Shown here in pieces: positions 1 through 49,563 of a stretch of DNA of 49,563 nt. Origin of the DNA: Acidobacteriota bacterium (GTDB taxonomy: Bacteria > Acidobacteriota > Vicinamibacteria > Vicinamibacterales > JAFNAJ01); the NCBI GenBank assembly GCA_016789685.1, contig JAEUQQ010000397.1, positions 1 to 49,563 on the forward strand, written 5' to 3'. Within the stretch, counting starts at the first letter, position 1. Each line of letters begins with the position of its first letter. The notes under the pieces were generated by a model. That model saw only the letters and a program-made list of their open reading frames with translations. It had not been told where the DNA came from and ran no database searches. The position numbers were made by a program, and so were the translations under genes.

Positions 1-1138
1 GCAGCCGGATCATGTAGCGGCGTGCGATGGCGTAGCGCGTCGAGTGGATATCGACGAGGCGGACGCGCGCGCGGCCGGTCTTGGCGTCGAGCATCTCCGA
101 GAAGGGCACGGCCACGAAATGGCCGCCCTGCATCGAGATCATCGCCGCGTTGCCCCCCGACAGCAGGTACTTGGTCGCGCAGTAGCCGAGATCGCGCGTG
201 TACTCCATGTCCATCGGGATCGGATCGGCGCAGCGGAGCTCGTAGCCGATGTTCTTGGCCGCGATCGTCGTCTTGAGGCCGAACTGGGCGAGGCGCTTCT
301 GGACTTCGGCCTTGAGGATCTCGCCGATGTTGACCTCGGCGATGCGCACGTGGCCGTGCTCGTCGCGTTCGACGTCGGGCAGGTGCGCGAGGTCCTCGGC
401 GCTCAGGTCGAGCACGAGACCCTCGGCGATCACCGCGACGCCGTCGCGGCGGCCGTAGCTGAGGCGCTTGATGATCGCGCCCACCAGCGTGTCGACGATG
501 TGCTGGAGGCGGACGGGGCGGCCCGAGAACTCCTCGGGAATCAGCGTGAGCGTCGCGCCGGCCGACTTCCCGATGCCGAGGGCGAGGTGCCCCGCCTTGC
601 GTCCCATCGCGATCACGAAGTACCAGCGCGACGTCGTCTTGGCGTCGACCATCAGGTTCTTGACGATCTCGACACCGTGGTGCCGCGCGGTCTGGTAGCC
701 GAACGTGTCGACGTGCGCGGGCAGCTCGAGGTCGTTGTCGATCGTCTTCGGCACGTGGACGACGTGGATGCGTCCGCCGGCCTTCTGCTCGAGCATCATC
801 GCCGAGAACATGGTGTCGTCACCACCGATGGTGATGAGCGACGACACGTTGAGCCGCAGCAGCGAGATGACCACGTTCTCGAGGTGCTGCGGGTTCTTGG
901 TCGGGTTGGCGCGCGAGATGCCGATGTGCGATCCGCCGCGGAAGTGGATGCGGCTGATCTGATCGATGTCGAGCGGGATCACGCGGTCGATGTTGCCCTG
1001 CATGATCCACTCGAACCCATCGCGGATGCCGACGACCTCGACATCTTCGAGGCGTCCGCGGATGGTGGCGGCGCTGAGGACGGAGTTGATGCCGGGTGCC
1101 GGACCGCCCCCGACGAGAATGGCGAGTCGCTTGGTCAC
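1..1138 (-). CDS. pfkA: 6-phosphofructokinase, PfkA family (3' end runs off the left window edge); signature residues suggest the PPi-dependent type
   Basis: Absent from the ORF track because no stop lies inside the window. My minus-strand translation from GTG at 1138 gives VTKRLAILVGGGPAPGINSV...TIGGDDTMFSA...HVPKTIDNDL...AMGRKAGHLAL...GYELRCADP. The Asp in GGDD and the Lys in PKTIDND are, as I recall, the residues that separate PPi- from ATP-dependent PFKs. Confidence 0.88.
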   Translation of the reverse strand, partial: MTKRLAILVGGGPAPGINSVLSAATIRGRLEDVEVVGIRDGFEWIMQGNIDRVIPLDIDQISRIHFRGGSHIGISRANPTKNPQHLENVVISLLRLNVSSLITIGGDDTMFSAMMLEQKAGGRIHVVHVPKTIDNDLELPAHVDTFGYQTARHHGVEIVKNLMVDAKTTSRWYFVIAMGRKAGHLALGIGKSAGATLTLIPEEFSGRPVRLQHIVDTLVGAIIKRLSYGRRDGVAVIAEGLVLDLSAEDLAHLPDVERDEHGHVRIAEVNIGEILKAEVQKRLAQFGLKTTIAAKNIGYELRCADPIPMDMEYTRDLGYCATKYLLSGGNAAMISMQGGHFVAVPFSEMLDAKTGRARVRLVDIHSTRYAIARRYMIRL

Positions 1139-1175
1139 GGTGGCGATCCTACTTCCAGCGAAGCGTTTCGCTCAA

Positions 1176-1214
1176 GCCTTCGACTCGCCTTCGACTCGCT
1201 GCCTTCGACTCGCT
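1176..1214. repeat. Short tandem repeat, three copies of GCCTTCGACTCG(CT), next to REP copy A
   Basis: Direct reading gives gccttcgactc gccttcgactcgct gccttcgactcgct. It is intergenic, between the aroG stop and the pfk start. Confidence 0.7.
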
Positions 1215-1239
1215 GCGCTCGCTCAGGCCAGGGCGAGGG

Positions 1240-1282
1240 GGGGTCACATCTTTCTTCATCACATTTCGCACGCTCTGACCCC
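1240..1282 (+). repeat. 43-nt REP-like element, copy A (single unit)
   Basis: GGGGTCACATCTTTCTTCATCACATTTCGCACGCTCTGACCCC, with 7-nt terminal inverted repeats GGGGTCA/TGACCCC. It is 37-42/43 identical to five other copies (B, C, F, G, H). Confidence 0.9.
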
Positions 1283-1386
1283 GGTCGATGGCCCGGACCG
1301 GCATCAGCGGCGGCGCCTGGCCGCGAGACCGACGCCGGGGCGGCGTGACAGGGCGCTGGGGGGCGGTCGATGTGCCCGAGAGGGAT

Positions 1387-2457
1387 TCAGGCAGGACGCA
1401 CCAGGCCCCGCGCCTGCCGTGCACGCGCGAGACGCTCGAGGATGGGGCCCGTTTGTTCCAATGAAATGCAGGCATCCGTGATGCTCTGGCCGTAGACGAG
1501 GCGCCGGCCCGCGACGACGTCCTGGCGGCCCTCCACGAGGTGGCTCTCGAGCATCGCGCCGAGAATCCGCCACGATCCGGCGGCGACCTGGTCGGCAATC
1601 GACGCGCCGACCGCCACCTGGCGGGTGTGGTCCTTCTGGCTGTTGCCGTGCGAGCAGTCGATCATCACAGCCTCGGGCAGGCCCTGGGCGGCGAGCCTGG
1701 CGCAGACCTCGCTCACGCCATGTGCGTCATAGTTGGGCCCGGTGCGCGTCCCCCCCCGGAGGATCACGTGGCAGGTGTCGTTCCCGGTGGTCTCGAAGAT
1801 GGCGCAGATGCCCTGCTTGGTGACCGACGGAAAGAGGTGCGACGAGCGTGCCGACAGCACGGCGTCGACGGCCGACTGCGTGTTGCCGTCGGTGCCGTTC
1901 TTGAACCCGACGGGCATCGAGAGTCCCGAGGCGAGTTCGCGGTGCACCTGGCTCTCGGTGGTGCGCGCGCCGATGGCGACCCACGACGTGAGGTCGGCGA
2001 TGTGCTGCGGAATCTGGGTGTCGAGGAACTCCGACGCGGTCGGCAAGCCCAGATCGTTGACGTCGAGCAGCAGTTGCCGCGCCAGTCGCAGCCCCTTGTT
2101 GATCTGGAAGCTCTCGTCGAGGTTGGGGTCGTTGATCAGGCCCTTCCAGCCCACCGAGGTGCGCGGTTTCTCGAAGTACGTGCGCATGACGACGATGAGG
2201 TCGTCGGCGTAGCGGCGGGCGAGGACGAGGAGGCCCTCGGCATACTCGAGGGCGGCCGAGGTGTCGTGGATCGAGCAGGGGCCGGCGATCACGACGAGCC
2301 GGGAATCGCGTCCGCCGACAACGTCGCTGATGGCCTCGCGTGTCGAGGCGACGATGTTCGAGGCCCGGTCTGAGACGGGAATCTCCTCGAGGAGGATGGC
2401 GGGCGGAATGAGGGGCCTGACCTGCGTGATACGCAGGTCGTCGGTGCGTCTGAACAT
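1387..2457 (-). CDS. aroG: 3-deoxy-7-phosphoheptulonate (DAHP) synthase, class I
   Basis: ORF 1387..2508. The product MFRRTDDLRITQVRPLIPP...VIAGPCSIHD...KPRTSVGWKGLINDP...IGARTTESQVHRE...GFKNGTDG...IDCSHGNS is typical of AroG/F/H. I trimmed the start to ATG 2457 because the longer ORF reads into a REP unit (MKKDVTPP). Confidence 0.93.
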   Translation of the reverse strand: MFRRTDDLRITQVRPLIPPAILLEEIPVSDRASNIVASTREAISDVVGGRDSRLVVIAGPCSIHDTSAALEYAEGLLVLARRYADDLIVVMRTYFEKPRTSVGWKGLINDPNLDESFQINKGLRLARQLLLDVNDLGLPTASEFLDTQIPQHIADLTSWVAIGARTTESQVHRELASGLSMPVGFKNGTDGNTQSAVDAVLSARSSHLFPSVTKQGICAIFETTGNDTCHVILRGGTRTGPNYDAHGVSEVCARLAAQGLPEAVMIDCSHGNSQKDHTRQVAVGASIADQVAAGSWRILGAMLESHLVEGRQDVVAGRRLVYGQSITDACISLEQTGPILERLARARQARGLVRPA

Positions 2458-2476
2458 GTTGTGCAACAGGATAGGG

Positions 2477-2583
2477 GGGGTCACATCTTTCTTCATCACA
2501 TTTCGCACGACCTGTCCCCGCTGACCTCGCCGGCGGGCGTGGGGTCAGAGCGTGCAGAAAGTGATGAAGAAAGATGTGACCCC
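2477..2583. repeat. Inverted pair of 43-nt REP-like units (copies B 2477-2519 and C 2541-2583, 21-nt spacer), REPIN-like
   Basis: B is GGGGTCACATCTTTCTTCATCACATTTCGCACGACCTGTCCCC. C is the reverse complement of the same consensus. The pair lies between the divergent aroG and decarboxylase starts. Confidence 0.9.
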
Positions 2584-2604
2584 TCCTATACTCCCGCTGC
2601 CGAC

Positions 2605-4053
2605 ATGACGAAACGGACACTCATCGCGCACCTCCGCCGCCTCGAGCGCGCCGCACGCCCCCTCGAGCCGCGCGCGGCCGAGCGGCGACGCCTCCGCAAT
2701 GCCGTCATCGCCTCGACCGAACAGTTCCTCGAACGCCTCGATGACGTCGGCGCCTACGTCGAGACCGCCGACAAGGGCCTCGGACTTCTCGATGCCCCCA
2801 TCCGCGACACTGGCATCTCGATCGCGCAGGCCCTCGCCCACGTCGAACACGATGTCGTCAGGCCGGGCGGCCAGCCGGCGGCCCCGGGCTACCTGGCCTA
2901 CATCCCCGGCGGTGGCCTCTACCACTCGGCCCTCGGTGACTACATCGCGGCCGTCACGAACAAGTACGCGGGCATCTTCTTCGCCGGCCCGGGGGCCGTG
3001 CGGATGGAGAACCTGCTGCTGCGCTGGGTCGCCGACCTCGTCGGATACCCGGCCTCCGCCGGCGGCAACATCGCCTCGGGCGGAAGCATCGCGAACCTCA
3101 TCGCCGTCGCCACCGCGCGCGACGCCCACGGCATCTCGGGCGCATCGACGGCCTCCGCGGTCGTCTACCTCACGACGCAGGCGCACCACTGCATCGAGAA
3201 GGCCCTCCGCCTCGCGGGCCTCGGCGACGTGCGCCTGCGCCACGTGGCGCTCGACGCACGGTATCGGATGGACCCGGAGGCCCTCGCAGGTGCCATCGCC
3301 GACGACCGCGCGCAGGGCCTGCGGCCGTGGATGGTCATCGCGGCGGCGGGCACCACCGACACGGGCGCGGTCGATCCACTCGAGGCCATCGGCGACATCG
3401 CCAGGCGCGAGGGGTGCTGGTTCCACGTCGACGCGGCGTACGGCGGCTTCTTCCTGCTCACCGAACACGGCCGCGCGATCATGCGCGGCATCGAACGCTC
3501 CGACTCGGTGGTGCTCGATCCGCACAAGACGCTGTTCCTGCCCTACGGCAGCGGCATCGTCCTGGTGCGCGATGCGGCACAACTCGAGACGACGCATCGC
3601 TACATGGGGCACTACATGCAGGACGCCCTGCGCGAGCCCGGCGACGTGTCGCCGGCCGAGGTGTCGCCGGAACTGACCAAGCACTTCAGGGCGCTGCGGA
3701 TGTGGCTGCCCCTGGTGCTGCTCGGCACGCGTCCGTTTGCGGCAGCGCTCGACGAAAAGCTGCTGCTGGCGCGGTACTTCCGCGCCGAGGTGCAGCGACT
3801 CGGCTTCGAAGTGGGCCCGGAGCCCGATCTGTCGGTGGTGACCTACCGCTGGGCGCCGCCCGGCGCGACGCTCGACGAAGCCAACGCGCTCAACCAGGCC
3901 ATCGTCGAGCGGGTGAAGCACGACGGGCGCGTCTTCCTCTCGTCGACGATGCTCGACGGACGCTTCACGCTGCGCCTGGTGGCCGTGTCCTTCCGCACCC
4001 ACCGCAGGACGATCGACCTCGCCCTCGACGTCCTGTCGTCGAGCCTCCCCTGA
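2605..4053 (+). CDS. Pyridoxal-phosphate-dependent decarboxylase, group II (aromatic amino acid / tyrosine decarboxylase-like)
   Basis: ORF 2461..4053 trimmed to ATG 2605 (MTKRTLIAHL), downstream of the REP pair. Motifs: GGSIANL, HVDAAYGG, and DPHKTLFLPYG containing the PLP lysine. Confidence 0.88.
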   Translation: MTKRTLIAHLRRLERAARPLEPRAAERRRLRNAVIASTEQFLERLDDVGAYVETADKGLGLLDAPIRDTGISIAQALAHVEHDVVRPGGQPAAPGYLAYIPGGGLYHSALGDYIAAVTNKYAGIFFAGPGAVRMENLLLRWVADLVGYPASAGGNIASGGSIANLIAVATARDAHGISGASTASAVVYLTTQAHHCIEKALRLAGLGDVRLRHVALDARYRMDPEALAGAIADDRAQGLRPWMVIAAAGTTDTGAVDPLEAIGDIARREGCWFHVDAAYGGFFLLTEHGRAIMRGIERSDSVVLDPHKTLFLPYGSGIVLVRDAAQLETTHRYMGHYMQDALREPGDVSPAEVSPELTKHFRALRMWLPLVLLGTRPFAAALDEKLLLARYFRAEVQRLGFEVGPEPDLSVVTYRWAPPGATLDEANALNQAIVERVKHDGRVFLSSTMLDGRFTLRLVAVSFRTHRRTIDLALDVLSSSLP

Positions 4054-4141
4054 GGGGTCACGTCTTTCATTGCAGCAAAAATCAAGACGTGTCCCCGCGG
4101 GGTCAGGTCTTGAGAAATGCTGCAATGAAAGACGTGACCCC
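4054..4141. repeat. Inverted pair of variant 43-nt REP-like units (D 4054-4096, E 4099-4141, 2-nt spacer); likely bidirectional terminator hairpin
   Basis: D is GGGGTCACGTCTTTCATTGCAGCAAAAATCAAGACGTGTCCCC. The reverse complement of E shares its first 24 nt exactly. The pair abuts the decarboxylase stop (4051-4053) and sits 6 nt from the ggt stop (4148). Confidence 0.85.
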
Positions 4142-4147
4142 GCCGCG

Positions 4148-5968
4148 TCAGTAGCCCATCGCGTAGCCGGTGCGGCGGGGATCGGCGCCGGCGGTCATGG
4201 CGCCGGTCACGGGATCGATCCGGATTGCCTGCACGTGCCCGATCGATCCCCAGCCGGGGAGCACGTCGATCGTGTGTCCCATCGCGCGCAACGCCTCGAT
4301 TGTCGCCGGCGGGAGCCGGCTCTCGACCTGCACCGTGACCGCGGCGCCAGGCTTGTAGAAGTTGGGCGTCGCCACGAGCGCCACGCGCGGCGCCTCGATC
4401 GCCTGCTGCACCGGCATGGCGAAATCGATCAGGTTGACCAGCACCTGGAACTGCGTCTGCCCGATCGTCTCGCCCCCCGGCGTGCCGAACACGAACCGCA
4501 CCTTCCCACCCTCGAGCACCAGGATCGGCGAGTTGTTGAGGATCGGCACCTTCCCGCCTCCCACGAAATTGGCATCGCCGGGATACGGCGAGGTCGAGCC
4601 GAGCCGCATGCCATTGTTGAGCAGCAGGCCCGTCGTGCCCACGACCACGTTGTTGCCGAACAGCCCGCCCAGCGTCGGCGTGACGCCGATGGCGTTCCCG
4701 AACCGATCGACGATCGAAAAACTCGTGGTGTGCTGCTCGGGATCGTAGTCATCGGGATAACCTGCCGCCCCGCCGCCGCGCACCGCCGGGATCACCACGC
4801 CGCCCGGCGTGCCCGGCTCGGGAAACACACCCGCCCGCGCCGGATCGATCAGGGCGCGCCGCTGCGCCGCGTACGCCTTCGACAGCATCGCGGTCGTCGG
4901 GATGGTCGTGAACAGCGGATCCGCGACGTAGCGGTAGACATCGGACTTGGCGACCTTGATCGCCTCGACGACCGCATGCACGGCACCCGCCGACCCCGCG
5001 CCGGCGGCACGCAGATCGGTCGCCTCGACGAGGTTGGCCTGCATCAGCACTTCGTAGCCACCCCGCGAGGTCGAGATGTTCCCGTACACGTCGAAGCCGC
5101 GATAGGTCGCGTGCAGCGGCTGACTCCACGTGGGCCGGAATGCGGCGAGATCCGCCGCGGTCAGCAACCCGCCGTTGGCCCTGAAGAACTGGTCGATCTC
5201 CTGCGCGATGTCGCCCGTGTAGAACCGATCGTGCGCCGCCCTGATAGCGCCTGAACGCGACGCGCCCGCCTCGAGTGCGCGCCGCTCGGCCTCGACGAGC
5301 TTCCGCAGCGTGGCCGCGTAGTCGGGATTCCTGAACATGTCGCCTGCCTTCAGCGGAAGTCCGCCCGGAAGGAACAGGCGCGCTGTCGTCGGATACTTCG
5401 ACAGGTTGGCCTTGCCGCGCGCGATGTTCTCGGCCAGCGGCGGCTCGATCGGATACCCGCGCTCGGCAAACGCGATGGCCGTGGCGCTCACCTCGGCGAT
5501 CGACCTGGTACCGAACCGATCGAGCAGGGCGAGATAGCCGCCGAGATTGCCGGGCACGATCCCGGCCTTCATGCCCGCATTGAGCTCGTCGGCGGTGAGC
5601 GCCCCGCCCACGACCGCCTTCGGCGCCGCGCCGGCCATCGACAGCGAGAGTACCGTGGCGCTCTTCGCGTCGTACAGCATCGCGAAGCCGTTGCCACCGA
5701 TCCCGTTCATCTCGGGCTCGGCCATGGCGGCCGTCAGGCCGACGGCCACGGCCGCATCGAAGGCGTTCCCGCCCGCGATGAGGATCTGCAGCCCGGCCGA
5801 CGACGAGATGGGATGTCCGGTCGTGACGAGCCCGTGCAGGCCGGCCACCGCCGGACGTGTCTGCACACGCCGATCCGACGCCGGCGCCTCGGCCGCCTGC
5901 TGCTGGGCGAGCAGCGACGGTACCGCCAGCGCCAGTGCCACCCCCGCAACGAGCCACATGCGACGCAT
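4148..5968 (-). CDS. ggt: Gamma-glutamyltransferase (secreted/periplasmic precursor)
   Basis: ORF 4148..6496 trimmed to ATG 5968 (MRRMWLVAGVALALAVPSLLAQQ, a signal peptide; GAGGTG lies upstream). Family motifs: GGNAFDAAVA, EPEMNGIGG, the autoprocessing Thr region EQHTTSFSIVD, and FGTPGGETI. Confidence 0.92.
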   Translation of the reverse strand: MRRMWLVAGVALALAVPSLLAQQQAAEAPASDRRVQTRPAVAGLHGLVTTGHPISSSAGLQILIAGGNAFDAAVAVGLTAAMAEPEMNGIGGNGFAMLYDAKSATVLSLSMAGAAPKAVVGGALTADELNAGMKAGIVPGNLGGYLALLDRFGTRSIAEVSATAIAFAERGYPIEPPLAENIARGKANLSKYPTTARLFLPGGLPLKAGDMFRNPDYAATLRKLVEAERRALEAGASRSGAIRAAHDRFYTGDIAQEIDQFFRANGGLLTAADLAAFRPTWSQPLHATYRGFDVYGNISTSRGGYEVLMQANLVEATDLRAAGAGSAGAVHAVVEAIKVAKSDVYRYVADPLFTTIPTTAMLSKAYAAQRRALIDPARAGVFPEPGTPGGVVIPAVRGGGAAGYPDDYDPEQHTTSFSIVDRFGNAIGVTPTLGGLFGNNVVVGTTGLLLNNGMRLGSTSPYPGDANFVGGGKVPILNNSPILVLEGGKVRFVFGTPGGETIGQTQFQVLVNLIDFAMPVQQAIEAPRVALVATPNFYKPGAAVTVQVESRLPPATIEALRAMGHTIDVLPGWGSIGHVQAIRIDPVTGAMTAGADPRRTGYAMGY

Positions 5969-6030
5969 CACGATCACCTCGAGTCGTTTCAGGAAGGCGC
6001 CATCCCTTGCAGGCTGCCGTCGGCCGCACG

Positions 6031-7125
6031 TCACAGCAACAGGGCTTCGACGCGGTAGGCATAGAGCCGCGCCGTCGTCTTCGACCACACGAACACGGTA
6101 AAACGGCCATCCTGCGATGCCACCAGCGCGATCGCGCTGCGCTGGTCGTGCACGAACTGCGCCGCCGACATGTGCCGCGTCCCGCCAAGCTGCGAGGTCG
6201 TCAGCACCTGTGGCGGACGTCCCGCGATCGGCTCGGTCAGCGTCACCTGCTCGATGGGCGGGGATCCGCGGCGGCGCACGATCTTCGCGCCAAACGCCAG
6301 CAACTCGTAGCTGTCGGTGATGACCGTCGCGCCATCGACGGCCGTCAGGCCGGCAATCGCGTCTACCGACGCGCGCAGTGACGCCTGCCAGGCCGGCGTG
6401 TGCTCTTCGTGCAAGCCGACCTCGACCAGCGTCGACAGGCTGCGATACGCCGGCGACACGGCGTACGCCATCGGCGTCACCACCGACTCGCGCCATCCGT
6501 CAGACGCCGCCGGCACGATGAGCAGCGATCCGCCGCGCCGGTGCGCCCGCATCGACACCGCGAGCTGCACGAGCACGTTGATCGATCCCGACCACGACGA
6601 GGGCGCCACGAGCCCGAGCAGCGAGGTCAACAGCGCCGGGCAGTCGGGCAGGTCAGACGCCGACTCGTCGACCAGCTTCACCTGGTCACCTGCCAGCACG
6701 GCGACGTTGACGTACTTTCCCGCCCCTTCACCGCGATGGTGCTTGACGACCAGCAGCCCCGGCTCCACGTTCTCGAGCACGAAGCAGTACTGCGGGACCG
6801 ACAGCGTCGTGCCCCACACCTGCAAGCCATCGGGGCCATGCCACACGCCGAAATGAATCCCCGGACGCTCGACGATGGGCGCGAGCTTGGCGAGGCCTCC
6901 CGGCGTGAACGGCAGGGGGCGCTCGAAGCGCATCGCGTGCATCGCCTGGTCGGGCGAGAGGTAGGCCACCGAAATCGTCGGGAAGTAGCCCTCTTCGCGC
7001 CTCAGGCTGGCCCAGAACGTCACGTTGACGATCTCTTCGATCACCGCCGTGTCCGGGACCGGCGCCAGCAGGTCGCCGGGCGCGGGTTCGAGGCCCTCGA
7101 TGTGCTTCGCGAAGTACGCGTGCAT
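6031..7125 (-). CDS. DAC (DisA_N)-like domain protein with an N-terminal putative sensor domain (DACNV-like architecture)
   Basis: This is the C-terminal part of track ORF 6031..9180, which is inflated by read-through of the antisense of the neighbouring kinase. The C-terminus ...LTAVDGATVITDSYELLAFGAKI...LGGTRHMSAAQFV...IALVASQDGRFTVF resembles the DGA / GTRHRAA motifs of diadenylate cyclases. Start taken as ATG 7125; an in-frame GTG at 7185 is an alternative. Confidence 0.7.
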   Translation of the reverse strand: MHAYFAKHIEGLEPAPGDLLAPVPDTAVIEEIVNVTFWASLRREEGYFPTISVAYLSPDQAMHAMRFERPLPFTPGGLAKLAPIVERPGIHFGVWHGPDGLQVWGTTLSVPQYCFVLENVEPGLLVVKHHRGEGAGKYVNVAVLAGDQVKLVDESASDLPDCPALLTSLLGLVAPSSWSGSINVLVQLAVSMRAHRRGGSLLIVPAASDGWRESVVTPMAYAVSPAYRSLSTLVEVGLHEEHTPAWQASLRASVDAIAGLTAVDGATVITDSYELLAFGAKIVRRRGSPPIEQVTLTEPIAGRPPQVLTTSQLGGTRHMSAAQFVHDQRSAIALVASQDGRFTVFVWSKTTARLYAYRVEALLL

Positions 7126-7272
7126 CAGCGGCGCAGCGATGCGGGCAGCGGGATAGGCGTCTCGGGTCGCGGCGTCCTGGGGCACGGCGCCCCGATCATA
7201 GCGCCACGCGCGATCCGGGGCCGGCCGGCTCAACCGCTCACGCCCCGTCGCCCCGGGTCCGATACTCCGGAT

Positions 7273-9033
7273 ATGGGGGACTCCCGGGCCTCGGCGCACG
7301 ACCTGCCGTACTGGCGCGAGCGCATCCTGCGTGCGCTGCTCGTGAGCACCTGCTGGTTCGGGGCCGTCGCCTACGTGCCCAGCGTCTGGCTGGCCGTGGT
7401 CAACGACCTCTGGGTCATCGTCGTGGCCGACACGATCGTGTACGCGTCGGTGGTCGGCATCACGCTGTGGCCCCGACTGTCGTCGCGCGTGCGCACCTGG
7501 ACGATGACGGCCCTGGCCTACGCGCTCGGTGTCGTGCTGATCCTGGTCGTCGGTATCGCCGGCAGCGGCCTGATCTGGCTGGCGTGCGCGCCGGTCTTCG
7601 CGGCCATCGTGCTCGGGCTCCGTGCGGCCATCCGCATGCTCGTGCTCAACGCGTGCACCATGGCGGCCCTGCTCGGCGCCATGGCCGCAGACCTCTTCCA
7701 CTACGCCCCAGACACCCTGTTTGCCGACGGCGGATTCGCGAACTTCGTCGTTGGCGCCGCCAATGCCTCGCTGCTCAGCACCGCCGTCGCGTGGTCGATC
7801 GGATCGCTGCTGCGGGGCCTCGAAGAGAGCCAGGCGCAGTTGCGGAAGGAGATCGACGACCGCATCGCGGCCATGGCCGAGCGCGAGCGCCTCGAGCAGC
7901 AACTGCGCGAGGCGCACAAGCTCGAGGCCGTCGGCCGGCTCGCCAGCGGGATCGCGCACGACTTCAACAACCTGCTGGTGCCCATCCTCGGCAACGCCGA
8001 GGAACTGCAGCGTCACGCGGCTCCGGGCAGTCACCAGGCGTCGGCCCTGGCCGACATCGTCACGTCGGCCGAGCGCGGCCGCAGCCTCGTCGATCGCGTG
8101 CTGACCTTCAGCCGCCGCGCCTCGACGCCGCCTTCGCCGGTGCGCCTGGCCGACGTGGTGCGCGACGCCGTCCAGTTGCTCCGTGCCGGGCTGCCACCCT
8201 CGATCGAACTCGTGCAGGCGCTCGGCGAACTCGACGCGATCGTGATGGCCGACCCGATCGAACTCCACCAGGTCGTCATGAACCTCGGCACGAACGCGGC
8301 CTACGCGATGCGCGATCGCGGCGGCCGCCTGACATTCGGCCTCGTCGCCGATCCAGGCGGCGACAGTGTCACGCTCCATGTGCGCGACACGGGCACCGGC
8401 ATGACGCCCGAAGTACGCGCCCGCGCGTGCGAACCGTTCTTCACCACGAAGCCCGCAGGCGAAGGCTCGGGGCTCGGCCTGGCGACGGTGCATGCCGTCG
8501 TCGCGTCGCTCGAGGGACGCCTCGCCATCGACAGCGTGCCCGGCAAGGGAACGGTCGTCAGCATCACGCTCCCGCGCCTGCGTGGCGAGGTGCCGGCCGA
8601 GTCGCTCGCGTCGATGCTGGTGCCCGCAGCTGCGCCCGCGCCGCGCGCCGCGCGGCACGCCCGCGTGCTCATCGTGGACAACGAGCCGCTGGTCCTGAAG
8701 CTGTGCGCGACCGTCCTGACGCGCATGGGGTACGCGGTCACGGCCATCGGCGATCCGCAGGAGGCGGCCACCTATGTCGTCGAGCGCGCCTCCGAAATCG
8801 ACCTGCTGCTCACCGACAAGACCATGCCAGGCTTCAGCGGGCTCGAGCTGTCGTCGCTCGCGCGCACGGCGAACCCGTCGCTGCCGATCGTGCTCGCGAC
8901 GGGGTTCCTCGATGACGCTGCGCGGGTCGAGGCGGCGGCGATGGGCATCACCCGGGTCATCGCGAAGCCCTATCACGCCGCGGATCTCGGCAGGGCGGTG
9001 CGCGACGCGCTCGAAGCGCGGGCGAAGGGGTAG
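7273..9033 (+). CDS. Hybrid sensor histidine kinase (about 6 TM N-terminal domain, HisKA, HATPase_c, C-terminal receiver)
   Basis: ORF 6400..9033 trimmed to ATG 7273 (MGDSRASAHDLPYWRE). About six hydrophobic helices are followed by the H-box GIAHDFNNLL, the N box NLGTNAAYAM, the G boxes DTGTGM / GSGLGL, and a receiver VLIVDNEP...DLLLTDKTMPG...AKP. Confidence 0.9.
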   Translation: MGDSRASAHDLPYWRERILRALLVSTCWFGAVAYVPSVWLAVVNDLWVIVVADTIVYASVVGITLWPRLSSRVRTWTMTALAYALGVVLILVVGIAGSGLIWLACAPVFAAIVLGLRAAIRMLVLNACTMAALLGAMAADLFHYAPDTLFADGGFANFVVGAANASLLSTAVAWSIGSLLRGLEESQAQLRKEIDDRIAAMAERERLEQQLREAHKLEAVGRLASGIAHDFNNLLVPILGNAEELQRHAAPGSHQASALADIVTSAERGRSLVDRVLTFSRRASTPPSPVRLADVVRDAVQLLRAGLPPSIELVQALGELDAIVMADPIELHQVVMNLGTNAAYAMRDRGGRLTFGLVADPGGDSVTLHVRDTGTGMTPEVRARACEPFFTTKPAGEGSGLGLATVHAVVASLEGRLAIDSVPGKGTVVSITLPRLRGEVPAESLASMLVPAAAPAPRAARHARVLIVDNEPLVLKLCATVLTRMGYAVTAIGDPQEAATYVVERASEIDLLLTDKTMPGFSGLELSSLARTANPSLPIVLATGFLDDAARVEAAAMGITRVIAKPYHAADLGRAVRDALEARAKG

Positions 9034-9043
9034 CGCTCCACGG

Positions 9044-10258
9044 CTACGCGGGGCGCGCATCGCCCCGGCGGGATGGCGTCGCGGCCAGCAATCCCACGAT
9101 CGCGACCAGCGCGAAGCCGCCGCCGACGGCGAACGTCGCGCCGGGGCCAGCGGCGCTCCACATGAGGCCGGCGATGACACTCGCGAGCAGCATCGCCATC
9201 CCGTTCACGAGGTTGAACACTCCGAAGGCCGTTCCCCGCGCGTGCGCCGGCGCGGTGTCGGCCACGAGCTTCGAGAACAGGCCCTGCGACAGGCCGAGAT
9301 GCGCGCCCCAGGCCGCGGTGCCGACGAAGACGAACCACGGAGCCGTGGCCACCGCAAGCGCGACATCGGCGGCCACGAGAACGGCAAGGCCGGCGACGAG
9401 CAGCGTGCGGGCGCTCATCGTGTCGGCGGCATGGCCGGCCGGGTACGCCACGCCGGCGTAGATGACGTTCATCAGGATCATCACGGCCGGGACCTGGGCG
9501 ATGGGCAGGCCGGCATCCTGGGCGCGCAGGACGAGGAAGGCCTCGCTGAACCGCGCGAGGGCGAACACGACGCCGAGCGCGACGATGTGCCAGTACCGGC
9601 GCGGCAGTTCGCGCGCCGCAGCCAGCGAGAGCGGGCGACGCGGCGCAGCGGTGCTGGCGCCTCGAACGCGTGCGGGTTCCCTGACGCAGGCCACGAGCAG
9701 CAGCACCGCGAGCGTGGCGGGCACGGTGGCGAGCCAGAGCACGGCGCGGATGTCGCCGGCGAACCATCCCATGGCCAGCAGCGCCAGCAACGGTCCCAGA
9801 AAGGCGCCAATCGAGTCCATCGACTGGCGGAGGCCGTAGGCCGCGCCGCGCATGTGGGCCGGCACGACGTCGGCGACCAGCGCGTCGCGCGGAGCGCCGC
9901 GGATCCCTTTCCCGACACGATCGACGAACCGTGCGCCGAAGACCCACGACACCGAGGCCGCCAGGGGGAAGACGGGCTTCGTCAGCGCAGCGAGGCCGTA
10001 GCCGGCCACCACGAGCCACTTGCGCGAGCCCACGGCGTCGCTCAGCGAACCCGAGAACACCTTGACGATCGACGCGGTGGCCTCGGCAACGCCCTCGATG
10101 ACGCCGACGGTCACCATCCCTGCGCCGAGGACGGTGGTCATGTAGATGGGGAGCAGGGCATGGACGAGTTCCGAGGACGTGTCCATGCAGAGCGAGACGA
10201 CACCGAGAATCCAGATCAGCCCGGGCAGGCGCGAACGCGTCGGCACCGTGCGACTCAT
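9044..10258 (-). CDS. MFS transporter
   Basis: ORF 9044..10282. Start taken as ATG 10258 (MSRTVPTRSRLPGLIW), preceded by AGGGGTGA. The product is about 12 hydrophobic segments, with the loop motif RFVDRVGKGIRGAPRDAL. Confidence 0.85.
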   Translation of the reverse strand: MSRTVPTRSRLPGLIWILGVVSLCMDTSSELVHALLPIYMTTVLGAGMVTVGVIEGVAEATASIVKVFSGSLSDAVGSRKWLVVAGYGLAALTKPVFPLAASVSWVFGARFVDRVGKGIRGAPRDALVADVVPAHMRGAAYGLRQSMDSIGAFLGPLLALLAMGWFAGDIRAVLWLATVPATLAVLLLVACVREPARVRGASTAAPRRPLSLAAARELPRRYWHIVALGVVFALARFSEAFLVLRAQDAGLPIAQVPAVMILMNVIYAGVAYPAGHAADTMSARTLLVAGLAVLVAADVALAVATAPWFVFVGTAAWGAHLGLSQGLFSKLVADTAPAHARGTAFGVFNLVNGMAMLLASVIAGLMWSAAGPGATFAVGGGFALVAIVGLLAATPSRRGDARPA

Positions 10259-10384
10259 CGACGGATCACCCCTTGCAAGCACGACTCGGGCACCCCGTCA
10301 GACCGCACGGCCGACCATCCCGTTCCCTCCCCCAGTGACACCGCCCGTTTCCCAAACCACCCCCACGCCCCCGGAATCCCAACC

Positions 10385-10405
10385 AATTGGGGTCAGACCC
10401 CAATT
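10385..10405. repeat. Perfect 10+1+10 palindrome AATTGGGGTCAGACCCCAATT
   Basis: Read directly from the sequence. The core GGGGTCA-GACCCC equals the two termini of the 43-nt REP unit joined without the interior. Confidence 0.8.
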
Positions 10406-10434
10406 CGGCGTCAATTTCCTGCTCCTCGCAGAAT

Positions 10435-10452
10435 CCGGCGAAGAATCGCCGG
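10435..10452 (-). terminator. Candidate stem-loop downstream of the VWFA gene (CCGGCGA-agaa-TCGCCGG)
   Basis: A 7-bp GC-rich stem with a 4-nt loop, about 70 nt after the stop at 10523. On the minus strand it is followed by ATTCTG. There is no clear U-tract. Confidence 0.3.
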
Positions 10453-10522
10453 GGCGCACCGCGAATCCGGGAATTCGGGCCAGACCCTCATCATCGCGGG
10501 GAGGCGGCGCGACTCCGGTGGA

Positions 10523-12775
10523 TTACGGGATGATGCGGAAGGCGGAGACGCTCGCGGTGGTGACGCTCGCGGTGGTGGTCGCCACGCGGATGGCGTAATC
10601 GCCCGTCGCCAGCGGCGCCAGGCTCACGTCGGCCACCGCCCACGACACGTCGCCGGTCGCCGGCGCCAGCTTGCTGGCCACCGGGATCTTCACCACCTTG
10701 CCCGTGCGATCCAGCAACTCCGCGTCGACCCGCTCGGCGGCGGCCGCCAGCGGCACCTCGACCCGAATCCACTCGTTGCGCCGGAACGACGCGTCGCCCG
10801 TCCGCTGGAACAACGTCCCCGTCGTCGGGCCCCGACGCCAGAGACGCGGCGCCCCGGCACCCGCCATGTCGGCAGGGATGGTGAACCTGACGCTCTCGAC
10901 CAGCGGCAACCCGCCGCCGGCAGGGACGATCCGCATCCGCAGCACGGCGTCGCCGGGAGGCAGTGCCACGTCGGGGAGTTCAATCTCGGCGACGCGCTGG
11001 CCGCTGGCGAGTTCGATGGTCGTCGCCCCGAGCTTCGTCCCGTTGTCGGCGGTGAGCGTGACGTCGATCCTTGCACCGGCCGTCCACTCGGGCGTTCGTG
11101 CAAATGCGCGATCGATCTCGGCGATTGCCCACACCCGACCCATCGGCGACGCCGCATCGGGCCGCGCCAGCCACGACACCTGCGAGCGCACCCGCGTGTC
11201 GGGACGCAGCGACGCCAGTGACCCGATGGCGCGCGTCACGGCGGCCACCTCGGGCGACACCTCGGGGGCCGCGGCTGGGGCTTCGGTCACCATCTCGTCT
11301 TCTCGCGCGGCCAGGTACCCCTTGCGCGCGCGCACGTCGACACCCGGACGTTTGACGCGCACCTTGATTGTCCGGAACCTTCCGTCGAACTTGTCGTTCG
11401 ACGAGTAGTACCCGAGCAGGTAGTACGACCCGACGTCGGCGACGATGCGCGAGAGGCCGCGCTCGATGTCGTTGCTGTTGACCACCGCGATGCCGTCGGT
11501 CTCGGCCGCCATCACCTGCAGCGATGTGATGCGCTGGCGCAACTGCGACTGGTCGGCTGCCGGCGACATGCCCATCATGGCGGGCTGCCCGATCTCGCCC
11601 TCGATGCTGGTGTCGAACACCGGCAGGCCGCGGGGATCGACCGGGTAGAACGTCACGTTCGAGCGGTTGGCCTTGCTCAGCAGCGCGCGGAACTCGCTGT
11701 CGTTGTCGATCATCGACAGCATCATCCGGTCCATCTCGCACTTCGACCGCATGTCGCCCGACCGCGCGCTGGCGATGTCGTTCGTCAAGCGGCCCGTGGG
11801 GCCCTCGCCGATGCCCGGCAGCGTGGGCCGTCGGTCGGGACCGCTGTTGGCGAGCGCGGGATTCGGCCTGAACAGGCGCCAGCCGTCGCTGACCGTGATG
11901 ACGGCCTTGCGCTCCTCGCGAATGCCCCTGAGCGATCCCACCAGGTCGGCGAGCGCCTCGAGCGTCAGCTTCTCGCGCCGGCGCGCGATCATCTCCTGCG
12001 CCACCCCGGCGACGGTCTCGCCCTGCTCCATCGTGCGGGGATCGCCCGCCACGCGCGTGACGGCCGCCACATCGTGGGGATAGCACGACAGGTACGACGC
12101 CTCATCCGGGTCGAGTTCGACGCGCTGATCGCGTCGTCCCCAGTTCCAGTATCTCGAGAGCAGGGCCTCGATGCCGTCCGTCCGCCGCGCCAGGGTCACG
12201 TCACGGGCCGACATGTCGGGCGTCATGACGCCGACGAGGTCGTCGGGGCCCAGCAGGCGCGTGAGCATCGTGACCAGGGCCGAGCGCATGCGGTGCGAGC
12301 CGGCCAGGCCCGTGTGGTAGGTGTCGAGGAACACGATGAAGACGCGCGCGCGCGGGTCCTGCGCCATCTCGCGCGACTCGGTCACCGTCTGCGGCTCGCG
12401 TTTCATCGGCTCGGGCACGTTGCCGCGGATCTGGATGAACTCGAACTGGTCGATCTTCTGCACGGCGCCGTCTTCGAGCACCTCGAAGTCGTCTTTCGTG
12501 AGGTCGCGGACGGGTTCGCCCTTGAGCGTCGGATAGACATCGACGCGCACGTAGTTGGCCTCGACCCTGAAGGTGGGACGTGCCGGCGGCTGGGACTCCT
12601 GCGCGCCAGCGCGCTCGCCCTGCTGCTGCGCTCCGCCGGGCGACGAGACGGTGGCACACAGCGCCAGCGTCGCCACGGCCAGGCGCCATCCGCCACCAAC
12701 CCGACGCGAGGAAGCCGACACCGTGGCGCCGCCGGCAGCCGCGGCCGATCCAGGAATCCGAGTCGAAGTGCGCAT
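10523..12775 (-). CDS. VWFA-related Acidobacterial-domain protein (TIGR03436-like), secreted
   Basis: ORF 10523..12982 trimmed to ATG 12775 (MRTSTRIPG...). Typical family blocks: FRVEANYVRVDVYP, KDDFEVLEDG, IVFLDTYH, NVTFYPVDPRGL, SYYLLGYYSSN, RTIKVRVKRPGVDVRARKGY. Confidence 0.85.
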   Translation of the reverse strand: MRTSTRIPGSAAAAGGATVSASSRRVGGGWRLAVATLALCATVSSPGGAQQQGERAGAQESQPPARPTFRVEANYVRVDVYPTLKGEPVRDLTKDDFEVLEDGAVQKIDQFEFIQIRGNVPEPMKREPQTVTESREMAQDPRARVFIVFLDTYHTGLAGSHRMRSALVTMLTRLLGPDDLVGVMTPDMSARDVTLARRTDGIEALLSRYWNWGRRDQRVELDPDEASYLSCYPHDVAAVTRVAGDPRTMEQGETVAGVAQEMIARRREKLTLEALADLVGSLRGIREERKAVITVSDGWRLFRPNPALANSGPDRRPTLPGIGEGPTGRLTNDIASARSGDMRSKCEMDRMMLSMIDNDSEFRALLSKANRSNVTFYPVDPRGLPVFDTSIEGEIGQPAMMGMSPAADQSQLRQRITSLQVMAAETDGIAVVNSNDIERGLSRIVADVGSYYLLGYYSSNDKFDGRFRTIKVRVKRPGVDVRARKGYLAAREDEMVTEAPAAAPEVSPEVAAVTRAIGSLASLRPDTRVRSQVSWLARPDAASPMGRVWAIAEIDRAFARTPEWTAGARIDVTLTADNGTKLGATTIELASGQRVAEIELPDVALPPGDAVLRMRIVPAGGGLPLVESVRFTIPADMAGAGAPRLWRRGPTTGTLFQRTGDASFRRNEWIRVEVPLAAAAERVDAELLDRTGKVVKIPVASKLAPATGDVSWAVADVSLAPLATGDYAIRVATTTASVTTASVSAFRIIP

Positions 12776-12875
12776 GCCCGCAGTGTAGTCCCGAACTGCG
12801 GCCGCGGCGCCAGTCACTCCCGCAGTGTCAGGACACACGCGGGGAGTGGCTGGGCCGCACGGCGCGGGCAGGGCG

Positions 12876-13301
12876 CTACGTCCGCGATGCGATCTCGGCC
12901 CGCAGGCGCTCTTCCTGCGCACGCAGTTCGGGCGTGAGCGCCGCGCCGAAGTCCTCGGCCTCGAACACGGGGCGAATTTCAATCTCCGACGGCCCGTTCA
13001 TGGGGTTCGGACACCGCTTCACCCACGCGACGGCTTCGTCCATCGACGCGACGGTCCAGATCCAGAAACCCGCGACCAGTTCCTTGGTCTCGGCAAACGG
13101 TCCGTCGATGACCGTCCGGTCGGGACCGTTGAAGGCCACGCGCTTGCCCCTGGCGCTCGGATGCAGGCCTTCGCCGGCCTGCATGACGCCGGCCTTGACC
13201 AGCTCTTCGTTGAAGGCGCCCATCTGGGCCATCAGCTGTTCGCTGGGCATGGTGCCGGCTTCGGATTCCTGGGTAGCTTTGACGAACACGACACAACGCA
13301 T
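12876..13301 (-). CDS. YciI-like (DGPF-motif) family protein
   Basis: 141-aa ORF with IDGPFAETKELVAGFWIW and MDEAVAWVKRCP, the characteristic YCII/DGPF signature. Confidence 0.85.
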   Translation of the reverse strand: MRCVVFVKATQESEAGTMPSEQLMAQMGAFNEELVKAGVMQAGEGLHPSARGKRVAFNGPDRTVIDGPFAETKELVAGFWIWTVASMDEAVAWVKRCPNPMNGPSEIEIRPVFEAEDFGAALTPELRAQEERLRAEIASRT

Positions 13302-13345
13302 CGGGGTCTCCTGCGGGTGAGTGGTGGCACTGGTGCGACGAGGAT

Positions 13346-13388
13346 GGGGTCAGAGCGTGCGAAATGCGATGAAGAAAGATGTGACCCC
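13346..13388 (-). repeat. 43-nt REP-like element, copy F (single unit)
   Basis: The reverse complement is 42/43 identical to copy A. It lies between the divergent YciI-like and MATE genes. Confidence 0.9.
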
Positions 13389-13526
13389 TCCCAGCACGGT
13401 CGAACGGGGCGAGGCCGGATCGACAGCGAATCGAGCGCAACGGGGTGCCGCCGGGCGGCAATCTCGTCCCCGCGTCACTGTTGACGCTGAAACTGCCGAG
13501 TAAACGGCTAAGATACCCATTCCCCT

Positions 13527-14954
13527 GTGGCCGAAGACCCTCCCGCCTCGATTGCCCCCACGTGTCGCTACGACCGTTCCATCGTCGAGGGGCCACTCCC
13601 CCCGGCCGTCTGGAAGATCGCGTGGCCGACCATGCTCACCAACATCGTCGGGGGGCTCCAGGGCATCATCGACCACGTCCTCGTCGGCCACCTCGTCGGT
13701 TTCACCGGCAATGCCGCCATCGGCGTCTCGTGGCAGATCTTCATCGTCGTGATCGTCTTCATCACCTCGCTGTTCACCGGCATGAGCGTGCTCGTCGCCA
13801 GGTTTGCCGGCGCGCGCGAGCCCGAGAAGGTCGATCGCACCGTCTACCAGGCCTTCCTCACCGCCACGGGCCTCTCGTGGTTCGTGATGGCGCCCATCGG
13901 CTACCTCCTGTCGCCCGTCCTGCTCGATTTCGTCAACGCCGCACCGGCGGTGAAGGCCGAGGCCCTGCCGTTCCTGCGCGTGATGTTCATCTTCAGCGGC
14001 GGGTTCCTCGTGTTCTTCATGCTCGGCGGCGCCCTGCGCGCCGCGGGCGACGCGCGCACGCCGATGCGCATCGGCATCGCGCTCACCCTGCTCAACATCG
14101 CGTTCAACGTCGTGCTGATTGGCGGCCTCGGCCCCATCCCCGCGTTCGGGACCATGGGCTCGGCCATGGGCCTGTGCCTGGCGTCGGGCATCGTCTCGGC
14201 GTATGCCGTCACGAAACTGGTCCGCGGCGGATGGGTGGTGTCGTTCCCGCGCGGGGGGCCGTGGGGCCCCGACTGGACGATCATCCGCTCGCTGTTCAAG
14301 TTTGGCCTGCCCACCGGCATCCAGGGCATCGCCATGAACATCGGCGGCGTCTTCATGCTCGGCTACATCGGGTCGCTCGCGCAGAGCGCGGCCGCACAGG
14401 CGGCCTTTGCCGTGTCGTACTCGCAGCTGTTCTCGCTCGTCACCTGGACGTCGGTCGGCCTGCTCGGGGCCGCCGCCACGGTCGCAGGCCAGAACCTCGG
14501 CGCCGGGCATCCCGATCGCGCCAACCAGGCGGTGCACGTCGCCGCGCGCATTGCCGTGACCGCGGCCGCCGTCATCGGCCTGTTCTTCTTCGCCATCCCG
14601 CGCCAGTTGCTCGCCGTCTTCGGCATGAACGAGCCCGCCGTGGTCGAGATCGGGACGCAATTGCTCCGGATCCTCAGCGCCTCGGGATTCTTCATCGCCG
14701 TCGCGCTGACCTACACCGGCGGCCTCCAGGGTACGGGCGACACGAAAAGCCCGCTCTACATCTCGATCGTCTCGCAGGTGCTGGTGCCGCTCGGCATCTG
14801 CTTCGTCGTCCAGCGCCTCACGACGCTGCAGCCGCTCCACATCTGGATCGCCATCCTCGTCGGCCATGCCACGCGGTGCGGCCTGAGCGTGGCGCGCTTC
14901 AACCAGGGGGCCTGGCGGCGCATCCGCGTCGATCTCGGCGAAGCGACGTCCTGA
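13527..14954 (+). CDS. MATE family efflux transporter
   Basis: 475-aa ORF with 12 predicted hydrophobic segments. MATE-like N-terminus WKIAWPTMLTNIVGGLQGIIDHVLVGHL, plus GLPTGIQG and AGQNLGAG motifs. Confidence 0.9.
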   Translation: MAEDPPASIAPTCRYDRSIVEGPLPPAVWKIAWPTMLTNIVGGLQGIIDHVLVGHLVGFTGNAAIGVSWQIFIVVIVFITSLFTGMSVLVARFAGAREPEKVDRTVYQAFLTATGLSWFVMAPIGYLLSPVLLDFVNAAPAVKAEALPFLRVMFIFSGGFLVFFMLGGALRAAGDARTPMRIGIALTLLNIAFNVVLIGGLGPIPAFGTMGSAMGLCLASGIVSAYAVTKLVRGGWVVSFPRGGPWGPDWTIIRSLFKFGLPTGIQGIAMNIGGVFMLGYIGSLAQSAAAQAAFAVSYSQLFSLVTWTSVGLLGAAATVAGQNLGAGHPDRANQAVHVAARIAVTAAAVIGLFFFAIPRQLLAVFGMNEPAVVEIGTQLLRILSASGFFIAVALTYTGGLQGTGDTKSPLYISIVSQVLVPLGICFVVQRLTTLQPLHIWIAILVGHATRCGLSVARFNQGAWRRIRVDLGEATS

Positions 14955-15048
14955 ACGCTGACACGATCGCTGCCGCAGCCAGGGCCCGGCGCTCACCCGG
15001 CCGTCGGGCCGGCACCTTCGACAGGTGAAACAGGGGTCGGTGCGGCGC

Positions 15049-17436
15049 TCATCCGGGCGGCGACATCGGGGTGAGGCACGGCCTGATGTCGTCGAGCGCG
15101 CGCGGGAACAGTCCCGGCTGCGTCGGATCATCGAACACGTCGTCGACATCATCCGGATGGAACGCTCGCGACAGCCGCTGCGCGAACGTGTCGCGCAACA
15201 CCCGCACGTAGTGCGCGACATCGTAGTCGCGCGGGTCCTCGTCGTCCACCACGCGCCAGCTGCCGCCCGTGGCGCGGTAGATCCTGATGCGCTCGTTGGC
15301 GCGCCAGGTCGTGCGGCCGCTCGAGAGCACGGCTTCGTACGACGCTTCGTGCCGCTCGTCGCGCACCTCGCGATATTCGCGCGGCGACTTCGTGAGCCGC
15401 ACGAGCGACGACACCTCGCGCGTCGGCACCTCGCGCCGGTGCAGCGCCAGGATGACCTCGTGAAAGGCCTCGCGCACCCCCGCGACGTCATCGACGAGGA
15501 GGCGTCCGATGGCCCGGCGCAAGAACGCCTCGCCGTACGGCTCGGCGCGGCTCGACCTGAACCCGACGCCCCGCAGCAGCAACTCGCCGTCGTACGAGAG
15601 CAGCGCGTAGTTTTTCGGCTCGTGCGACAGCATCGCGCGATAGCGCCCTTCGAACTCGAGTTGTACCAGGGGCGGCAGCAGCGCACCCACCTCGGCCACC
15701 ACGCGACGTTCGTCGGCCTCGGTCCAGCCGTCGGGCACGGCGAAGTACACGCCATCGGTGTCGGCCTCGAGCAGCATCACGCCACGCGCCGCGAGCTCAC
15801 GGCACAGCAGGTCGAGCGTCTCGCGTCCGCGCCGGGTGACCTCGTTGGCCGCGTGCACGTCGGCAAACCGCGTGAGCGCGCCGCCAGCGGCGAGGTAGCC
15901 GTAGGCCGAGTTCACCACGATCTTGAGCGCGGCCGACATCGCCTCGTGCGTGAAACGTTCGGCCGATCCCGTCGGGAAGCGGCGCGCGTCGGCCTTCGCG
16001 GCGAGCCGGCGCTCGACGAGGCCATCCACCAGCGCCAGCAGCGCGCCGAGGTGATCGCGCGCGGGCCCAATCGCGAAGGCGCGCATCAGCGACGGATACA
16101 GGCTTGCCACGTCGGCCTTCACGACCCGGTGGGCGACACCCGCCGCAAACAGGTGCAGGGCCGCGCCGCTGTGCGGCGTCCCATCGCCCTCCTCGTGCGC
16201 CGGCAGCGCCTTCCCCGCCCTGAGGTAGGCGCGCACCAGCAGCGGGTCGATGACACCGGTCGCCGCGCCCGCATCGGCGAGCCGTTCGTAGCGACGCGGC
16301 GCCATGCGCGCCAGCGCAAACGCCGCCCCACCGAGCAGGCGTGACAACGCCGCCACTTCGTTGACGTCGTCGATGGCGTAGCGGCGGACGCGATCGGGAT
16401 CACGCCGGTAGACCTCGGCGACCTCGCCCCCCCGGATGTACTCGCGGTCTGGCCCCGCGATGCCGAAGTGCCGGGCCACGGCCTTGAGCCCGTGTCCCGG
16501 AAGGTCGCGCGCCGAGAACGCGTGGCGCAGCACCGCATCCATCGTGTCGATCAGCTCGCGCCCCGGCACCACATACCGGAACTTCCGCGACGTGGCGCCG
16601 CGGTCGTCCGAGACGCCGCGCTGCGCCGGGCGCGTGCGGAACCCCGGCGGCCCGATGCGCCCGAGCGCCAGCGGTACGCCCAGGCGCGCCGCGCGTCGAT
16701 GCAGGAAGGGCAGGTCGAACCCATGCAGGTTGTGGTTCTCGATCACGTCGGGATCGGCCCGTTGCACGAGCGCGACGAAGCGCTGGATCAAGTCGGCTTC
16801 GGCGGCATCGCCCTCACCGTCGGCCTCGAGCGTTGTCGCGCGCCCGGCAGGGTCGCGCACCGCGATCAGGAAGATGCGGTCGCGGTCGGCGTGCAGCCCG
16901 GTCGTCTCGAGGTCGAACTGGAGCCGTTGTACCTGGTCGTAGGCAAGATCGCGGAAGTACGTCCGTCCCGTCGCGACGAGGTATTGCTCTTCTGGTGGCA
17001 GCAGGACCGATGCGGTCTTGCCGAGGTCGCGCAGGTGCGTGATGTGGCGCTGGGCACGGCGCGAGGCGCAGACGAGCACCTCGGAAGCGAGCGCCTGCCC
17101 CGTGTCGGCGCTCGCCAGGAAGCGCAGCGCGCCGGGGCCCTCGAGTTCGCGGCACGTCACGCCCCGCGCATCGCTGGCCCCGGGCGCGGCGATCGCCGAT
17201 TCGAGCGGGAAGTCGAGCAGGATCCACGGCCTGAACCGCGCCTGCTCGCGCGTGAGGAGCCCGGAGTCCGGCTCGCGGCGCCAGACGCTCGCGCGTCCGT
17301 CCATGTCGGCCCACACCGACACGATGCCGGGCGTGGGGTCCCATCCCCACAACCACTCGTCGGTGGATCCCTGCGAGCGCGCGCCGCGGTCGCTCGATGT
17401 CGACAGGATCACGGCTCGAGTGTCGCTGTCATTCAC
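15049..17436 (-). CDS. polB: Family B DNA polymerase with 3'-5' exonuclease domain (Pol II-like)
   Basis: 795-aa ORF with a GTG start. Exo I is FDLETTG, Exo II is NHNLHGFDLPFL, Exo III is YAIDDVNEV. Pol motif A is DVASLYPSLM, motif B is KIVVNSAYGYL, motif C is LEADTDGVYF. Confidence 0.88.
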   Translation of the reverse strand: MNDSDTRAVILSTSSDRGARSQGSTDEWLWGWDPTPGIVSVWADMDGRASVWRREPDSGLLTREQARFRPWILLDFPLESAIAAPGASDARGVTCRELEGPGALRFLASADTGQALASEVLVCASRRAQRHITHLRDLGKTASVLLPPEEQYLVATGRTYFRDLAYDQVQRLQFDLETTGLHADRDRIFLIAVRDPAGRATTLEADGEGDAAEADLIQRFVALVQRADPDVIENHNLHGFDLPFLHRRAARLGVPLALGRIGPPGFRTRPAQRGVSDDRGATSRKFRYVVPGRELIDTMDAVLRHAFSARDLPGHGLKAVARHFGIAGPDREYIRGGEVAEVYRRDPDRVRRYAIDDVNEVAALSRLLGGAAFALARMAPRRYERLADAGAATGVIDPLLVRAYLRAGKALPAHEEGDGTPHSGAALHLFAAGVAHRVVKADVASLYPSLMRAFAIGPARDHLGALLALVDGLVERRLAAKADARRFPTGSAERFTHEAMSAALKIVVNSAYGYLAAGGALTRFADVHAANEVTRRGRETLDLLCRELAARGVMLLEADTDGVYFAVPDGWTEADERRVVAEVGALLPPLVQLEFEGRYRAMLSHEPKNYALLSYDGELLLRGVGFRSSRAEPYGEAFLRRAIGRLLVDDVAGVREAFHEVILALHRREVPTREVSSLVRLTKSPREYREVRDERHEASYEAVLSSGRTTWRANERIRIYRATGGSWRVVDDEDPRDYDVAHYVRVLRDTFAQRLSRAFHPDDVDDVFDDPTQPGLFPRALDDIRPCLTPMSPPG

Positions 17437-17469
17437 GCGGTGGCCCCTTCGCGGGGTTTTGGGGTGAGA

Positions 17470-18540
17470 ATGCTGCGCATGCGCTTTGCCACCATGCTAC
17501 TCGTCATCGGGGCCGTCGCCGCCGCGCTCCCAGCGGCCCAGCCGCCCTCGTCCACGACGCCACCGCCGGGCAGCGGGGTGACCGCGCGCCTTCGCGGCAT
17601 CAGCGTCGTGTCAGACACCGTCGCGTGGGCCAGCGGCACGGACGGCACCGTCATCCGCACGCGCGACGGCGGGCAGACGTGGACGCGGCTGACCGTCGAC
17701 GGCGCGGCGCGGCTCGACTTCCGCGATGTCGATGCGGTCAGCGAGCGCGAGGCCTTCGTGCTGAGCATCGGGCCCGGCGATGCCTCGCGGATCTACAAGA
17801 CCTCTGATGCGGGCGCGACGTGGGTGCTGCAGTTCACGAACGCCGATCCGAAGGCGTTCTTCGACGCGATGGCGTTCTGGGACGCGCGTCGCGGGCTCGC
17901 CGTGAGCGACTCGGTCGACGGCGCGTTCGTCATCCTCGCCACGAGCGACGGTGGCGCGACATGGACGCGCATCCCCGCAGATCGCCTGCCAGCCGCGCTG
18001 CCCGGCGAGGGCGCGTTTGCCGCAAGCGGCACCAATGTCGCCGTGCACGGCACGCGGCACGCCTGGTTCGCGACCGGCGCCGGGCGTGTGCTGCGCACCA
18101 GCGACGGCGGCGCGTCGTGGACGATCGCCGCGACGCCGCTGGCCGCGCTGGCCTCTGCGTCGGCGGGCATCTTCTCGGTCGCGTTCCGCGACGAGCGGCA
18201 TGGCGTCGTGGTGGGCGGCGACTACAGGCAGGAGCGCGCGGTGTCTGACAACGCCGCGGTGACGTCTGATGGTGGCCAGACGTGGACGCTGCGCCGGGGA
18301 CTCGGCGGCTATCGCTCGGCGGTGGCCTACGTCCCGGGGCGGTCGGCGCCGACGCTAATCGCGGCTGGCCCGGCGGGCACCGACATCTCGACCGACGAGG
18401 GCCAGGCGTGGCGTCCGCTGTCGGAGCACGGGTTCCACGCCATCGGCGTGTCGCCATCCGGCCGCATCGCCCTGGGCGTCGGCGAACGCGGCCTGGTCGC
18501 CCCCATCGTCGTCGCGCTCGACTCCCGCGTGCGCTACTAA
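17470..18540 (+). CDS. BNR/Asp-box repeat beta-propeller protein (Ycf48-like), secreted
   Basis: ORF 16468..18540 trimmed to ATG 17470 (MLRMRFATMLLVIGAVAAALPAAQ, a signal peptide). Six SxDxGxTW-type boxes: TRDGGQTW, TSDAGATW, TSDGGATW, TSDGGASW, TSDGGQTW, STDEGQAW. Confidence 0.85.
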   Translation: MLRMRFATMLLVIGAVAAALPAAQPPSSTTPPPGSGVTARLRGISVVSDTVAWASGTDGTVIRTRDGGQTWTRLTVDGAARLDFRDVDAVSEREAFVLSIGPGDASRIYKTSDAGATWVLQFTNADPKAFFDAMAFWDARRGLAVSDSVDGAFVILATSDGGATWTRIPADRLPAALPGEGAFAASGTNVAVHGTRHAWFATGAGRVLRTSDGGASWTIAATPLAALASASAGIFSVAFRDERHGVVVGGDYRQERAVSDNAAVTSDGGQTWTLRRGLGGYRSAVAYVPGRSAPTLIAAGPAGTDISTDEGQAWRPLSEHGFHAIGVSPSGRIALGVGERGLVAPIVVALDSRVRY

Positions 18541-18544
18541 AGGC

Positions 18545-18650
18545 GGGGTCACATCTTTCTTCATCACTTTTCGCATGCTCTGACCCCGGCGCTGCCGCGC
18601 CTGGGAGGGGGACAGATCGTGCAAAAACTCATGAAGAAAGATGTGACCCC
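18545..18650. repeat. Inverted pair of 43-nt REP-like units (G 18545-18587, H 18608-18650, 20-nt spacer); likely bidirectional terminator
   Basis: G is 41/43 identical to copy A and the reverse complement of H is 37/43. The pair fills almost all of the gap between the convergent stops at 18540 and 18654. Confidence 0.9.
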
Positions 18651-18653
18651 GCC

Positions 18654-19799
18654 TCAGCGGGGACGGGCGTGCCAGGCGGCGAGCACCTCGGCTTCGCGCT
18701 CGGGCGGAAGGCCCGCGCGCAGCGCGGCCTGACGCTCGGGCGGCTGCCGGTGGTAATACGCCAGCGTCGCCTGCGCCGTGTCGGCCAGCGTCCGGAACGT
18801 CAGGCCCGCCGCGATCGCCTTGCTGCAGTCCATCCGCGCCCAGCCGGCGCTGTCGCCCCGCGGCGGCATCCACACCGGCAGCTCCGAATACGGCCGCACC
18901 TTCCGCTCGAGCAGGAAGTCGGCATCGACCCACGTATACCGCGCGTCGCTGCTGGTCACGGCCTGGATGCCATACACCATCCCCGCCATCGTCAGCCCAG
19001 GCCGCGGCCCGACGCAGTTGTACACACCCGACGCGCGCTGCTCGCACAGGCGCACCATGAACTCCGACATGTCGCGCGCGTCGATGAACGCCACCGGATC
19101 GTCGGGCGTCCCGGGCGCCAGCACCTCGCCGCCACGCTCGATCCGCACCGGCCAGTACGAGAACCGATCCGTCAGGTCGCCCGGACCCACGATCAGCCCG
19201 GGACGCACCACGAGCGCGCGATCGCCGAACGCCGCGCGCGCCTCCATCTCGCACCGCACTTTCAGCGGACCGTACTGGTTGCCGACGGTCGTCGCATCCG
19301 GATCGCCGGGCTCGTGCAGTTGACCGTCTTCCCTGATCCCGATCGCGCGCCGGTTGGCAAACGCCGACAGCGTGCTCACGAACACGTACCGGTTGGTGCT
19401 CTCGCGCAGTGCGGCACCTGCCTCGCGCACCCAGCGCGGCAACTGGGCCGGGTTGTCGATGACGACATCCCAGGTGCGCCCCTTCAGCGCCGCATAGCCG
19501 TCGGGCGCGTTCCGGTCGCCGACGAGCTTCTCGACCGACGGGAACAGCGACGCGTTGGTCTTGCCCCGGTTGAACAGCGTGACCTGGTGGCCGCGGGCGA
19601 GCGCGTACTCGACCTGGTGCGGCCCGATGAAGCCCGTGCCCCCGAGGATGAGGATGCGGAGGGCCTTGCCGGGAGCCGCCGGCGGTTGCGGTACGGCCGG
19701 ATGCGCCGCCACGTCGAGCGCGCCACTCACTCGCTGCCAGCCCAGCGCCCCGCCAGCCAGCGCCGACGCCTTGAGAAACCCCCTGCGGTCGAGTGCCAT
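18654..19799 (-). CDS. NAD-dependent epimerase/dehydratase family (SDR) protein with Tat-type signal
   Basis: 381-aa ORF with a twin-arginine signal MALDRRGFLKASALAGG and the Rossmann motif ILILGGTGFIGPH. Confidence 0.82.
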   Translation of the reverse strand: MALDRRGFLKASALAGGALGWQRVSGALDVAAHPAVPQPPAAPGKALRILILGGTGFIGPHQVEYALARGHQVTLFNRGKTNASLFPSVEKLVGDRNAPDGYAALKGRTWDVVIDNPAQLPRWVREAGAALRESTNRYVFVSTLSAFANRRAIGIREDGQLHEPGDPDATTVGNQYGPLKVRCEMEARAAFGDRALVVRPGLIVGPGDLTDRFSYWPVRIERGGEVLAPGTPDDPVAFIDARDMSEFMVRLCEQRASGVYNCVGPRPGLTMAGMVYGIQAVTSSDARYTWVDADFLLERKVRPYSELPVWMPPRGDSAGWARMDCSKAIAAGLTFRTLADTAQATLAYYHRQPPERQAALRAGLPPEREAEVLAAWHARPR

Positions 19800-20057
19800 G
19801 CGCGATCCCTCCGTGTTGCGGGCAGCCTACACCGGATTGCGGATGCCCGCGCAGACCACCGTCCGGTCCCTGTCCGGTCCCGTCCGGTCCACGTGACCGG
19901 CCGGGCGCAGAGGGCGACGCCAGGGCGTCGACGTCGCGCATGACGCCTTCGTCACCGCCGTCGGCCCGGCCCGGACGCGTGGCGGCCCGCCTGCCGTGAC
20001 GGGCACGACCCAGCTCGACTGTGCAGTCCGTCGCGCCTGGCGTCGATAACGATCACC

Positions 20058-22280
20058 GTGAAGGTCCGCGCAGACGGCAGTCAGGGCGACGAGGGGGGCG
20101 GCGGCCCGGCGCGCCATCGGCCTGCGCCCGACCCGGTCGCGGCACAGGCCGTGCGCGACGTGCTGCTCACCCTGAGCCGCGCCGTCCAGCAGGCCACCAT
20201 CTACCCACCCGGGCACCCGAATGTCGCCATTGCCGCTCAGCCGGTGACCGAGGCGCTGGGGCGCGTGCTCGTGCGAGGCGCGCACCTCACACTGGCCTTC
20301 TCGAGCGAGGGCGTGTTTGCCGGCACCACACCGCAGCACCTGCATCCATACGACGCGCCCTGGCTGGCCCACCGGCTGGTCGATCGCGGCGTGGCCTCGC
20401 TCGAGTTCGGCGGCCAGCTCGCGCCGGCCGACGCCGCCGCGCTGATTGCCTGGCTGGCACAGGGCGATGCGATCCGCCCGGGCGCCGCACTGCCGGCGTT
20501 CGGTGCGTGCGCGCTCGGCGCGCTCGACTACTCGAAAGCCCGGTTCCGCGAAGCACGCGCACGAGAAAGCGCCGCCGTCCCCGTGTCGATTGCCTGGCGC
20601 TCGATCGCGAGTTCCCTGGCGGGTGACTGGAGCGGCACTAACCGCACCGTGCCCTCGTCACCCAGCGAACTGGCGCACCACATCGTCGACGTGCTCGATG
20701 CGCAGGAAGGCGCGGGATACGGCGAACTCTCGGATCGCCTCGGACAGGTGAACGCCCTGTTCGTCGGGCTCCCGGACGACGTGAAGGCCACCGTCAAGGG
20801 ACGCCTGGTCGAGTTCATCGACGCGCTCACACCAGAGCTGCGGACGCGCGTGCTCGCGGCATCGCCGGGCGACCATTCGGGGAAACTCGACCTGCTCGGC
20901 GCGCTCGTCGATCGCCTGCCGCGCGCGCACCTGGTCGACCTCATCGCCCAGCTCAGGTTCGAGCGCGGCGACAGCACGCACCAGTTCCTGGTCCTGATGC
21001 TCAAGCTCACGAACCTCGCCGCGTCGGATGTGGCCCTGGGCTCGGACCTGACCAGGCACTGCCGGCACGCAGGCATGCCGCTGCCCGCCCCGGAACTCGG
21101 CGATGCCCCGGCCCTCAGGGCCCTCGAAGACATGTTGTCGGCCCGCGTGGCCGATGCCATCGACGCCAACCCCGACGACTACCAGGCATCGCTCGAGGCG
21201 CTCGGCGGCCAGGACCTCAGGCCCGGCCCCCTCCGCATCACTGCCGCGCACCTCGGCGATCCGCGCGATGACGACGCGCTGTCGGCACACGTCGCAGCCA
21301 TTGCCGCGCAGCTGTTGCGCGGCGACGGCACCGAGTCTGACGTGGCGACCTGCGTGTCGCGCGTGCAACGCGAACTGCCCCGGCTGCGCGACGCCCGGCA
21401 GTTCGAGGCGCTGGCCGACGCCGCCAGTGCCCTCGCGCGGCCCGCGAGCCGGCGGGGGCGCTCGCACGGCGGGCGTCACCCGCACGACCTCGAGTTCTTC
21501 GCGTCTGCCCCGATGATCCAGGACGTGGTGGCGCTCGCCGAACTCGACGGCGACGCTCCGGCACGGCAGGCGACAACCCTGGCCCACGCGGGCGGAACGG
21601 CAGCGGCCACGGCACTGATGTCGCGCCTCGGCCAGCGGCCCGGCCGTGACATCGCGCGGAGGCTGGCGGCGATCGTGGCGTCGTTCGAACCGCACGCCAT
21701 CGGTCCCGCGGCGTCCGAGGTGGTGCAGCGCGCGCCCGGCATCGCCCACGACCTCGCCGTCGCCCTCCTCGACGTCGATAGCGGACCCGGCTCCCGAGAA
21801 ATCGGTCGCGTGCTGTTCGACCACCCTGACGCCACGGTACGCATCGACGCGTGCCGCCTCACGTTCGCGTCGGGCGCGGCGGGCCTCGACGCCGCCATCG
21901 GACGCGCGCTGCGCGACAGCGATCCGCGGGTGATCGACGTGGCGCTGTCGGCGGCCGACGAGCATCCGGCCCTGCTCGACACGACGGCCGTGCGCGACTT
22001 CCTCGCGGCGGGTTCGACGACCCCACTCGTCGCGCTGCAGTCGCGCGCCGTCGCCCTGATGACGAAACGGCCGACGCCGGTGACCCGCAGCCTGCTGGCC
22101 GAGGCCCTGTCGCAACGACGTATGCGGCTCGACGGGGCCAGTCGCCGCGTCTCGCGGACCATCTGCGGCGCCCTGACCGGCACGGGCAGCGCCGACGCAC
22201 TCGCTGCCGTGGCGGCCTGGCGGCACTCGCCAGCGGGCCTGCTCAGCCGCCTGCTGCGCGATCCCGAGGCCCCGCAGTGA
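20058..22280 (+). CDS. Hypothetical 740-aa protein; its N-terminal domain is paralogous to that of the downstream HD-GYP protein, and the C-terminus may hold HEAT-like repeats
   Basis: Long ORF with a GTG start. The N-terminus ...LTLSRAVQQATIYPPGHPNV... parallels ...LQSVVASVQLYPAGHPRL... of the next gene. The stop overlaps the next start (TGATG). Confidence 0.65.
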   Translation: MKVRADGSQGDEGGGGPARHRPAPDPVAAQAVRDVLLTLSRAVQQATIYPPGHPNVAIAAQPVTEALGRVLVRGAHLTLAFSSEGVFAGTTPQHLHPYDAPWLAHRLVDRGVASLEFGGQLAPADAAALIAWLAQGDAIRPGAALPAFGACALGALDYSKARFREARARESAAVPVSIAWRSIASSLAGDWSGTNRTVPSSPSELAHHIVDVLDAQEGAGYGELSDRLGQVNALFVGLPDDVKATVKGRLVEFIDALTPELRTRVLAASPGDHSGKLDLLGALVDRLPRAHLVDLIAQLRFERGDSTHQFLVLMLKLTNLAASDVALGSDLTRHCRHAGMPLPAPELGDAPALRALEDMLSARVADAIDANPDDYQASLEALGGQDLRPGPLRITAAHLGDPRDDDALSAHVAAIAAQLLRGDGTESDVATCVSRVQRELPRLRDARQFEALADAASALARPASRRGRSHGGRHPHDLEFFASAPMIQDVVALAELDGDAPARQATTLAHAGGTAAATALMSRLGQRPGRDIARRLAAIVASFEPHAIGPAASEVVQRAPGIAHDLAVALLDVDSGPGSREIGRVLFDHPDATVRIDACRLTFASGAAGLDAAIGRALRDSDPRVIDVALSAADEHPALLDTTAVRDFLAAGSTTPLVALQSRAVALMTKRPTPVTRSLLAEALSQRRMRLDGASRRVSRTICGALTGTGSADALAAVAAWRHSPAGLLSRLLRDPEAPQ

Positions 22281-23413
22281 TGACGAACGACATCGAAGCC
22301 TTCCTGCGCGACCTGCAGAGCGTCGTGGCATCGGTCCAGCTCTACCCGGCGGGGCACCCGCGCCTTGGCGACCTCGTGTCGCGCGTGGTGTCCGAGGCGG
22401 CGACGCTCACGACAGGCACGGTGGAGTGCTCGGTCTTCCAGGCCGACAACCGCCTGGTGTGGAAGGGGGCCCCGCTGCCCGGCGGCGACACGCTCGCGCG
22501 CGGCGTGTTCACGACGATGCGCGCGCATGGATTCCATCGGCTCACCGTGCGTCGCGGCCTCAATGACGTCGAGGTCCTGGCGTTTGCCAACGCGATCGCG
22601 GCGGGTGCGCCTCGCGGCGACCTCGGCCTCACGGCCCTCAGGTCGTCGGCCCACCTGCGGCTGTCGTCGATCGACACGGGCGACGATGCCGCACAGCAGG
22701 CGTCCATCCCCGAGTTCACCCGGCGCATCGCCGGCGACCAGTCGCTCGAGCGGATCTGGGATGGCGTGTACGAACGCCGGCAACTCGACTTCGATGCGGT
22801 CGACGTGATGGTGATGTCGCTGACCCGCACGCTCGAAGACAGCGCGTCGGCCATGCTGCCGCTCGCGCAGCTCAAGTCACACGACGAGTACACCGTCACG
22901 CACATCGCCAACGTCGCGCTGCTGACCACCGCGTTCGGCGAGTCGCTCGGCCTGCCCGCCAGCGTGCTGCGCGACGTTGGCGTGGCCGCGCTGCTGCACG
23001 ACATCGGCAAGCTGCGCGTGCCGGCCGAGATCCTGAACCACGCCGGGCACCTCGACGACCACCAGCGCGCGCTGATCCAGCGGCATCCCGAAGACGGCGC
23101 GCGCATCCTGCTCGCGACCGGGGGCGTGCCCGAGGTCGCGGTCGCCGTGGCGTTCGAGCACCACATGCACCACGACGGGGTGGGCGGCTACCCGCAGGTG
23201 TCGCGGCCGTGGACGATGAACCTCGTCAGCGAGATGACACACATCGCCGACGTCTTCGACGCCCTGCGCAGCAACCGTCCCTACCGCAAGGGCATGTCGC
23301 GCGATCGCATCGCCGCGATCATGCGGCACGACGCGGGCACGGTGTTCGATCCCGACCTCGTCGAGGTCTTCTTCTCAGACATCGTCACGCGCACCGAAGA
23401 CGTCGCCGCCTGA
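22280..23413 (+). CDS. HD-GYP domain c-di-GMP phosphodiesterase
   Basis: ORF 21851..23413 trimmed to ATG 22280 (MTNDIEAFLRDL). Motifs: HIANVALL, LLHDIGK, HPEDGA, and HHMHHDGVGGYP, which is the HD-GYP signature. Confidence 0.88.
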   Translation: MTNDIEAFLRDLQSVVASVQLYPAGHPRLGDLVSRVVSEAATLTTGTVECSVFQADNRLVWKGAPLPGGDTLARGVFTTMRAHGFHRLTVRRGLNDVEVLAFANAIAAGAPRGDLGLTALRSSAHLRLSSIDTGDDAAQQASIPEFTRRIAGDQSLERIWDGVYERRQLDFDAVDVMVMSLTRTLEDSASAMLPLAQLKSHDEYTVTHIANVALLTTAFGESLGLPASVLRDVGVAALLHDIGKLRVPAEILNHAGHLDDHQRALIQRHPEDGARILLATGGVPEVAVAVAFEHHMHHDGVGGYPQVSRPWTMNLVSEMTHIADVFDALRSNRPYRKGMSRDRIAAIMRHDAGTVFDPDLVEVFFSDIVTRTEDVAA

Positions 23414-23480
23414 CGCAGCGGCAGCTCGACCACGGCGGCGGCTTGCGGCCAGGGGCGCGCGCGTGCTGTGATGCACGATC

Positions 23481-24737
23481 GTGTCGACCAACGACTCCGT
23501 GCACGAGGTCATCGACGCTCTCTACGCGTCCGAGTCGCGGCGTGTGCTCGCGACACTGATCCGCCTGCTCGGCGATTTCGATCGCGCCGAAGAAGCGGTG
23601 CACGAGGCCTTCAGGGCCGCACTCGAGCAGTGGCCGCGCGAGGGCGTCCCCTCGAACCCGCGGGCATGGCTGGTGTCGACCGGCCGCTTCAAGGCGATCG
23701 ACGCGATGCGTCGCCAGGCCCGCTTCGATGCGCTCGACGAGGGCAGCCACCTCGCCGGGCTCGCCGTTGTCGACGAACACGCCTGTGAAGACGCCGAGAG
23801 GGTGGCCGACGACCGGCTCAGGTTGATCTTCACCTGCTGCCATCCCGCCCTGGCGCCAGACGCGCAGGTGGCGCTGACCCTCCGCGAGGTCTGCGGCCTG
23901 ACCACCGAAGCGATCGCGGTCGCGTTCCTGACGCCGGCCCCGACGCTGGCGCAACGCATCGTCCGCGCCAAGGCCAAGATCCGGACGGCGCGCATCCCCT
24001 ACAGGGTGCCGACACCTGCGGAACTGCCCGAACGGCTCAGCGCGGTCCTGCGGGTGATCTACCTCGTCTTCAACGAGGGCTACGTCGCCTCGTCTGGCGC
24101 CTTGCTGACGCGGCACGACCTGTCGTCCGAGGCGATCCGCCTCGGGCGCCTGCTGGCCGACCTGCTTCCCGATCACGAAGTGCTGGGCCTGCTCGCGCTG
24201 ATGCTCCTGCACGAGTCGCGGCGTGCGGCGCGGACGACCGAGTCGGGCGACCTGGTGTTGCTCGAAGACCAGGACCGGACGGCGTGGAATGTCGCGATGA
24301 TTCGCGAGGGCACCGCCCTGATCGAGCGAGCGCTGGCCACACACCGGGCCGGTCCGTACTGCATCCAGGCGGCGATCGGCGCCATCCACGCGGCCGCGCC
24401 GACGATGGCCGAGACCGACTGGGGCGAAATCACGGCCCTGTACGACGTGTTGCTGGGTCTCGAACCGTCACCCGTGGTCGAACTGAACCGTGCCGTCGCC
24501 GTGGCGATGCGCGACGGCCCGGCCGCCGGCCTGGCCCTGGTGGATGCGCTGCTCGCCCGCGGTGATCTCGACGACTACCGCTTTGCCCATGCCGCTCGCG
24601 CCGACCTGTGCCGGCGCCTCGGCCTGATCGACGAGGCGCGCGCAGCCTATGCGCGCGCGCTGGCGCTCTCGCGCCAGGACGCCGAGCGGCGGTTCCTCGA
24701 ACGGCGGCTCGCCGAACTGACGACGCCACACCCCTGA
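23481..24737 (+). CDS. ECF-type RNA polymerase sigma factor with long C-terminal extension (the type usually paired with YciI-like proteins)
   Basis: 418-aa ORF with a GTG start. The sigma region 2-like segment is RVLATLIRLLGDFDRAEEAVHEAF, the region 4-like segment is LTLREVCGLTTEAIAVAFLTPAPTLAQRIVRAK, and a TPR-like tail follows. Confidence 0.85.
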   Translation: MSTNDSVHEVIDALYASESRRVLATLIRLLGDFDRAEEAVHEAFRAALEQWPREGVPSNPRAWLVSTGRFKAIDAMRRQARFDALDEGSHLAGLAVVDEHACEDAERVADDRLRLIFTCCHPALAPDAQVALTLREVCGLTTEAIAVAFLTPAPTLAQRIVRAKAKIRTARIPYRVPTPAELPERLSAVLRVIYLVFNEGYVASSGALLTRHDLSSEAIRLGRLLADLLPDHEVLGLLALMLLHESRRAARTTESGDLVLLEDQDRTAWNVAMIREGTALIERALATHRAGPYCIQAAIGAIHAAAPTMAETDWGEITALYDVLLGLEPSPVVELNRAVAVAMRDGPAAGLALVDALLARGDLDDYRFAHAARADLCRRLGLIDEARAAYARALALSRQDAERRFLERRLAELTTPHP

Positions 24738-24814
24738 CGCGTCATGTCGATCCATGGCGGGCGGAACCGACCATGGGCATGGCGCACACCTATCTGCCGA
24801 CGCCTGGAGGACGC

Positions 24815-25147
24815 ATGAAGTATCTCTGCCTCGTCTATCTCGCCCGCGACAAGTGGGATGCCGTGCCCGATCGCGAGTGCTTCTCGTGCGGCCAGGGCCT
24901 GCGCGAGCGCGGCACCCTCGTGGCTGCCGAGCCGCTCGAATCGGTCGATACCGCCACGACGGTGCGCGTCCGCAACGGCAGGGTGTCGATCACCGACGGG
25001 CCATTTGCCGAGACCAAGGAACAACTCGCGGGCTTCTACCTGATCGAGGCCGCCGATCTCGACGCTGCGATCCAGGTCGCCGCGAAGATCCCCCCGGCGC
25101 GCGAAGGCAGCATCGAGGTGAGACCGGTGCGGGAACTGCGGCCGTGA
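24815..25147 (+). CDS. YciI-like (DGPF-motif) family protein
   Basis: ORF 24608..25147 trimmed to ATG 24815 (MKYLCLVYL), preceded by GGAGG at 24806-24810. Motif: TDGPFAETKEQLAGFYLIEA. Confidence 0.85.
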   Translation: MKYLCLVYLARDKWDAVPDRECFSCGQGLRERGTLVAAEPLESVDTATTVRVRNGRVSITDGPFAETKEQLAGFYLIEAADLDAAIQVAAKIPPAREGSIEVRPVRELRP

Positions 25148-25236
25148 CGCCTGTGCGGCCAGGTGCGCGGGGAGGCCCCCCGGCGCCCGGGGTGATGGCC
25201 GGGGGTGGGCGCGCCGGGGGCCCCGGTGGGTCGCGC

Positions 25237-25265
25237 TTGACAAACAGTGTTATCACACATATCGT
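25237..25265 (+). promoter_or_regulatory. Candidate sigma-70-type promoter of marR (TTGACA, 17 nt, TATCGT), implying a leaderless or near-leaderless transcript
   Basis: TTGACA lies at 25237-25242 and TATCGT at 25260-25265. The ATG is at 25272, 7 nt after the -10 hexamer, and I see no SD sequence. Confidence 0.4.
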
Positions 25266-25272
25266 TATGACA
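25247..25272 (+). promoter_or_regulatory. 26-bp box 1 (GTGTTATCACACATATCGTTATGACA), probable MarR operator
   Basis: 20/26 identical to box 2 at 25787-25812. It overlaps the candidate marR promoter and start codon. Confidence 0.45.
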
Positions 25273-25745
25273 TGGGCAAGGGGCTCGACGCCGAAATCAA
25301 GCGGACGCGACGGTTCGAAGTGCTCGAGGAAGAGGTCCACCTCGCCATCCTCCGCACCGCGGCCGTGCTCGAGCACGCGTTCGGCCAGGCGCTCAAGCCG
25401 TTCGGCATCACGCAGACGCAGTACAACGTGCTCAGGATCCTCCGGGGCGCCGGCCCGGGCGGGTTGTGCCGGAACGAGATTGCGACTCGCCTGATCCGCC
25501 CGGTTCCTGACGTCACGCGCCTGCTCGACCGCCTCACCGACATGGACCTGACGGGGCGGCAGCGGCGCGACACCGACCGCCGGCTGGTCCGCACCGAGAT
25601 CACCACGGCCGGACTCGAGCTGCTCGCGCGGCTCGACGCGCCCATGGCGGCGATCCACCGCCACCGGCTCGCGCACATCCCCCCAGGCACCCTGCGCGCG
25701 CTCGCCGACGCGCTCACCCTCGTCAGGCAAGGCGACAGCGCGTAG
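25272..25745 (+). CDS. MarR family transcriptional regulator
   Basis: 157-aa ORF. The winged-helix segment is ITQTQYNVLRILRGAGPGGLCRNEIATRLIRPVPDVTRLLDRL...RRDTDRRLVRTEIT. Confidence 0.88.
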   Translation: MGKGLDAEIKRTRRFEVLEEEVHLAILRTAAVLEHAFGQALKPFGITQTQYNVLRILRGAGPGGLCRNEIATRLIRPVPDVTRLLDRLTDMDLTGRQRRDTDRRLVRTEITTAGLELLARLDAPMAAIHRHRLAHIPPGTLRALADALTLVRQGDSA

Positions 25746-25786
25746 GGCGCCCGTCGCCACGCCGATCGCCGGAATCGCCCAAATGC

Positions 25787-25812
25787 GTGTTTACACACAT
25801 ACGGTCATCACA
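25787..25812 (+). promoter_or_regulatory. 26-bp box 2 (GTGTTTACACACATACGGTCATCACA), probable MarR operator upstream of yceI
   Basis: 20/26 identical to box 1. It lies in a locally AT-richer stretch 55 nt upstream of the YceI start. Confidence 0.45.
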
Positions 25813-25866
25813 CCAATAACCCGCACCACACAACCACAGGCTCCAGCCCACGAAAGGCACTCCACC

Positions 25867-26415
25867 ATGACGACCACCACCGCCACCGCCGCCGCGACCT
25901 CCTACGCCATCGACCTCGCACACTCCGAAGCCACCTTCCAGGTCCGTCACCTGCTCTCGAAGGTCCGCGGACGCTTCGCCGACTTCAGCGGCACCATCAC
26001 CTTCGACGAGCAACAGCCCGCCGCCTCGTCGATCGCCATCGAGATCAAGGCCGCCAGCATCGACACCGGCGTCGCCGACCGCGATGCGCACCTCCGCTCA
26101 GACGACTTCTTCTCGACCGAGCGCTTCCCGACCCTCACGTTCGTCAGCCGCCACGTCGCGCCGCGCGGCGACAACGCCTTCGATGTGACAGGTGACTTCA
26201 CGATTCGCGACATCACGAAGTCCATCGTCATCCCGGTCACCTATCTCGGCGCTGCCCAGGACCCGTGGGGCAACCGCAAGCTCGCCTTCGAGGGCGACGT
26301 GACGATCAACCGCAAGGACTTCGGCCTCTCGTGGAACGCCGCGCTCGAGACCGGCGGGTTCCTCGTCGGCGACGACGTCAGGATCTCGGTGTCGCTCCAG
26401 GCAGCAAAGGCCTGA
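25867..26415 (+). CDS. YceI family (polyisoprenoid-binding) protein
   Basis: ORF 25783..26415 trimmed to ATG 25867 (MTTTTATAAATSYAIDLAHSEATFQVRHL). Motifs: FDVTGDFTIRDITK and TINRKDFGLSWN. Confidence 0.85.
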   Translation: MTTTTATAAATSYAIDLAHSEATFQVRHLLSKVRGRFADFSGTITFDEQQPAASSIAIEIKAASIDTGVADRDAHLRSDDFFSTERFPTLTFVSRHVAPRGDNAFDVTGDFTIRDITKSIVIPVTYLGAAQDPWGNRKLAFEGDVTINRKDFGLSWNAALETGGFLVGDDVRISVSLQAAKA

Positions 26416-26432
26416 GCCCCAGGGGCAGACGA

Positions 26433-26460
26433 CTCCCGGCGTGCGCACGCGCGCCGGGAG
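26433..26460 (+). terminator. Candidate GC-rich stem-loop after yceI (CTCCCGGCG ... CGCCGGGAG)
   Basis: A 9-bp perfect stem, 18 nt after the stop codon. No U-tract follows, so the intrinsic-terminator call is weak. Confidence 0.35.
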
Positions 26461-26560
26461 CCGCGCACCGCCACCCGCCCGGGGCGTCTGCGCGGTGTCA
26501 GTCGGCCCCCCCGATCGCGCGAGGCACGTCACACCGGCGAAATGGCGTTACGATGCGCCC

Positions 26561-27658
26561 ATGCATCGCGCCATCACCCGCTGCCTCGTGTTGTCGATTG
26601 TCTGCACGGCCGCCAGCCTCGCCACGGCCGTCCCCGCCGCCGCCCAGCCCGCCGCGAAGAACGTGGTCGTCATCACGCTCGACGGTCTCAGGTGGCAGGA
26701 GTTCTTCGCCGGCGCCGACCGCGACTACTTCAAGCGCGACAAGAACGGCAGCGGCGGGCCGGCCGAGCAGCGGTTCTGGCGCGACACACCCGCCGAACGG
26801 CGCAGCGCGCTCATGCCCTTCGTCTGGACGACCATCGCGACCCAGGGCCAGATCGTCGGCGACCCCGCCGCCAACAGCCGCGCGCACCTGACCAACGGCC
26901 TGTGGTTCTCCTATCCCGGCTACAGCGAGCTGCTCGCTGGCGTGGCCGACCCGCGCATCGACAGCAACAACAAGGTGCCCAACCCCAACGTCACCGTCCT
27001 CGAGTGGCTCAACGCGCGCCCCGGGTTCGCCGGTCGCGTCGCCGCCTTCGGCTCGTGGGACGTGCTGCCGTTCATCCTCAATGCCGAACGCAGCAAACTG
27101 CCGGTCGGCACGAGCTATACGCCGTCGCCCAACGCACAAACGCCCCGCGAACGCGCGATCAACGAACTGGCCACCGATCTGCCGCGGTACTGGGAGTACG
27201 GCCCCTTCGACGCTCCCATCGTGTATGCCGCGCTCGAGCACCTGGCAACGAAGCGCCCGCGCGTCCTCTACATCCTGCTCGGCGAAACCGACGAGTGGGC
27301 GCACGAGGGCCGCTACGACCTCTACCTCGACGCGGCCCTGCGCGCCGACCGCTTCATCGAGCGTGTCTGGACCACGTTGCAGTCGATGCCCGACTACGCC
27401 GGGCAGACGGCCCTCGTGATCACGACCGACCACGGCCGTGGCGCGACGACGAAGGACTGGATGGATCACGGCCGCGACGTCCCCGCCGCCGAGCGCACCT
27501 GGATGGCCTTCCTCGGCCCCGGCGTGGCGCCGATGGGGATCCGCACCGGCATGACCGCCACCACATCGCAAGTGGCCGCGACGATTGCCGCGCTCGTGGG
27601 CGAAGACTTCCGCCAGGGCGTGCCGCAGGCGGCGCCGGCGGTGCCGCTCGCCCGCTGA
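26561..27658 (+). CDS. Alkaline-phosphatase-superfamily metalloenzyme (secreted)
   Basis: ORF 26441..27658 trimmed to ATG 26561 (MHRAITRCLVLSIVCTAASLATAVPAAAQP, a signal peptide). Motifs: VVVITLDGLRWQE, GETDEWAH, VITTDHGRG. Confidence 0.75.
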   Translation: MHRAITRCLVLSIVCTAASLATAVPAAAQPAAKNVVVITLDGLRWQEFFAGADRDYFKRDKNGSGGPAEQRFWRDTPAERRSALMPFVWTTIATQGQIVGDPAANSRAHLTNGLWFSYPGYSELLAGVADPRIDSNNKVPNPNVTVLEWLNARPGFAGRVAAFGSWDVLPFILNAERSKLPVGTSYTPSPNAQTPRERAINELATDLPRYWEYGPFDAPIVYAALEHLATKRPRVLYILLGETDEWAHEGRYDLYLDAALRADRFIERVWTTLQSMPDYAGQTALVITTDHGRGATTKDWMDHGRDVPAAERTWMAFLGPGVAPMGIRTGMTATTSQVAATIAALVGEDFRQGVPQAAPAVPLAR

Positions 27659-27740
27659 CGGAGCACACAGGGTTACAATCAGCGCCCCGACACAGCGTCA
27701 CACGCGAACCGGTCGATGACCGGGATCGCCGGAGCGCGCG

Positions 27741-29759
27741 ATGAAACGACTCCTGCTCGCCCTGGCCTGCGGCACGACGGTCGCCGCCGCTGCGCCAGAC
27801 GTCGAATGGCGCCTGTACCTGGCGTCGATTGCCGCCGCCAACGGCGGGCTGCGCACGCACGAGACGTCGGTGACGCGGCGCTGGCTCGACGAGGCGCCAG
27901 TCACGCATCGCGGATGGGAGTGGCGCTACCTCGACCGCCTCGCTGACCTGAGCCTGCGATCGCAGGCGGCCCATGCCGGCGCCATCACGTCGCTCGCCGT
28001 GAGCGCCGACGGCCAGTGGCTGGCCACGAGTTCTCTCGACAAGACGGTGAAGGTCTGGGACGCCCGTTCGGGTGCGCCCGCCGCAACACTCGAGGGCCAC
28101 GGCGCCACCACGTGGACGCCGGCATTCAGGCCGGGCACGACCGAACTCGCCACCTTCGGATCCGACGGCACGGTGCGCGTCTGGTCCTGGCGCGAGGCGC
28201 GCGAAATCCGCCGGTTCGAGCGCGTCGGCAACGGCATGGGCGCGCTTGCGTGGAGTCCAGACGGCGCGCTGCTCGCCGCAGCGTCGTGGACGTTCGTGAA
28301 GGATCGCGGCGTGGTGGGGTGGATTCACGTCTGGGAGGCCGCCACTGGCGCCGTGCGCCTCGAGACCGAATACGGCGTCAAGCCGATCACGACGATTGCG
28401 TTCAGGCCCGACGGCCAGCAGGTTGTTGTCGGGACGTGGGACGGCTGGATCGGAGCGTTCGCGCCCACCGGCGACGGCCGGCCCGCCTTCGAGATCACGC
28501 TGCCCATGGACGACTCGTATCCCGCCCTGCAGGGCGTGGCCTTCTCACCCGACGGCGCGCTGTTCGCCGCCACGGCAAAAGACGGCCTCGCGCGGGTCTA
28601 CCACAGCGCCGATGGACGCCTGGCGCGCACGCTGACCGGGCACGCGCGCTGGGCCAACGCTGCCGCGTTCGGCATCACCGGCGCGTGGGTCGCCACCGCG
28701 TCGAGCGACGAGACCATCCGGCTCTGGGACGCGCGCACCGGCAGGCCACTCCGTGTCCTCCACGGCCACACGGCGTCGGTCAACGCCATCGCGGTCACGC
28801 CTGACGGCACCCGGATGATCAGCGGCGCAGCCGACGGCACCCTGCGGTGGTGGGACGCGGCGCTCGCCGACATCAGCGCGACCACCTGGCGTCACGATGC
28901 CGGCAACGTCTACGGCATCGACATGGCCCCGTCAGGGTCGCGCATCGTGACCGCCGGCTGGGGCGGCCGTCTGACGATGTGGGATGGTGACACCGGTCGG
29001 CAGGTCTGGCAGAAGCCCGTGCACGAGACGTCGGCCAACGCGGTGGCCTTCAGCCCCGACGGCACGCGGCTGATCAGCGGGGGCAACGACGGACGCCTCC
29101 AGGTCACGTCGGCCGCGACGGGCGAGGTCGTCGCGACGTGGGAACACGTCACCGACGGTCGCGCGGCCGGCATCGCGTGGAGCCGCGACGGCCGTTACGT
29201 CTTCGCCCCATCGTCGCGCCCGCACGGCAAGCTGTGGAACGCCGCCACCGGCACCGTGCACCACACGATCACGGGCACGAAGGGAGAGATCTACGACGTC
29301 GCCTTCAGCCCAGACAGCCGCCGGGTGGCCGTCGCGTGGACCAGTGGCGACATCCGCGTCGTGGATGTCGCGACGGGCGCCGACGCGTTTGCGCTCTCGG
29401 GCCACGAGGGTGCGGTGTACGCCGTCGCGTGGCATCCCGACGGCTCGCTGGTCGCCACCGGGGGCGCCGACCGGATGATCCGCGTGTGGGACGCGTCGAC
29501 GGGACGACTGCTCCGCACGATGTCGGGCCACACCGAGCTGGTGTACTCGCTCGACTTCTCGCCAGACGGCCAGCGACTCGTCTCGGCATCGACCGACCAG
29601 ACGGTCAGGCTCTGGGTACCGGCAAGCGGAGACGCCACGCTCACGCTGCCGTTTGCCTCGCAGGTCTACGGGGCGCAGTTCACGAGGGATGGGCGCCGCC
29701 TGGCCGTGTTGCCGATGGACGACACGGTCGTGATGCTCGACGGTTCATCGAAGCGTTGA
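27741..29759 (+). CDS. WD40-repeat protein (about 13 blades), secreted or anchored
   Basis: 672-aa ORF. After an N-terminal GWEWRYL segment it shows iterated H..V.....SPDG..LA(T/S)...D.T(V/I)(K/R)(V/L)WD units. Confidence 0.88.
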   Translation: MKRLLLALACGTTVAAAAPDVEWRLYLASIAAANGGLRTHETSVTRRWLDEAPVTHRGWEWRYLDRLADLSLRSQAAHAGAITSLAVSADGQWLATSSLDKTVKVWDARSGAPAATLEGHGATTWTPAFRPGTTELATFGSDGTVRVWSWREAREIRRFERVGNGMGALAWSPDGALLAAASWTFVKDRGVVGWIHVWEAATGAVRLETEYGVKPITTIAFRPDGQQVVVGTWDGWIGAFAPTGDGRPAFEITLPMDDSYPALQGVAFSPDGALFAATAKDGLARVYHSADGRLARTLTGHARWANAAAFGITGAWVATASSDETIRLWDARTGRPLRVLHGHTASVNAIAVTPDGTRMISGAADGTLRWWDAALADISATTWRHDAGNVYGIDMAPSGSRIVTAGWGGRLTMWDGDTGRQVWQKPVHETSANAVAFSPDGTRLISGGNDGRLQVTSAATGEVVATWEHVTDGRAAGIAWSRDGRYVFAPSSRPHGKLWNAATGTVHHTITGTKGEIYDVAFSPDSRRVAVAWTSGDIRVVDVATGADAFALSGHEGAVYAVAWHPDGSLVATGGADRMIRVWDASTGRLLRTMSGHTELVYSLDFSPDGQRLVSASTDQTVRLWVPASGDATLTLPFASQVYGAQFTRDGRRLAVLPMDDTVVMLDGSSKR

Positions 29760-29828
29760 GCGCACGGGCGAGCCTCGCGCCGATGAGGCGCGCACGCCAC
29801 CGGATGTGCGACTGACGGCGCGCCGTGC

Positions 29829-31007
29829 TCACCGGCTCGCGGCGCGGCGATCCCACTGGTCGGGCACGTCGACGAACGACCGATCGAGGGCGGCCGTCGA
29901 CGCAACGCCGAGCAGCTGCAACGTCCTGACGACATCGCTGCGCAGGATGTCGATGGTGCGGGCAACCCCTTGACCACCCGCCGCGCCGAGCCCGTAGGCG
30001 TAGGCCCGCCCAATCAGCACCGCCCGCGCCCCGAGGCACAGCGCCTTGACGATGTCGCTGCCGCGGCGGATGCCACCATCGAGCAGCACCTCGGTACGAT
30101 CGCCGACGGCCGCAACGACTTCCGGCAGCACGCGAATCGTGGCCGCGACGCCATCGAGCTGGCGTCCCCCGTGGTTCGACACGACGATCGCATCGGCGCC
30201 ACCGTCGATGGCGCGCCGCGCGTCATCGGCGGTGTGCACGCCCTTGACGACGATCCTGCCGCCCCAGGCCTCGCGAATCCAGGCCAGGTCGTCCCACGAC
30301 GTCATCGACTGCGCGAGCATCGCCCCGACGTCGGCGTAGGGCATGGGCCCGCTGGGGAGCATCACGTTGGGGAAACTCATCAGGCCGCCGTCGCGCAGGT
30401 AGCTGGCAAACCACCGCGGCCGCACGAAGAACTGCCAGACGTGCGGGAACATCGTCACGGGATTGCCCGAGAGGAGTTCCCGGGTGCCGTTGCGCAGGTC
30501 GCGTTCACGCATGCCGGCCACGGGCGTGTCGATCGTGACCACGAGCGCCGAGCATCCCGCCGCACGTGCACGCGAGATCGCCGCGAGGGCGACGTCGCGG
30601 CCGCCGACCAGGTACAGCTGGTACCAGACGGGACCAGGCGTGGCCGCCTTCACGTCGGCGACGCGGCATCCCGACAACGTCGAGAGGATGTACGTCGTGC
30701 CCGCGTCGCCGGCGGCGCGGGCCGCCACCTCTTCGCCGCGCGGGTAGAACATCCGGCTGCTGCCGACCGGCGCCAGCAGGAACGGCAGCGCCCCGGTCGT
30801 CCCGAGCACCGTGGTGCGCAGGTCGCACTGCGACGTGGCGACCGCCGAACGCGGCCGCAGGGCGACATCGTCGAAGGCGCGGCAGTTCTCGCGGAGCGTC
30901 ACTTCTGCGTCGGCGCCGCCGTCGATGTAGTCGAACACCACGCGAGGCAGCCGCCGTTTCGCGGCGAGGCGGAGGTCGTCGATGTTGACGTGGGTCACGC
31001 GCAGCAT
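29829..31007 (-). CDS. FMN-dependent alpha-hydroxy acid dehydrogenase/oxidase (L-lactate dehydrogenase / glycolate oxidase family)
   Basis: 392-aa ORF with FDYIDGGA, WYQLY, VVTIDTPV, VKGV, VSNHGGRQLD, DGGIRRGSDIVKALCLGA. Confidence 0.9.
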   Translation of the reverse strand: MLRVTHVNIDDLRLAAKRRLPRVVFDYIDGGADAEVTLRENCRAFDDVALRPRSAVATSQCDLRTTVLGTTGALPFLLAPVGSSRMFYPRGEEVAARAAGDAGTTYILSTLSGCRVADVKAATPGPVWYQLYLVGGRDVALAAISRARAAGCSALVVTIDTPVAGMRERDLRNGTRELLSGNPVTMFPHVWQFFVRPRWFASYLRDGGLMSFPNVMLPSGPMPYADVGAMLAQSMTSWDDLAWIREAWGGRIVVKGVHTADDARRAIDGGADAIVVSNHGGRQLDGVAATIRVLPEVVAAVGDRTEVLLDGGIRRGSDIVKALCLGARAVLIGRAYAYGLGAAGGQGVARTIDILRSDVVRTLQLLGVASTAALDRSFVDVPDQWDRRAASR

Positions 31008-31125
31008 CCTACACCTGCTGTTTGCGGCCGCACAGTCCGCACACGGTTCACCGGCTCGCCGAACGCGCTATCATTGAGCCCGCATCCAGTGGGTCGCCCC
31101 CACCCACGGGCCGGAGAGGTGACTC

Positions 31126-33828
31126 GTGGCGCCCTGCACTCGCATGCTGGCGATAACAGCACTCTTACTCGCGTCATGGAGTGCAGGCGAGGCCTGGGCC
31201 CAACCGGCGCCACTCGTCTCGCGCGAGGTCGTGACTGGCTTCACCCGGCCGGTGGCGTTCATCCAGGACCCTTCGAACCCGCGCGTCCAGTACGTGGTCG
31301 AACAGGGTGGCCGCATCCGCGTCCTGCTCGACGGCGCCCTCCACGACACTGACTTCCTCGACCTGACCGGGATCGTCTCGACTGGCTTCGAGCAGGGCCT
31401 GCTCGGGCTCGCGATGCCTGCCGACTACGGCACCTCGGGGCGCGCCTACGTGAACTTCACCGACGCCGGCGGCAACACCGTCGTGGCCAGGTTCCTCAGG
31501 TCGTCGACGAATCCACTCGCCGCCGATCCCGGGTCGCGGTTCGACTTCCGCTGGCCAGGTGGCAACGCCTTCATCACACAGCCCGCAGACACGCACAACG
31601 GCGGCACGATGCGGTTCGGCCCCGACGGCGCGCTCTACATCGGAATGGGTGACGGTGGCGGATCGAACGATGCGCAGCACAACGCGCAGAATCCCGCCTC
31701 GCTGCTCGGCAAGATGCTGCGCCTCGACGAACACGTCTTCCCGAACGACCCCAACGGATACTTCGCGCCGATCGACAACCCGTTTCCCAACGGCAACGCG
31801 CCGGCGGCCCTCGACGAGATCTGGGCATTCGGGCTCCGCAATCCGTGGAAGTTCTCGTTCGACGACCCTCGGCTCGGCGGCACGGGCGCACTCGTCATCG
31901 GCGACGTCGGCCAGGGCGCGCGCGAAGAGATCGACTACGAGCCTGCTGGTGCCGGAGGACGCAACTACGGATGGCGATTGCGCGAAGGCACGATCGCAGG
32001 TGAAGCAGGCGTCACGCCACCGGCCGCATTCACACCGCTCGTGGAACCACTGCTCGACTACCCGCACTCGGTCGGCCTGTCAGTGGTCGGCGGTGTCGTC
32101 TACCGTGGCACGCTGCTCGACCCGTTCTACGTCGGACGCTATTTCTACGGTGACTTCGCGACGGGCAAGGTGTTCTCGGCGGCGCTGACGGTCGACGCGC
32201 AGACGGGCGAGGCCACGGCGACCGACATCCGCGAACACACGGCTGAACTCGGCGGCGCGACCGCGCTCGGGAGCATCAGCGCGATCGAGACCGACTCGTT
32301 CGGCGAGATGTACATCGTCAGCTACAACGGGTGGATCGTCCGCATCGAGTCGTCGCTCGTCGATGGCGATGCCGACACGTTGCCCGACTGGTGGGAACGC
32401 CGCTACGGGCTCGACGCGACAGTGGCGGCGGGTGCCGACGGCGCGGGCGGAGATCCCGATGCCGACGGCGTCGTCAACGCCGACGAGTACGCGCGCGGCG
32501 GACACCCGCGGGGTTTCCACAAGCGCTACCTGGCCGAGGGGGCGACCAGCTCGTTCTTCGACGTCTCGGTCAACATGGTCAACCCCGGCCCACAGCGCGC
32601 CTTCGCCGCCGTGCAGTTCCTCGACAGCAGCGGCGCGGTCATCAGCCAGTCGTACCCGATGCCGACGAAACGCCGGCTGTCGGTGAATCCCAAGGGCCAG
32701 CCCACGCTCGACACGGCGGAGTTCTCGACCGTCGTCGAATCGGATCAACCCCTGGTCGTCTCGCGCTCGATGCGATGGGACGCGGCCACGCGCTACGGCT
32801 CGCACGCGGAGCAGGCCGTGAACGCGCCGTCGCGTGAGTGGTTCCTCGCCGAGGGCGCCACGCATTCGGGTTTCAACCTCTTCTACCTCCTGCAGAATCC
32901 CAACACGCTGCCGACCGACGTCGAAGTGCGCTACCTGCGACCGTCGCCACTGCCGCCCATCACCAGGCGCTACACGGTGGGGCCCACGTCGCGGACCACG
33001 ATCTGGGTCAACCTCGAAGACCCGGGCCTGGCCAGCACCGACGTGTCGGCTGCCATCGCGACGCTCGACGGCCAGGGCATCGTCGTCGAGCGCGCGCTCT
33101 ACCTCGACGCGGGCGGCGTCACCTTCGGCGCCGGGCACGACGGAGCCGGCGTCACCGCCCCGGCCCTCGAGTGGTTCCTCGCCGAGGGCGCCACGGGCGA
33201 CTACGTCGATCTCTTCGTCCTGATTGCCAACCCGAATGCGTCGGCCGCCGACGTGGAATGCCGGTTCCTGCTCCCGTCGGGACAGGTCATCACCCGCACC
33301 TTCACCGTCGCCGGCCAGAGCCGGCAGAACGTGTGGGTCGACAGCGATCCCGAACTGGCCGCGACCGACGTCTCGACCGTGGTGCGATCGACCAACGGCG
33401 TCCCCATCGTGGTCGAACGGGCGATCTGGTGGCCCGGCACGTTCGACACGTGGCACGAAGGCCACGTCTCGGCCGGGACGACCGTCACGGCGTCGCGCTG
33501 GGCCCTGGCCGAAGGCGCGTCGCAGGTCCCCGAGCAGAGCGACACGTACATCCTCTTCGCCAACGTCGGCACCCAGAGCGACGTGGTCTCGGTCGAGCTG
33601 CTCTTCGAGGATCGGCCGCCAGCCGTCCAGACCTTTGAAATGCCGGCGAACTCGCGGTTCACGCTCCACGTGGTCGACTACTTCCCCGAGGCGGTGCACC
33701 ACCGCTACGGGGCGATCGTCTCGAGTACACGCGGGCAGCCCATCGTCGTGGAATCGGCGATCTACTCCGATGCGCCTGGCGTGCGCTGGGCCGCGGGTGC
33801 CAACCTGCTGGCGACACCCCTCCCCTGA
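31126..33828 (+). CDS. PQQ-dependent sugar dehydrogenase (GSDH-like beta-propeller) fused to a Ca-binding-like linker and four copies of a roughly 110-aa repeat
   Basis: 900-aa ORF with a GTG start preceded by GGAGAGG, and a signal peptide. GSDH blocks: EQGLLGLA, HNGGTMRFGPDGALYIGMGDGG, GLRNPWKFSFD, DVGQGAREEID, NYGW. A DGDADTLPDWWE...DPDADGVVNADEY linker follows, then four LAEGAT-initiated repeats. Confidence 0.85.
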   Translation: MAPCTRMLAITALLLASWSAGEAWAQPAPLVSREVVTGFTRPVAFIQDPSNPRVQYVVEQGGRIRVLLDGALHDTDFLDLTGIVSTGFEQGLLGLAMPADYGTSGRAYVNFTDAGGNTVVARFLRSSTNPLAADPGSRFDFRWPGGNAFITQPADTHNGGTMRFGPDGALYIGMGDGGGSNDAQHNAQNPASLLGKMLRLDEHVFPNDPNGYFAPIDNPFPNGNAPAALDEIWAFGLRNPWKFSFDDPRLGGTGALVIGDVGQGAREEIDYEPAGAGGRNYGWRLREGTIAGEAGVTPPAAFTPLVEPLLDYPHSVGLSVVGGVVYRGTLLDPFYVGRYFYGDFATGKVFSAALTVDAQTGEATATDIREHTAELGGATALGSISAIETDSFGEMYIVSYNGWIVRIESSLVDGDADTLPDWWERRYGLDATVAAGADGAGGDPDADGVVNADEYARGGHPRGFHKRYLAEGATSSFFDVSVNMVNPGPQRAFAAVQFLDSSGAVISQSYPMPTKRRLSVNPKGQPTLDTAEFSTVVESDQPLVVSRSMRWDAATRYGSHAEQAVNAPSREWFLAEGATHSGFNLFYLLQNPNTLPTDVEVRYLRPSPLPPITRRYTVGPTSRTTIWVNLEDPGLASTDVSAAIATLDGQGIVVERALYLDAGGVTFGAGHDGAGVTAPALEWFLAEGATGDYVDLFVLIANPNASAADVECRFLLPSGQVITRTFTVAGQSRQNVWVDSDPELAATDVSTVVRSTNGVPIVVERAIWWPGTFDTWHEGHVSAGTTVTASRWALAEGASQVPEQSDTYILFANVGTQSDVVSVELLFEDRPPAVQTFEMPANSRFTLHVVDYFPEAVHHRYGAIVSSTRGQPIVVESAIYSDAPGVRWAAGANLLATPLP

Positions 33829-33966
33829 GGTCGCCGCTCGCCTGCAACGGCGCCGGTTACAGATGAGGCGCCATCGCAGGCAATACGGCCGAGCTGACCG
33901 GATGCATGAGGGGCGAAAACCCTCGCCGGGGGTGCGGTCCGACGCACGTCGGCCGATACTCATGAC

Positions 33967-36678
33967 ATGTCGATCCATGCCAGGCCGAGTGCCGAGCGCC
34001 GCTGGCGGCTGCCCGCGACGACCCTCGGCATCTCGCTGGCCGTCACGCTCCTGGCCTGGATCGTCGTCGATCGGCAGGTCGAGCGCTCAGAAGCCGCCAG
34101 GTTCGAGCGCCTGACCGATCGCGTGGTCACACGCGTCGCCGACAGTTTCGACATCGCCGACCGCGCCGTACGCAGCGGCCAGATCCTCCTCAGGCAACGC
34201 ACCACGGTTTCGTTCGCCGACTGGCGGCACTTCGTCGAAGCGACGATGCCGTACTTCCACCCCGGCATGGTCGGCATCGGCTACGTCGAGCGCATCGGGC
34301 GCGACGAGACCGACGCGCTCGAACAGCGGCTGCGGGCAGAAGGAGCCAGCGACGTCCGCGTGCAACGCCTCGGGTCGAACCCGCAGCGCTTCGTGGTGAC
34401 GCGCATCGAACCCGAGCGCCGGAACGCCGGGGTGCTCGGTCTCGACGTCGGCTCAGGCACCACGCGGCGCGGCGCGGCCGAACAGGCCATGCTGACCGGG
34501 CACGCTGTGCTCTCGCACCGCACCAGTGTCATCGAAGGCGGCAAGGAGTACCCGGGCTTCTTCCTGTTTGCGCCTGTCTACCGGCACGGCGCGCCCGTCG
34601 AGACGCCCGATCAACGCACGTCGGCCCTGCACGGCTGGGTGTACGTCTCGCTGCGCATCGACGAACTGCTCGAGGGACTCGACGAGGCGACCGCGCGCCA
34701 GATCGCCTTCACGGTCTCTGAAGACGAACGACCGGCGGGCACGCCGCCGTTCTACCGCCTCGCGGGCACGCCGTCACGCGGCCAGGGGCGAACACTCGCG
34801 CGCGAACTCGCGCTGCACGGGCGCAACTGGCGCTTCGACTTCGCGGCCCGGCCGGCGTTCCGCACGTTTGCCGACCGCTCGCTGCCGCTCGTGGTGCTCG
34901 CCGCCGGGCTCATCGCCTCGGTGCTCGCCACGCTCCTCGCGCTGGCGCTGCTCAACGCCCGCCGCCGCGCCGAGGGCCTGGCCGAGCGGATGACGGCGCA
35001 GCTGATCGAGTCGAACGCACAACTCGAAGACGCGGCCGCGACCGCCAGCCGTCTGGCGCTCGAAGCCACGCGCGCCAACGAGGCCAAGAGCCGCTTCCTC
35101 GCGATGATGAGCCACGAGCTGCGCACGCCGATGAACGGGGTGGTCGGCATGACCAGCCTGCTCCTCGACTCGCCGCTGTCGGCCGACCAGCGCGAACTGA
35201 CCGAGACCATCCGGACCAGCGGCAACGCGCTGCTGACGATCATCAACGACATCCTCGACTTCTCGAAGATCGAGTCCGGGCACCTCGAGCTCGACGACCT
35301 GCCGTTCGACGTCCGCGCGTGCGTCGAGGGCGCGCTCGACGTCTGCGCGCCCCGGGCCTTCGAGAAGGGCATCGGGCTGCACTACGACATCACCCCCGAG
35401 GTGCCTCGCCTCGTCTCGGGCGACGCCATCAGGCTGCGCCAGGTGCTCATCAACCTCCTCGGCAACGCGATCAAGTTCACCGAGCGCGGCGAGGTGGTGA
35501 TCCGGGTGCGCGGCCACGCGGGCGAGGGTGTGCACGACCAGCTGTCGTTCTCGGTCTCAGACACGGGGCCGGGCATTGCGGCCGGGCACCTCGAGCACTT
35601 GTTCGAGTCGTTCAACCAGCTCGACGCGACGGTGGCTCGCCGCTTCGGGGGCACGGGCCTCGGGCTGGCCATCAGCCAGCGACTCGTCACCGCCATGGGC
35701 GGCAGCATCGGCGTCGAGAGCGCTCGCGGCGCGGGATCGACGTTCTCGTTCACGGTACGGGCCCCGGCACTGGAGGCCGCCGTGGATCCGGCCGAGGTCG
35801 CGGCCATCCAGGCGCTCGCCGGCCGGCGCGTTGCCGTCGTGAGCCCGCACGCGACGGCACGGCGCATCATCGCCGACACGCTTGCCGCGTGGTCGGTGAC
35901 GTGCATCACTGCCGACAGCACCGACGCCGCGCTCGGCGCGGTGAGCGGCCGGGCGGGCATCGACGCCGTCGTGTTCGACCTGGCCGCGCTCGACGAGACC
36001 ACGATCGCATCGGCGCGCGCGCTCGCCACGGCGCCTGGCACGCCGGTCCGCGTCATCGCCCTCGCGCCGCCGGGCGCGACACAGGTCGGCGATCCGTTCA
36101 CCATGGCGGTGACCAAGCCGGCCAGGCCGCACGCCCTGCTCCACGCGCTTGCACGTGCGATCCAGGATCATGTGCCGGCGGTGCCCGCCAGTTCTTTGAT
36201 CGTGGCTGCAGGGCAACTCGCTGCGGGCGCACCGGCCGGGGCCGCCGAGGCCAGACGCGCACCCGAGCGCATCCTGCTCGCCGAAGACAACCTGGTGAAC
36301 CAGCGCGTGGCGACGCTCATGCTGCGGAAGCTCGGCTGCCCGGCAGACATCGCCAACGACGGCGCCGAGGCCCTCGCAGCCGTCGAGCGCGAGTCGTACG
36401 ACATCATCCTGCTCGACGTGCAGATGCCCGAGGTCGATGGCCTCGAGGTCGCACGACGCCTCGTGGCCGCCCGCCCGGTGCCCGGCGAGCGGCCGTGGAT
36501 GATCGCCTGCACCGCCAACGCGATGCCGGGCGACCGCGAGGCCTGCCTCGACGCCGGCATGGACGACTTCATCACCAAGCCGATCCAGCGCGGCGATCTC
36601 GAAGCGGCCCTCGATCGCGCCCGTCGAGGCATCGCCGCGAGAACCACGGCCACGCGTCCTGCATCGCCCGCGGCGTGA
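33967..36678 (+). CDS. CHASE-domain hybrid sensor histidine kinase (CHASE, TM, HisKA, HATPase_c, degenerate receiver, receiver)
   Basis: 903-aa ORF. The periplasmic CHASE-like region has GIGYVERI and [10 protein letters not shown]. The H-box is [16 protein letters not shown], the N/G boxes are [16 protein letters not shown] and GTGLGL, and the final receiver is [11 protein letters not shown]...[13 protein letters not shown]...ITKP. Confidence 0.9.
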
Positions 36679-36781
36679 CGTCGCTTGCGAGGGGCGAGTG
36701 GCTGGCGCAAGCGGGCTGCGCGGCGCTATGCTCGCCACAGCCACAGACCAGCGGCGATCCGGCCGCGTCCAGGAGGTGTTC

Positions 36782-37165
36782 ATGCATCCACTGCTCGCCC
36801 CCATGACGGGAACCGAACGCCGTGACGTGGGCGGCGCCCAGGTCGATGTCGTCCGCACCGGATCCGCGCGCGTGCGGCGCATCATCTACCCGGCTGGGTT
36901 CCGATGGTCGCACCACGTCAAGCCCCTGGGAAACGCCGACGCGTGCGTGCACGCGCACGTCGGTTTCCTTGCGCAGGGCCGCATCCAGGGCACCTACACC
37001 GACGGCTGCACATTCGAGTACACGGCGCCGCAGGTCATGGTCATCGAGCCCGGGCACGACGCCTGGGTCGTCGGCGACGAACCGGCCGTGCTGATCGAGT
37101 TCGATTTCGAGCGCGACACCATCGCCACGCTCGGCCTTCGCGGACGGCACGAGCACGGCGCCTAG
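36782..37165 (+). CDS. Cupin-domain protein
   Basis: ORF 36698..37165 trimmed to ATG 36782. The product is small and beta-rich, with the His-containing segment HAHVGFLAQGRIQG...VIEPGHDAWVVGDEP. The family call is tentative. Confidence 0.6.
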   Translation: MHPLLAPMTGTERRDVGGAQVDVVRTGSARVRRIIYPAGFRWSHHVKPLGNADACVHAHVGFLAQGRIQGTYTDGCTFEYTAPQVMVIEPGHDAWVVGDEPAVLIEFDFERDTIATLGLRGRHEHGA

Positions 37166-37181
37166 GCGCACCACCGGCACG

Positions 37182-37454
37182 ATGGCACACACGATCCAGA
37201 TCGAACGGGAGTCGGACACGAGCTTCCGCGTCACGGTGGATGATGGGCGCGGCACCAGCACGCACATCGTGTCGGTGATGCCGAGCGACGTCGAGCACTA
37301 CGCGCCGGGATGGACGCCCGAGGAACTGCTCGAGGCGTCGTTTGCCTTCCTGCTCGCACGCGAGCCCAGGGAGTCGATCCTGTCGCGCTTCGACCTGCCG
37401 GTGATCGAACACTACTTCCCCGACTTCGGCCGCGCCCTCAGGGGACGGCGCTGA
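37182..37454 (+). CDS. Conserved hypothetical small protein (90 aa)
   Basis: Clean ORF, tightly spaced between neighbours (16 nt and 5 nt gaps). The FLLAREPRESILSRFDLPVIEHYFPDF segment looks like a conserved family of unknown function. Confidence 0.6.
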   Translation: MAHTIQIERESDTSFRVTVDDGRGTSTHIVSVMPSDVEHYAPGWTPEELLEASFAFLLAREPRESILSRFDLPVIEHYFPDFGRALRGRR

Positions 37455-37459
37455 CGGCC

Positions 37460-38017
37460 ATGGCGTCGAGCGAACTCACCGAGTTGTTGCGCCGGGCGCA
37501 GGAAGGGGATGGCGAGGCCGCGGATGCGCTCTTTGCCGAGAGCTACCGCATGTTGACGCAACTGGCGCGCGCGCGTTTGCGGCGTCACGTCCGCTCCCCG
37601 ACGCTCGACACGAGTTCGCTGGTGCACGAGGCGTACCTGCGCTTCGTGTCGGCCGGCCGGCTCACGATCGCCGACAGCACGCACTTCAGGCGCTGGGCCG
37701 GTCGCGCGATGCGATCGGTCATCGTCGACATCGCGCGCCGGCGGCTCGCCGAACGGCGCGGCGGCGGTGTCGAGCACCTCACCTTCACCGGCAGCCTGCC
37801 GATCGCGCAGGCCGGCGGCGACGCATTCGTCGTCCGCGTGCACGAGGCGCTCGAGACGCTTGCGCAGGTGGATGCGCGGGCCGCCGAGGTCGTCCAGTTG
37901 CGTTACTTCGCCGGGATGACCGAACCCGAAGTCGCCGAGGCGCTGGGCATCGGCGAGCGCACCGTCAGGCGCGACTGGGAAAAGGCGCGGCTCCTGCTCG
38001 CCGACCTGCTCGGGTAA
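37460..38017 (+). CDS. ECF sigma factor of the Sig-70_X6 / ECF-like type (TIGR02999-like)
   Basis: ORF 37310..38017 trimmed to ATG 37460. Features: ELTELLRRAQEGDGEAADALF, LVHEAYLRF, and region 4 VVQLRYFAGMTEPEVAEALGIGERTVRRDWEKAR. Confidence 0.88.
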   Translation: MASSELTELLRRAQEGDGEAADALFAESYRMLTQLARARLRRHVRSPTLDTSSLVHEAYLRFVSAGRLTIADSTHFRRWAGRAMRSVIVDIARRRLAERRGGGVEHLTFTGSLPIAQAGGDAFVVRVHEALETLAQVDARAAEVVQLRYFAGMTEPEVAEALGIGERTVRRDWEKARLLLADLLG

Positions 38018-38078
38018 GGGCGCGCACCGCGCCTGGCGACGCAGTGGACCCGCGGGCGGCGTAGAATACGCGCGTACC

Positions 38079-40925
38079 ATGGACATTGCGGCGCTCAAGA
38101 CCCTCAACCGGCTGGTCGAGCAGGTACTCGATCTCGCGCCGTCTGATCGGACGACGTGGGTCGAGAGCCTGGGGCCCGAGTACGAGGCGTTCAAACCACG
38201 GCTGCGCGCCATGCTCGACAGGCTCGAGGCCACGGGCGACGCCGCATTCCTCGCATCGCTGCCGACGTGGGACGCCACCATCGACGCCGGGCACGGCCAC
38301 CCCGGCCAGGCCTGCGCGGCCGGTGCGCTGGTCGGCCGCTACCGGCTGGTCAGTGAAATCGCGGCCGGGGGCCAGGGCGCGGTCTGGCTCGCCGAACGCG
38401 CCGACGGCATGGTCGATCGCCCGGTCGCGCTCAAGCTGCCGCTCGGCCTCGCCTTCAGGCCGGGCCTCGCCGATCGGATGTCGCGCGAGCGCGAGATCCT
38501 GGCACGCCTGACGCACCCGCACATCGCCCGGCTGTACGACGCGGGGGTGAGCGACGACGGCACGCCCTTCCTGGCGCTCGAGTACGTCGATGGCCGCCCC
38601 GTCGATCGGTTCGTCGCCGACCATCGCCTCGGGGTCGATGCCATCCTCCGGCTGTTCGTGCAGATCGTCGACGCGGTCGCCTATGCGCACGGGCAGCTCG
38701 TCATCCACCGTGATCTGAAGCCATCCAACATCCTGGTGACGGGCGACGGCCAGGTACGCCTGCTCGACTTCGGCATCGCGAAGCTGATCGACGATGCCCC
38801 GGAGCGCGACTCGACGATGACGGTGGTCGGCGGGCGCGCGTTGACCCTGGCCTACGCCTCGCCCGAGCAGGTGCTGCACGAGACGCTGGGCGTCGCGACC
38901 GACGTGTACTCGCTCGGCGTGGTGTTGTACGAGCTGCTCTGCGGCCGCCGGCCGCACGTGCCCGCGCGCGACACGAGCGGTGCGCTCGAACACGCCATCC
39001 TGCACGACGAACCGCCGCTGCCGAGCCAGGTCGCCCTCGACCCGTCACGCCGCGGCATCCTGCGCGGGGATCTCGACACCATCCTGCTCAAGGCGCTGAA
39101 AAAGGCGCCGGCCGAGCGATACGCCGCGGCGAACGCGCTCGGCGACGACCTGCGACGGTATCTCGACGGATTGCCGGTGTCGGCGAGGGCCGACAGCCCG
39201 GCCTACCGGTTGCGGAAGTTCGTGGCGCGCCATCGGCTGGCGGTTGGGGCGAGTGCCGCGGTGCTCGCGGCCGTCGTCGCCGGCGCGGGCGTCGCCGTGT
39301 GGCAGGCCCGCGTTGCGCGCGCGGAGCGCGATCGCGCCGATGCGGTGAAGGCGTTCGTGACGTCGGTGTTTCGCGACATCGATCCCGCGTTGCGCGGGTC
39401 GGGCCGCCCCCTGACGGCCACCGACGTCCTCGCGCAGGCTGTCGATCGCCTCGATCGGCGGAGCGAACTCGCCGCCGAGCCGGCCGTCAGGGCCGAACTG
39501 CTGCGCGTGCTCGGCGCGAGCTTCCTCGGGGTGGGCGACGCGGATCGGGCCAACGAGATCCTGCCCCGCGCGCTCGCAGAAACGACGACGCTCACCGGGG
39601 CCGGTTCCGACGAGGCCATCGACACCGAGATCCGCCTGGCCAGGGCCAAGTACCTCGGGGGCAAGGTCGATGAGGCCAACGCGCACGTCGCGCACGTGCG
39701 GCAGGTACTCGCCGACTCGGGCCGCCTCGCGTCCGAGGCGTTCGTCGAACTCGAGCTGCTGCGCACCGAGATCATCATCAACCGTGGCGGATTCAGGAAG
39801 CCCGAAGCCCGCACCGCGGCCGAAGAAGCGCTGGGTGCCGCCGAGCGCCTCCTGCCCCCCGTGCACCAGTTGCGGGCGCGGGCGCTGCAGCAGATGGCCA
39901 CCGTCATGCGCTGGCAGAACGAGGACGCGGCCGCGGCCGCGCACGCAGAGCGGGCGTACCGCATGTTGCTCGACGTGCAGGGCAACGACGCGCGGCACAT
40001 CAGCGTCATCATGGCGCAGAACGAATACGGACGCGCGCTGTACCAGGTCGGCCGCACGCGCGAGGCCCTGTCGCACCTGAAGGAGGCGGCGGCGAATGGC
40101 AACGCGTCGCTGAAGGACGATGCCGTGCTGCGGCAGCACCTGCTGGGCACCCTGGCGAACTCGCAGCTGCAGTTCGGTGAGGTCAAGGAGGGACTGGCCA
40201 ACCTCGACCTGGCCATCTCGCTCGATCTCAGGGGAGTGAACCTCAGCCCCGCGTACCTTGCCGGCCAGCGATTCGTCCGCGCGCGTGCGTACCTCGCGGC
40301 GCGACGACTCGAAGAAGCCCTGCGACTCTACGACGCGTCGGTGGCCGAGTACACGAAACTCGGCGACAGGAACACCCTGATGACGGCGACGAGCGAACGT
40401 GCCGACGTCCTCGTGAGGCTCGGACGCCTGCGCGAGGCCGAGCAGGCCATCGCCCCGGTCATCGCGAGCAGGGGCCGCGCGATCACGCCGGCCGTGCGGC
40501 GGGGCGTCTGGCTCCAGGCCGAGATCCACCGTCGCCGCGGCGAAACCACACGGGCGATGCCGCTGGTGCGCGAAGCCATCAACTTCGAGCCGACCAACAC
40601 CGCAAACGCGATCGCCAGGGCGCAATACCAGGTCACGCTGGCGCTCTCGCTGCTTGCCACGGGCTCCGTGCCAGACGCTCGCGCGGCCGTTGAGGCGGCC
40701 CTGGCGGCACTGCGGGCGAACCAGGGCGTCATGAACCCGATCCAGGCCGACGCCCTCGCGGCCCTGGCACAGGTCGAATGCGCCTCGGCCAACCGTGCGG
40801 CGGGCCTCGCCCTGCTCGAACAGGTCGATGCCTTCTGGCAGGCGTTCGACGCGACGCTCCCCGACGCCGTCGAGGCGGCCCGCCGCCTGCGCGACGCCCG
40901 GGCTGGCGCCACCGCCCCACGCTGA
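38079..40925 (+). CDS. Ser/Thr protein kinase with TM segment and long TPR-like C-terminal region
   Basis: 948-aa ORF. Kinase motifs: GGQGAVWLA, VALK, HRDLKPSNIL, DFGIAK, ASPEQ. A hydrophobic segment LAVGASAAVLAAVVAGAGVAVW follows, then helical repeats. Confidence 0.9.
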   Translation: MDIAALKTLNRLVEQVLDLAPSDRTTWVESLGPEYEAFKPRLRAMLDRLEATGDAAFLASLPTWDATIDAGHGHPGQACAAGALVGRYRLVSEIAAGGQGAVWLAERADGMVDRPVALKLPLGLAFRPGLADRMSREREILARLTHPHIARLYDAGVSDDGTPFLALEYVDGRPVDRFVADHRLGVDAILRLFVQIVDAVAYAHGQLVIHRDLKPSNILVTGDGQVRLLDFGIAKLIDDAPERDSTMTVVGGRALTLAYASPEQVLHETLGVATDVYSLGVVLYELLCGRRPHVPARDTSGALEHAILHDEPPLPSQVALDPSRRGILRGDLDTILLKALKKAPAERYAAANALGDDLRRYLDGLPVSARADSPAYRLRKFVARHRLAVGASAAVLAAVVAGAGVAVWQARVARAERDRADAVKAFVTSVFRDIDPALRGSGRPLTATDVLAQAVDRLDRRSELAAEPAVRAELLRVLGASFLGVGDADRANEILPRALAETTTLTGAGSDEAIDTEIRLARAKYLGGKVDEANAHVAHVRQVLADSGRLASEAFVELELLRTEIIINRGGFRKPEARTAAEEALGAAERLLPPVHQLRARALQQMATVMRWQNEDAAAAAHAERAYRMLLDVQGNDARHISVIMAQNEYGRALYQVGRTREALSHLKEAAANGNASLKDDAVLRQHLLGTLANSQLQFGEVKEGLANLDLAISLDLRGVNLSPAYLAGQRFVRARAYLAARRLEEALRLYDASVAEYTKLGDRNTLMTATSERADVLVRLGRLREAEQAIAPVIASRGRAITPAVRRGVWLQAEIHRRRGETTRAMPLVREAINFEPTNTANAIARAQYQVTLALSLLATGSVPDARAAVEAALAALRANQGVMNPIQADALAALAQVECASANRAAGLALLEQVDAFWQAFDATLPDAVEAARRLRDARAGATAPR

Positions 40926-40986
40926 CGTGGCCGGTTCTTCCCGCGCAGTGCGTAGGAACGGATACGCACCACTGGGAGGAACCACC

Positions 40987-41835
40987 ATGCGACGCACACT
41001 TGCGAGAGTCCTGCTCGGACTCGCCGCGCTGGCGCTCGGCCAGACCCTCGCGTTCGGCGATCCGTTCACGCCCTCAGGCGTGACGGTGACGGGCAGCGGA
41101 AGCCACCTGTACATCTTCGGGAGTTGCTCGACGTGCCCACGCGAGGGCCCCAGCCTGTCAGACACGGCCGGCGGCGACGGCGTGCTCAACGCCAGCACCG
41201 CGTACGGCGGAGGCCCGTTTGCCTGGATGGCATCGGCCAGCATCGTCGGCAGCTCATACCTGCCCGAGCTGAAGGCCTACGCCGAGGCGCAGGCGCCACC
41301 GCCAGACGGGCACTACGACCTGTGGGTCACGGCAAACGCGACCGCCCAGGCGAGGCAGCGTTTCGTGTTCGAGGGCCTGCTGCCCGAACTCTACACGCTC
41401 GAGTACACCGTCGACGGTGTGCTGTCGGGCGACGGCGAGTCGGTCAGCGCCGGGCTCGGCGTCTACGGTGGCGACTACGTGCCCGAACTCGAGGGCGAGT
41501 TCCAGATCACGCGGAAGGGCTCAGACCAGGTGATGTTCGCGGCCGACACGCACTCGACCTTCAGCCACACGGGCAGCATCTCGTTCACGGTCAATCCCGG
41601 CGACGCCTTCTACGTGACGGGCTTCCTCTCGGCCCAGGCGTTCTGGACCGAGTCGACGCTTGCCGGGTACGCCGACGCGTCGCACACGTTCACCTCGGTC
41701 TTCACGGCCGGCAACACGTCGTTCCTGACCGCGTCGCTGGTGCCAGCGGCACCGGTGCCGGAACCTGGCTCACTGTCGCTGGTTGTCGCCGGCCTGGTCG
41801 CCGCGGCCGGCGCTCGCCGTCGTCGTCGGGGATAA
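40987..41835 (+). CDS. PEP-CTERM sorting-domain protein
   Basis: ORF 40795..41835 trimmed to ATG 40987 (signal peptide MRRTLARVLLGLAALALGQTLA). The C-terminus VPEPGSLSLVVAGLVAAAGARRRRRG is the PEP-CTERM motif plus a TM segment plus a basic tail. Confidence 0.85.
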   Translation: MRRTLARVLLGLAALALGQTLAFGDPFTPSGVTVTGSGSHLYIFGSCSTCPREGPSLSDTAGGDGVLNASTAYGGGPFAWMASASIVGSSYLPELKAYAEAQAPPPDGHYDLWVTANATAQARQRFVFEGLLPELYTLEYTVDGVLSGDGESVSAGLGVYGGDYVPELEGEFQITRKGSDQVMFAADTHSTFSHTGSISFTVNPGDAFYVTGFLSAQAFWTESTLAGYADASHTFTSVFTAGNTSFLTASLVPAAPVPEPGSLSLVVAGLVAAAGARRRRRG

Positions 41836-41957
41836 CCCCGGCGACGTTGCACCGGTTGGCCGGCGATGCCGTTCTGGGGGGTTCGGCATCGCTGGCCCAT
41901 CGGCGCCACATGGGACGTCGCGACCCTGCCGGGCGAAACGGGTCTGGCCTCGAGTGA

Positions 41958-42803
41958 TTGCTGCGTCGGCACGATCGGGGCCTGACACCAGGATTCGTGG
42001 TCGCGTCGTGCCACAATTGGCCGGTGCAGCCGCCACGCACGATCACCGTCACGCGCTACGTCACGCCGCTCCGCGAAGGCGGCTCGCTTCCGGCCATCGT
42101 CGAAGCCGATGACGATGGGCTGTATGTGCTCAAGTTCAGGGGGGCGGGCCAGGGCCCCCGGGCGCTCATCGCGGAACTGCTCGCCGGCGAACTCGCCCGC
42201 GCGCTCGGGCTCCCCGTGCCTGAGATCGTCTTCGCGACGCTCGATCCCGACCTGGCGCGCACCGAGCCCGACCCGGAGATCCACGCGCTGATTCGCGAGA
42301 GCGCGGGGCTCAATCTCGCGATCGACTACCTGCCGGGCTCGGTGACGTTCGACCCGATCGTGCATACGCTGCCGTCGGCGCTGGCCGCGCGCATCCTCTG
42401 GTTCGACGCCTTCGTCTCGAACATCGATCGCACCGCGCGCAACACCAACATGCTGATCTGGAACCGGCAGCCCTGGCTCATCGACCACGGCGCATCGCTG
42501 TACTTCCACCACGCCGACGGTTGGGAAGGCGATGCCGCTCGGCCGCGCGCGGCCTTCCCGCAGATTGCCACGCACGTGCTGCGCGGCCACGCCAGCGATC
42601 TCGCCACGGTGGACGCCGCGTCGGTGGCCGCATTGAGTGCGACCGTGATTGCCGCGATTGCCGGGTGGATTCCCGACGCCTGGCTCGACACCGCCGATGC
42701 GCCGCGCGTGCCAGCCGACGCACGAGCCGCGTACCAGCGCTACCTCGTCGCGAGGCTGGCGGCCCCGCGCGTGTTCATCGAGGAGCTGCACCGTGGTGAC
42801 TGA
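41958..42803 (+). CDS. HipA-like small kinase (the family that typically neighbours DUF3037)
   Basis: 281-aa ORF. Motifs: YVTPLREGGSLPAIVEADDDGLYVLKFRGAGQG, the catalytic-loop-like NIDRTARNTNMLIW, and IDHGASLYF. The true start may be the in-frame GTG at 42024. Confidence 0.75.
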   Translation: MLRRHDRGLTPGFVVASCHNWPVQPPRTITVTRYVTPLREGGSLPAIVEADDDGLYVLKFRGAGQGPRALIAELLAGELARALGLPVPEIVFATLDPDLARTEPDPEIHALIRESAGLNLAIDYLPGSVTFDPIVHTLPSALAARILWFDAFVSNIDRTARNTNMLIWNRQPWLIDHGASLYFHHADGWEGDAARPRAAFPQIATHVLRGHASDLATVDAASVAALSATVIAAIAGWIPDAWLDTADAPRVPADARAAYQRYLVARLAAPRVFIEELHRGD

Positions 42804-43203
42804 GGTGACGTACGACTACGTCATCGTCCGCGTCGTGCCGCGCGTCGAGCGCGGAGAGCGCGTCAACGTCGGCGTCATCCTGTCGTGCGTGGATGCGGAG
42901 TTCCTCGACGCCCGCATCGCCCTCGACGAACGACGCCTCTGCGCACTCGACGGCGGCGTGGATCTCGAGGCCGTTCGCGCCGGCCTCGACAGCATCCGGC
43001 GGATCTGCGCGGGCGGACCCGATGCGGGCGCCATCGGCGAGCTCCCGCCACGCGGCCGCTTCCGCTGGCTCGCGTCACCACGCAGCACCATCATCCAGAC
43101 GTCTCGCGTCCACACCGGGCGCACCTGCGATCCGGTGGCCACGCTGGATCGCCTCCTCGCCACCGTGGTGCTGGCGCCCGACGCCGATGCCGCACGCCGC
43201 TGA
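42793..43203 (+). CDS. DUF3037 domain protein
   Basis: This lies in the frame of track ORF 42649..43203. GTG at 42793 (or 42796 / 42805) overlaps the upstream stop. The N-terminus YDYVIVRVVPRVERGERVNVGVILSC is the DUF3037 hallmark as I remember it. Confidence 0.75.
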   Translation: MVTEVTYDYVIVRVVPRVERGERVNVGVILSCVDAEFLDARIALDERRLCALDGGVDLEAVRAGLDSIRRICAGGPDAGAIGELPPRGRFRWLASPRSTIIQTSRVHTGRTCDPVATLDRLLATVVLAPDADAARR

Positions 43204-43927
43204 TCCCCAGGCACCAGGTGCGTCGCCGTTCGCGAAGTCGTCGCGGACGCGGCTGACGACGCGCGACCTCGGACGCTTCCCGTCAGGCACGTTGTTCGAC
43301 CGTATCGGCCGGGCGGTCTGCCACGCGGAATGCCTGCCGCGCAAGGAACTGTTCGAAGCGTGGGAAGTTGCGCGCCGTGTCCGCAGGGTCTGCCGGGGCG
43401 GCCGTGTCGTCGACCTCGCCGGCGGACACGGCATGCTGGCGATGGCGATGCTGCTGCTCGACGACTCGTCGCCATCGGCGCTGGTCGTCGACACCGGCAT
43501 TCCTGCCTCGGCCGGAGGCGTGCACGACGCCATCGTCGCCACGTGGCCGCGCCTGGCGGGGCGCATCGCGTTTGCCAACGAGTCACTCGACGACGTCGCC
43601 CTCGGTCATGACGACATCGTCGTCGCCAGCCACGCGTGCGGCAGCCTGACCGATCGCGTGCTCGATCGTGCGACCGCCGCCAATGCCCGTGTCGCCGTCC
43701 TGCCGTGTTGTCACGACCACGCCATCGGTGATGCCGGCGCGCTCGGCGGATGGGTCGATGGCTCGCTGGCCATCGACATCGAGCGCGTCCACACGCTCGA
43801 ACGACGTGCCTACCGCGTGCGCACGCACACCATCTCCCCGGAGATCACGCCGAAGAACCGACTGCTGATCGCATGCCCGGTGCCACGCGGTGGGCCGCGC
43901 GACGATCGAGGGGCTCAGGCGGGCTGA
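43187..43927 (+). CDS. Class I SAM-dependent methyltransferase-like protein
   Basis: This lies in the frame of track ORF 42893..43927. ATG 43187 overlaps the DUF3037 stop by 17 nt. VVDLAGGHGMLAMAML resembles SAM-binding motif I. The functional call is tentative. Confidence 0.6.
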   Translation: MPHAADPQAPGASPFAKSSRTRLTTRDLGRFPSGTLFDRIGRAVCHAECLPRKELFEAWEVARRVRRVCRGGRVVDLAGGHGMLAMAMLLLDDSSPSALVVDTGIPASAGGVHDAIVATWPRLAGRIAFANESLDDVALGHDDIVVASHACGSLTDRVLDRATAANARVAVLPCCHDHAIGDAGALGGWVDGSLAIDIERVHTLERRAYRVRTHTISPEITPKNRLLIACPVPRGGPRDDRGAQAG

Positions 43928-44883
43928 CCGTCTGGGTCGGGCACCAGGCCCGCGGCCTGCGCGCACGCGCGCACGTGGGCCATCTGGCGGAGGACGCTCT
44001 CGAAGGGCCCCATCGCCTCGACGAGCCGCTGCTCGGTGAGGGCGTCGTCCTGGCAGACCTCGAGGATGGGTACCGTCGCTGCCTCGACGTCGGGCAGCCC
44101 TGCGCTTCCAGCGCGCGTGGCGATCTCGTGCAGCAGGCGCCGCACGTGCACGGCCCGCTGTTCGGCGAGTTGCTGTTTCGCGCTGGCGTCGAGCTGCGCG
44201 CGCTTCAACTCGGTCAGGTCGCGGACCGAGACCAGGAAGGCGGGCTCGTTCATCCACTCGAACTGCACGACACGCATCTCGCACACGCGGGCGTCGCCCG
44301 AGTGCGCCACGGTGATCTCGACGGGTTCGCCGTCGCGCACCGAGAAACCCAGCCGTTCGTCGATGAAGTCGTCGCGCCGGCGGTTGAACAGGACCAGCGC
44401 GGCGTCGTTGACGTAGCGGACGAGACCCGATCGCGCGACGACGAGGATGGCGTCGGGCGTCGCATCGAGCAGCCGCGCCGTCTGCCGGTACTGCTCGCGC
44501 GCCCGGTTCCGCTCGATCACGTAGAGCATGCAGTGCGCCAGCAGCGGACTGTTCGCATCGTCCTTGCTCATGAGATCTTCGGCGCCCTGCCGGATGGCGA
44601 ATCGCCGCGCCGATCGATCCACGGCGCCTGAAATCACGACAATGGGCGCCCCGTCGGCCGCCGGGCGGATGCGATTGAGCGTCTCGATGCCGCTCGAATC
44701 CGGCACGTGCAGGTCGAGGATGACGGCATCGACGCGCCGCGCGGCCAGCACGCCGAGGGCCTGCGCGACGGTGGTGGCGCGCAGCACCGCGAACGTCACG
44801 AATGGGGTGTCTTCGAGGCGTTCGGTCAGGAGGTCGGCATCGCCGGGGTTGTCTTCGACCAGCAGGATCCCGTAGGTCAGCAT
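43915..44883 (-). CDS. Response regulator receiver + PAS domain protein
   Basis: ORF 43915..44892. ATG 44883 gives MLTYGILLVEDNPGD and overlaps the upstream stop (ATGCTGA). Receiver residues: DNPGD, AVILDLHVPD, VVISG, MSK. The PAS-like region is LLDATPDAILVVARSGLVRYVNDAAL. Confidence 0.85.
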   Translation of the reverse strand: MLTYGILLVEDNPGDADLLTERLEDTPFVTFAVLRATTVAQALGVLAARRVDAVILDLHVPDSSGIETLNRIRPAADGAPIVVISGAVDRSARRFAIRQGAEDLMSKDDANSPLLAHCMLYVIERNRAREQYRQTARLLDATPDAILVVARSGLVRYVNDAALVLFNRRRDDFIDERLGFSVRDGEPVEITVAHSGDARVCEMRVVQFEWMNEPAFLVSVRDLTELKRAQLDASAKQQLAEQRAVHVRRLLHEIATRAGSAGLPDVEAATVPILEVCQDDALTEQRLVEAMGPFESVLRQMAHVRACAQAAGLVPDPDGQPA

Positions 44884-46481
44884 CGCGCCCATTCACCCGT
44901 GTCGCCGACGGCGACGACCGCGCCCAGCAGGAACCCCTGGGCGAACTGCACGCCGAGGTCGGCCACGACCCGCGCGTCGGCCTCGGTCTCGACGCCCTCG
45001 GCGATGATCTGCGGCCCGAGGGGCATCAGGCACCCGAGGAGGCGCTCGAGGATGCGGCGCCGCCCGGGATCGTCAGCGACGCCATGCACGACCGATCGAT
45101 CGATCTTGACGATGTCGGGTTCGAGGACGACGAGCGTCTCGAGCGAGCTCCTGCCGAACCCCACGTCGTCGAGCGCGATCAGCACGCCGGCGTCCTTCAT
45201 GGCGCGCAGGCTGGGCAGCAGCATGGCGGGGGCGCCGATCAGCTCCTGCTCTGAAAGTTCGAGCGCCACGCGCGGCCCACCCGCCTGCACGAGGATGTCG
45301 CGCAGGGCTCGTGCCGGGGTATCGAGGAACGTCGATGGAAAGATGTTCACGTGCACGCAGTCGTCGCCGGTGAGGTACTGCGTGGCCTCGATGCACCGCC
45401 TGAGGCAGAGGAGGTCGGCGGCGCACAGCACGTTGGCATGGCGGGCAGCCGAGAACAACGCGGCGGGGTGCTCGAGCGGCGTGTTCTTGGGCCCGCGGAC
45501 CAGGAACTCGTGCACGACACCGGCCGCGCCGTGGGGGCCGACGATGCGCTGCGCCATCACGCGAATCGCCTGCGGGTCGCTGAGGATCTCGCGGACGTCG
45601 GATCCGACGGGGTGCAGCGGGAGGTCGACGCCGTGCGCCGTGACACGGTCCTTGCCGGCGCGTTTGCTCGCGATGAGCGCCGACTCTGCGCCGGCCAGGA
45701 CTTCCTTGAGCGACGCCGCAAACGGCGGGATGGCGGTCAGGCCGAGGCTCACGGTGACCTCGGCGCGGATGCCGGGCACCGACACGGGCAGGGGCGTGCT
45801 GTGGATGGTGTTCCTGAGCTTGGTGGCGACGAGGAATCCCTCGGCGAGCGTGGTGTTGGGCAGCAGGACGAGGAACTCGTCGCCGCCGATGCGTCCGATG
45901 CGATCGACGGGCGATCGGAGCGCGCGCACGAGCGCGGTGGCGATGGTGCGCAGCGTGGCGTCGCCGGCGCTGTGCCCGGCCACTTCGTTGATCCCCTTGA
46001 AGTCATCGCAGTCGATGAGGATCGCGGCCGCGTGCCCACCGGCTCGCCCGAGTCCGCCGACGACCTCGAGCAGCTCCGCCTCGATGCCGCGCCGGTTGAG
46101 GACGCCGGTGAGCGGATCGACGAGGGCCAGTTCCTCGAGTTGCCGGTTCGAGCGGGCGAGTTCGGCCAGGGCCCGCACACGATCGGTCACGTCGCGCAGC
46201 AGGACGAGGTATGCGGCCTGCCGCTGCCACGGGATGGGCGCGACGCGCATCTCCATGGTGCGGCCGCTGCGCAGTTCGATCTCGGTGAGGATGTCGCCGA
46301 CCACCGGCACGCCGAAGAGTGTCCCGAGCAACTCGCCCGTCCCGACCCCGAAGGCCGACGTCGCAGCCGGATTCGCGAAGAGGATTTCGCCGTCCGGGCC
46401 CACGATGAGCACCCCATCGGGACTCTCGCGGAGCAGGGTCTGGTACTGGATGAGCGATTCGAGACGCGGCTTGGTCACCAT
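44877..46481 (-). CDS. PAS-GGDEF-EAL protein (c-di-GMP synthesis/hydrolysis)
   Basis: ORF 44877..46700 trimmed to ATG 46481 (MVTKPRLESL). The PAS region is SPDGVLIVGPDGEILFANPAA and the GGDEF region is DPLTGVLNRRG...RIGGDEFLVLL. EAL-domain blocks: HEFLVRG, LELSEQE, LDDVGFGRSSL, VKIDRS, AEGVETE, QFAQGF. Confidence 0.9.
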   Translation of the reverse strand: MVTKPRLESLIQYQTLLRESPDGVLIVGPDGEILFANPAATSAFGVGTGELLGTLFGVPVVGDILTEIELRSGRTMEMRVAPIPWQRQAAYLVLLRDVTDRVRALAELARSNRQLEELALVDPLTGVLNRRGIEAELLEVVGGLGRAGGHAAAILIDCDDFKGINEVAGHSAGDATLRTIATALVRALRSPVDRIGRIGGDEFLVLLPNTTLAEGFLVATKLRNTIHSTPLPVSVPGIRAEVTVSLGLTAIPPFAASLKEVLAGAESALIASKRAGKDRVTAHGVDLPLHPVGSDVREILSDPQAIRVMAQRIVGPHGAAGVVHEFLVRGPKNTPLEHPAALFSAARHANVLCAADLLCLRRCIEATQYLTGDDCVHVNIFPSTFLDTPARALRDILVQAGGPRVALELSEQELIGAPAMLLPSLRAMKDAGVLIALDDVGFGRSSLETLVVLEPDIVKIDRSVVHGVADDPGRRRILERLLGCLMPLGPQIIAEGVETEADARVVADLGVQFAQGFLLGAVVAVGDTGEWARC

Positions 46482-46506
46482 GGGTCGTGGAACCTGGCGG
46501 CGGCCC

Positions 46507-48063
46507 TTACGCCCGTCCGTCAGGCGGACTGCCGTCGCGTTCGGGCGGCCCCGACGACCTGAACATCTCGCCGAGTCGCGTGCGCTCCTCGTCGAAGGTG
46601 TAGGTGGGCGTGCCCGTGAGAATGCCGTGCACCCCGCGGAACGGCGCGCGCACGTGCAGGCCGCTGTCGTCGATGAAGTACTCGCGGATGCCCTTGTCAT
46701 GGAACGTGCCGCGCATCTTCAGGACGGTGAGGCCACGGCGCATCTCGCCGTGCAGCTCGACGTAGCGCAGCAGGATGATCGTGTCGGTGATCGTCGAGAT
46801 GTGCGTCTCGGTGATCGACTCGCCGCCCGTGATCATCGAGGTCGTGTTGGTGAACAACCCGGTGATCTCGAGGTGCTTGATCGTGCTCGTGAGGGCGATG
46901 ACGAACTCGCGGAACGACTTGGGAGTCGAGACGCGCTCGAACGCCGACATGCTGTCGACCGCCACGCGCTTCGGCGCGAACGCGATGATGTCGCGCTTCA
47001 TCTGGAGCAGGTGATCCTCGAGGCCCATCACCTCGGGGTAGCGGCACACGATGCGCAGCAACCCGTCACGCTCGGCCTGCTCGAAGTCGACGCCCCACGA
47101 AGCCGCGTTGCGCGTGAGCTGCTCGCGGCTCTCCTCGGCCCCGAACAGCAGCGCGCGCTCGCCGGCCTCGATCGCGGCCTTCACGTACTGCGCGACCATG
47201 AGCGTCTTGCCGGTCCCCGTGGCGCCGCTGACCAGGATGATCGAGTCGCGGTACATCCCGCCGCCGCACATCTTGTCGAGTTCCGCGACGCCAGACGACA
47301 CGCGGATGACCGACGACTTCTGCTTGAGCTCGATCGCCGACAGCGGGATGATCGTCACGCCGTCTTCGGTGTCGATCGAGAAGGGGTACTCGCCCTTGTG
47401 GTGCGTCGCGCCGCGGAATTTCAGGATCTCGACCGTCCGCCGGCGCTTCTCCTGCTCGAGCCGGTTGCGCAGCAGGATGACGTTGTCGGCGACGAACTCC
47501 TCGACGCCCCACCGGCCGACGCCGCCTTCCTCGTCGGTCCGCTCCATCGTCACGAGCGTCGTGACGCCCAGCGTGCGCAGGCCCGCGGCGATGCGGTGCA
47601 GTTCGCGGCGGACGACGTTGGCGTCGGTGAACTGCGGGAACAGCGCGCCAATCGCGTCGAGGATGACCCGCTTGGCACCGACCGAGCGGATGCCGTTCTC
47701 GATGCGGGCGAGCAGGGCCGAGAGGTCGTACGGCCCGGCCGCGATGGTCTCTTCGCCGGGTTCCGGCGTGGCATCGACGACGGCGATCTTCTTCTCGGCG
47801 AGCAGGCCCTCGAGATCCCACCCGAACGACCGCACGTTCTGCATCAGGTCGCCCGGCGATTCCTCGAACGTCACGAACACGCCGTTCTCGCCGAAGTCGC
47901 GAACGCCCGCGAGCAGGAACTGCAGGGCCATGACCGTCTTGCCGCTGCCCGCGGTGCCCGAGAGCAGCGTGCTGCGGCCCTTGGGGATGCCCCCGTTCGC
48001 GATCTGGTCGAACCCGATGATGCCCGTGGCGAGTTTCGGAAGTTCCTGCGGAAGGTGCATCAC
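46507..48063 (-). CDS. kaiC: Circadian clock protein KaiC homolog (double RecA-like ATPase)
   Basis: 518-aa ORF. Walker A motifs are GTAGSGKT (CI) and GATGTGKT (CII). Catalytic Glu pairs are TFEESP and [34 protein letters not shown]...[13 protein letters not shown] matches the phosphosite segment of cyanobacterial KaiC. The start is GTG 48063 or ATG 48060 (GTGATG), overlapping the kaiB stop. Confidence 0.95.
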
Positions 48064-48353
48064 GCCCGCTTCCCCTTTTCGAGTAGTTCGAGATCGAGTC
48101 CGAGCAGGACCTTCTCCCGGTCGCTGAGGTCGCCGATGATCTTCCGCACCGGCTCCGGCAGGCGTTTGACCAGCGTTGGCGTCGCGAGGATCTTCTCGTT
48201 CTCGGCCAGGGCGGGATGCTCGAGCACGTCGATCACGTCCACGTCGTACAGGCCCTGCAACTCCGCGTCGCAGATCGCGCGCAGGTTGTCGATCGCCCGT
48301 TGTGAATGTGTCGTGCGTCCCGTGATGTAGAGGCGTAGCTTGAACTTCGTCAT
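48060..48353 (-). CDS. kaiB: Circadian clock protein KaiB homolog
   Basis: Track ORF 48060..48362 has a GTG start. I prefer ATG 48353 ([12 protein letters not shown]), which has GGGAG 8 nt upstream. The sequence LRLYITGRT...[49 protein letters not shown] is highly KaiB-like. Confidence 0.93.
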
Positions 48354-48365
48354 GGTCGGCACTCC

Positions 48366-49184
48366 CTAGGCACGCCGTCGGCGCTGCCCGACGCGATAGT
48401 AGTCGACGAGCAGGCCCATCATTTCGAGCGCCAGCAGCCTCGCCTCGAACACGATCGACCGGGAGTGGGGATCTGGCTGGATGGCGATGGCGCGGTCGAG
48501 CGCCGCGACGTGGAGGTCGAGCAGGTCGCGCGGGCCGCCGCCCGCATCGCCCAGGTCGGTGGCGATGCGCTCCATGTCGACGCGCGCGGCGGTCACGGTG
48601 TCGCTCCGGCGCTGCAGGTACGGCTCGAGCAGGAGGCCGTAGGCCCTGACGAGATGCTCGAACACCTCGGGATGCCGCACCGACACGGCGCCGGACCCTG
48701 CCAGCGCCGCCGTCACCGTCGTGGCCTGCGCGCTCGACGACAGCGCGCGGTAGCGCTCGAGGGATCGCTGCAGTTCGTGCAGTTGCGCTTCGCGGATCCG
48801 CGTGATGGCGTACCCGATCGCGCGCTGCAGCGTGTGGGCGCGGGCCTCGGCCTTGGCCAGGTAGTCTTGCGCGCCCGCGTCGATGCAGGCCAGCGCCAGT
48901 TGTTCGTCGTCGCTGCCGGTCAGGACCACGATGGGAACCTGGCTCGCGGTCTCGCGCAAGATGCGCACACCATCGAGCCCCTGGCTGTCTTCGAGTCGCA
49001 GGTCGAGCACCACCACGTCGACCGGTTCGGTGCGCAGCGTGTCGATCGCGTCGGCGAGCCTGGGAACGTGGACGACCTGGTAGCGTTCAGGGTCGGCCTG
49101 ATCGAACATCTCGGTCACCAGGAGCGCGTCGCCGGGATTGTCTTCGACGAGAAGCACGCGCGTCGTGGTGATCGGCGTTGTCAT
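48366..49184 (-). CDS. Response-regulator receiver fused to a helical C-terminal domain resembling the KaiA C-domain (KaiA3-like architecture); an RsbU_N-like bundle is the alternative
   Basis: 272-aa ORF ending 3 nt upstream of the kaiB ORF. The receiver is LLVEDNPGD, VVVLDLRLED, VVLTGS, DYLAK. The C-terminal 110 aa, AYGLLLEPYL...RDLLDLHVAALDRA...VFEARLLALEMMGLLVDYYRV, aligns by eye with the remembered KaiA C-terminus. Confidence 0.8.
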   Translation of the reverse strand: MTTPITTTRVLLVEDNPGDALLVTEMFDQADPERYQVVHVPRLADAIDTLRTEPVDVVVLDLRLEDSQGLDGVRILRETASQVPIVVLTGSDDEQLALACIDAGAQDYLAKAEARAHTLQRAIGYAITRIREAQLHELQRSLERYRALSSSAQATTVTAALAGSGAVSVRHPEVFEHLVRAYGLLLEPYLQRRSDTVTAARVDMERIATDLGDAGGGPRDLLDLHVAALDRAIAIQPDPHSRSIVFEARLLALEMMGLLVDYYRVGQRRRRA

Positions 49185-49467
49185 ACGGCGCCGTCTGGCC
49201 GCGAGCCGGCGAGCGGTCGTTCACGCCACGAAGATGGCAGGGAGCCTCGGCCACGGCCGGCGCCCGGGGGGCGGGCGCGAACGGGAACGATCGGCACTGG
49301 GGTCGGCCGGGCTGAGGCTGGGGGCATGGCGCGAACGCGAGTCCTGCCCAAGAGTCTCGACCTCATGCGTGCTGGTGGCTAGTCAGCCAGATTCGCGAGC
49401 GTGTCAGGATTTTCCCTACACGGCGCCCCCCCGTGCCGCGACGGCCGGCACACGACCGCCTGCGGCC

Positions 49468-49563
49468 TCAGTCGACAAGCCCGTTCTGCATGCTGTACCG
49501 CGCAATCTCGACATGGCTCGTCAGCCCGGTCTTCTCGCGGATGCGCGCGAGGTAGGTGGCGAC
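49468..49563 (-). CDS. LuxR/GerE-type HTH C-terminus, probably a NarL-family response regulator (5' part lies outside the window)
   Basis: My minus-strand translation from the window edge gives VATYLARIREKTGLTSHVEIARYSMQNGLVD, then a stop (TGA at 49468-49470). This is typical of the end of a GerE helix-turn-helix. Confidence 0.6.
   Translation of the reverse strand, partial: VATYLARIREKTGLTSHVEIARYSMQNGLVD

Follow-up and report, generated by a model that had tools for sequence, protein, structure and literature searches.

The window analysed here, a stretch of 49,563 nucleotides from an Acidobacteriota bacterium (contig JAEUQQ010000397.1), carries five tightly packed genes on the minus strand between positions 43915 and 49184, in the order KaiA3-like gene, kaiB, kaiC, PAS-GGDEF-EAL gene and REC-PAS gene. 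The spacing is minimal, as an earlier sequence-only reading of this DNA had described it: 12 nt separate the KaiA3-like gene from kaiB, kaiB and kaiC overlap by 1 nt (TGATG) or 4 nt (GTGA) depending on the start codon chosen, and the junction between kaiC and the enzyme gene, read in the sequence, measures the 25 nt that had been claimed from the kaiC stop (46507) to the enzyme ATG (46481). The 7-nt overlap (ATGCTGA) proposed between the enzyme stop and the REC-PAS start is likewise present for a REC-PAS start at 44883, and becomes 16 nt with the start at 44892, which is the choice of gene callers on 99%-identical contigs. A search for terminators and promoters separating kaiC from the downstream genes found no terminator-like site on the minus strand within the five-gene cluster, and the single promoter-like match within it is a weak one inside kaiC (47375–47348, 9 of 12 positions). 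Since the genes are tightly packed and no terminator-like site was found, we infer that they probably form one transcription unit.

Of the same-strand gaps in the cluster only one is sizeable, the 283 nt of intergenic sequence that precede the kai genes (49185..49467, minus strand) and likely hold the operon promoter. This region matched no Rfam family, and its fold is not more stable than that of shuffled sequence (z −0.33). Six contigs of the species carry all five genes intact; two apparent deletions among these contigs were rejected, being scaffold gaps of 100 N.

The first gene (48366..49184, minus strand) encodes 272 aa, with a receiver at aa 10–119 (Pfam Response_reg, 1e-20), in which the phospho-accepting Asp and the blocks VVVLDL, VVLTGS and YLAK are seen in translation, and a C-terminal KaiA-like helical domain at about aa 170–272. 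When a profile of this C-terminal domain was compared with PDB sequences, KaiA C-domains made up three of the top four matches (1r5q, 1q6a and 1v2z; E 0.06–0.15). The AlphaFold2 model of the protein (pLDDT 78) returned KaiA C-domains as all of its best 12 Foldseek PDB matches (probability 0.97–1.0), with TM scores of 0.66–0.69 against isolated KaiA domains (1q6a, 1v2z and 5n8y) at modest E values of 0.07–0.5. The Pfam KaiA model PF07688 does not match the protein at E up to 1, and matches 1 of 72 members of its family (7e-4). In the KaiA3 paper, KaiA3 is reported to have been defined through reciprocal BLAST, alignment with KaiA and synteny, and not through PF07688. In 43 of 80 surveyed loci a homologue of this gene immediately precedes kaiB, and the same synteny is seen in a Rhodospirillales MAG (L034). 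An assignment as a plain receiver was rejected, given that the C-terminal half is predicted to be a KaiA-like helical bundle, which identifies the product as a KaiA3-type protein and thus a putative component of the oscillator.

The kaiB gene (48060..48353, minus strand) encodes 97 aa from the ATG at 48353, which has GGGAG 8 nt upstream and an alternative GTG at 48362. KaiB matches PF07689 (2e-28), and scores 117.9 against NF006798 (cut-off 110) and 112.7 against the stricter TIGR02654, below the cut-off of 145.3. Its translated C-terminal block is presumably the counterpart of the part of S. elongatus KaiB that switches fold, which we take it to resemble closely. The kaiC gene (46507..48060, minus strand) encodes a double-domain protein of 517 aa from the ATG at 48060 (alternative GTG at 48063), matching PF06745 in two stretches (6e-116) and scoring 724 against NF006799 (cut-off 408) and 647 against TIGR02655 (cut-off 546). 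A Walker A motif and an EE pair are present in each half of KaiC, together with the TxxxxST phospho-site block, whose sites we take to be equivalent to S431 and T432 (and T426) in S. elongatus numbering. KaiC aligns over its full length with the Thermosynechococcus protein, motif blocks included, its C-terminal tail is of the cyanobacterial type, and its top PDB match is a reconstructed ancestral KaiC (8ZN5). Judged by sequence, KaiB and KaiC are therefore canonical, both lying above NCBIfam equivalog cut-offs.

The gene following kaiC (44877..46481, minus strand) encodes a 534-aa enzyme with PAS (about aa 12–110; PAS_4, 4.5e-8), GGDEF (aa 119–279; 2.9e-31) and EAL (aa 322–520; 5.5e-33) domains. 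The motifs fall at aa 157 (DCDDFK), 199 (GGDEF; codons 45887–45873), 325 (EFL; codons 45509–45501), 408 (ELSE), 438 (DDVGFG), 459 (KID) and 495 (EGVE). Against solved structures the best matches are Pseudomonas aeruginosa RbdA (PA0861; 5xgb, 9e-36) and MorA (4rnh, 1e-30), with all catalytic blocks matched: DPLTGVLNR, DCDDFKGIN and RIGGDEF align to RbdA, 5m3c and MorA, and the EAL set EFLVR, VNIF, ELSE, DDVGFG, KID, EGVET and AQG aligns with RbdA and MorA. These alignments agree with the earlier description of an intact GGDEF motif and EAL metal and substrate blocks, and suggest that the c-di-GMP-making and c-di-GMP-breaking domains are both intact and apparently active; no RxxD I-site (inhibitory site) was found in the enzyme. 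RbdA and MorA resemble it as tandem GGDEF-EAL proteins with both active sites conserved, but differ in being membrane-anchored multi-domain sensors with no Kai connection. Binding of GTP to the GGDEF domain of RbdA stimulates its phosphodiesterase. The nearest homologues of the enzyme, six of which had their contigs read, are ordinary REC-PAS-GGDEF-EAL regulators from uncultured bacteria, and none of the six has kai genes beside it. Their PAS domains, likewise outside kai loci, are 50–61% identical to that of the window enzyme, which argues that its PAS is not a dedicated Kai adaptor. Unlike these unlinked relatives, which keep a receiver domain, the window enzyme has none.

The last gene of the operon, REC-PAS (43915..44892, minus strand), encodes 325 aa (322 from 44883), with a receiver at aa 9–117 (Response_reg, 2.8e-16), a PAS domain at aa 139–235 (1.4e-6) that is a paralogue of the PAS of the enzyme (33% identical), and a 90-aa tail. 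It is 50% identical to aa 20–241 of a REC-PAS-kinase (L001), with homology stopping at the end of the PAS. No kinase remnant was found in any frame (best E 0.24), Pfam detected neither HisKA nor HATPase_c in either gene downstream of kaiC, and no homology was detected for the tail, the GC3 of which (0.88), as that of the whole gene, is like that of neighbouring genes. These results make the gene the ortholog, without the kinase core, of the REC-PAS-HisKA-HATPase gene found after kaiC in relatives. The receivers at the two ends of the operon, described previously as paralog-like, do share LLVEDNPGDA and are 36% identical over 119 aa (E 7e-22), and in translation both keep the phospho-accepting Asp, Thr/Ser and Lys. 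The suggestion that they serve as input and output partners is not supported, as the first belongs to a KaiA3-type oscillator component and the second to the stump of the kinase found in relatives.

The cluster is closed by a convergent methyltransferase gene outside the system (43187..43927, plus strand; Methyltransf_32, 5e-8), called as 246 aa in the 99%-identical contigs L169–L173, the 3′ end of which overlaps the REC-PAS stop by 13 nt. At the other side, the window edge cuts a NarL/LuxR-type (REC-GerE) response regulator gene, leaving its 3′ end (49468..49563, minus strand; translation ending in VATYLARIREKTGLTSHVEIARYSMQNGLVD and a stop). In L169–L173 this regulator has 210 aa and is preceded on the same strand by genes for a REC-PAS-HisKA_3 kinase, a REC protein and a PAS-PAS kinase. 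Counting against a c-di-GMP output is the possibility that the NarL-type regulator and the two kinases are the true output.

In 39 of 73 informative kaiC loci, kaiC is followed by a kinase gene, and in nine by a gene for a GGDEF/EAL protein, these nine being one Planctomycetota MAG (L010) and eight Methylococcaceae, the latter with PAS-PAS-PAS-GGDEF-EAL architecture. The Planctomycetota MAG has the same order of kaiC, PAS-GGDEF-EAL and REC-PAS, its KaiC being 84% and its enzyme 52% identical to those of the window. A GGDEF-EAL gene lies one gene further on from kaiC in three loci (L015, L018 and L042), and in two more (L059 and L060) such a gene immediately precedes kaiB, with genes of this type adjoining kaiBC in Methylococcaceae and Halomonadaceae loci, and a KaiB-PAS-GGDEF-EAL fusion protein (P0084) was found elsewhere. 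In relatives with KaiC at 71–91% identity, a REC-PAS-histidine kinase almost always follows kaiC, making the c-di-GMP link the exception; of the roughly 27 loci whose KaiC is at least 71% identical, 1 has the GGDEF/EAL linkage. The window enzyme occupies the exact position of that kinase, the core of which is absent here. The enzymes of the window and of the Planctomycetota MAG are sisters in 69 of 100 neighbour-joining bootstraps, and both have lost the normal receiver, which in the MAG is either lost or degenerate.

Genomes of this kind usually carry many GGDEF/EAL genes, so some will lie beside kai genes by chance. The adjacency of kaiC and the enzyme gene is probably not due to chance alone, because it is kept in the distant Planctomycetota MAG and has recurred independently in other lineages. 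In the survey of kaiBC neighbourhoods, which the sequence-only reading had called for, the order is conserved in the MAG and the linkage recurs in Methylococcaceae, but it is rare among close relatives. The GGDEF/EAL linkage is lineage-specific, real but rare.

The belief that no such link was known does not hold in full, as GGDEF/EAL genes beside non-cyanobacterial kaiBC were already described by De Luca et al. (2011; PMC3164672), although within the literature searched no characterised case was found. The 'first kaiC-context' listed there includes a PAS_2PAC_GGDEF_EAL neighbour (De Luca et al., 2011), the very kind of arrangement that the window shows, and by its domain content this architecture would be that of the Methylococcaceae proteins. 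That account is descriptive and at figure level only, with the KaiA-like gene unrecognised and the enzyme not analysed, and the window differs from its contexts by an extra step, the lost kinase core. The window locus adds an example to a gene linkage known since 2011.

The only characterised Kai-associated PAS-GGDEF-EAL protein is KidA (Synpcc7942_1859, 'Kai-interacting diguanylate cyclase A') of Synechococcus elongatus, whose PAS domains bind fold-switched KaiB and change the period by themselves, the enzyme domains being dispensable for that phenotype (Kim et al., 2022; PMC9478674). KidA shares with the window enzyme PAS domains ahead of GGDEF-EAL and conserved catalytic residues, and its Kai association makes it a model for docking. 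It has, however, four PAS domains, of which the first three are needed, is encoded outside the kai operon and acts within a KaiA/SasA/CikA/RpaA clock, whereas the window enzyme has one PAS domain and is encoded in the operon. As its enzyme domains are dispensable for the clock phenotype, the KidA precedent supports binding, but not output. The chimeric gene of receiver and KaiA-like parts, followed by kaiB and kaiC, recalls KaiA3-KaiB3-KaiC3 of Synechocystis sp., as do the receiver phospho-Asp, the KaiA-type helical C-terminal fold and the ST phospho-sites of KaiC; in that system, unlike the window, no GGDEF/EAL partner is described, the window comes from a non-cyanobacterial host, and the window protein lacks a Pfam KaiA match. 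In the cyanobacterial SasA/CikA-RpaA output a signalling enzyme reads the state of KaiC or KaiB, as is proposed for the window, and the fusion protein P0084 copies the SasA layout, with a KaiB-like domain ahead of the enzyme. The window operon differs from SasA/CikA in having no kinase core, and its proposed output is a second messenger rather than phosphotransfer to a transcription factor.

Our tentatively favoured explanation is a KaiA3-type Kai module whose REC-PAS histidine kinase partner was supplemented, and then functionally replaced, by the PAS-GGDEF-EAL enzyme. All five genes would be expressed from a single transcript, and KaiC would pass through a phosphorylation cycle, any rhythmicity of which is presumed; the KaiA-like protein would stimulate its autophosphorylation and KaiB would counteract it. 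The enzyme would dock through its PAS on the KaiB/KaiC complex, in the way that KidA binds fold-switched KaiB with its PAS domains. The REC-PAS stump would be an accessory, the PAS of which could pair with the related PAS of the enzyme, and its receiver could accept phosphate from the kinases encoded just upstream. It is plausible that c-di-GMP may serve as a Kai output, but signalling could also run the other way, as an input.

The enzyme may instead be a modulator of the timer, as KidA is, with its PAS binding KaiB and tuning the timing, while the GGDEF/EAL part, or bound GTP or c-di-GMP, feeds nutritional or surface-contact information into the Kai system. This is possible, if on the doubtful side, and is consistent with RbdA, stimulated by GTP, being the best structural relative, with the period effect of KidA through PAS domains alone (PMC9478674) and with the shifts in period and phase of the Synechococcus clock when c-di-GMP levels change (PMC13001216). 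Against it stand the single PAS of the window enzyme where KidA needs its first three, the position of the gene in place of a presumed output kinase, and the resemblance of the KaiB-GGDEF-EAL fusion to SasA, which is an output kinase.

Co-regulation without physical coupling, in which the enzyme and REC-PAS belong to a nine-gene two-component cluster, share a promoter with the kai genes and are controlled by phosphorelay or their own PAS signals without reading the state of KaiC, is unlikely. In its favour, the homologues closest to the enzyme are response regulators whose two-component surroundings lack kai genes, the operon is directly preceded on its own strand by genes for two kinases, a single receiver and the NarL-type regulator, and both operon receivers retain their phosphorylation residues. 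The enzyme itself has lost its receiver, however, and so is not directly controllable by phosphorylation; this loss or degeneration is shared with the only other Kai-linked member, and the gene order is conserved across 52% protein identity. That the locus is evolutionary debris, a GGDEF-EAL gene having landed by chance in a kai operon, with the kinase broken and the downstream genes decaying without a Kai role, seems very improbable. The lost kinase core, the tail without detected homologues and the rarity of the linkage would fit such decay, but every catalytic motif of the enzyme is intact, the GC3 of the enzyme gene, the REC-PAS gene and the tail matches that of their neighbours, the five genes are intact in the six contigs, their apparent deletions being scaffold gaps, and the arrangement is common to the distant Planctomycetota MAG.

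The furthest-reaching version of the favoured explanation, in which c-di-GMP turnover has taken the place of a phosphorelay as the dedicated, operon-encoded output of a Kai timer rewired in this lineage, with phase-specific docking of the PAS on KaiB/KaiC switching the enzyme between cyclase and phosphodiesterase modes, is improbable as it stands. If true, it would be the first second-messenger output of any Kai system, and a daily or hourglass-like wave of c-di-GMP would gate biofilm against motility in a non-photosynthetic soil or wastewater bacterium.

Five open reading frames (ORFs) run head to tail on the minus strand from 49184 to 43915, and encode a receiver protein (gene 1; Pfam Response_reg 1e-20), KaiB (gene 2; KaiB 2e-28), KaiC (gene 3; KaiC 6e-116, in two stretches), a PAS-GGDEF-EAL enzyme (gene 4; PAS with PAS_4 as best model at 4.5e-8, GGDEF 2.9e-31, EAL 5.5e-33) and a REC-PAS protein (gene 5; Response_reg 2.8e-16, PAS 1.4e-6). 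The sequence-only reading had described five tightly packed genes at these positions, and the ORFs, junctions and Pfam matches bear this out. Gene 1 and kaiB are 12 nt apart, kaiB and kaiC overlap by 1 nt (4 nt if a GTG start is used), the kaiC stop lies 25 nt from the enzyme start, exactly as had been read, and the stop of the enzyme gene does overlap the start of the REC-PAS gene, by 7 nt (ATGCTGA) with one start and by 16 nt with another. That reading had also proposed a single transcript; a simple scan of the minus strand found no terminator-like site inside the cluster and a single weak promoter-like match, within kaiC, and the five genes are probably co-transcribed. A convergent methyltransferase gene, which ends at 43927, closes the kai unit. 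No Rfam family, including the c-di-GMP riboswitches, matched anywhere in the window, and the intergenic region upstream of the kai genes showed no unusual RNA structure.

Judged by sequence, KaiB and KaiC are canonical. KaiC scores above both NCBIfam equivalog cut-offs and KaiB above one of two, and KaiC aligns over its full length with Thermosynechococcus KaiC; the two P-loops, the two Glu pairs, the phospho-site block and a cyanobacterial-type C-terminal tail all lie within the alignment. By E-value it stands much nearer to KaiC of cyanobacteria (about 1e-184) than to that of Rhodobacter (1e-109), and its best PDB match is a reconstructed ancestral KaiC-beta (8ZN5). Apparent in-frame KaiC-kinase fusions at five other loci (L009, L012, L013, L020 and L079) were discarded, as normal KaiC stops were seen when the frames were re-read.

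Gene 1 had been taken for a simple receiver, which has to be corrected for its C-terminal half. The C-terminal 150 aa have no Pfam match but are conserved, with an invariant GPRD, H225 and the block RLLALEMMGLLVDYYR. In a profile search with this domain, KaiA C-terminal domains made up three of the four best PDB sequence matches (1r5q, 1q6a and 1v2z), with modest E-values of 0.06–0.15 and alignments that cover the whole bundle. The fold search and the sequence profile of full-length gene 1 were both dominated by receiver matches, and the domain was modelled alone instead; for the resulting AlphaFold2 model (pLDDT 78), all 12 of the 12 best Foldseek matches in the PDB were KaiA (probability 0.97–1.0), with TM-scores of 0.66–0.69 to isolated KaiA domains. 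Synteny points the same way, with tblastn matches to the domain upstream of kaiB and kaiC at 43 of 80 surveyed loci, and with a KaiA-like gene that overlaps kaiB in a Rhodospirillales MAG. The published architecture and synteny of the chimeric receiver and KaiA-like protein KaiA3 (PMC11372060) agree with gene 1, which is therefore predicted to be a KaiA3-type protein and more than a plain receiver.

The full-library profile search returned 1,742 representative proteins (clusters) with the KaiA-like domain at E ≤ 0.001, and the best 150 are mostly 260–300 aa long with the domain at the C-terminus. A receiver was present in 56 of 72 scanned members, with others carrying PAS, GAF or HAMP (4HB_MCP-HAMP) modules, and the Pfam KaiA model matched just one of the 72 (7e-4). 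The KaiA-like C-terminal domain thus defines a large family with varied N-terminal modules, and Pfam misses the domain in nearly all members (proteins P0338–P0477, alignment A3). In two proteins, P0154 (226 aa) and P0155 (248 aa), an RsbU_N domain precedes the KaiA-like domain; these matches were rejected as support for a KaiA/RsbU-type fold, being a separate N-terminal domain outside the region homologous to gene 1. In protein P0148 (208 aa) a single ORF carries a fragment of the KaiA-like domain and a whole KaiB domain, which may reflect either a fusion or an artefact of a frameshift.

The REC-PAS protein, previously read as one of two receiver partners, is better described as a kinase stump. 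The closest relatives of this KaiC are followed directly by a REC-PAS-HisKA-HATPase gene, often with a second receiver, and one such kinase, that of locus L001, matches the REC-PAS protein at 50% identity over kinase residues 20–241, the homology ending where the PAS domain ends. A search of all frames downstream of and within the REC-PAS tail for a kinase remnant gave only noise; the kinase core has been lost. The 90-aa tail is probably translated, because its GC3 is normal (0.88). The two receivers at the ends of the operon are 36% identical to each other, in agreement with their earlier description as paralog-like, and their translations keep the phosphorylation residues. Apparent deletions in the REC-PAS gene in two further contigs (L168 and L172) are 100-N scaffold gaps and were dismissed as a sign of decay.

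The GGDEF half of the enzyme carries DPLTGVLNR, DCDDFKGIN and RIGGDEF, and the EAL half carries EFLVR, N, ELSE, DDVGFG, KID, EGVET and QG. These catalytic blocks align with those of RbdA (5xgb, 9e-36) and MorA (4rnh, 1e-30), which upholds the view that both domains are intact; the RxxD inhibitory site is absent from the enzyme. Both halves look active, and either activity may dominate. The nearest homologues are REC-PAS-GGDEF-EAL response regulators (50–57% identity), and kai genes were found near none of the six nearest on the contigs read, nor were kaiB or kaiC near any of 80 generic GGDEF-EAL metagenome loci scanned with the enzyme as query, suggesting a family that is not dedicated to Kai. 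The PAS domain does not appear to be of a Kai-specific type, because it is 50–61% identical to the PAS domains of homologues outside kai loci, and the idea that it is a Kai-specific adaptor was dropped as unsupported. In a neighbour-joining tree, the enzyme is sister to that of a Planctomycetota MAG (L010) in 69 of 100 bootstraps, which gives moderate support for a single recruitment to the kai locus. Both of these Kai-linked enzymes have lost a normal receiver, which is absent here and degenerate and undetected by Pfam in L010, and this would fit altered control of the enzyme.

Linkage was surveyed at 80 loci around KaiC relatives in species-representative genomes, 73 of which were informative, and the same-strand gene after kaiC was classed by small HMMs built on Pfam-verified examples. 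The first gene was a histidine kinase at 39 of the 73 loci, a GGDEF/EAL protein at nine and a protein with receiver and/or PAS only at nine, while 16 had no signalling gene, counts that come from phylogenetically non-independent loci and in which divergent kinases may have been missed by the HMMs. The linkage noted by the sequence-only reading is recurrent, with a kinase as the commoner neighbour. The nine GGDEF/EAL loci are L010 and eight from Methylococcaceae. In L010 (KaiC 84% and enzyme 52% identical to those of the window) kaiC is followed by PAS-GGDEF-EAL and then by an intact REC-PAS-kinase, and in the Methylococcaceae by PAS-PAS-PAS-GGDEF(-EAL) proteins. GGDEF-EAL genes also lie one gene further from kaiC in L015, L018 and L042, and immediately upstream of kaiB in two Halomonadaceae-type loci, L059 and L060. 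In the Methylococcaceae MAGs (L063, L065–L068, L072, L078 and L080) the PAS-PAS-PAS-GGDEF-EAL gene comes after kaiB-kaiC at a distance of no more than about 10 nt, its first PAS is 41–48% identical to that of the window enzyme, and no KaiA-like gene was detected upstream of kaiB-kaiC. A 633-aa KaiB-PAS-GGDEF-EAL protein (P0084), which shares 51% identity with the window KaiB in its KaiB part, resembles SasA in layout, with a c-di-GMP enzyme replacing the kinase behind the KaiB-like domain, and shows that such enzymes can be joined directly to a KaiC-binding module. It is encoded at 1081–2982 of a 5.7-kb ENA metagenome contig (L083), on which there is no kaiC.

A 3.6-Mb contig of GCA_963853065.1, together with contigs from a wastewater metagenome and other metagenome assemblies, matches the window at ~99% identity, and all of them have the same five genes. 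On these contigs a PAS-PAS kinase, a single receiver, a REC-PAS-HisKA_3 kinase and a REC-GerE regulator lie beyond the window edge on the same strand, the last separated from the kai genes by a 283-nt gap; the final 31 codons of this NarL-type regulator are in the window (49468–49563, minus strand). With these four genes the kai genes make up a signalling cluster of nine genes on one strand, of which they form the downstream half (window end and L170 4818–8886). The REC-PAS-HisKA_3 kinase was confirmed upstream in L010, and receiver matches at the matching relative position suggest that it is there too in L001–L011. For the housekeeping DAHP synthase of the window (1387–2508, minus strand), the nearest named relatives (~80% identity) belong to Luteitalea, Vicinamibacterales and Acidobacteria, which places it with Vicinamibacterales; on this single marker the host is, tentatively, an Acidobacterium. 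The nearest KaiC relatives (84–91%; L001–L011), in contrast, come from MAGs labelled Rubrivivax, Deltaproteobacteria, Phenylobacterium, Gemmatimonadaceae and Planctomycetota. Labels from four or five other phyla or classes suggest that the kai module has spread horizontally, or that the labelling of the MAGs cannot be relied on. Signalling genes are densely packed in the window: ORFs on the plus strand at 6400–9033, 33967–36678, 38079–40925 and 27741–29759 encode a MASE11 hybrid kinase, a CHASE hybrid kinase (kinase core 45% identical to that of the Kai-linked kinase of L001), a Ser/Thr kinase that has TPR-like repeats, and a WD40 propeller protein. Other features are a secreted protein with a PEP-CTERM-like sorting signal at its end (VPEPGSL...RRRRRG; 40795–41835, plus strand), a HipA_2/DUF3037 gene pair (41958–43203, plus strand) and an ORF that resembles family-B DNA polymerases and includes an RNase H-like exonuclease domain (15049–17436, minus strand).

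We tentatively favour, at somewhat less than even chances, a KaiA3-type timer in which the c-di-GMP enzyme has replaced the kinase partner. The PAS domain would read the state of the Kai proteins, presumably by binding, and the enzyme would take the former role of the kinase in a rhythmic system. Of the earlier proposal that c-di-GMP is a Kai output, the gene arrangement and motifs stand, but both supposed receiver genes have been reassigned and the direction of signalling is one that we infer. The enzyme might instead be a modulator or input like KidA, a PAS4-GGDEF-EAL protein whose PAS domains bind fold-switched KaiB (Kim et al., 2022; PMC9478674). PAS genes are frequently co-operonic with kai homologues (Kim et al., 2022), and altered c-di-GMP shifts the period and phase of Synechococcus (Yamaguchi et al., 2026; PMC13001216). 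The role of modulator or input seems less likely, though it is a serious candidate.

Simple co-regulation within the larger two-component cluster, with no physical coupling, is a little less likely again. Decay of the locus, to which the truncated kinase might be attributed, is very improbable given the preserved catalytic blocks. A literature search on Kai with GGDEF, EAL or c-di-GMP found no paper that characterises a GGDEF/EAL partner encoded in the operon of a Kai system. The arrangement itself is already on record, uncharacterised, in a description of GGDEF/EAL genes that neighbour kaiBC outside cyanobacteria (De Luca et al., 2011; PMC3164672), and the idea of a link between Kai and c-di-GMP is not new.

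The locus bears on the roles of Kai proteins outside cyanobacteria and on how they signal to the cell. For choosing experimental systems, the survey offers a guide, with the kinase as default, GGDEF-EAL as recurrent alternative and the KaiB-GGDEF-EAL fusion, and the methanotrophic Methylococcaceae, Methylobacter among them, may offer a culturable system for the Kai/c-di-GMP link. The locus is a good candidate for experiment since the kinase core is lost and a KaiA-like gene is present, and, as a c-di-GMP enzyme that looks active stands where the presumed output kinase would be, it would suit a clean test of second-messenger output from a protein timer. The KaiA-like activator makes a self-sustained oscillator conceivable, and second-messenger output, if true, would tie daily timing to decisions on biofilm formation and motility.

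Follow-up and report, generated by a model that had tools for sequence, protein, structure and literature searches.

The gene that lies directly ahead of kaiB and kaiC in the window (the whole 49,563-nucleotide stretch of DNA analysed here) encodes a member of the KaiA3 family, and this non-cyanobacterial genome therefore carries a full kaiA3-kaiB-kaiC set. The kaiA3-like gene (48366..49184, minus strand), identified from its open reading frame and by BLASTP, encodes a protein of 272 residues in which a receiver is joined by a helical linker to a KaiA-like carboxy-terminal domain (C-domain). In BLASTP the protein aligns with KaiA3 of Synechocystis (Sll0485) at 32% identity over 273 aa (E=1e-29), across both domains and up to residue 264 of 272, and with WP_012044398 of Bradyrhizobium BTAi1 at 44% identity (E=7e-58); the latter is given as a KaiA3 orthologue by Köbler et al. 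2024 (PMC11372060). Full-length homologues number more than 120 at 56-92% identity. Three features by which KaiA3 proteins are recognized, namely a receiver with an acceptor Asp, a C-domain homologous to that of Sll0485 and a gene directly upstream of kaiB, are found here. A first-pass annotation, made from the letters of the DNA, had proposed that the kaiA slot of this cluster holds a protein of the KaiA3 type, and the proposal is upheld by full-length homology, the predicted fold, remote similarity to KaiA and linkage to kaiBC.

The kai gene cluster and its neighbours

The 272-aa open reading frame has a codon-position GC content of 0.76/0.44/0.89, as in real genes of this 70% GC window. Its stop codon TAG occupies 48368..48366, and the G of this codon opens a Shine-Dalgarno-like GGGAG for kaiB (48362..48366, minus strand; TAGGGAGTGCCGACCATG), so that the two elements share the last base of the stop. 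The mechanical kaiB frame (48060..48362, minus strand) begins with a GTG at 48362, 3 nt past that stop, and would give 100 aa; the likelier start is the ATG at 48353, 8 nt past GGGAG, which gives 97 aa, the length of KaiB homologues. The product matches Pfam KaiB (2.1e-28) and NCBIfam NF006798 (118 bits, cut-off 110), and its closest solved relative is Synechocystis KaiB (1wwj, 8e-30). The kaiB stop in turn overlaps the kaiC start (GCGTGATGCAC). The first reading had described a 272-aa frame ending 3 nt ahead of the kaiB frame, a TAG overlapping the GGGAG of kaiB and the order X-kaiB-kaiC; the ORF list and the junction sequence agree with the first, the shared G at 48366 accounts for the second, and the Pfam and NCBIfam matches of kaiB and kaiC establish the third. 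The kaiA3-like gene probably shares a transcript with kaiB and kaiC and is coupled to them in translation. A scan of 43000-49563 for promoter and terminator consensus sequences gave nothing exceeding shuffled background, and Rfam and tRNA scans detected no rRNA or tRNA in the window.

The kaiC gene (46507..48063, minus strand) encodes a double-domain protein of 518 aa (NCBIfam KaiC, 724 bits, cut-off 408) in which the Walker motifs, the EE catalytic pairs and the phosphosites S423/T424 are intact; the latter lie in a conserved HISTITD motif and are numbered as in KaiC3. Its best match in the PDB is a reconstructed ancestral KaiC-beta (8ZN5, 674 bits), and S. elongatus KaiC scores 587 and R. 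sphaeroides KaiC 370. The R. sphaeroides KaiBC hourglass (KaiC2 type, 8DBA) is likewise a non-cyanobacterial kaiBC system, but its KaiC has 568 aa with a C-terminal extension that stands in for KaiA, whereas the KaiC of the window lacks a KaiC2-type extension. The window KaiC is also accompanied by a KaiA3-type gene, and its 370 bits against 8DBA contrast with 587-674 against cyanobacterial and ancestral KaiC. The length, the missing extension, the numbering of S423/T424 and the match to ancestral KaiC-beta would favour a partner of the KaiC3 / group III type. The C-terminal tail segment of KaiC is conserved among 50 KaiCs encoded beside KaiA3-like genes.

Next after kaiC lies a PAS-GGDEF-EAL gene (44877..46481, minus strand; Pfam EAL 7e-33, GGDEF 4e-31, PAS), whose likely start is the ATG at 46481, 25 nt past the kaiC stop; the same arrangement is seen in a Planctomycetota locus (L022). 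The same-strand cluster ends with a REC-PAS gene of 325 aa (43915..44892, minus strand; Pfam Response_reg 2.8e-16, PAS). By tblastn, this protein resembles the N-terminal part of a hybrid histidine kinase, REC-PAS-HisKA-HATPase_c(-REC), that is found after kaiC in most related loci; the operon in the window lacks that kinase, although hybrid kinases are encoded elsewhere in the window (33967..36678 and 6400..9033). We considered the REC-PAS gene as a hybrid kinase interrupted in frame and rejected the idea, as the downstream region contains multiple stops and no kinase domain; it holds a convergent methyltransferase-like gene on the plus strand. Upstream of the kaiA3-like gene, the window edge cuts a NarL/LuxR-type response regulator gene, of which the 3' end (31 codons) is present (49468..49563, minus strand; translation VATYLARIREKTGLTSHVEIARYSMQNGLVD, then a stop). 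Counterparts with 57-73% identity, likewise upstream and equally oriented, occur in the related loci L001-L004, L006-L010 and L022, and L068 has one that is nearly identical to the window fragment. No canonical kaiA1B1C1 set is visible within 49.5 kb.

Domain structure and similarity to KaiA

The receiver spans residues 10-119 (48828..49157, minus strand; Pfam PF00072, Response_reg, 1.1e-20), and is predicted by AlphaFold2 to adopt a (beta-alpha)5 fold with pLDDT >90. All of the motifs on which the earlier claim of a complete CheY-type receiver had been built are present: the acidic pocket E14/D15 in LLVEDNPGD, the acceptor D61 in VVVLDL, T89 in VVLTGS and K111 in DYLAK. E14, D61, T89 and K111 do not vary among 69 homologues, and D15 shows at least 90% conservation there; in the close homologues each of the five residues is retained in 116-117 of 117 sequences. 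This strictness of receiver conservation within the subfamily is new. D61 aligns with D65 of Sll0485 in BLASTP. The pseudo-receiver of canonical KaiA (PF21714) finds no match in the window protein, which carries a complete receiver with D61 in its place.

A long linker helix predicted by AlphaFold2 follows the receiver (residues 116-161; 48702..48839, minus strand), and Foldseek matches of the full-length model reach about 150 residues into proteins that combine a receiver with a long helix, such as 6oaq and 3f7a. Between the linker and the C-domain, the alignment of 69 homologues reveals the motif TxVTAALAGSGA (residues 155-166; 48687..48722, minus strand), in which T155, T158, A159 and G165 are invariant and whose counterpart in Synechocystis KaiA3 is TSVTARMFGS. 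The motif overlaps residues 154-161, the sole stretch of the model with pLDDT <50.

The KaiA-like C-domain comprises residues 167-265 (48390..48686, minus strand), as delimited from the AlphaFold2 model, Foldseek and hhalign. In the full-length model (mean pLDDT 89) the C-terminal half is helical, in agreement with the earlier description of the last ~110 aa, and the C-domain consists of a short helix (167-170) and a four-helix bundle (172-190, 201-213, 218-235 and 239-265). Because Foldseek searches with the full-length model were swamped by receiver domains, the C-domain was modelled (pLDDT 83) and searched separately. Ranks 1-11 against the PDB are then all KaiA C-domains (1q6a, 5jwr, 4g86, 5n8y, 1r8j, 1v2z and 5c5e), with a probability of 0.99-1.00 and an RMSD of 3.0-4.0 A over ~100 columns; TM values are 0.53-0.69 when normalised to domain-length KaiA structures. 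The E-values of these matches are weak (0.06-0.7), while the ranking and the probability are clear. The top 50 matches include 12 KaiA chains and no RsbU_N structure. The predicted fold is thus a KaiA-like four-helix bundle, and the structural comparison comes down on the side of KaiA. That annotation had also entertained an RsbU_N-like bundle unrelated to KaiA as a competing reading. This is not a true alternative: the family profile is weakly similar to both domains, and KaiA alone appears among the top Foldseek matches. According to Köbler et al. (PMC11372060), RsbU_N shares the KaiA-C fold.

Profile comparison points in the same direction. In a deep hhalign comparison, 281 family sequences align with 120 KaiA C-domains over 94 columns (P=2.2e-5) at ~14% identity, and reversed and shuffled controls (n=23) give P of 0.01 or worse. 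The alignment pairs H225 of the window protein with KaiA H237, R249 with R262, and Y263-R264 with Y276-R277, and its register is identical to that drawn by eye in the first reading (AYGLLLEPYL/SYREIVLSYF, DLHVAALD/EIHMELMD and the terminal YR). These residues are retained in nearly all of 102 cluster representatives (H225 in 102, R249 in 101, Y263 in 100 and R264 in 98). Canonical KaiA has a His that is regarded as essential and that we take to be H271 of S. elongatus; in hhalign it falls opposite Leu258 of the window protein. Residues that form the KaiA-KaiC contact are poorly conserved even in Synechocystis KaiA3/KaiC3 (Köbler et al., PMC11372060).

Run with a shallow profile and just one KaiA sequence, hhalign gives a probability of 0.5%, which is not significant, in a register that is already right. 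A word-indexed search with the C-domain alone returns just 26 short or fragmentary proteins and misses distant relatives, and hmmsearch of PDB sequences with the close-family profile of the C-domain finds neither KaiA nor RsbU, its sole matches being insignificant ones to a designed maquette and OspC. No family in Pfam or NCBIfam spans the C-domain. Pfam settles the choice between KaiA (PF07688) and RsbU_N (PF08673), the two families named for it earlier, in neither direction. Pfam KaiA, carried by all 120 true KaiA homologues used, does not match the full-length window protein at E<=1, the isolated C-domain at E<=10, or any of 69 family sequences (the window protein and 68 homologues) at E<=10; Synechocystis KaiA3 itself does have a sub-threshold match (E=0.004), which favours remote homology to KaiA. 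RsbU_N likewise matches none of the 69, and the RsbU positive control scores 3e-32. In hhalign the family profile does show similarity to B. subtilis RsbU_N (P=2.7e-4 over 65 columns, among them those of the PxxxIxIH motif), and we place the family between KaiA-C and RsbU_N because its profile resembles both weakly.

Comparison with characterized proteins brings out both likenesses and differences. Synechocystis KaiA3 shares the acceptor-Asp receiver, the helical linker with TxVTA, a KaiA-like C-domain with the motifs PRDxxxxH and RLxxLExMG..x.YR, and a gene directly upstream of kaiB. It differs in size (299 aa versus 272 aa), in its cyanobacterial host and in the location of kaiC, which is contiguous in the window and lies elsewhere in the Synechocystis genome (PMC11372060). 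The window protein also retains the canonical receiver Lys (DYLAK) and Thr, whereas the Lys is shifted or missing in cyanobacterial KaiA3 proteins. Canonical KaiA (S. elongatus PCC 7942) has the same cluster position, a similar size, and a REC-like N-domain followed by a four-helix C-domain that is the best match in the whole PDB for the predicted C-domain fold of the window protein; the linkers are unlike, and the KaiA N-domain is a pseudo-receiver rather than a true receiver. RsbU_N of B. subtilis (PF08673; 1W53, 2J6Y) is also a helical domain for dimerisation and partner binding, with a P-x-x-(I/L)-I-x-I-H motif within the weakly similar region, but it is N-terminal to a PP2C phosphatase, binds the RsbT kinase and is unlinked to kaiBC; the window protein has no PP2C domain and is encoded beside kaiB, kaiC and the PAS-GGDEF-EAL and REC-PAS genes.

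Spread of the KaiA3 family

An HMM of the C-domain alone recovers Synechocystis KaiA3 (Sll0485; 6e-21) and four more published orthologues, with E-values of 2e-14 to 3e-45 (Roseiflexus 4e-27, R. rubrum 2e-14 and BTAi1 3e-45 among them). The BTAi1 protein belongs to the same subfamily as the window protein, with identical GGPRDLLDLHV and RLLALEMMGLLVDYYR motifs. At the five key receiver positions BTAi1 has E-S-D-N-G and R. rubrum G-F-V-D-A, both degenerate, whereas all five are intact in the window protein. Published non-cyanobacterial KaiA3 orthologues share its kaiA3-kaiB-kaiC order.

Linkage of the gene to kaiBC holds across phyla, a co-occurrence that the first reading had suggested checking. 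Of the 62 related loci with enough downstream sequence to be testable, 57 have kaiC directly after the gene and 54 have both kaiB and kaiC there. Their labels span about 12 non-cyanobacterial phyla, including Gemmatimonadota, Planctomycetota, Myxococcota, Acidobacteriota, Actinomycetota and many Alpha- and Betaproteobacteria, and the closest genome relatives are MAGs labelled Gemmatimonadaceae, Rubrivivax, Phenylobacterium and Deltaproteobacteria, which lie outside the five published genera. The C-domain family comprises 1536 clusters at 50% identity, and in other members a PAS domain or an MCP-type four-helix bundle with HAMP replaces the receiver. In databases, clusters of close homologues are named merely 'response regulator' or 'CheY-like', and an exact look-up of the window protein found no entry.

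The novelty assumed in the first reading does not hold in full. Both the kaiA3B3C3 synteny and KaiA3 orthologues in five non-cyanobacterial genera (Bradyrhizobium BTAi1 and ORS278, Rhodospirillum, Roseiflexus, Chloroflexus and Chloroherpeton) were published by Köbler et al. 2024 (PMC11372060), and the finding is therefore less novel than was thought. Dvornyk and Mei 2021 (PMC8113500) describe in their abstract an analysis that spans cyanobacteria, and in their main text we found no mention of non-cyanobacterial or receiver-type KaiA homologues. What is new is the breadth of the family, which extends far beyond earlier reports, and the overall novelty is modest.

Proposed function in KaiC regulation

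Whether free-running, KaiA-dependent protein clocks exist in bacteria beyond cyanobacteria is a long-standing question in chronobiology. Characterized proteobacterial KaiBC systems lack KaiA and behave as hourglass timers (PMC11372060), and R. rubrum KaiC combined with S. elongatus KaiA does not oscillate (PMC12081879). In 2024 KaiA3 was found to complete a second oscillator in Synechocystis, and orthologues in five other genera were noted, none of them tested (PMC11372060). The Synechocystis protein interacts directly with KaiC3 and KaiB3, increases the phosphorylation of KaiC3 both in vitro and in vivo, and together with KaiB3 supports KaiC3 phosphorylation cycles of ~24 h (PMC11372060); KaiA3-KaiB3-KaiC3 of both Synechocystis and Cyanothece oscillate in vitro in the absence of a phosphodonor (PMC12081879). 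Our search of the literature found no experiment on any non-cyanobacterial KaiA3. To this picture the locus adds a high-GC non-cyanobacterial genome that carries the same three genes, with the phospho-acceptor site intact.

The best explanation of the gene, to which we assign a probability of about 0.7, is that it encodes a KaiA3-family activator of KaiC that is tuned through D61 of its receiver and opposed by KaiB. Most likely the protein would act as a dimer to stimulate KaiC autophosphorylation, with its activity controlled by the phosphorylation state of D61. In the proposed mechanism, the C-terminal four-helix domain would dimerise and bind KaiC at its conserved C-terminal A-loop and tail segment, thereby promoting autophosphorylation at S423/T424, and KaiB would oppose this activation on phosphorylated KaiC. 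Since the receiver is complete and a long helix connects it to the C-domain, a sensor kinase that phosphorylates D61 would be expected to switch or tune the activator; in this way KaiC phosphorylation might be coupled to an environmental or metabolic signal. Such gating fits the near-total retention of active-site residues in the subfamily, which is not proof of it.

Some observations weigh against an activator role. Identity to the sole characterized KaiA3 is just 32%; the protein has no Pfam KaiA match, weak Foldseek E-values and a Leu258 opposite H271 of KaiA; and the operon in the window lacks the hybrid kinase of most related loci. The poor conservation of the KaiA-KaiC contact residues, the failure of a family HMM to find KaiA among PDB sequences and the absence of oscillation of R. 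rubrum KaiC with S. elongatus KaiA count on the same side.

An activator of KaiC need not imply a free-running clock. KaiC could be activated in only one state of D61, set by a light, redox or metabolite sensor, so that its phosphorylation tracks an external cycle and damps in constant conditions. Such an environmentally driven hourglass, which is compatible with the preferred explanation and refines it, is a possibility of some weight, if short of even odds. It would account for the strong constraint on a true receiver and for the PAS or MCP-HAMP sensors that other members carry instead, and it has parallels in the proteobacterial hourglass timers and in Synechocystis lacking KaiA1B1C1, where reduced, possibly damped backscatter oscillations remain (PMC11372060). 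The authors of that study suggest that KaiA3B3C3 alone may drive these low-amplitude oscillations, and the donor-free oscillation of the reconstituted KaiA3 systems (PMC12081879) speaks against a pure hourglass.

Two further explanations dispense with activation of KaiC. The protein might serve the KaiBC timer mainly as an output or adaptor response regulator, phosphorylated by a Kai-controlled histidine kinase, with a C-domain that binds KaiB-KaiC or another effector and relays the state of KaiC to, for example, the c-di-GMP enzyme or the LuxR-type regulator of the neighbouring genes. The intact, strictly conserved receiver, the hybrid kinase that follows kaiC in most loci, the PAS-GGDEF-EAL and NarL-type genes that flank the cluster and a C-domain devoid of any DNA-binding or enzymatic domain would all suit this role. 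We nevertheless regard it as unlikely, given that the Synechocystis orthologue raises KaiC3 phosphorylation (PMC11372060), that some proteins of the family, among them the R. rubrum and BTAi1 ones, have degenerate receivers, and that the part conserved across the family is the C-domain, paired with many and varied sensor modules as expected of an effector acting on KaiC. A dimeric four-helix platform that docks a GHKL-type kinase (the HATPase_c of a histidine kinase) instead of KaiC, with linkage to kaiBC reflecting a shared regulon, is very improbable. The alignment with RsbU_N and the histidine kinases conserved beside kaiC are in its favour, but the similarity to KaiA-C is stronger and spans the whole domain, Pfam RsbU_N and the top of the Foldseek ranking are silent on RsbU_N as described above, no PP2C phosphatase domain is attached, and a direct KaiA3-KaiC3-KaiB3 interaction has been published for the orthologue.

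The preferred reading, a D61-tuned activator, can be extended in a direction that we consider rather unlikely: the KaiA3-like C-domain might be a general KaiC-activating module beyond cyanobacteria, which here would form part of a D61-gated, self-sustained and entrainable oscillator of ~24 h in a non-phototrophic bacterium outside the cyanobacteria. If this were true, the input to which the C-domain is wired would differ by lineage: a true receiver in some, and in others PAS or an MCP-type four-helix bundle with HAMP. The locus supplies three concrete proteins for reconstitution, and D61 offers a direct handle on possible two-component entrainment of a Kai timer.

KaiA3 homology of the gene upstream of kaiBC

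The 272-aa ORF (48366..49184, minus strand) lies in a window of 49,563 bp and 70% G+C, whose composition and gene content are not cyanobacterial, and its G+C by codon position (0.76/0.44/0.89) follows the pattern of the window's other well-supported genes. It is followed on the same strand by kaiB (48060..48362; Pfam KaiB, 2e-28; NCBIfam KaiB, 118 bits, cut-off 110) and kaiC (46507..48063; NCBIfam KaiC, 724 bits, cut-off 408), whose start is overlapped by the kaiB stop (GCGTGATGCAC). At the first junction, the minus-strand sequence is GCC-TAG-GGAGTG-CCGACC-ATG. As the first-pass annotation had noted, the TAG stop shares a G with the GGGAG Shine-Dalgarno sequence of kaiB, and the 3-nt gap that it gave corresponds to the mechanical kaiB ORF, which begins with GTG there. 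The ATG at 48353, 8 nt past GGGAG, is a more plausible start than GTG and gives a 97-aa KaiB, the length found in homologues. In P0139 (a homologous protein entry of 208 aa), as in some other database entries, the end of a KaiA3-like protein is fused to KaiB, and the P0006 cluster (90% identity) mixes KaiA3-like and KaiB sequences; these probably stem from gene calls that read through the tight TAG/SD junction.

The proposal that a KaiA3-type protein occupies the kaiA slot is upheld by end-to-end homology to published KaiA3 proteins. Synechocystis KaiA3 (Sll0485, WP_010873803; sequence from Data S1 of Köbler et al. 2024, PMC11372060) aligns with residues 9 to 264 across receiver, linker and C-domain (32% identity, E=1e-29), and the motifs TxVTA, PE(L/V)F, YGxLLE, PRDxxxxH and (E/G)RLxxLE(L/M)MG(Y/L)L...YR are common to both. 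The Bradyrhizobium sp. BTAi1 protein, listed as a KaiA3 orthologue in the same dataset (PMC11372060), is 44% identical (E=7e-58), with identical GGPRDLLDLHV and RLLALEMMGLLVDYYR stretches. An HMM built from the C-domains of the family alone finds the published KaiA3 of Synechocystis (6e-21), Roseiflexus (4e-27), R. rubrum (2e-14) and BTAi1 (3e-45).

The 272-aa protein therefore belongs to the already known KaiA3 family, defined by Köbler et al. 2024 (PMC11372060), who also listed orthologues with kaiA3B3C3 synteny from five non-cyanobacterial genera (Bradyrhizobium, Rhodospirillum, Roseiflexus, Chloroflexus, Chloroherpeton). Mukaiyama et al. 2025 reported that the Synechocystis and Cyanothece KaiCs that depend on KaiA3 oscillate in vitro, and that R. 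rubrum KaiC showed no rhythm with S. elongatus KaiA, the sole KaiA tried (PMC12081879). No experimental tests of non-cyanobacterial KaiA3 were found in the literature searched. New here are the size of the KaiA3-like family and its spread across lineages, the finding that the receiver is fully canonical in this subfamily, and independent support, from predicted structure and from profiles, for a relationship to KaiA.

Relation of the C-domain to KaiA and RsbU_N

The C-terminal half of the protein is covered by no Pfam or NCBIfam family. Pfam KaiA (PF07688) and RsbU_N (PF08673), the two families that the first-pass annotation had weighed, matched neither the full-length protein (E<=1), nor its isolated C-domain (E<=10), nor any of 69 family sequences, the 272-aa protein and 68 homologues (E<=10); a close-family profile run against PDB sequences did not retrieve KaiA. 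Synechocystis KaiA3 itself gives a near-full-length, sub-threshold match to Pfam KaiA (E=0.0042, 17.7 bits, cut-off 22.2), which we count as positive evidence since it would link the family transitively to KaiA.

Comparison of the predicted structure points to KaiA. When the C-domain was modelled separately (pLDDT 83) and compared with 350,542 PDB chains by Foldseek, KaiA C-terminal domains took all of the top 11 places (1q6a, 5jwr, 4g86, 5n8y, 1r8j, 1v2z, 5c5e), with probabilities of 0.99-1.00, RMSD of 3.0-4.0 A over about 100 columns, and TM-scores of 0.57-0.61 (query-normalised) or 0.53-0.69 (normalised to domain-length KaiA structures). Below them came globins and designed bundles, and no RsbU_N was among the top 50. 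The Foldseek E-values for the KaiA matches are weak (0.06-0.7), and it is by this exclusive ranking, not by E-values, that the model supports a KaiA-like fold.

The KaiA register drawn by eye in the first-pass annotation was recovered by hhalign, in which 281 family C-domains were aligned with those of 120 KaiA homologues, all 120 with PF07688 (score 32.4, P=2.2e-5, probability 76%, 94 columns); controls gave P=0.024 for the reversed KaiA profile and P=0.01 for the best of 22 column-shuffled profiles. The alignment pairs H225, R249 and Y263-R264 with H237, R262 and Y276-R277 of S. elongatus KaiA, and these residues are conserved in 102, 101, 100 and 98 of 102 cluster representatives for H225, R249, Y263 and R264, respectively. 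At least one KaiA hallmark is lost, as Leu258 stands opposite KaiA His271. The competing reading, an RsbU_N-like bundle unrelated to KaiA, is not a real alternative, as the family profile weakly resembles B. subtilis RsbU_N too (P=2.7e-4, 65 columns) and its KaiA match is the stronger. KaiA and RsbU_N show no detectable similarity to each other (P=0.03), which places the KaiA3-type domain between both in sequence space, a position that fits the shared fold discussed by Köbler et al. 2024 (PMC11372060).

Receiver, Kai partners and proposed mechanism

Pfam Response_reg covers residues 10-119 (1.1e-20), and every receiver motif quoted in the first-pass annotation is present. Across 69 aligned homologues, E14, the phospho-acceptor D61, T89 and K111 never vary and D15 almost never does; each of the five is retained in 116-117 of 117 close full-length homologues. 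The AlphaFold2 model (mean pLDDT 89) has a standard (beta-alpha)5 receiver, a long helix (116-161) with a short low-confidence stretch (154-161), and then more helices, in line with the earlier description of the C-terminal half as helical. The receivers of BTAi1 and R. rubrum KaiA3 are degenerate and that of cyanobacterial KaiA3 has a shifted Lys, whereas in this subfamily the receiver is fully canonical, Lys included. Residues 155-166 (48687-48722, minus strand) carry the family-invariant motif TxVTAALAGSGA (TSVTARMFGS in Synechocystis KaiA3), which overlaps the model's only low-confidence stretch, between linker helix and C-domain, and might dock onto KaiB or KaiC like the KaiA linker strand.

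In the window KaiC, the HISTITD phosphosite segment is present along with two Walker A motifs and two EE pairs, and S423/T424 carry the same numbers as Ser423/Thr424, mapped in Synechocystis KaiC3. The protein has no C-terminal extension like that of R. sphaeroides KaiC, which is KaiA-independent, and scores 674 bits against 8ZN5 (reconstructed ancestral KaiC-beta), 587 against S. elongatus KaiC and 370 against R. sphaeroides KaiC. Among 50 KaiCs encoded beside KaiA3-like genes, one segment of the C-terminal tail, the A-loop plus the start of the KaiA-binding tail, is conserved and the remaining tail is not, a sequence pattern compatible with the binding of a partner. The window KaiB closely resembles cyanobacterial KaiB (1wwj, 8e-30), also in the GLDL segment at the C-terminus.

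Judged by its homology to Synechocystis KaiA3, the 272-aa protein most likely binds KaiC via a dimeric C-domain and raises its autophosphorylation, with KaiB most likely antagonising this action. Synechocystis KaiA3 increases KaiC3 phosphorylation in vitro, and its deletion leaves KaiC3 mostly unphosphorylated (PMC11372060); with KaiB3, it supports KaiC3 cycles of about 24 h (PMC11372060; PMC12081879). A long helix couples the strictly conserved receiver to the C-domain, which would make control by D61 phosphorylation a natural expectation. The three proteins may oscillate by themselves or may work as an hourglass driven from outside.

Distribution and neighbouring genes

Two motifs of the subfamily, scanned against a single genome for each GTDB species, returned 65 loci, with record titles including Gemmatimonadaceae, Gemmatimonadales, Rubrivivax, Alphaproteobacteria (Phenylobacterium, photosynthetic Bradyrhizobium, Jiella, Acuticoccus, Rhodospirillaceae), Myxococcota ('Deltaproteobacteria'), Planctomycetota, Chloroflexota, Acidobacteriota (Pyrinomonadaceae, Solibacteraceae, Vicinamibacterales), the actinomycete Mangrovihabitans, Pseudomonadales, Nitrospinota and Cloacimonadota. 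No cyanobacteria were among them, as expected, since the motifs would miss the cyanobacterial branch. The suggested co-occurrence with kaiBC outside cyanobacteria is borne out: kaiC lies directly downstream in 57 of the 62 loci with >=700 nt of downstream sequence, and kaiB plus kaiC in 54. An exhaustive HMM search of 50%-identity cluster representatives found 1536 clusters at E<=1e-3 (887 at E<=1e-10); where homologues are named at source, it is only as 'response regulator' or 'CheY-like'.

Mangrovihabitans endophyticus has at least three kaiA3-like-kaiB sets: two on one contig (locus L024), with kaiC visible only after the second, where it is cut by the end of the locus sequence, and a third on another contig (L060) with a complete kaiC. 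The KaiA3-like C-domain also ends proteins with other sensors, namely 4HB_MCP-HAMP-PAS(-PAS), PAS only, REC-PAS-PAS and REC-REC (homologues P0215, P0220, P0226, P0237, P0266, P0269, P0146, P0157, P0187; loci L066 4001-6052 and L067 2050-4101). The gene of the MCP-like P0220 (683 aa) is divergent from and adjoins a kaiB-kaiC-hybrid kinase operon, so a chemoreceptor-like 'KaiA' also appears to exist.

In most related loci a hybrid kinase, REC-PAS-HisKA-HATPase_c(-REC), directly follows kaiC; it has about 615-640 aa in six of seven examined (L006 7243-9165, L012 7239-9083, L018 7299-9182, L049 7132-9030, L060 7226-9118, L029 7190-9100) and 497 aa in L003 (7224-8717). The window instead has, at 43915-46481 (minus strand), a PAS-GGDEF-EAL protein (44877..46481), starting 25 nt 3' of the kaiC stop, and then a 325-aa REC-PAS protein without kinase core (43915..44892), both in the same-strand cluster, which ends where a plus-strand methyltransferase-like gene converges on it. 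The same arrangement occurs in L022 (Planctomycetota), and the replacement of the hybrid kinase by PAS-GGDEF-EAL suggests that this lineage has a c-di-GMP output. Two plus-strand hybrid histidine kinases with C-terminal receivers, CHASE-HisKA-HATPase_c-REC (33967-36678) and MASE11-HisKA-HATPase_c-REC (6400-9033), are possible phosphodonors for the cluster's orphan receivers. The window edge cuts a gene for a NarL/LuxR-type response regulator, of which the last 31 codons remain (49468-49563, minus strand), about 280 nt upstream of the kaiA3-like ORF; the gene in L068 is nearly identical to this fragment, the closest related loci (L001-L004, L006-L010, L022) have a 57-73% identical gene at the same position, and the regulator is a candidate output regulator.

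A second signalling pair lies some kilobases away from the kai cluster (37310-40925, plus strand): an ECF sigma factor (PF07638) and, directly after it, a Ser/Thr protein kinase of 948 aa that has TPR repeats. A 795-aa ORF (15049-17436, minus strand) has family-B DNA polymerase and exonuclease domains; such polymerases are uncommon in bacteria, and this one could be the sign of an element that is mobile or related to repair. A WD40 beta-propeller repeat protein of 672 aa is encoded at 27741-29759 (plus strand).
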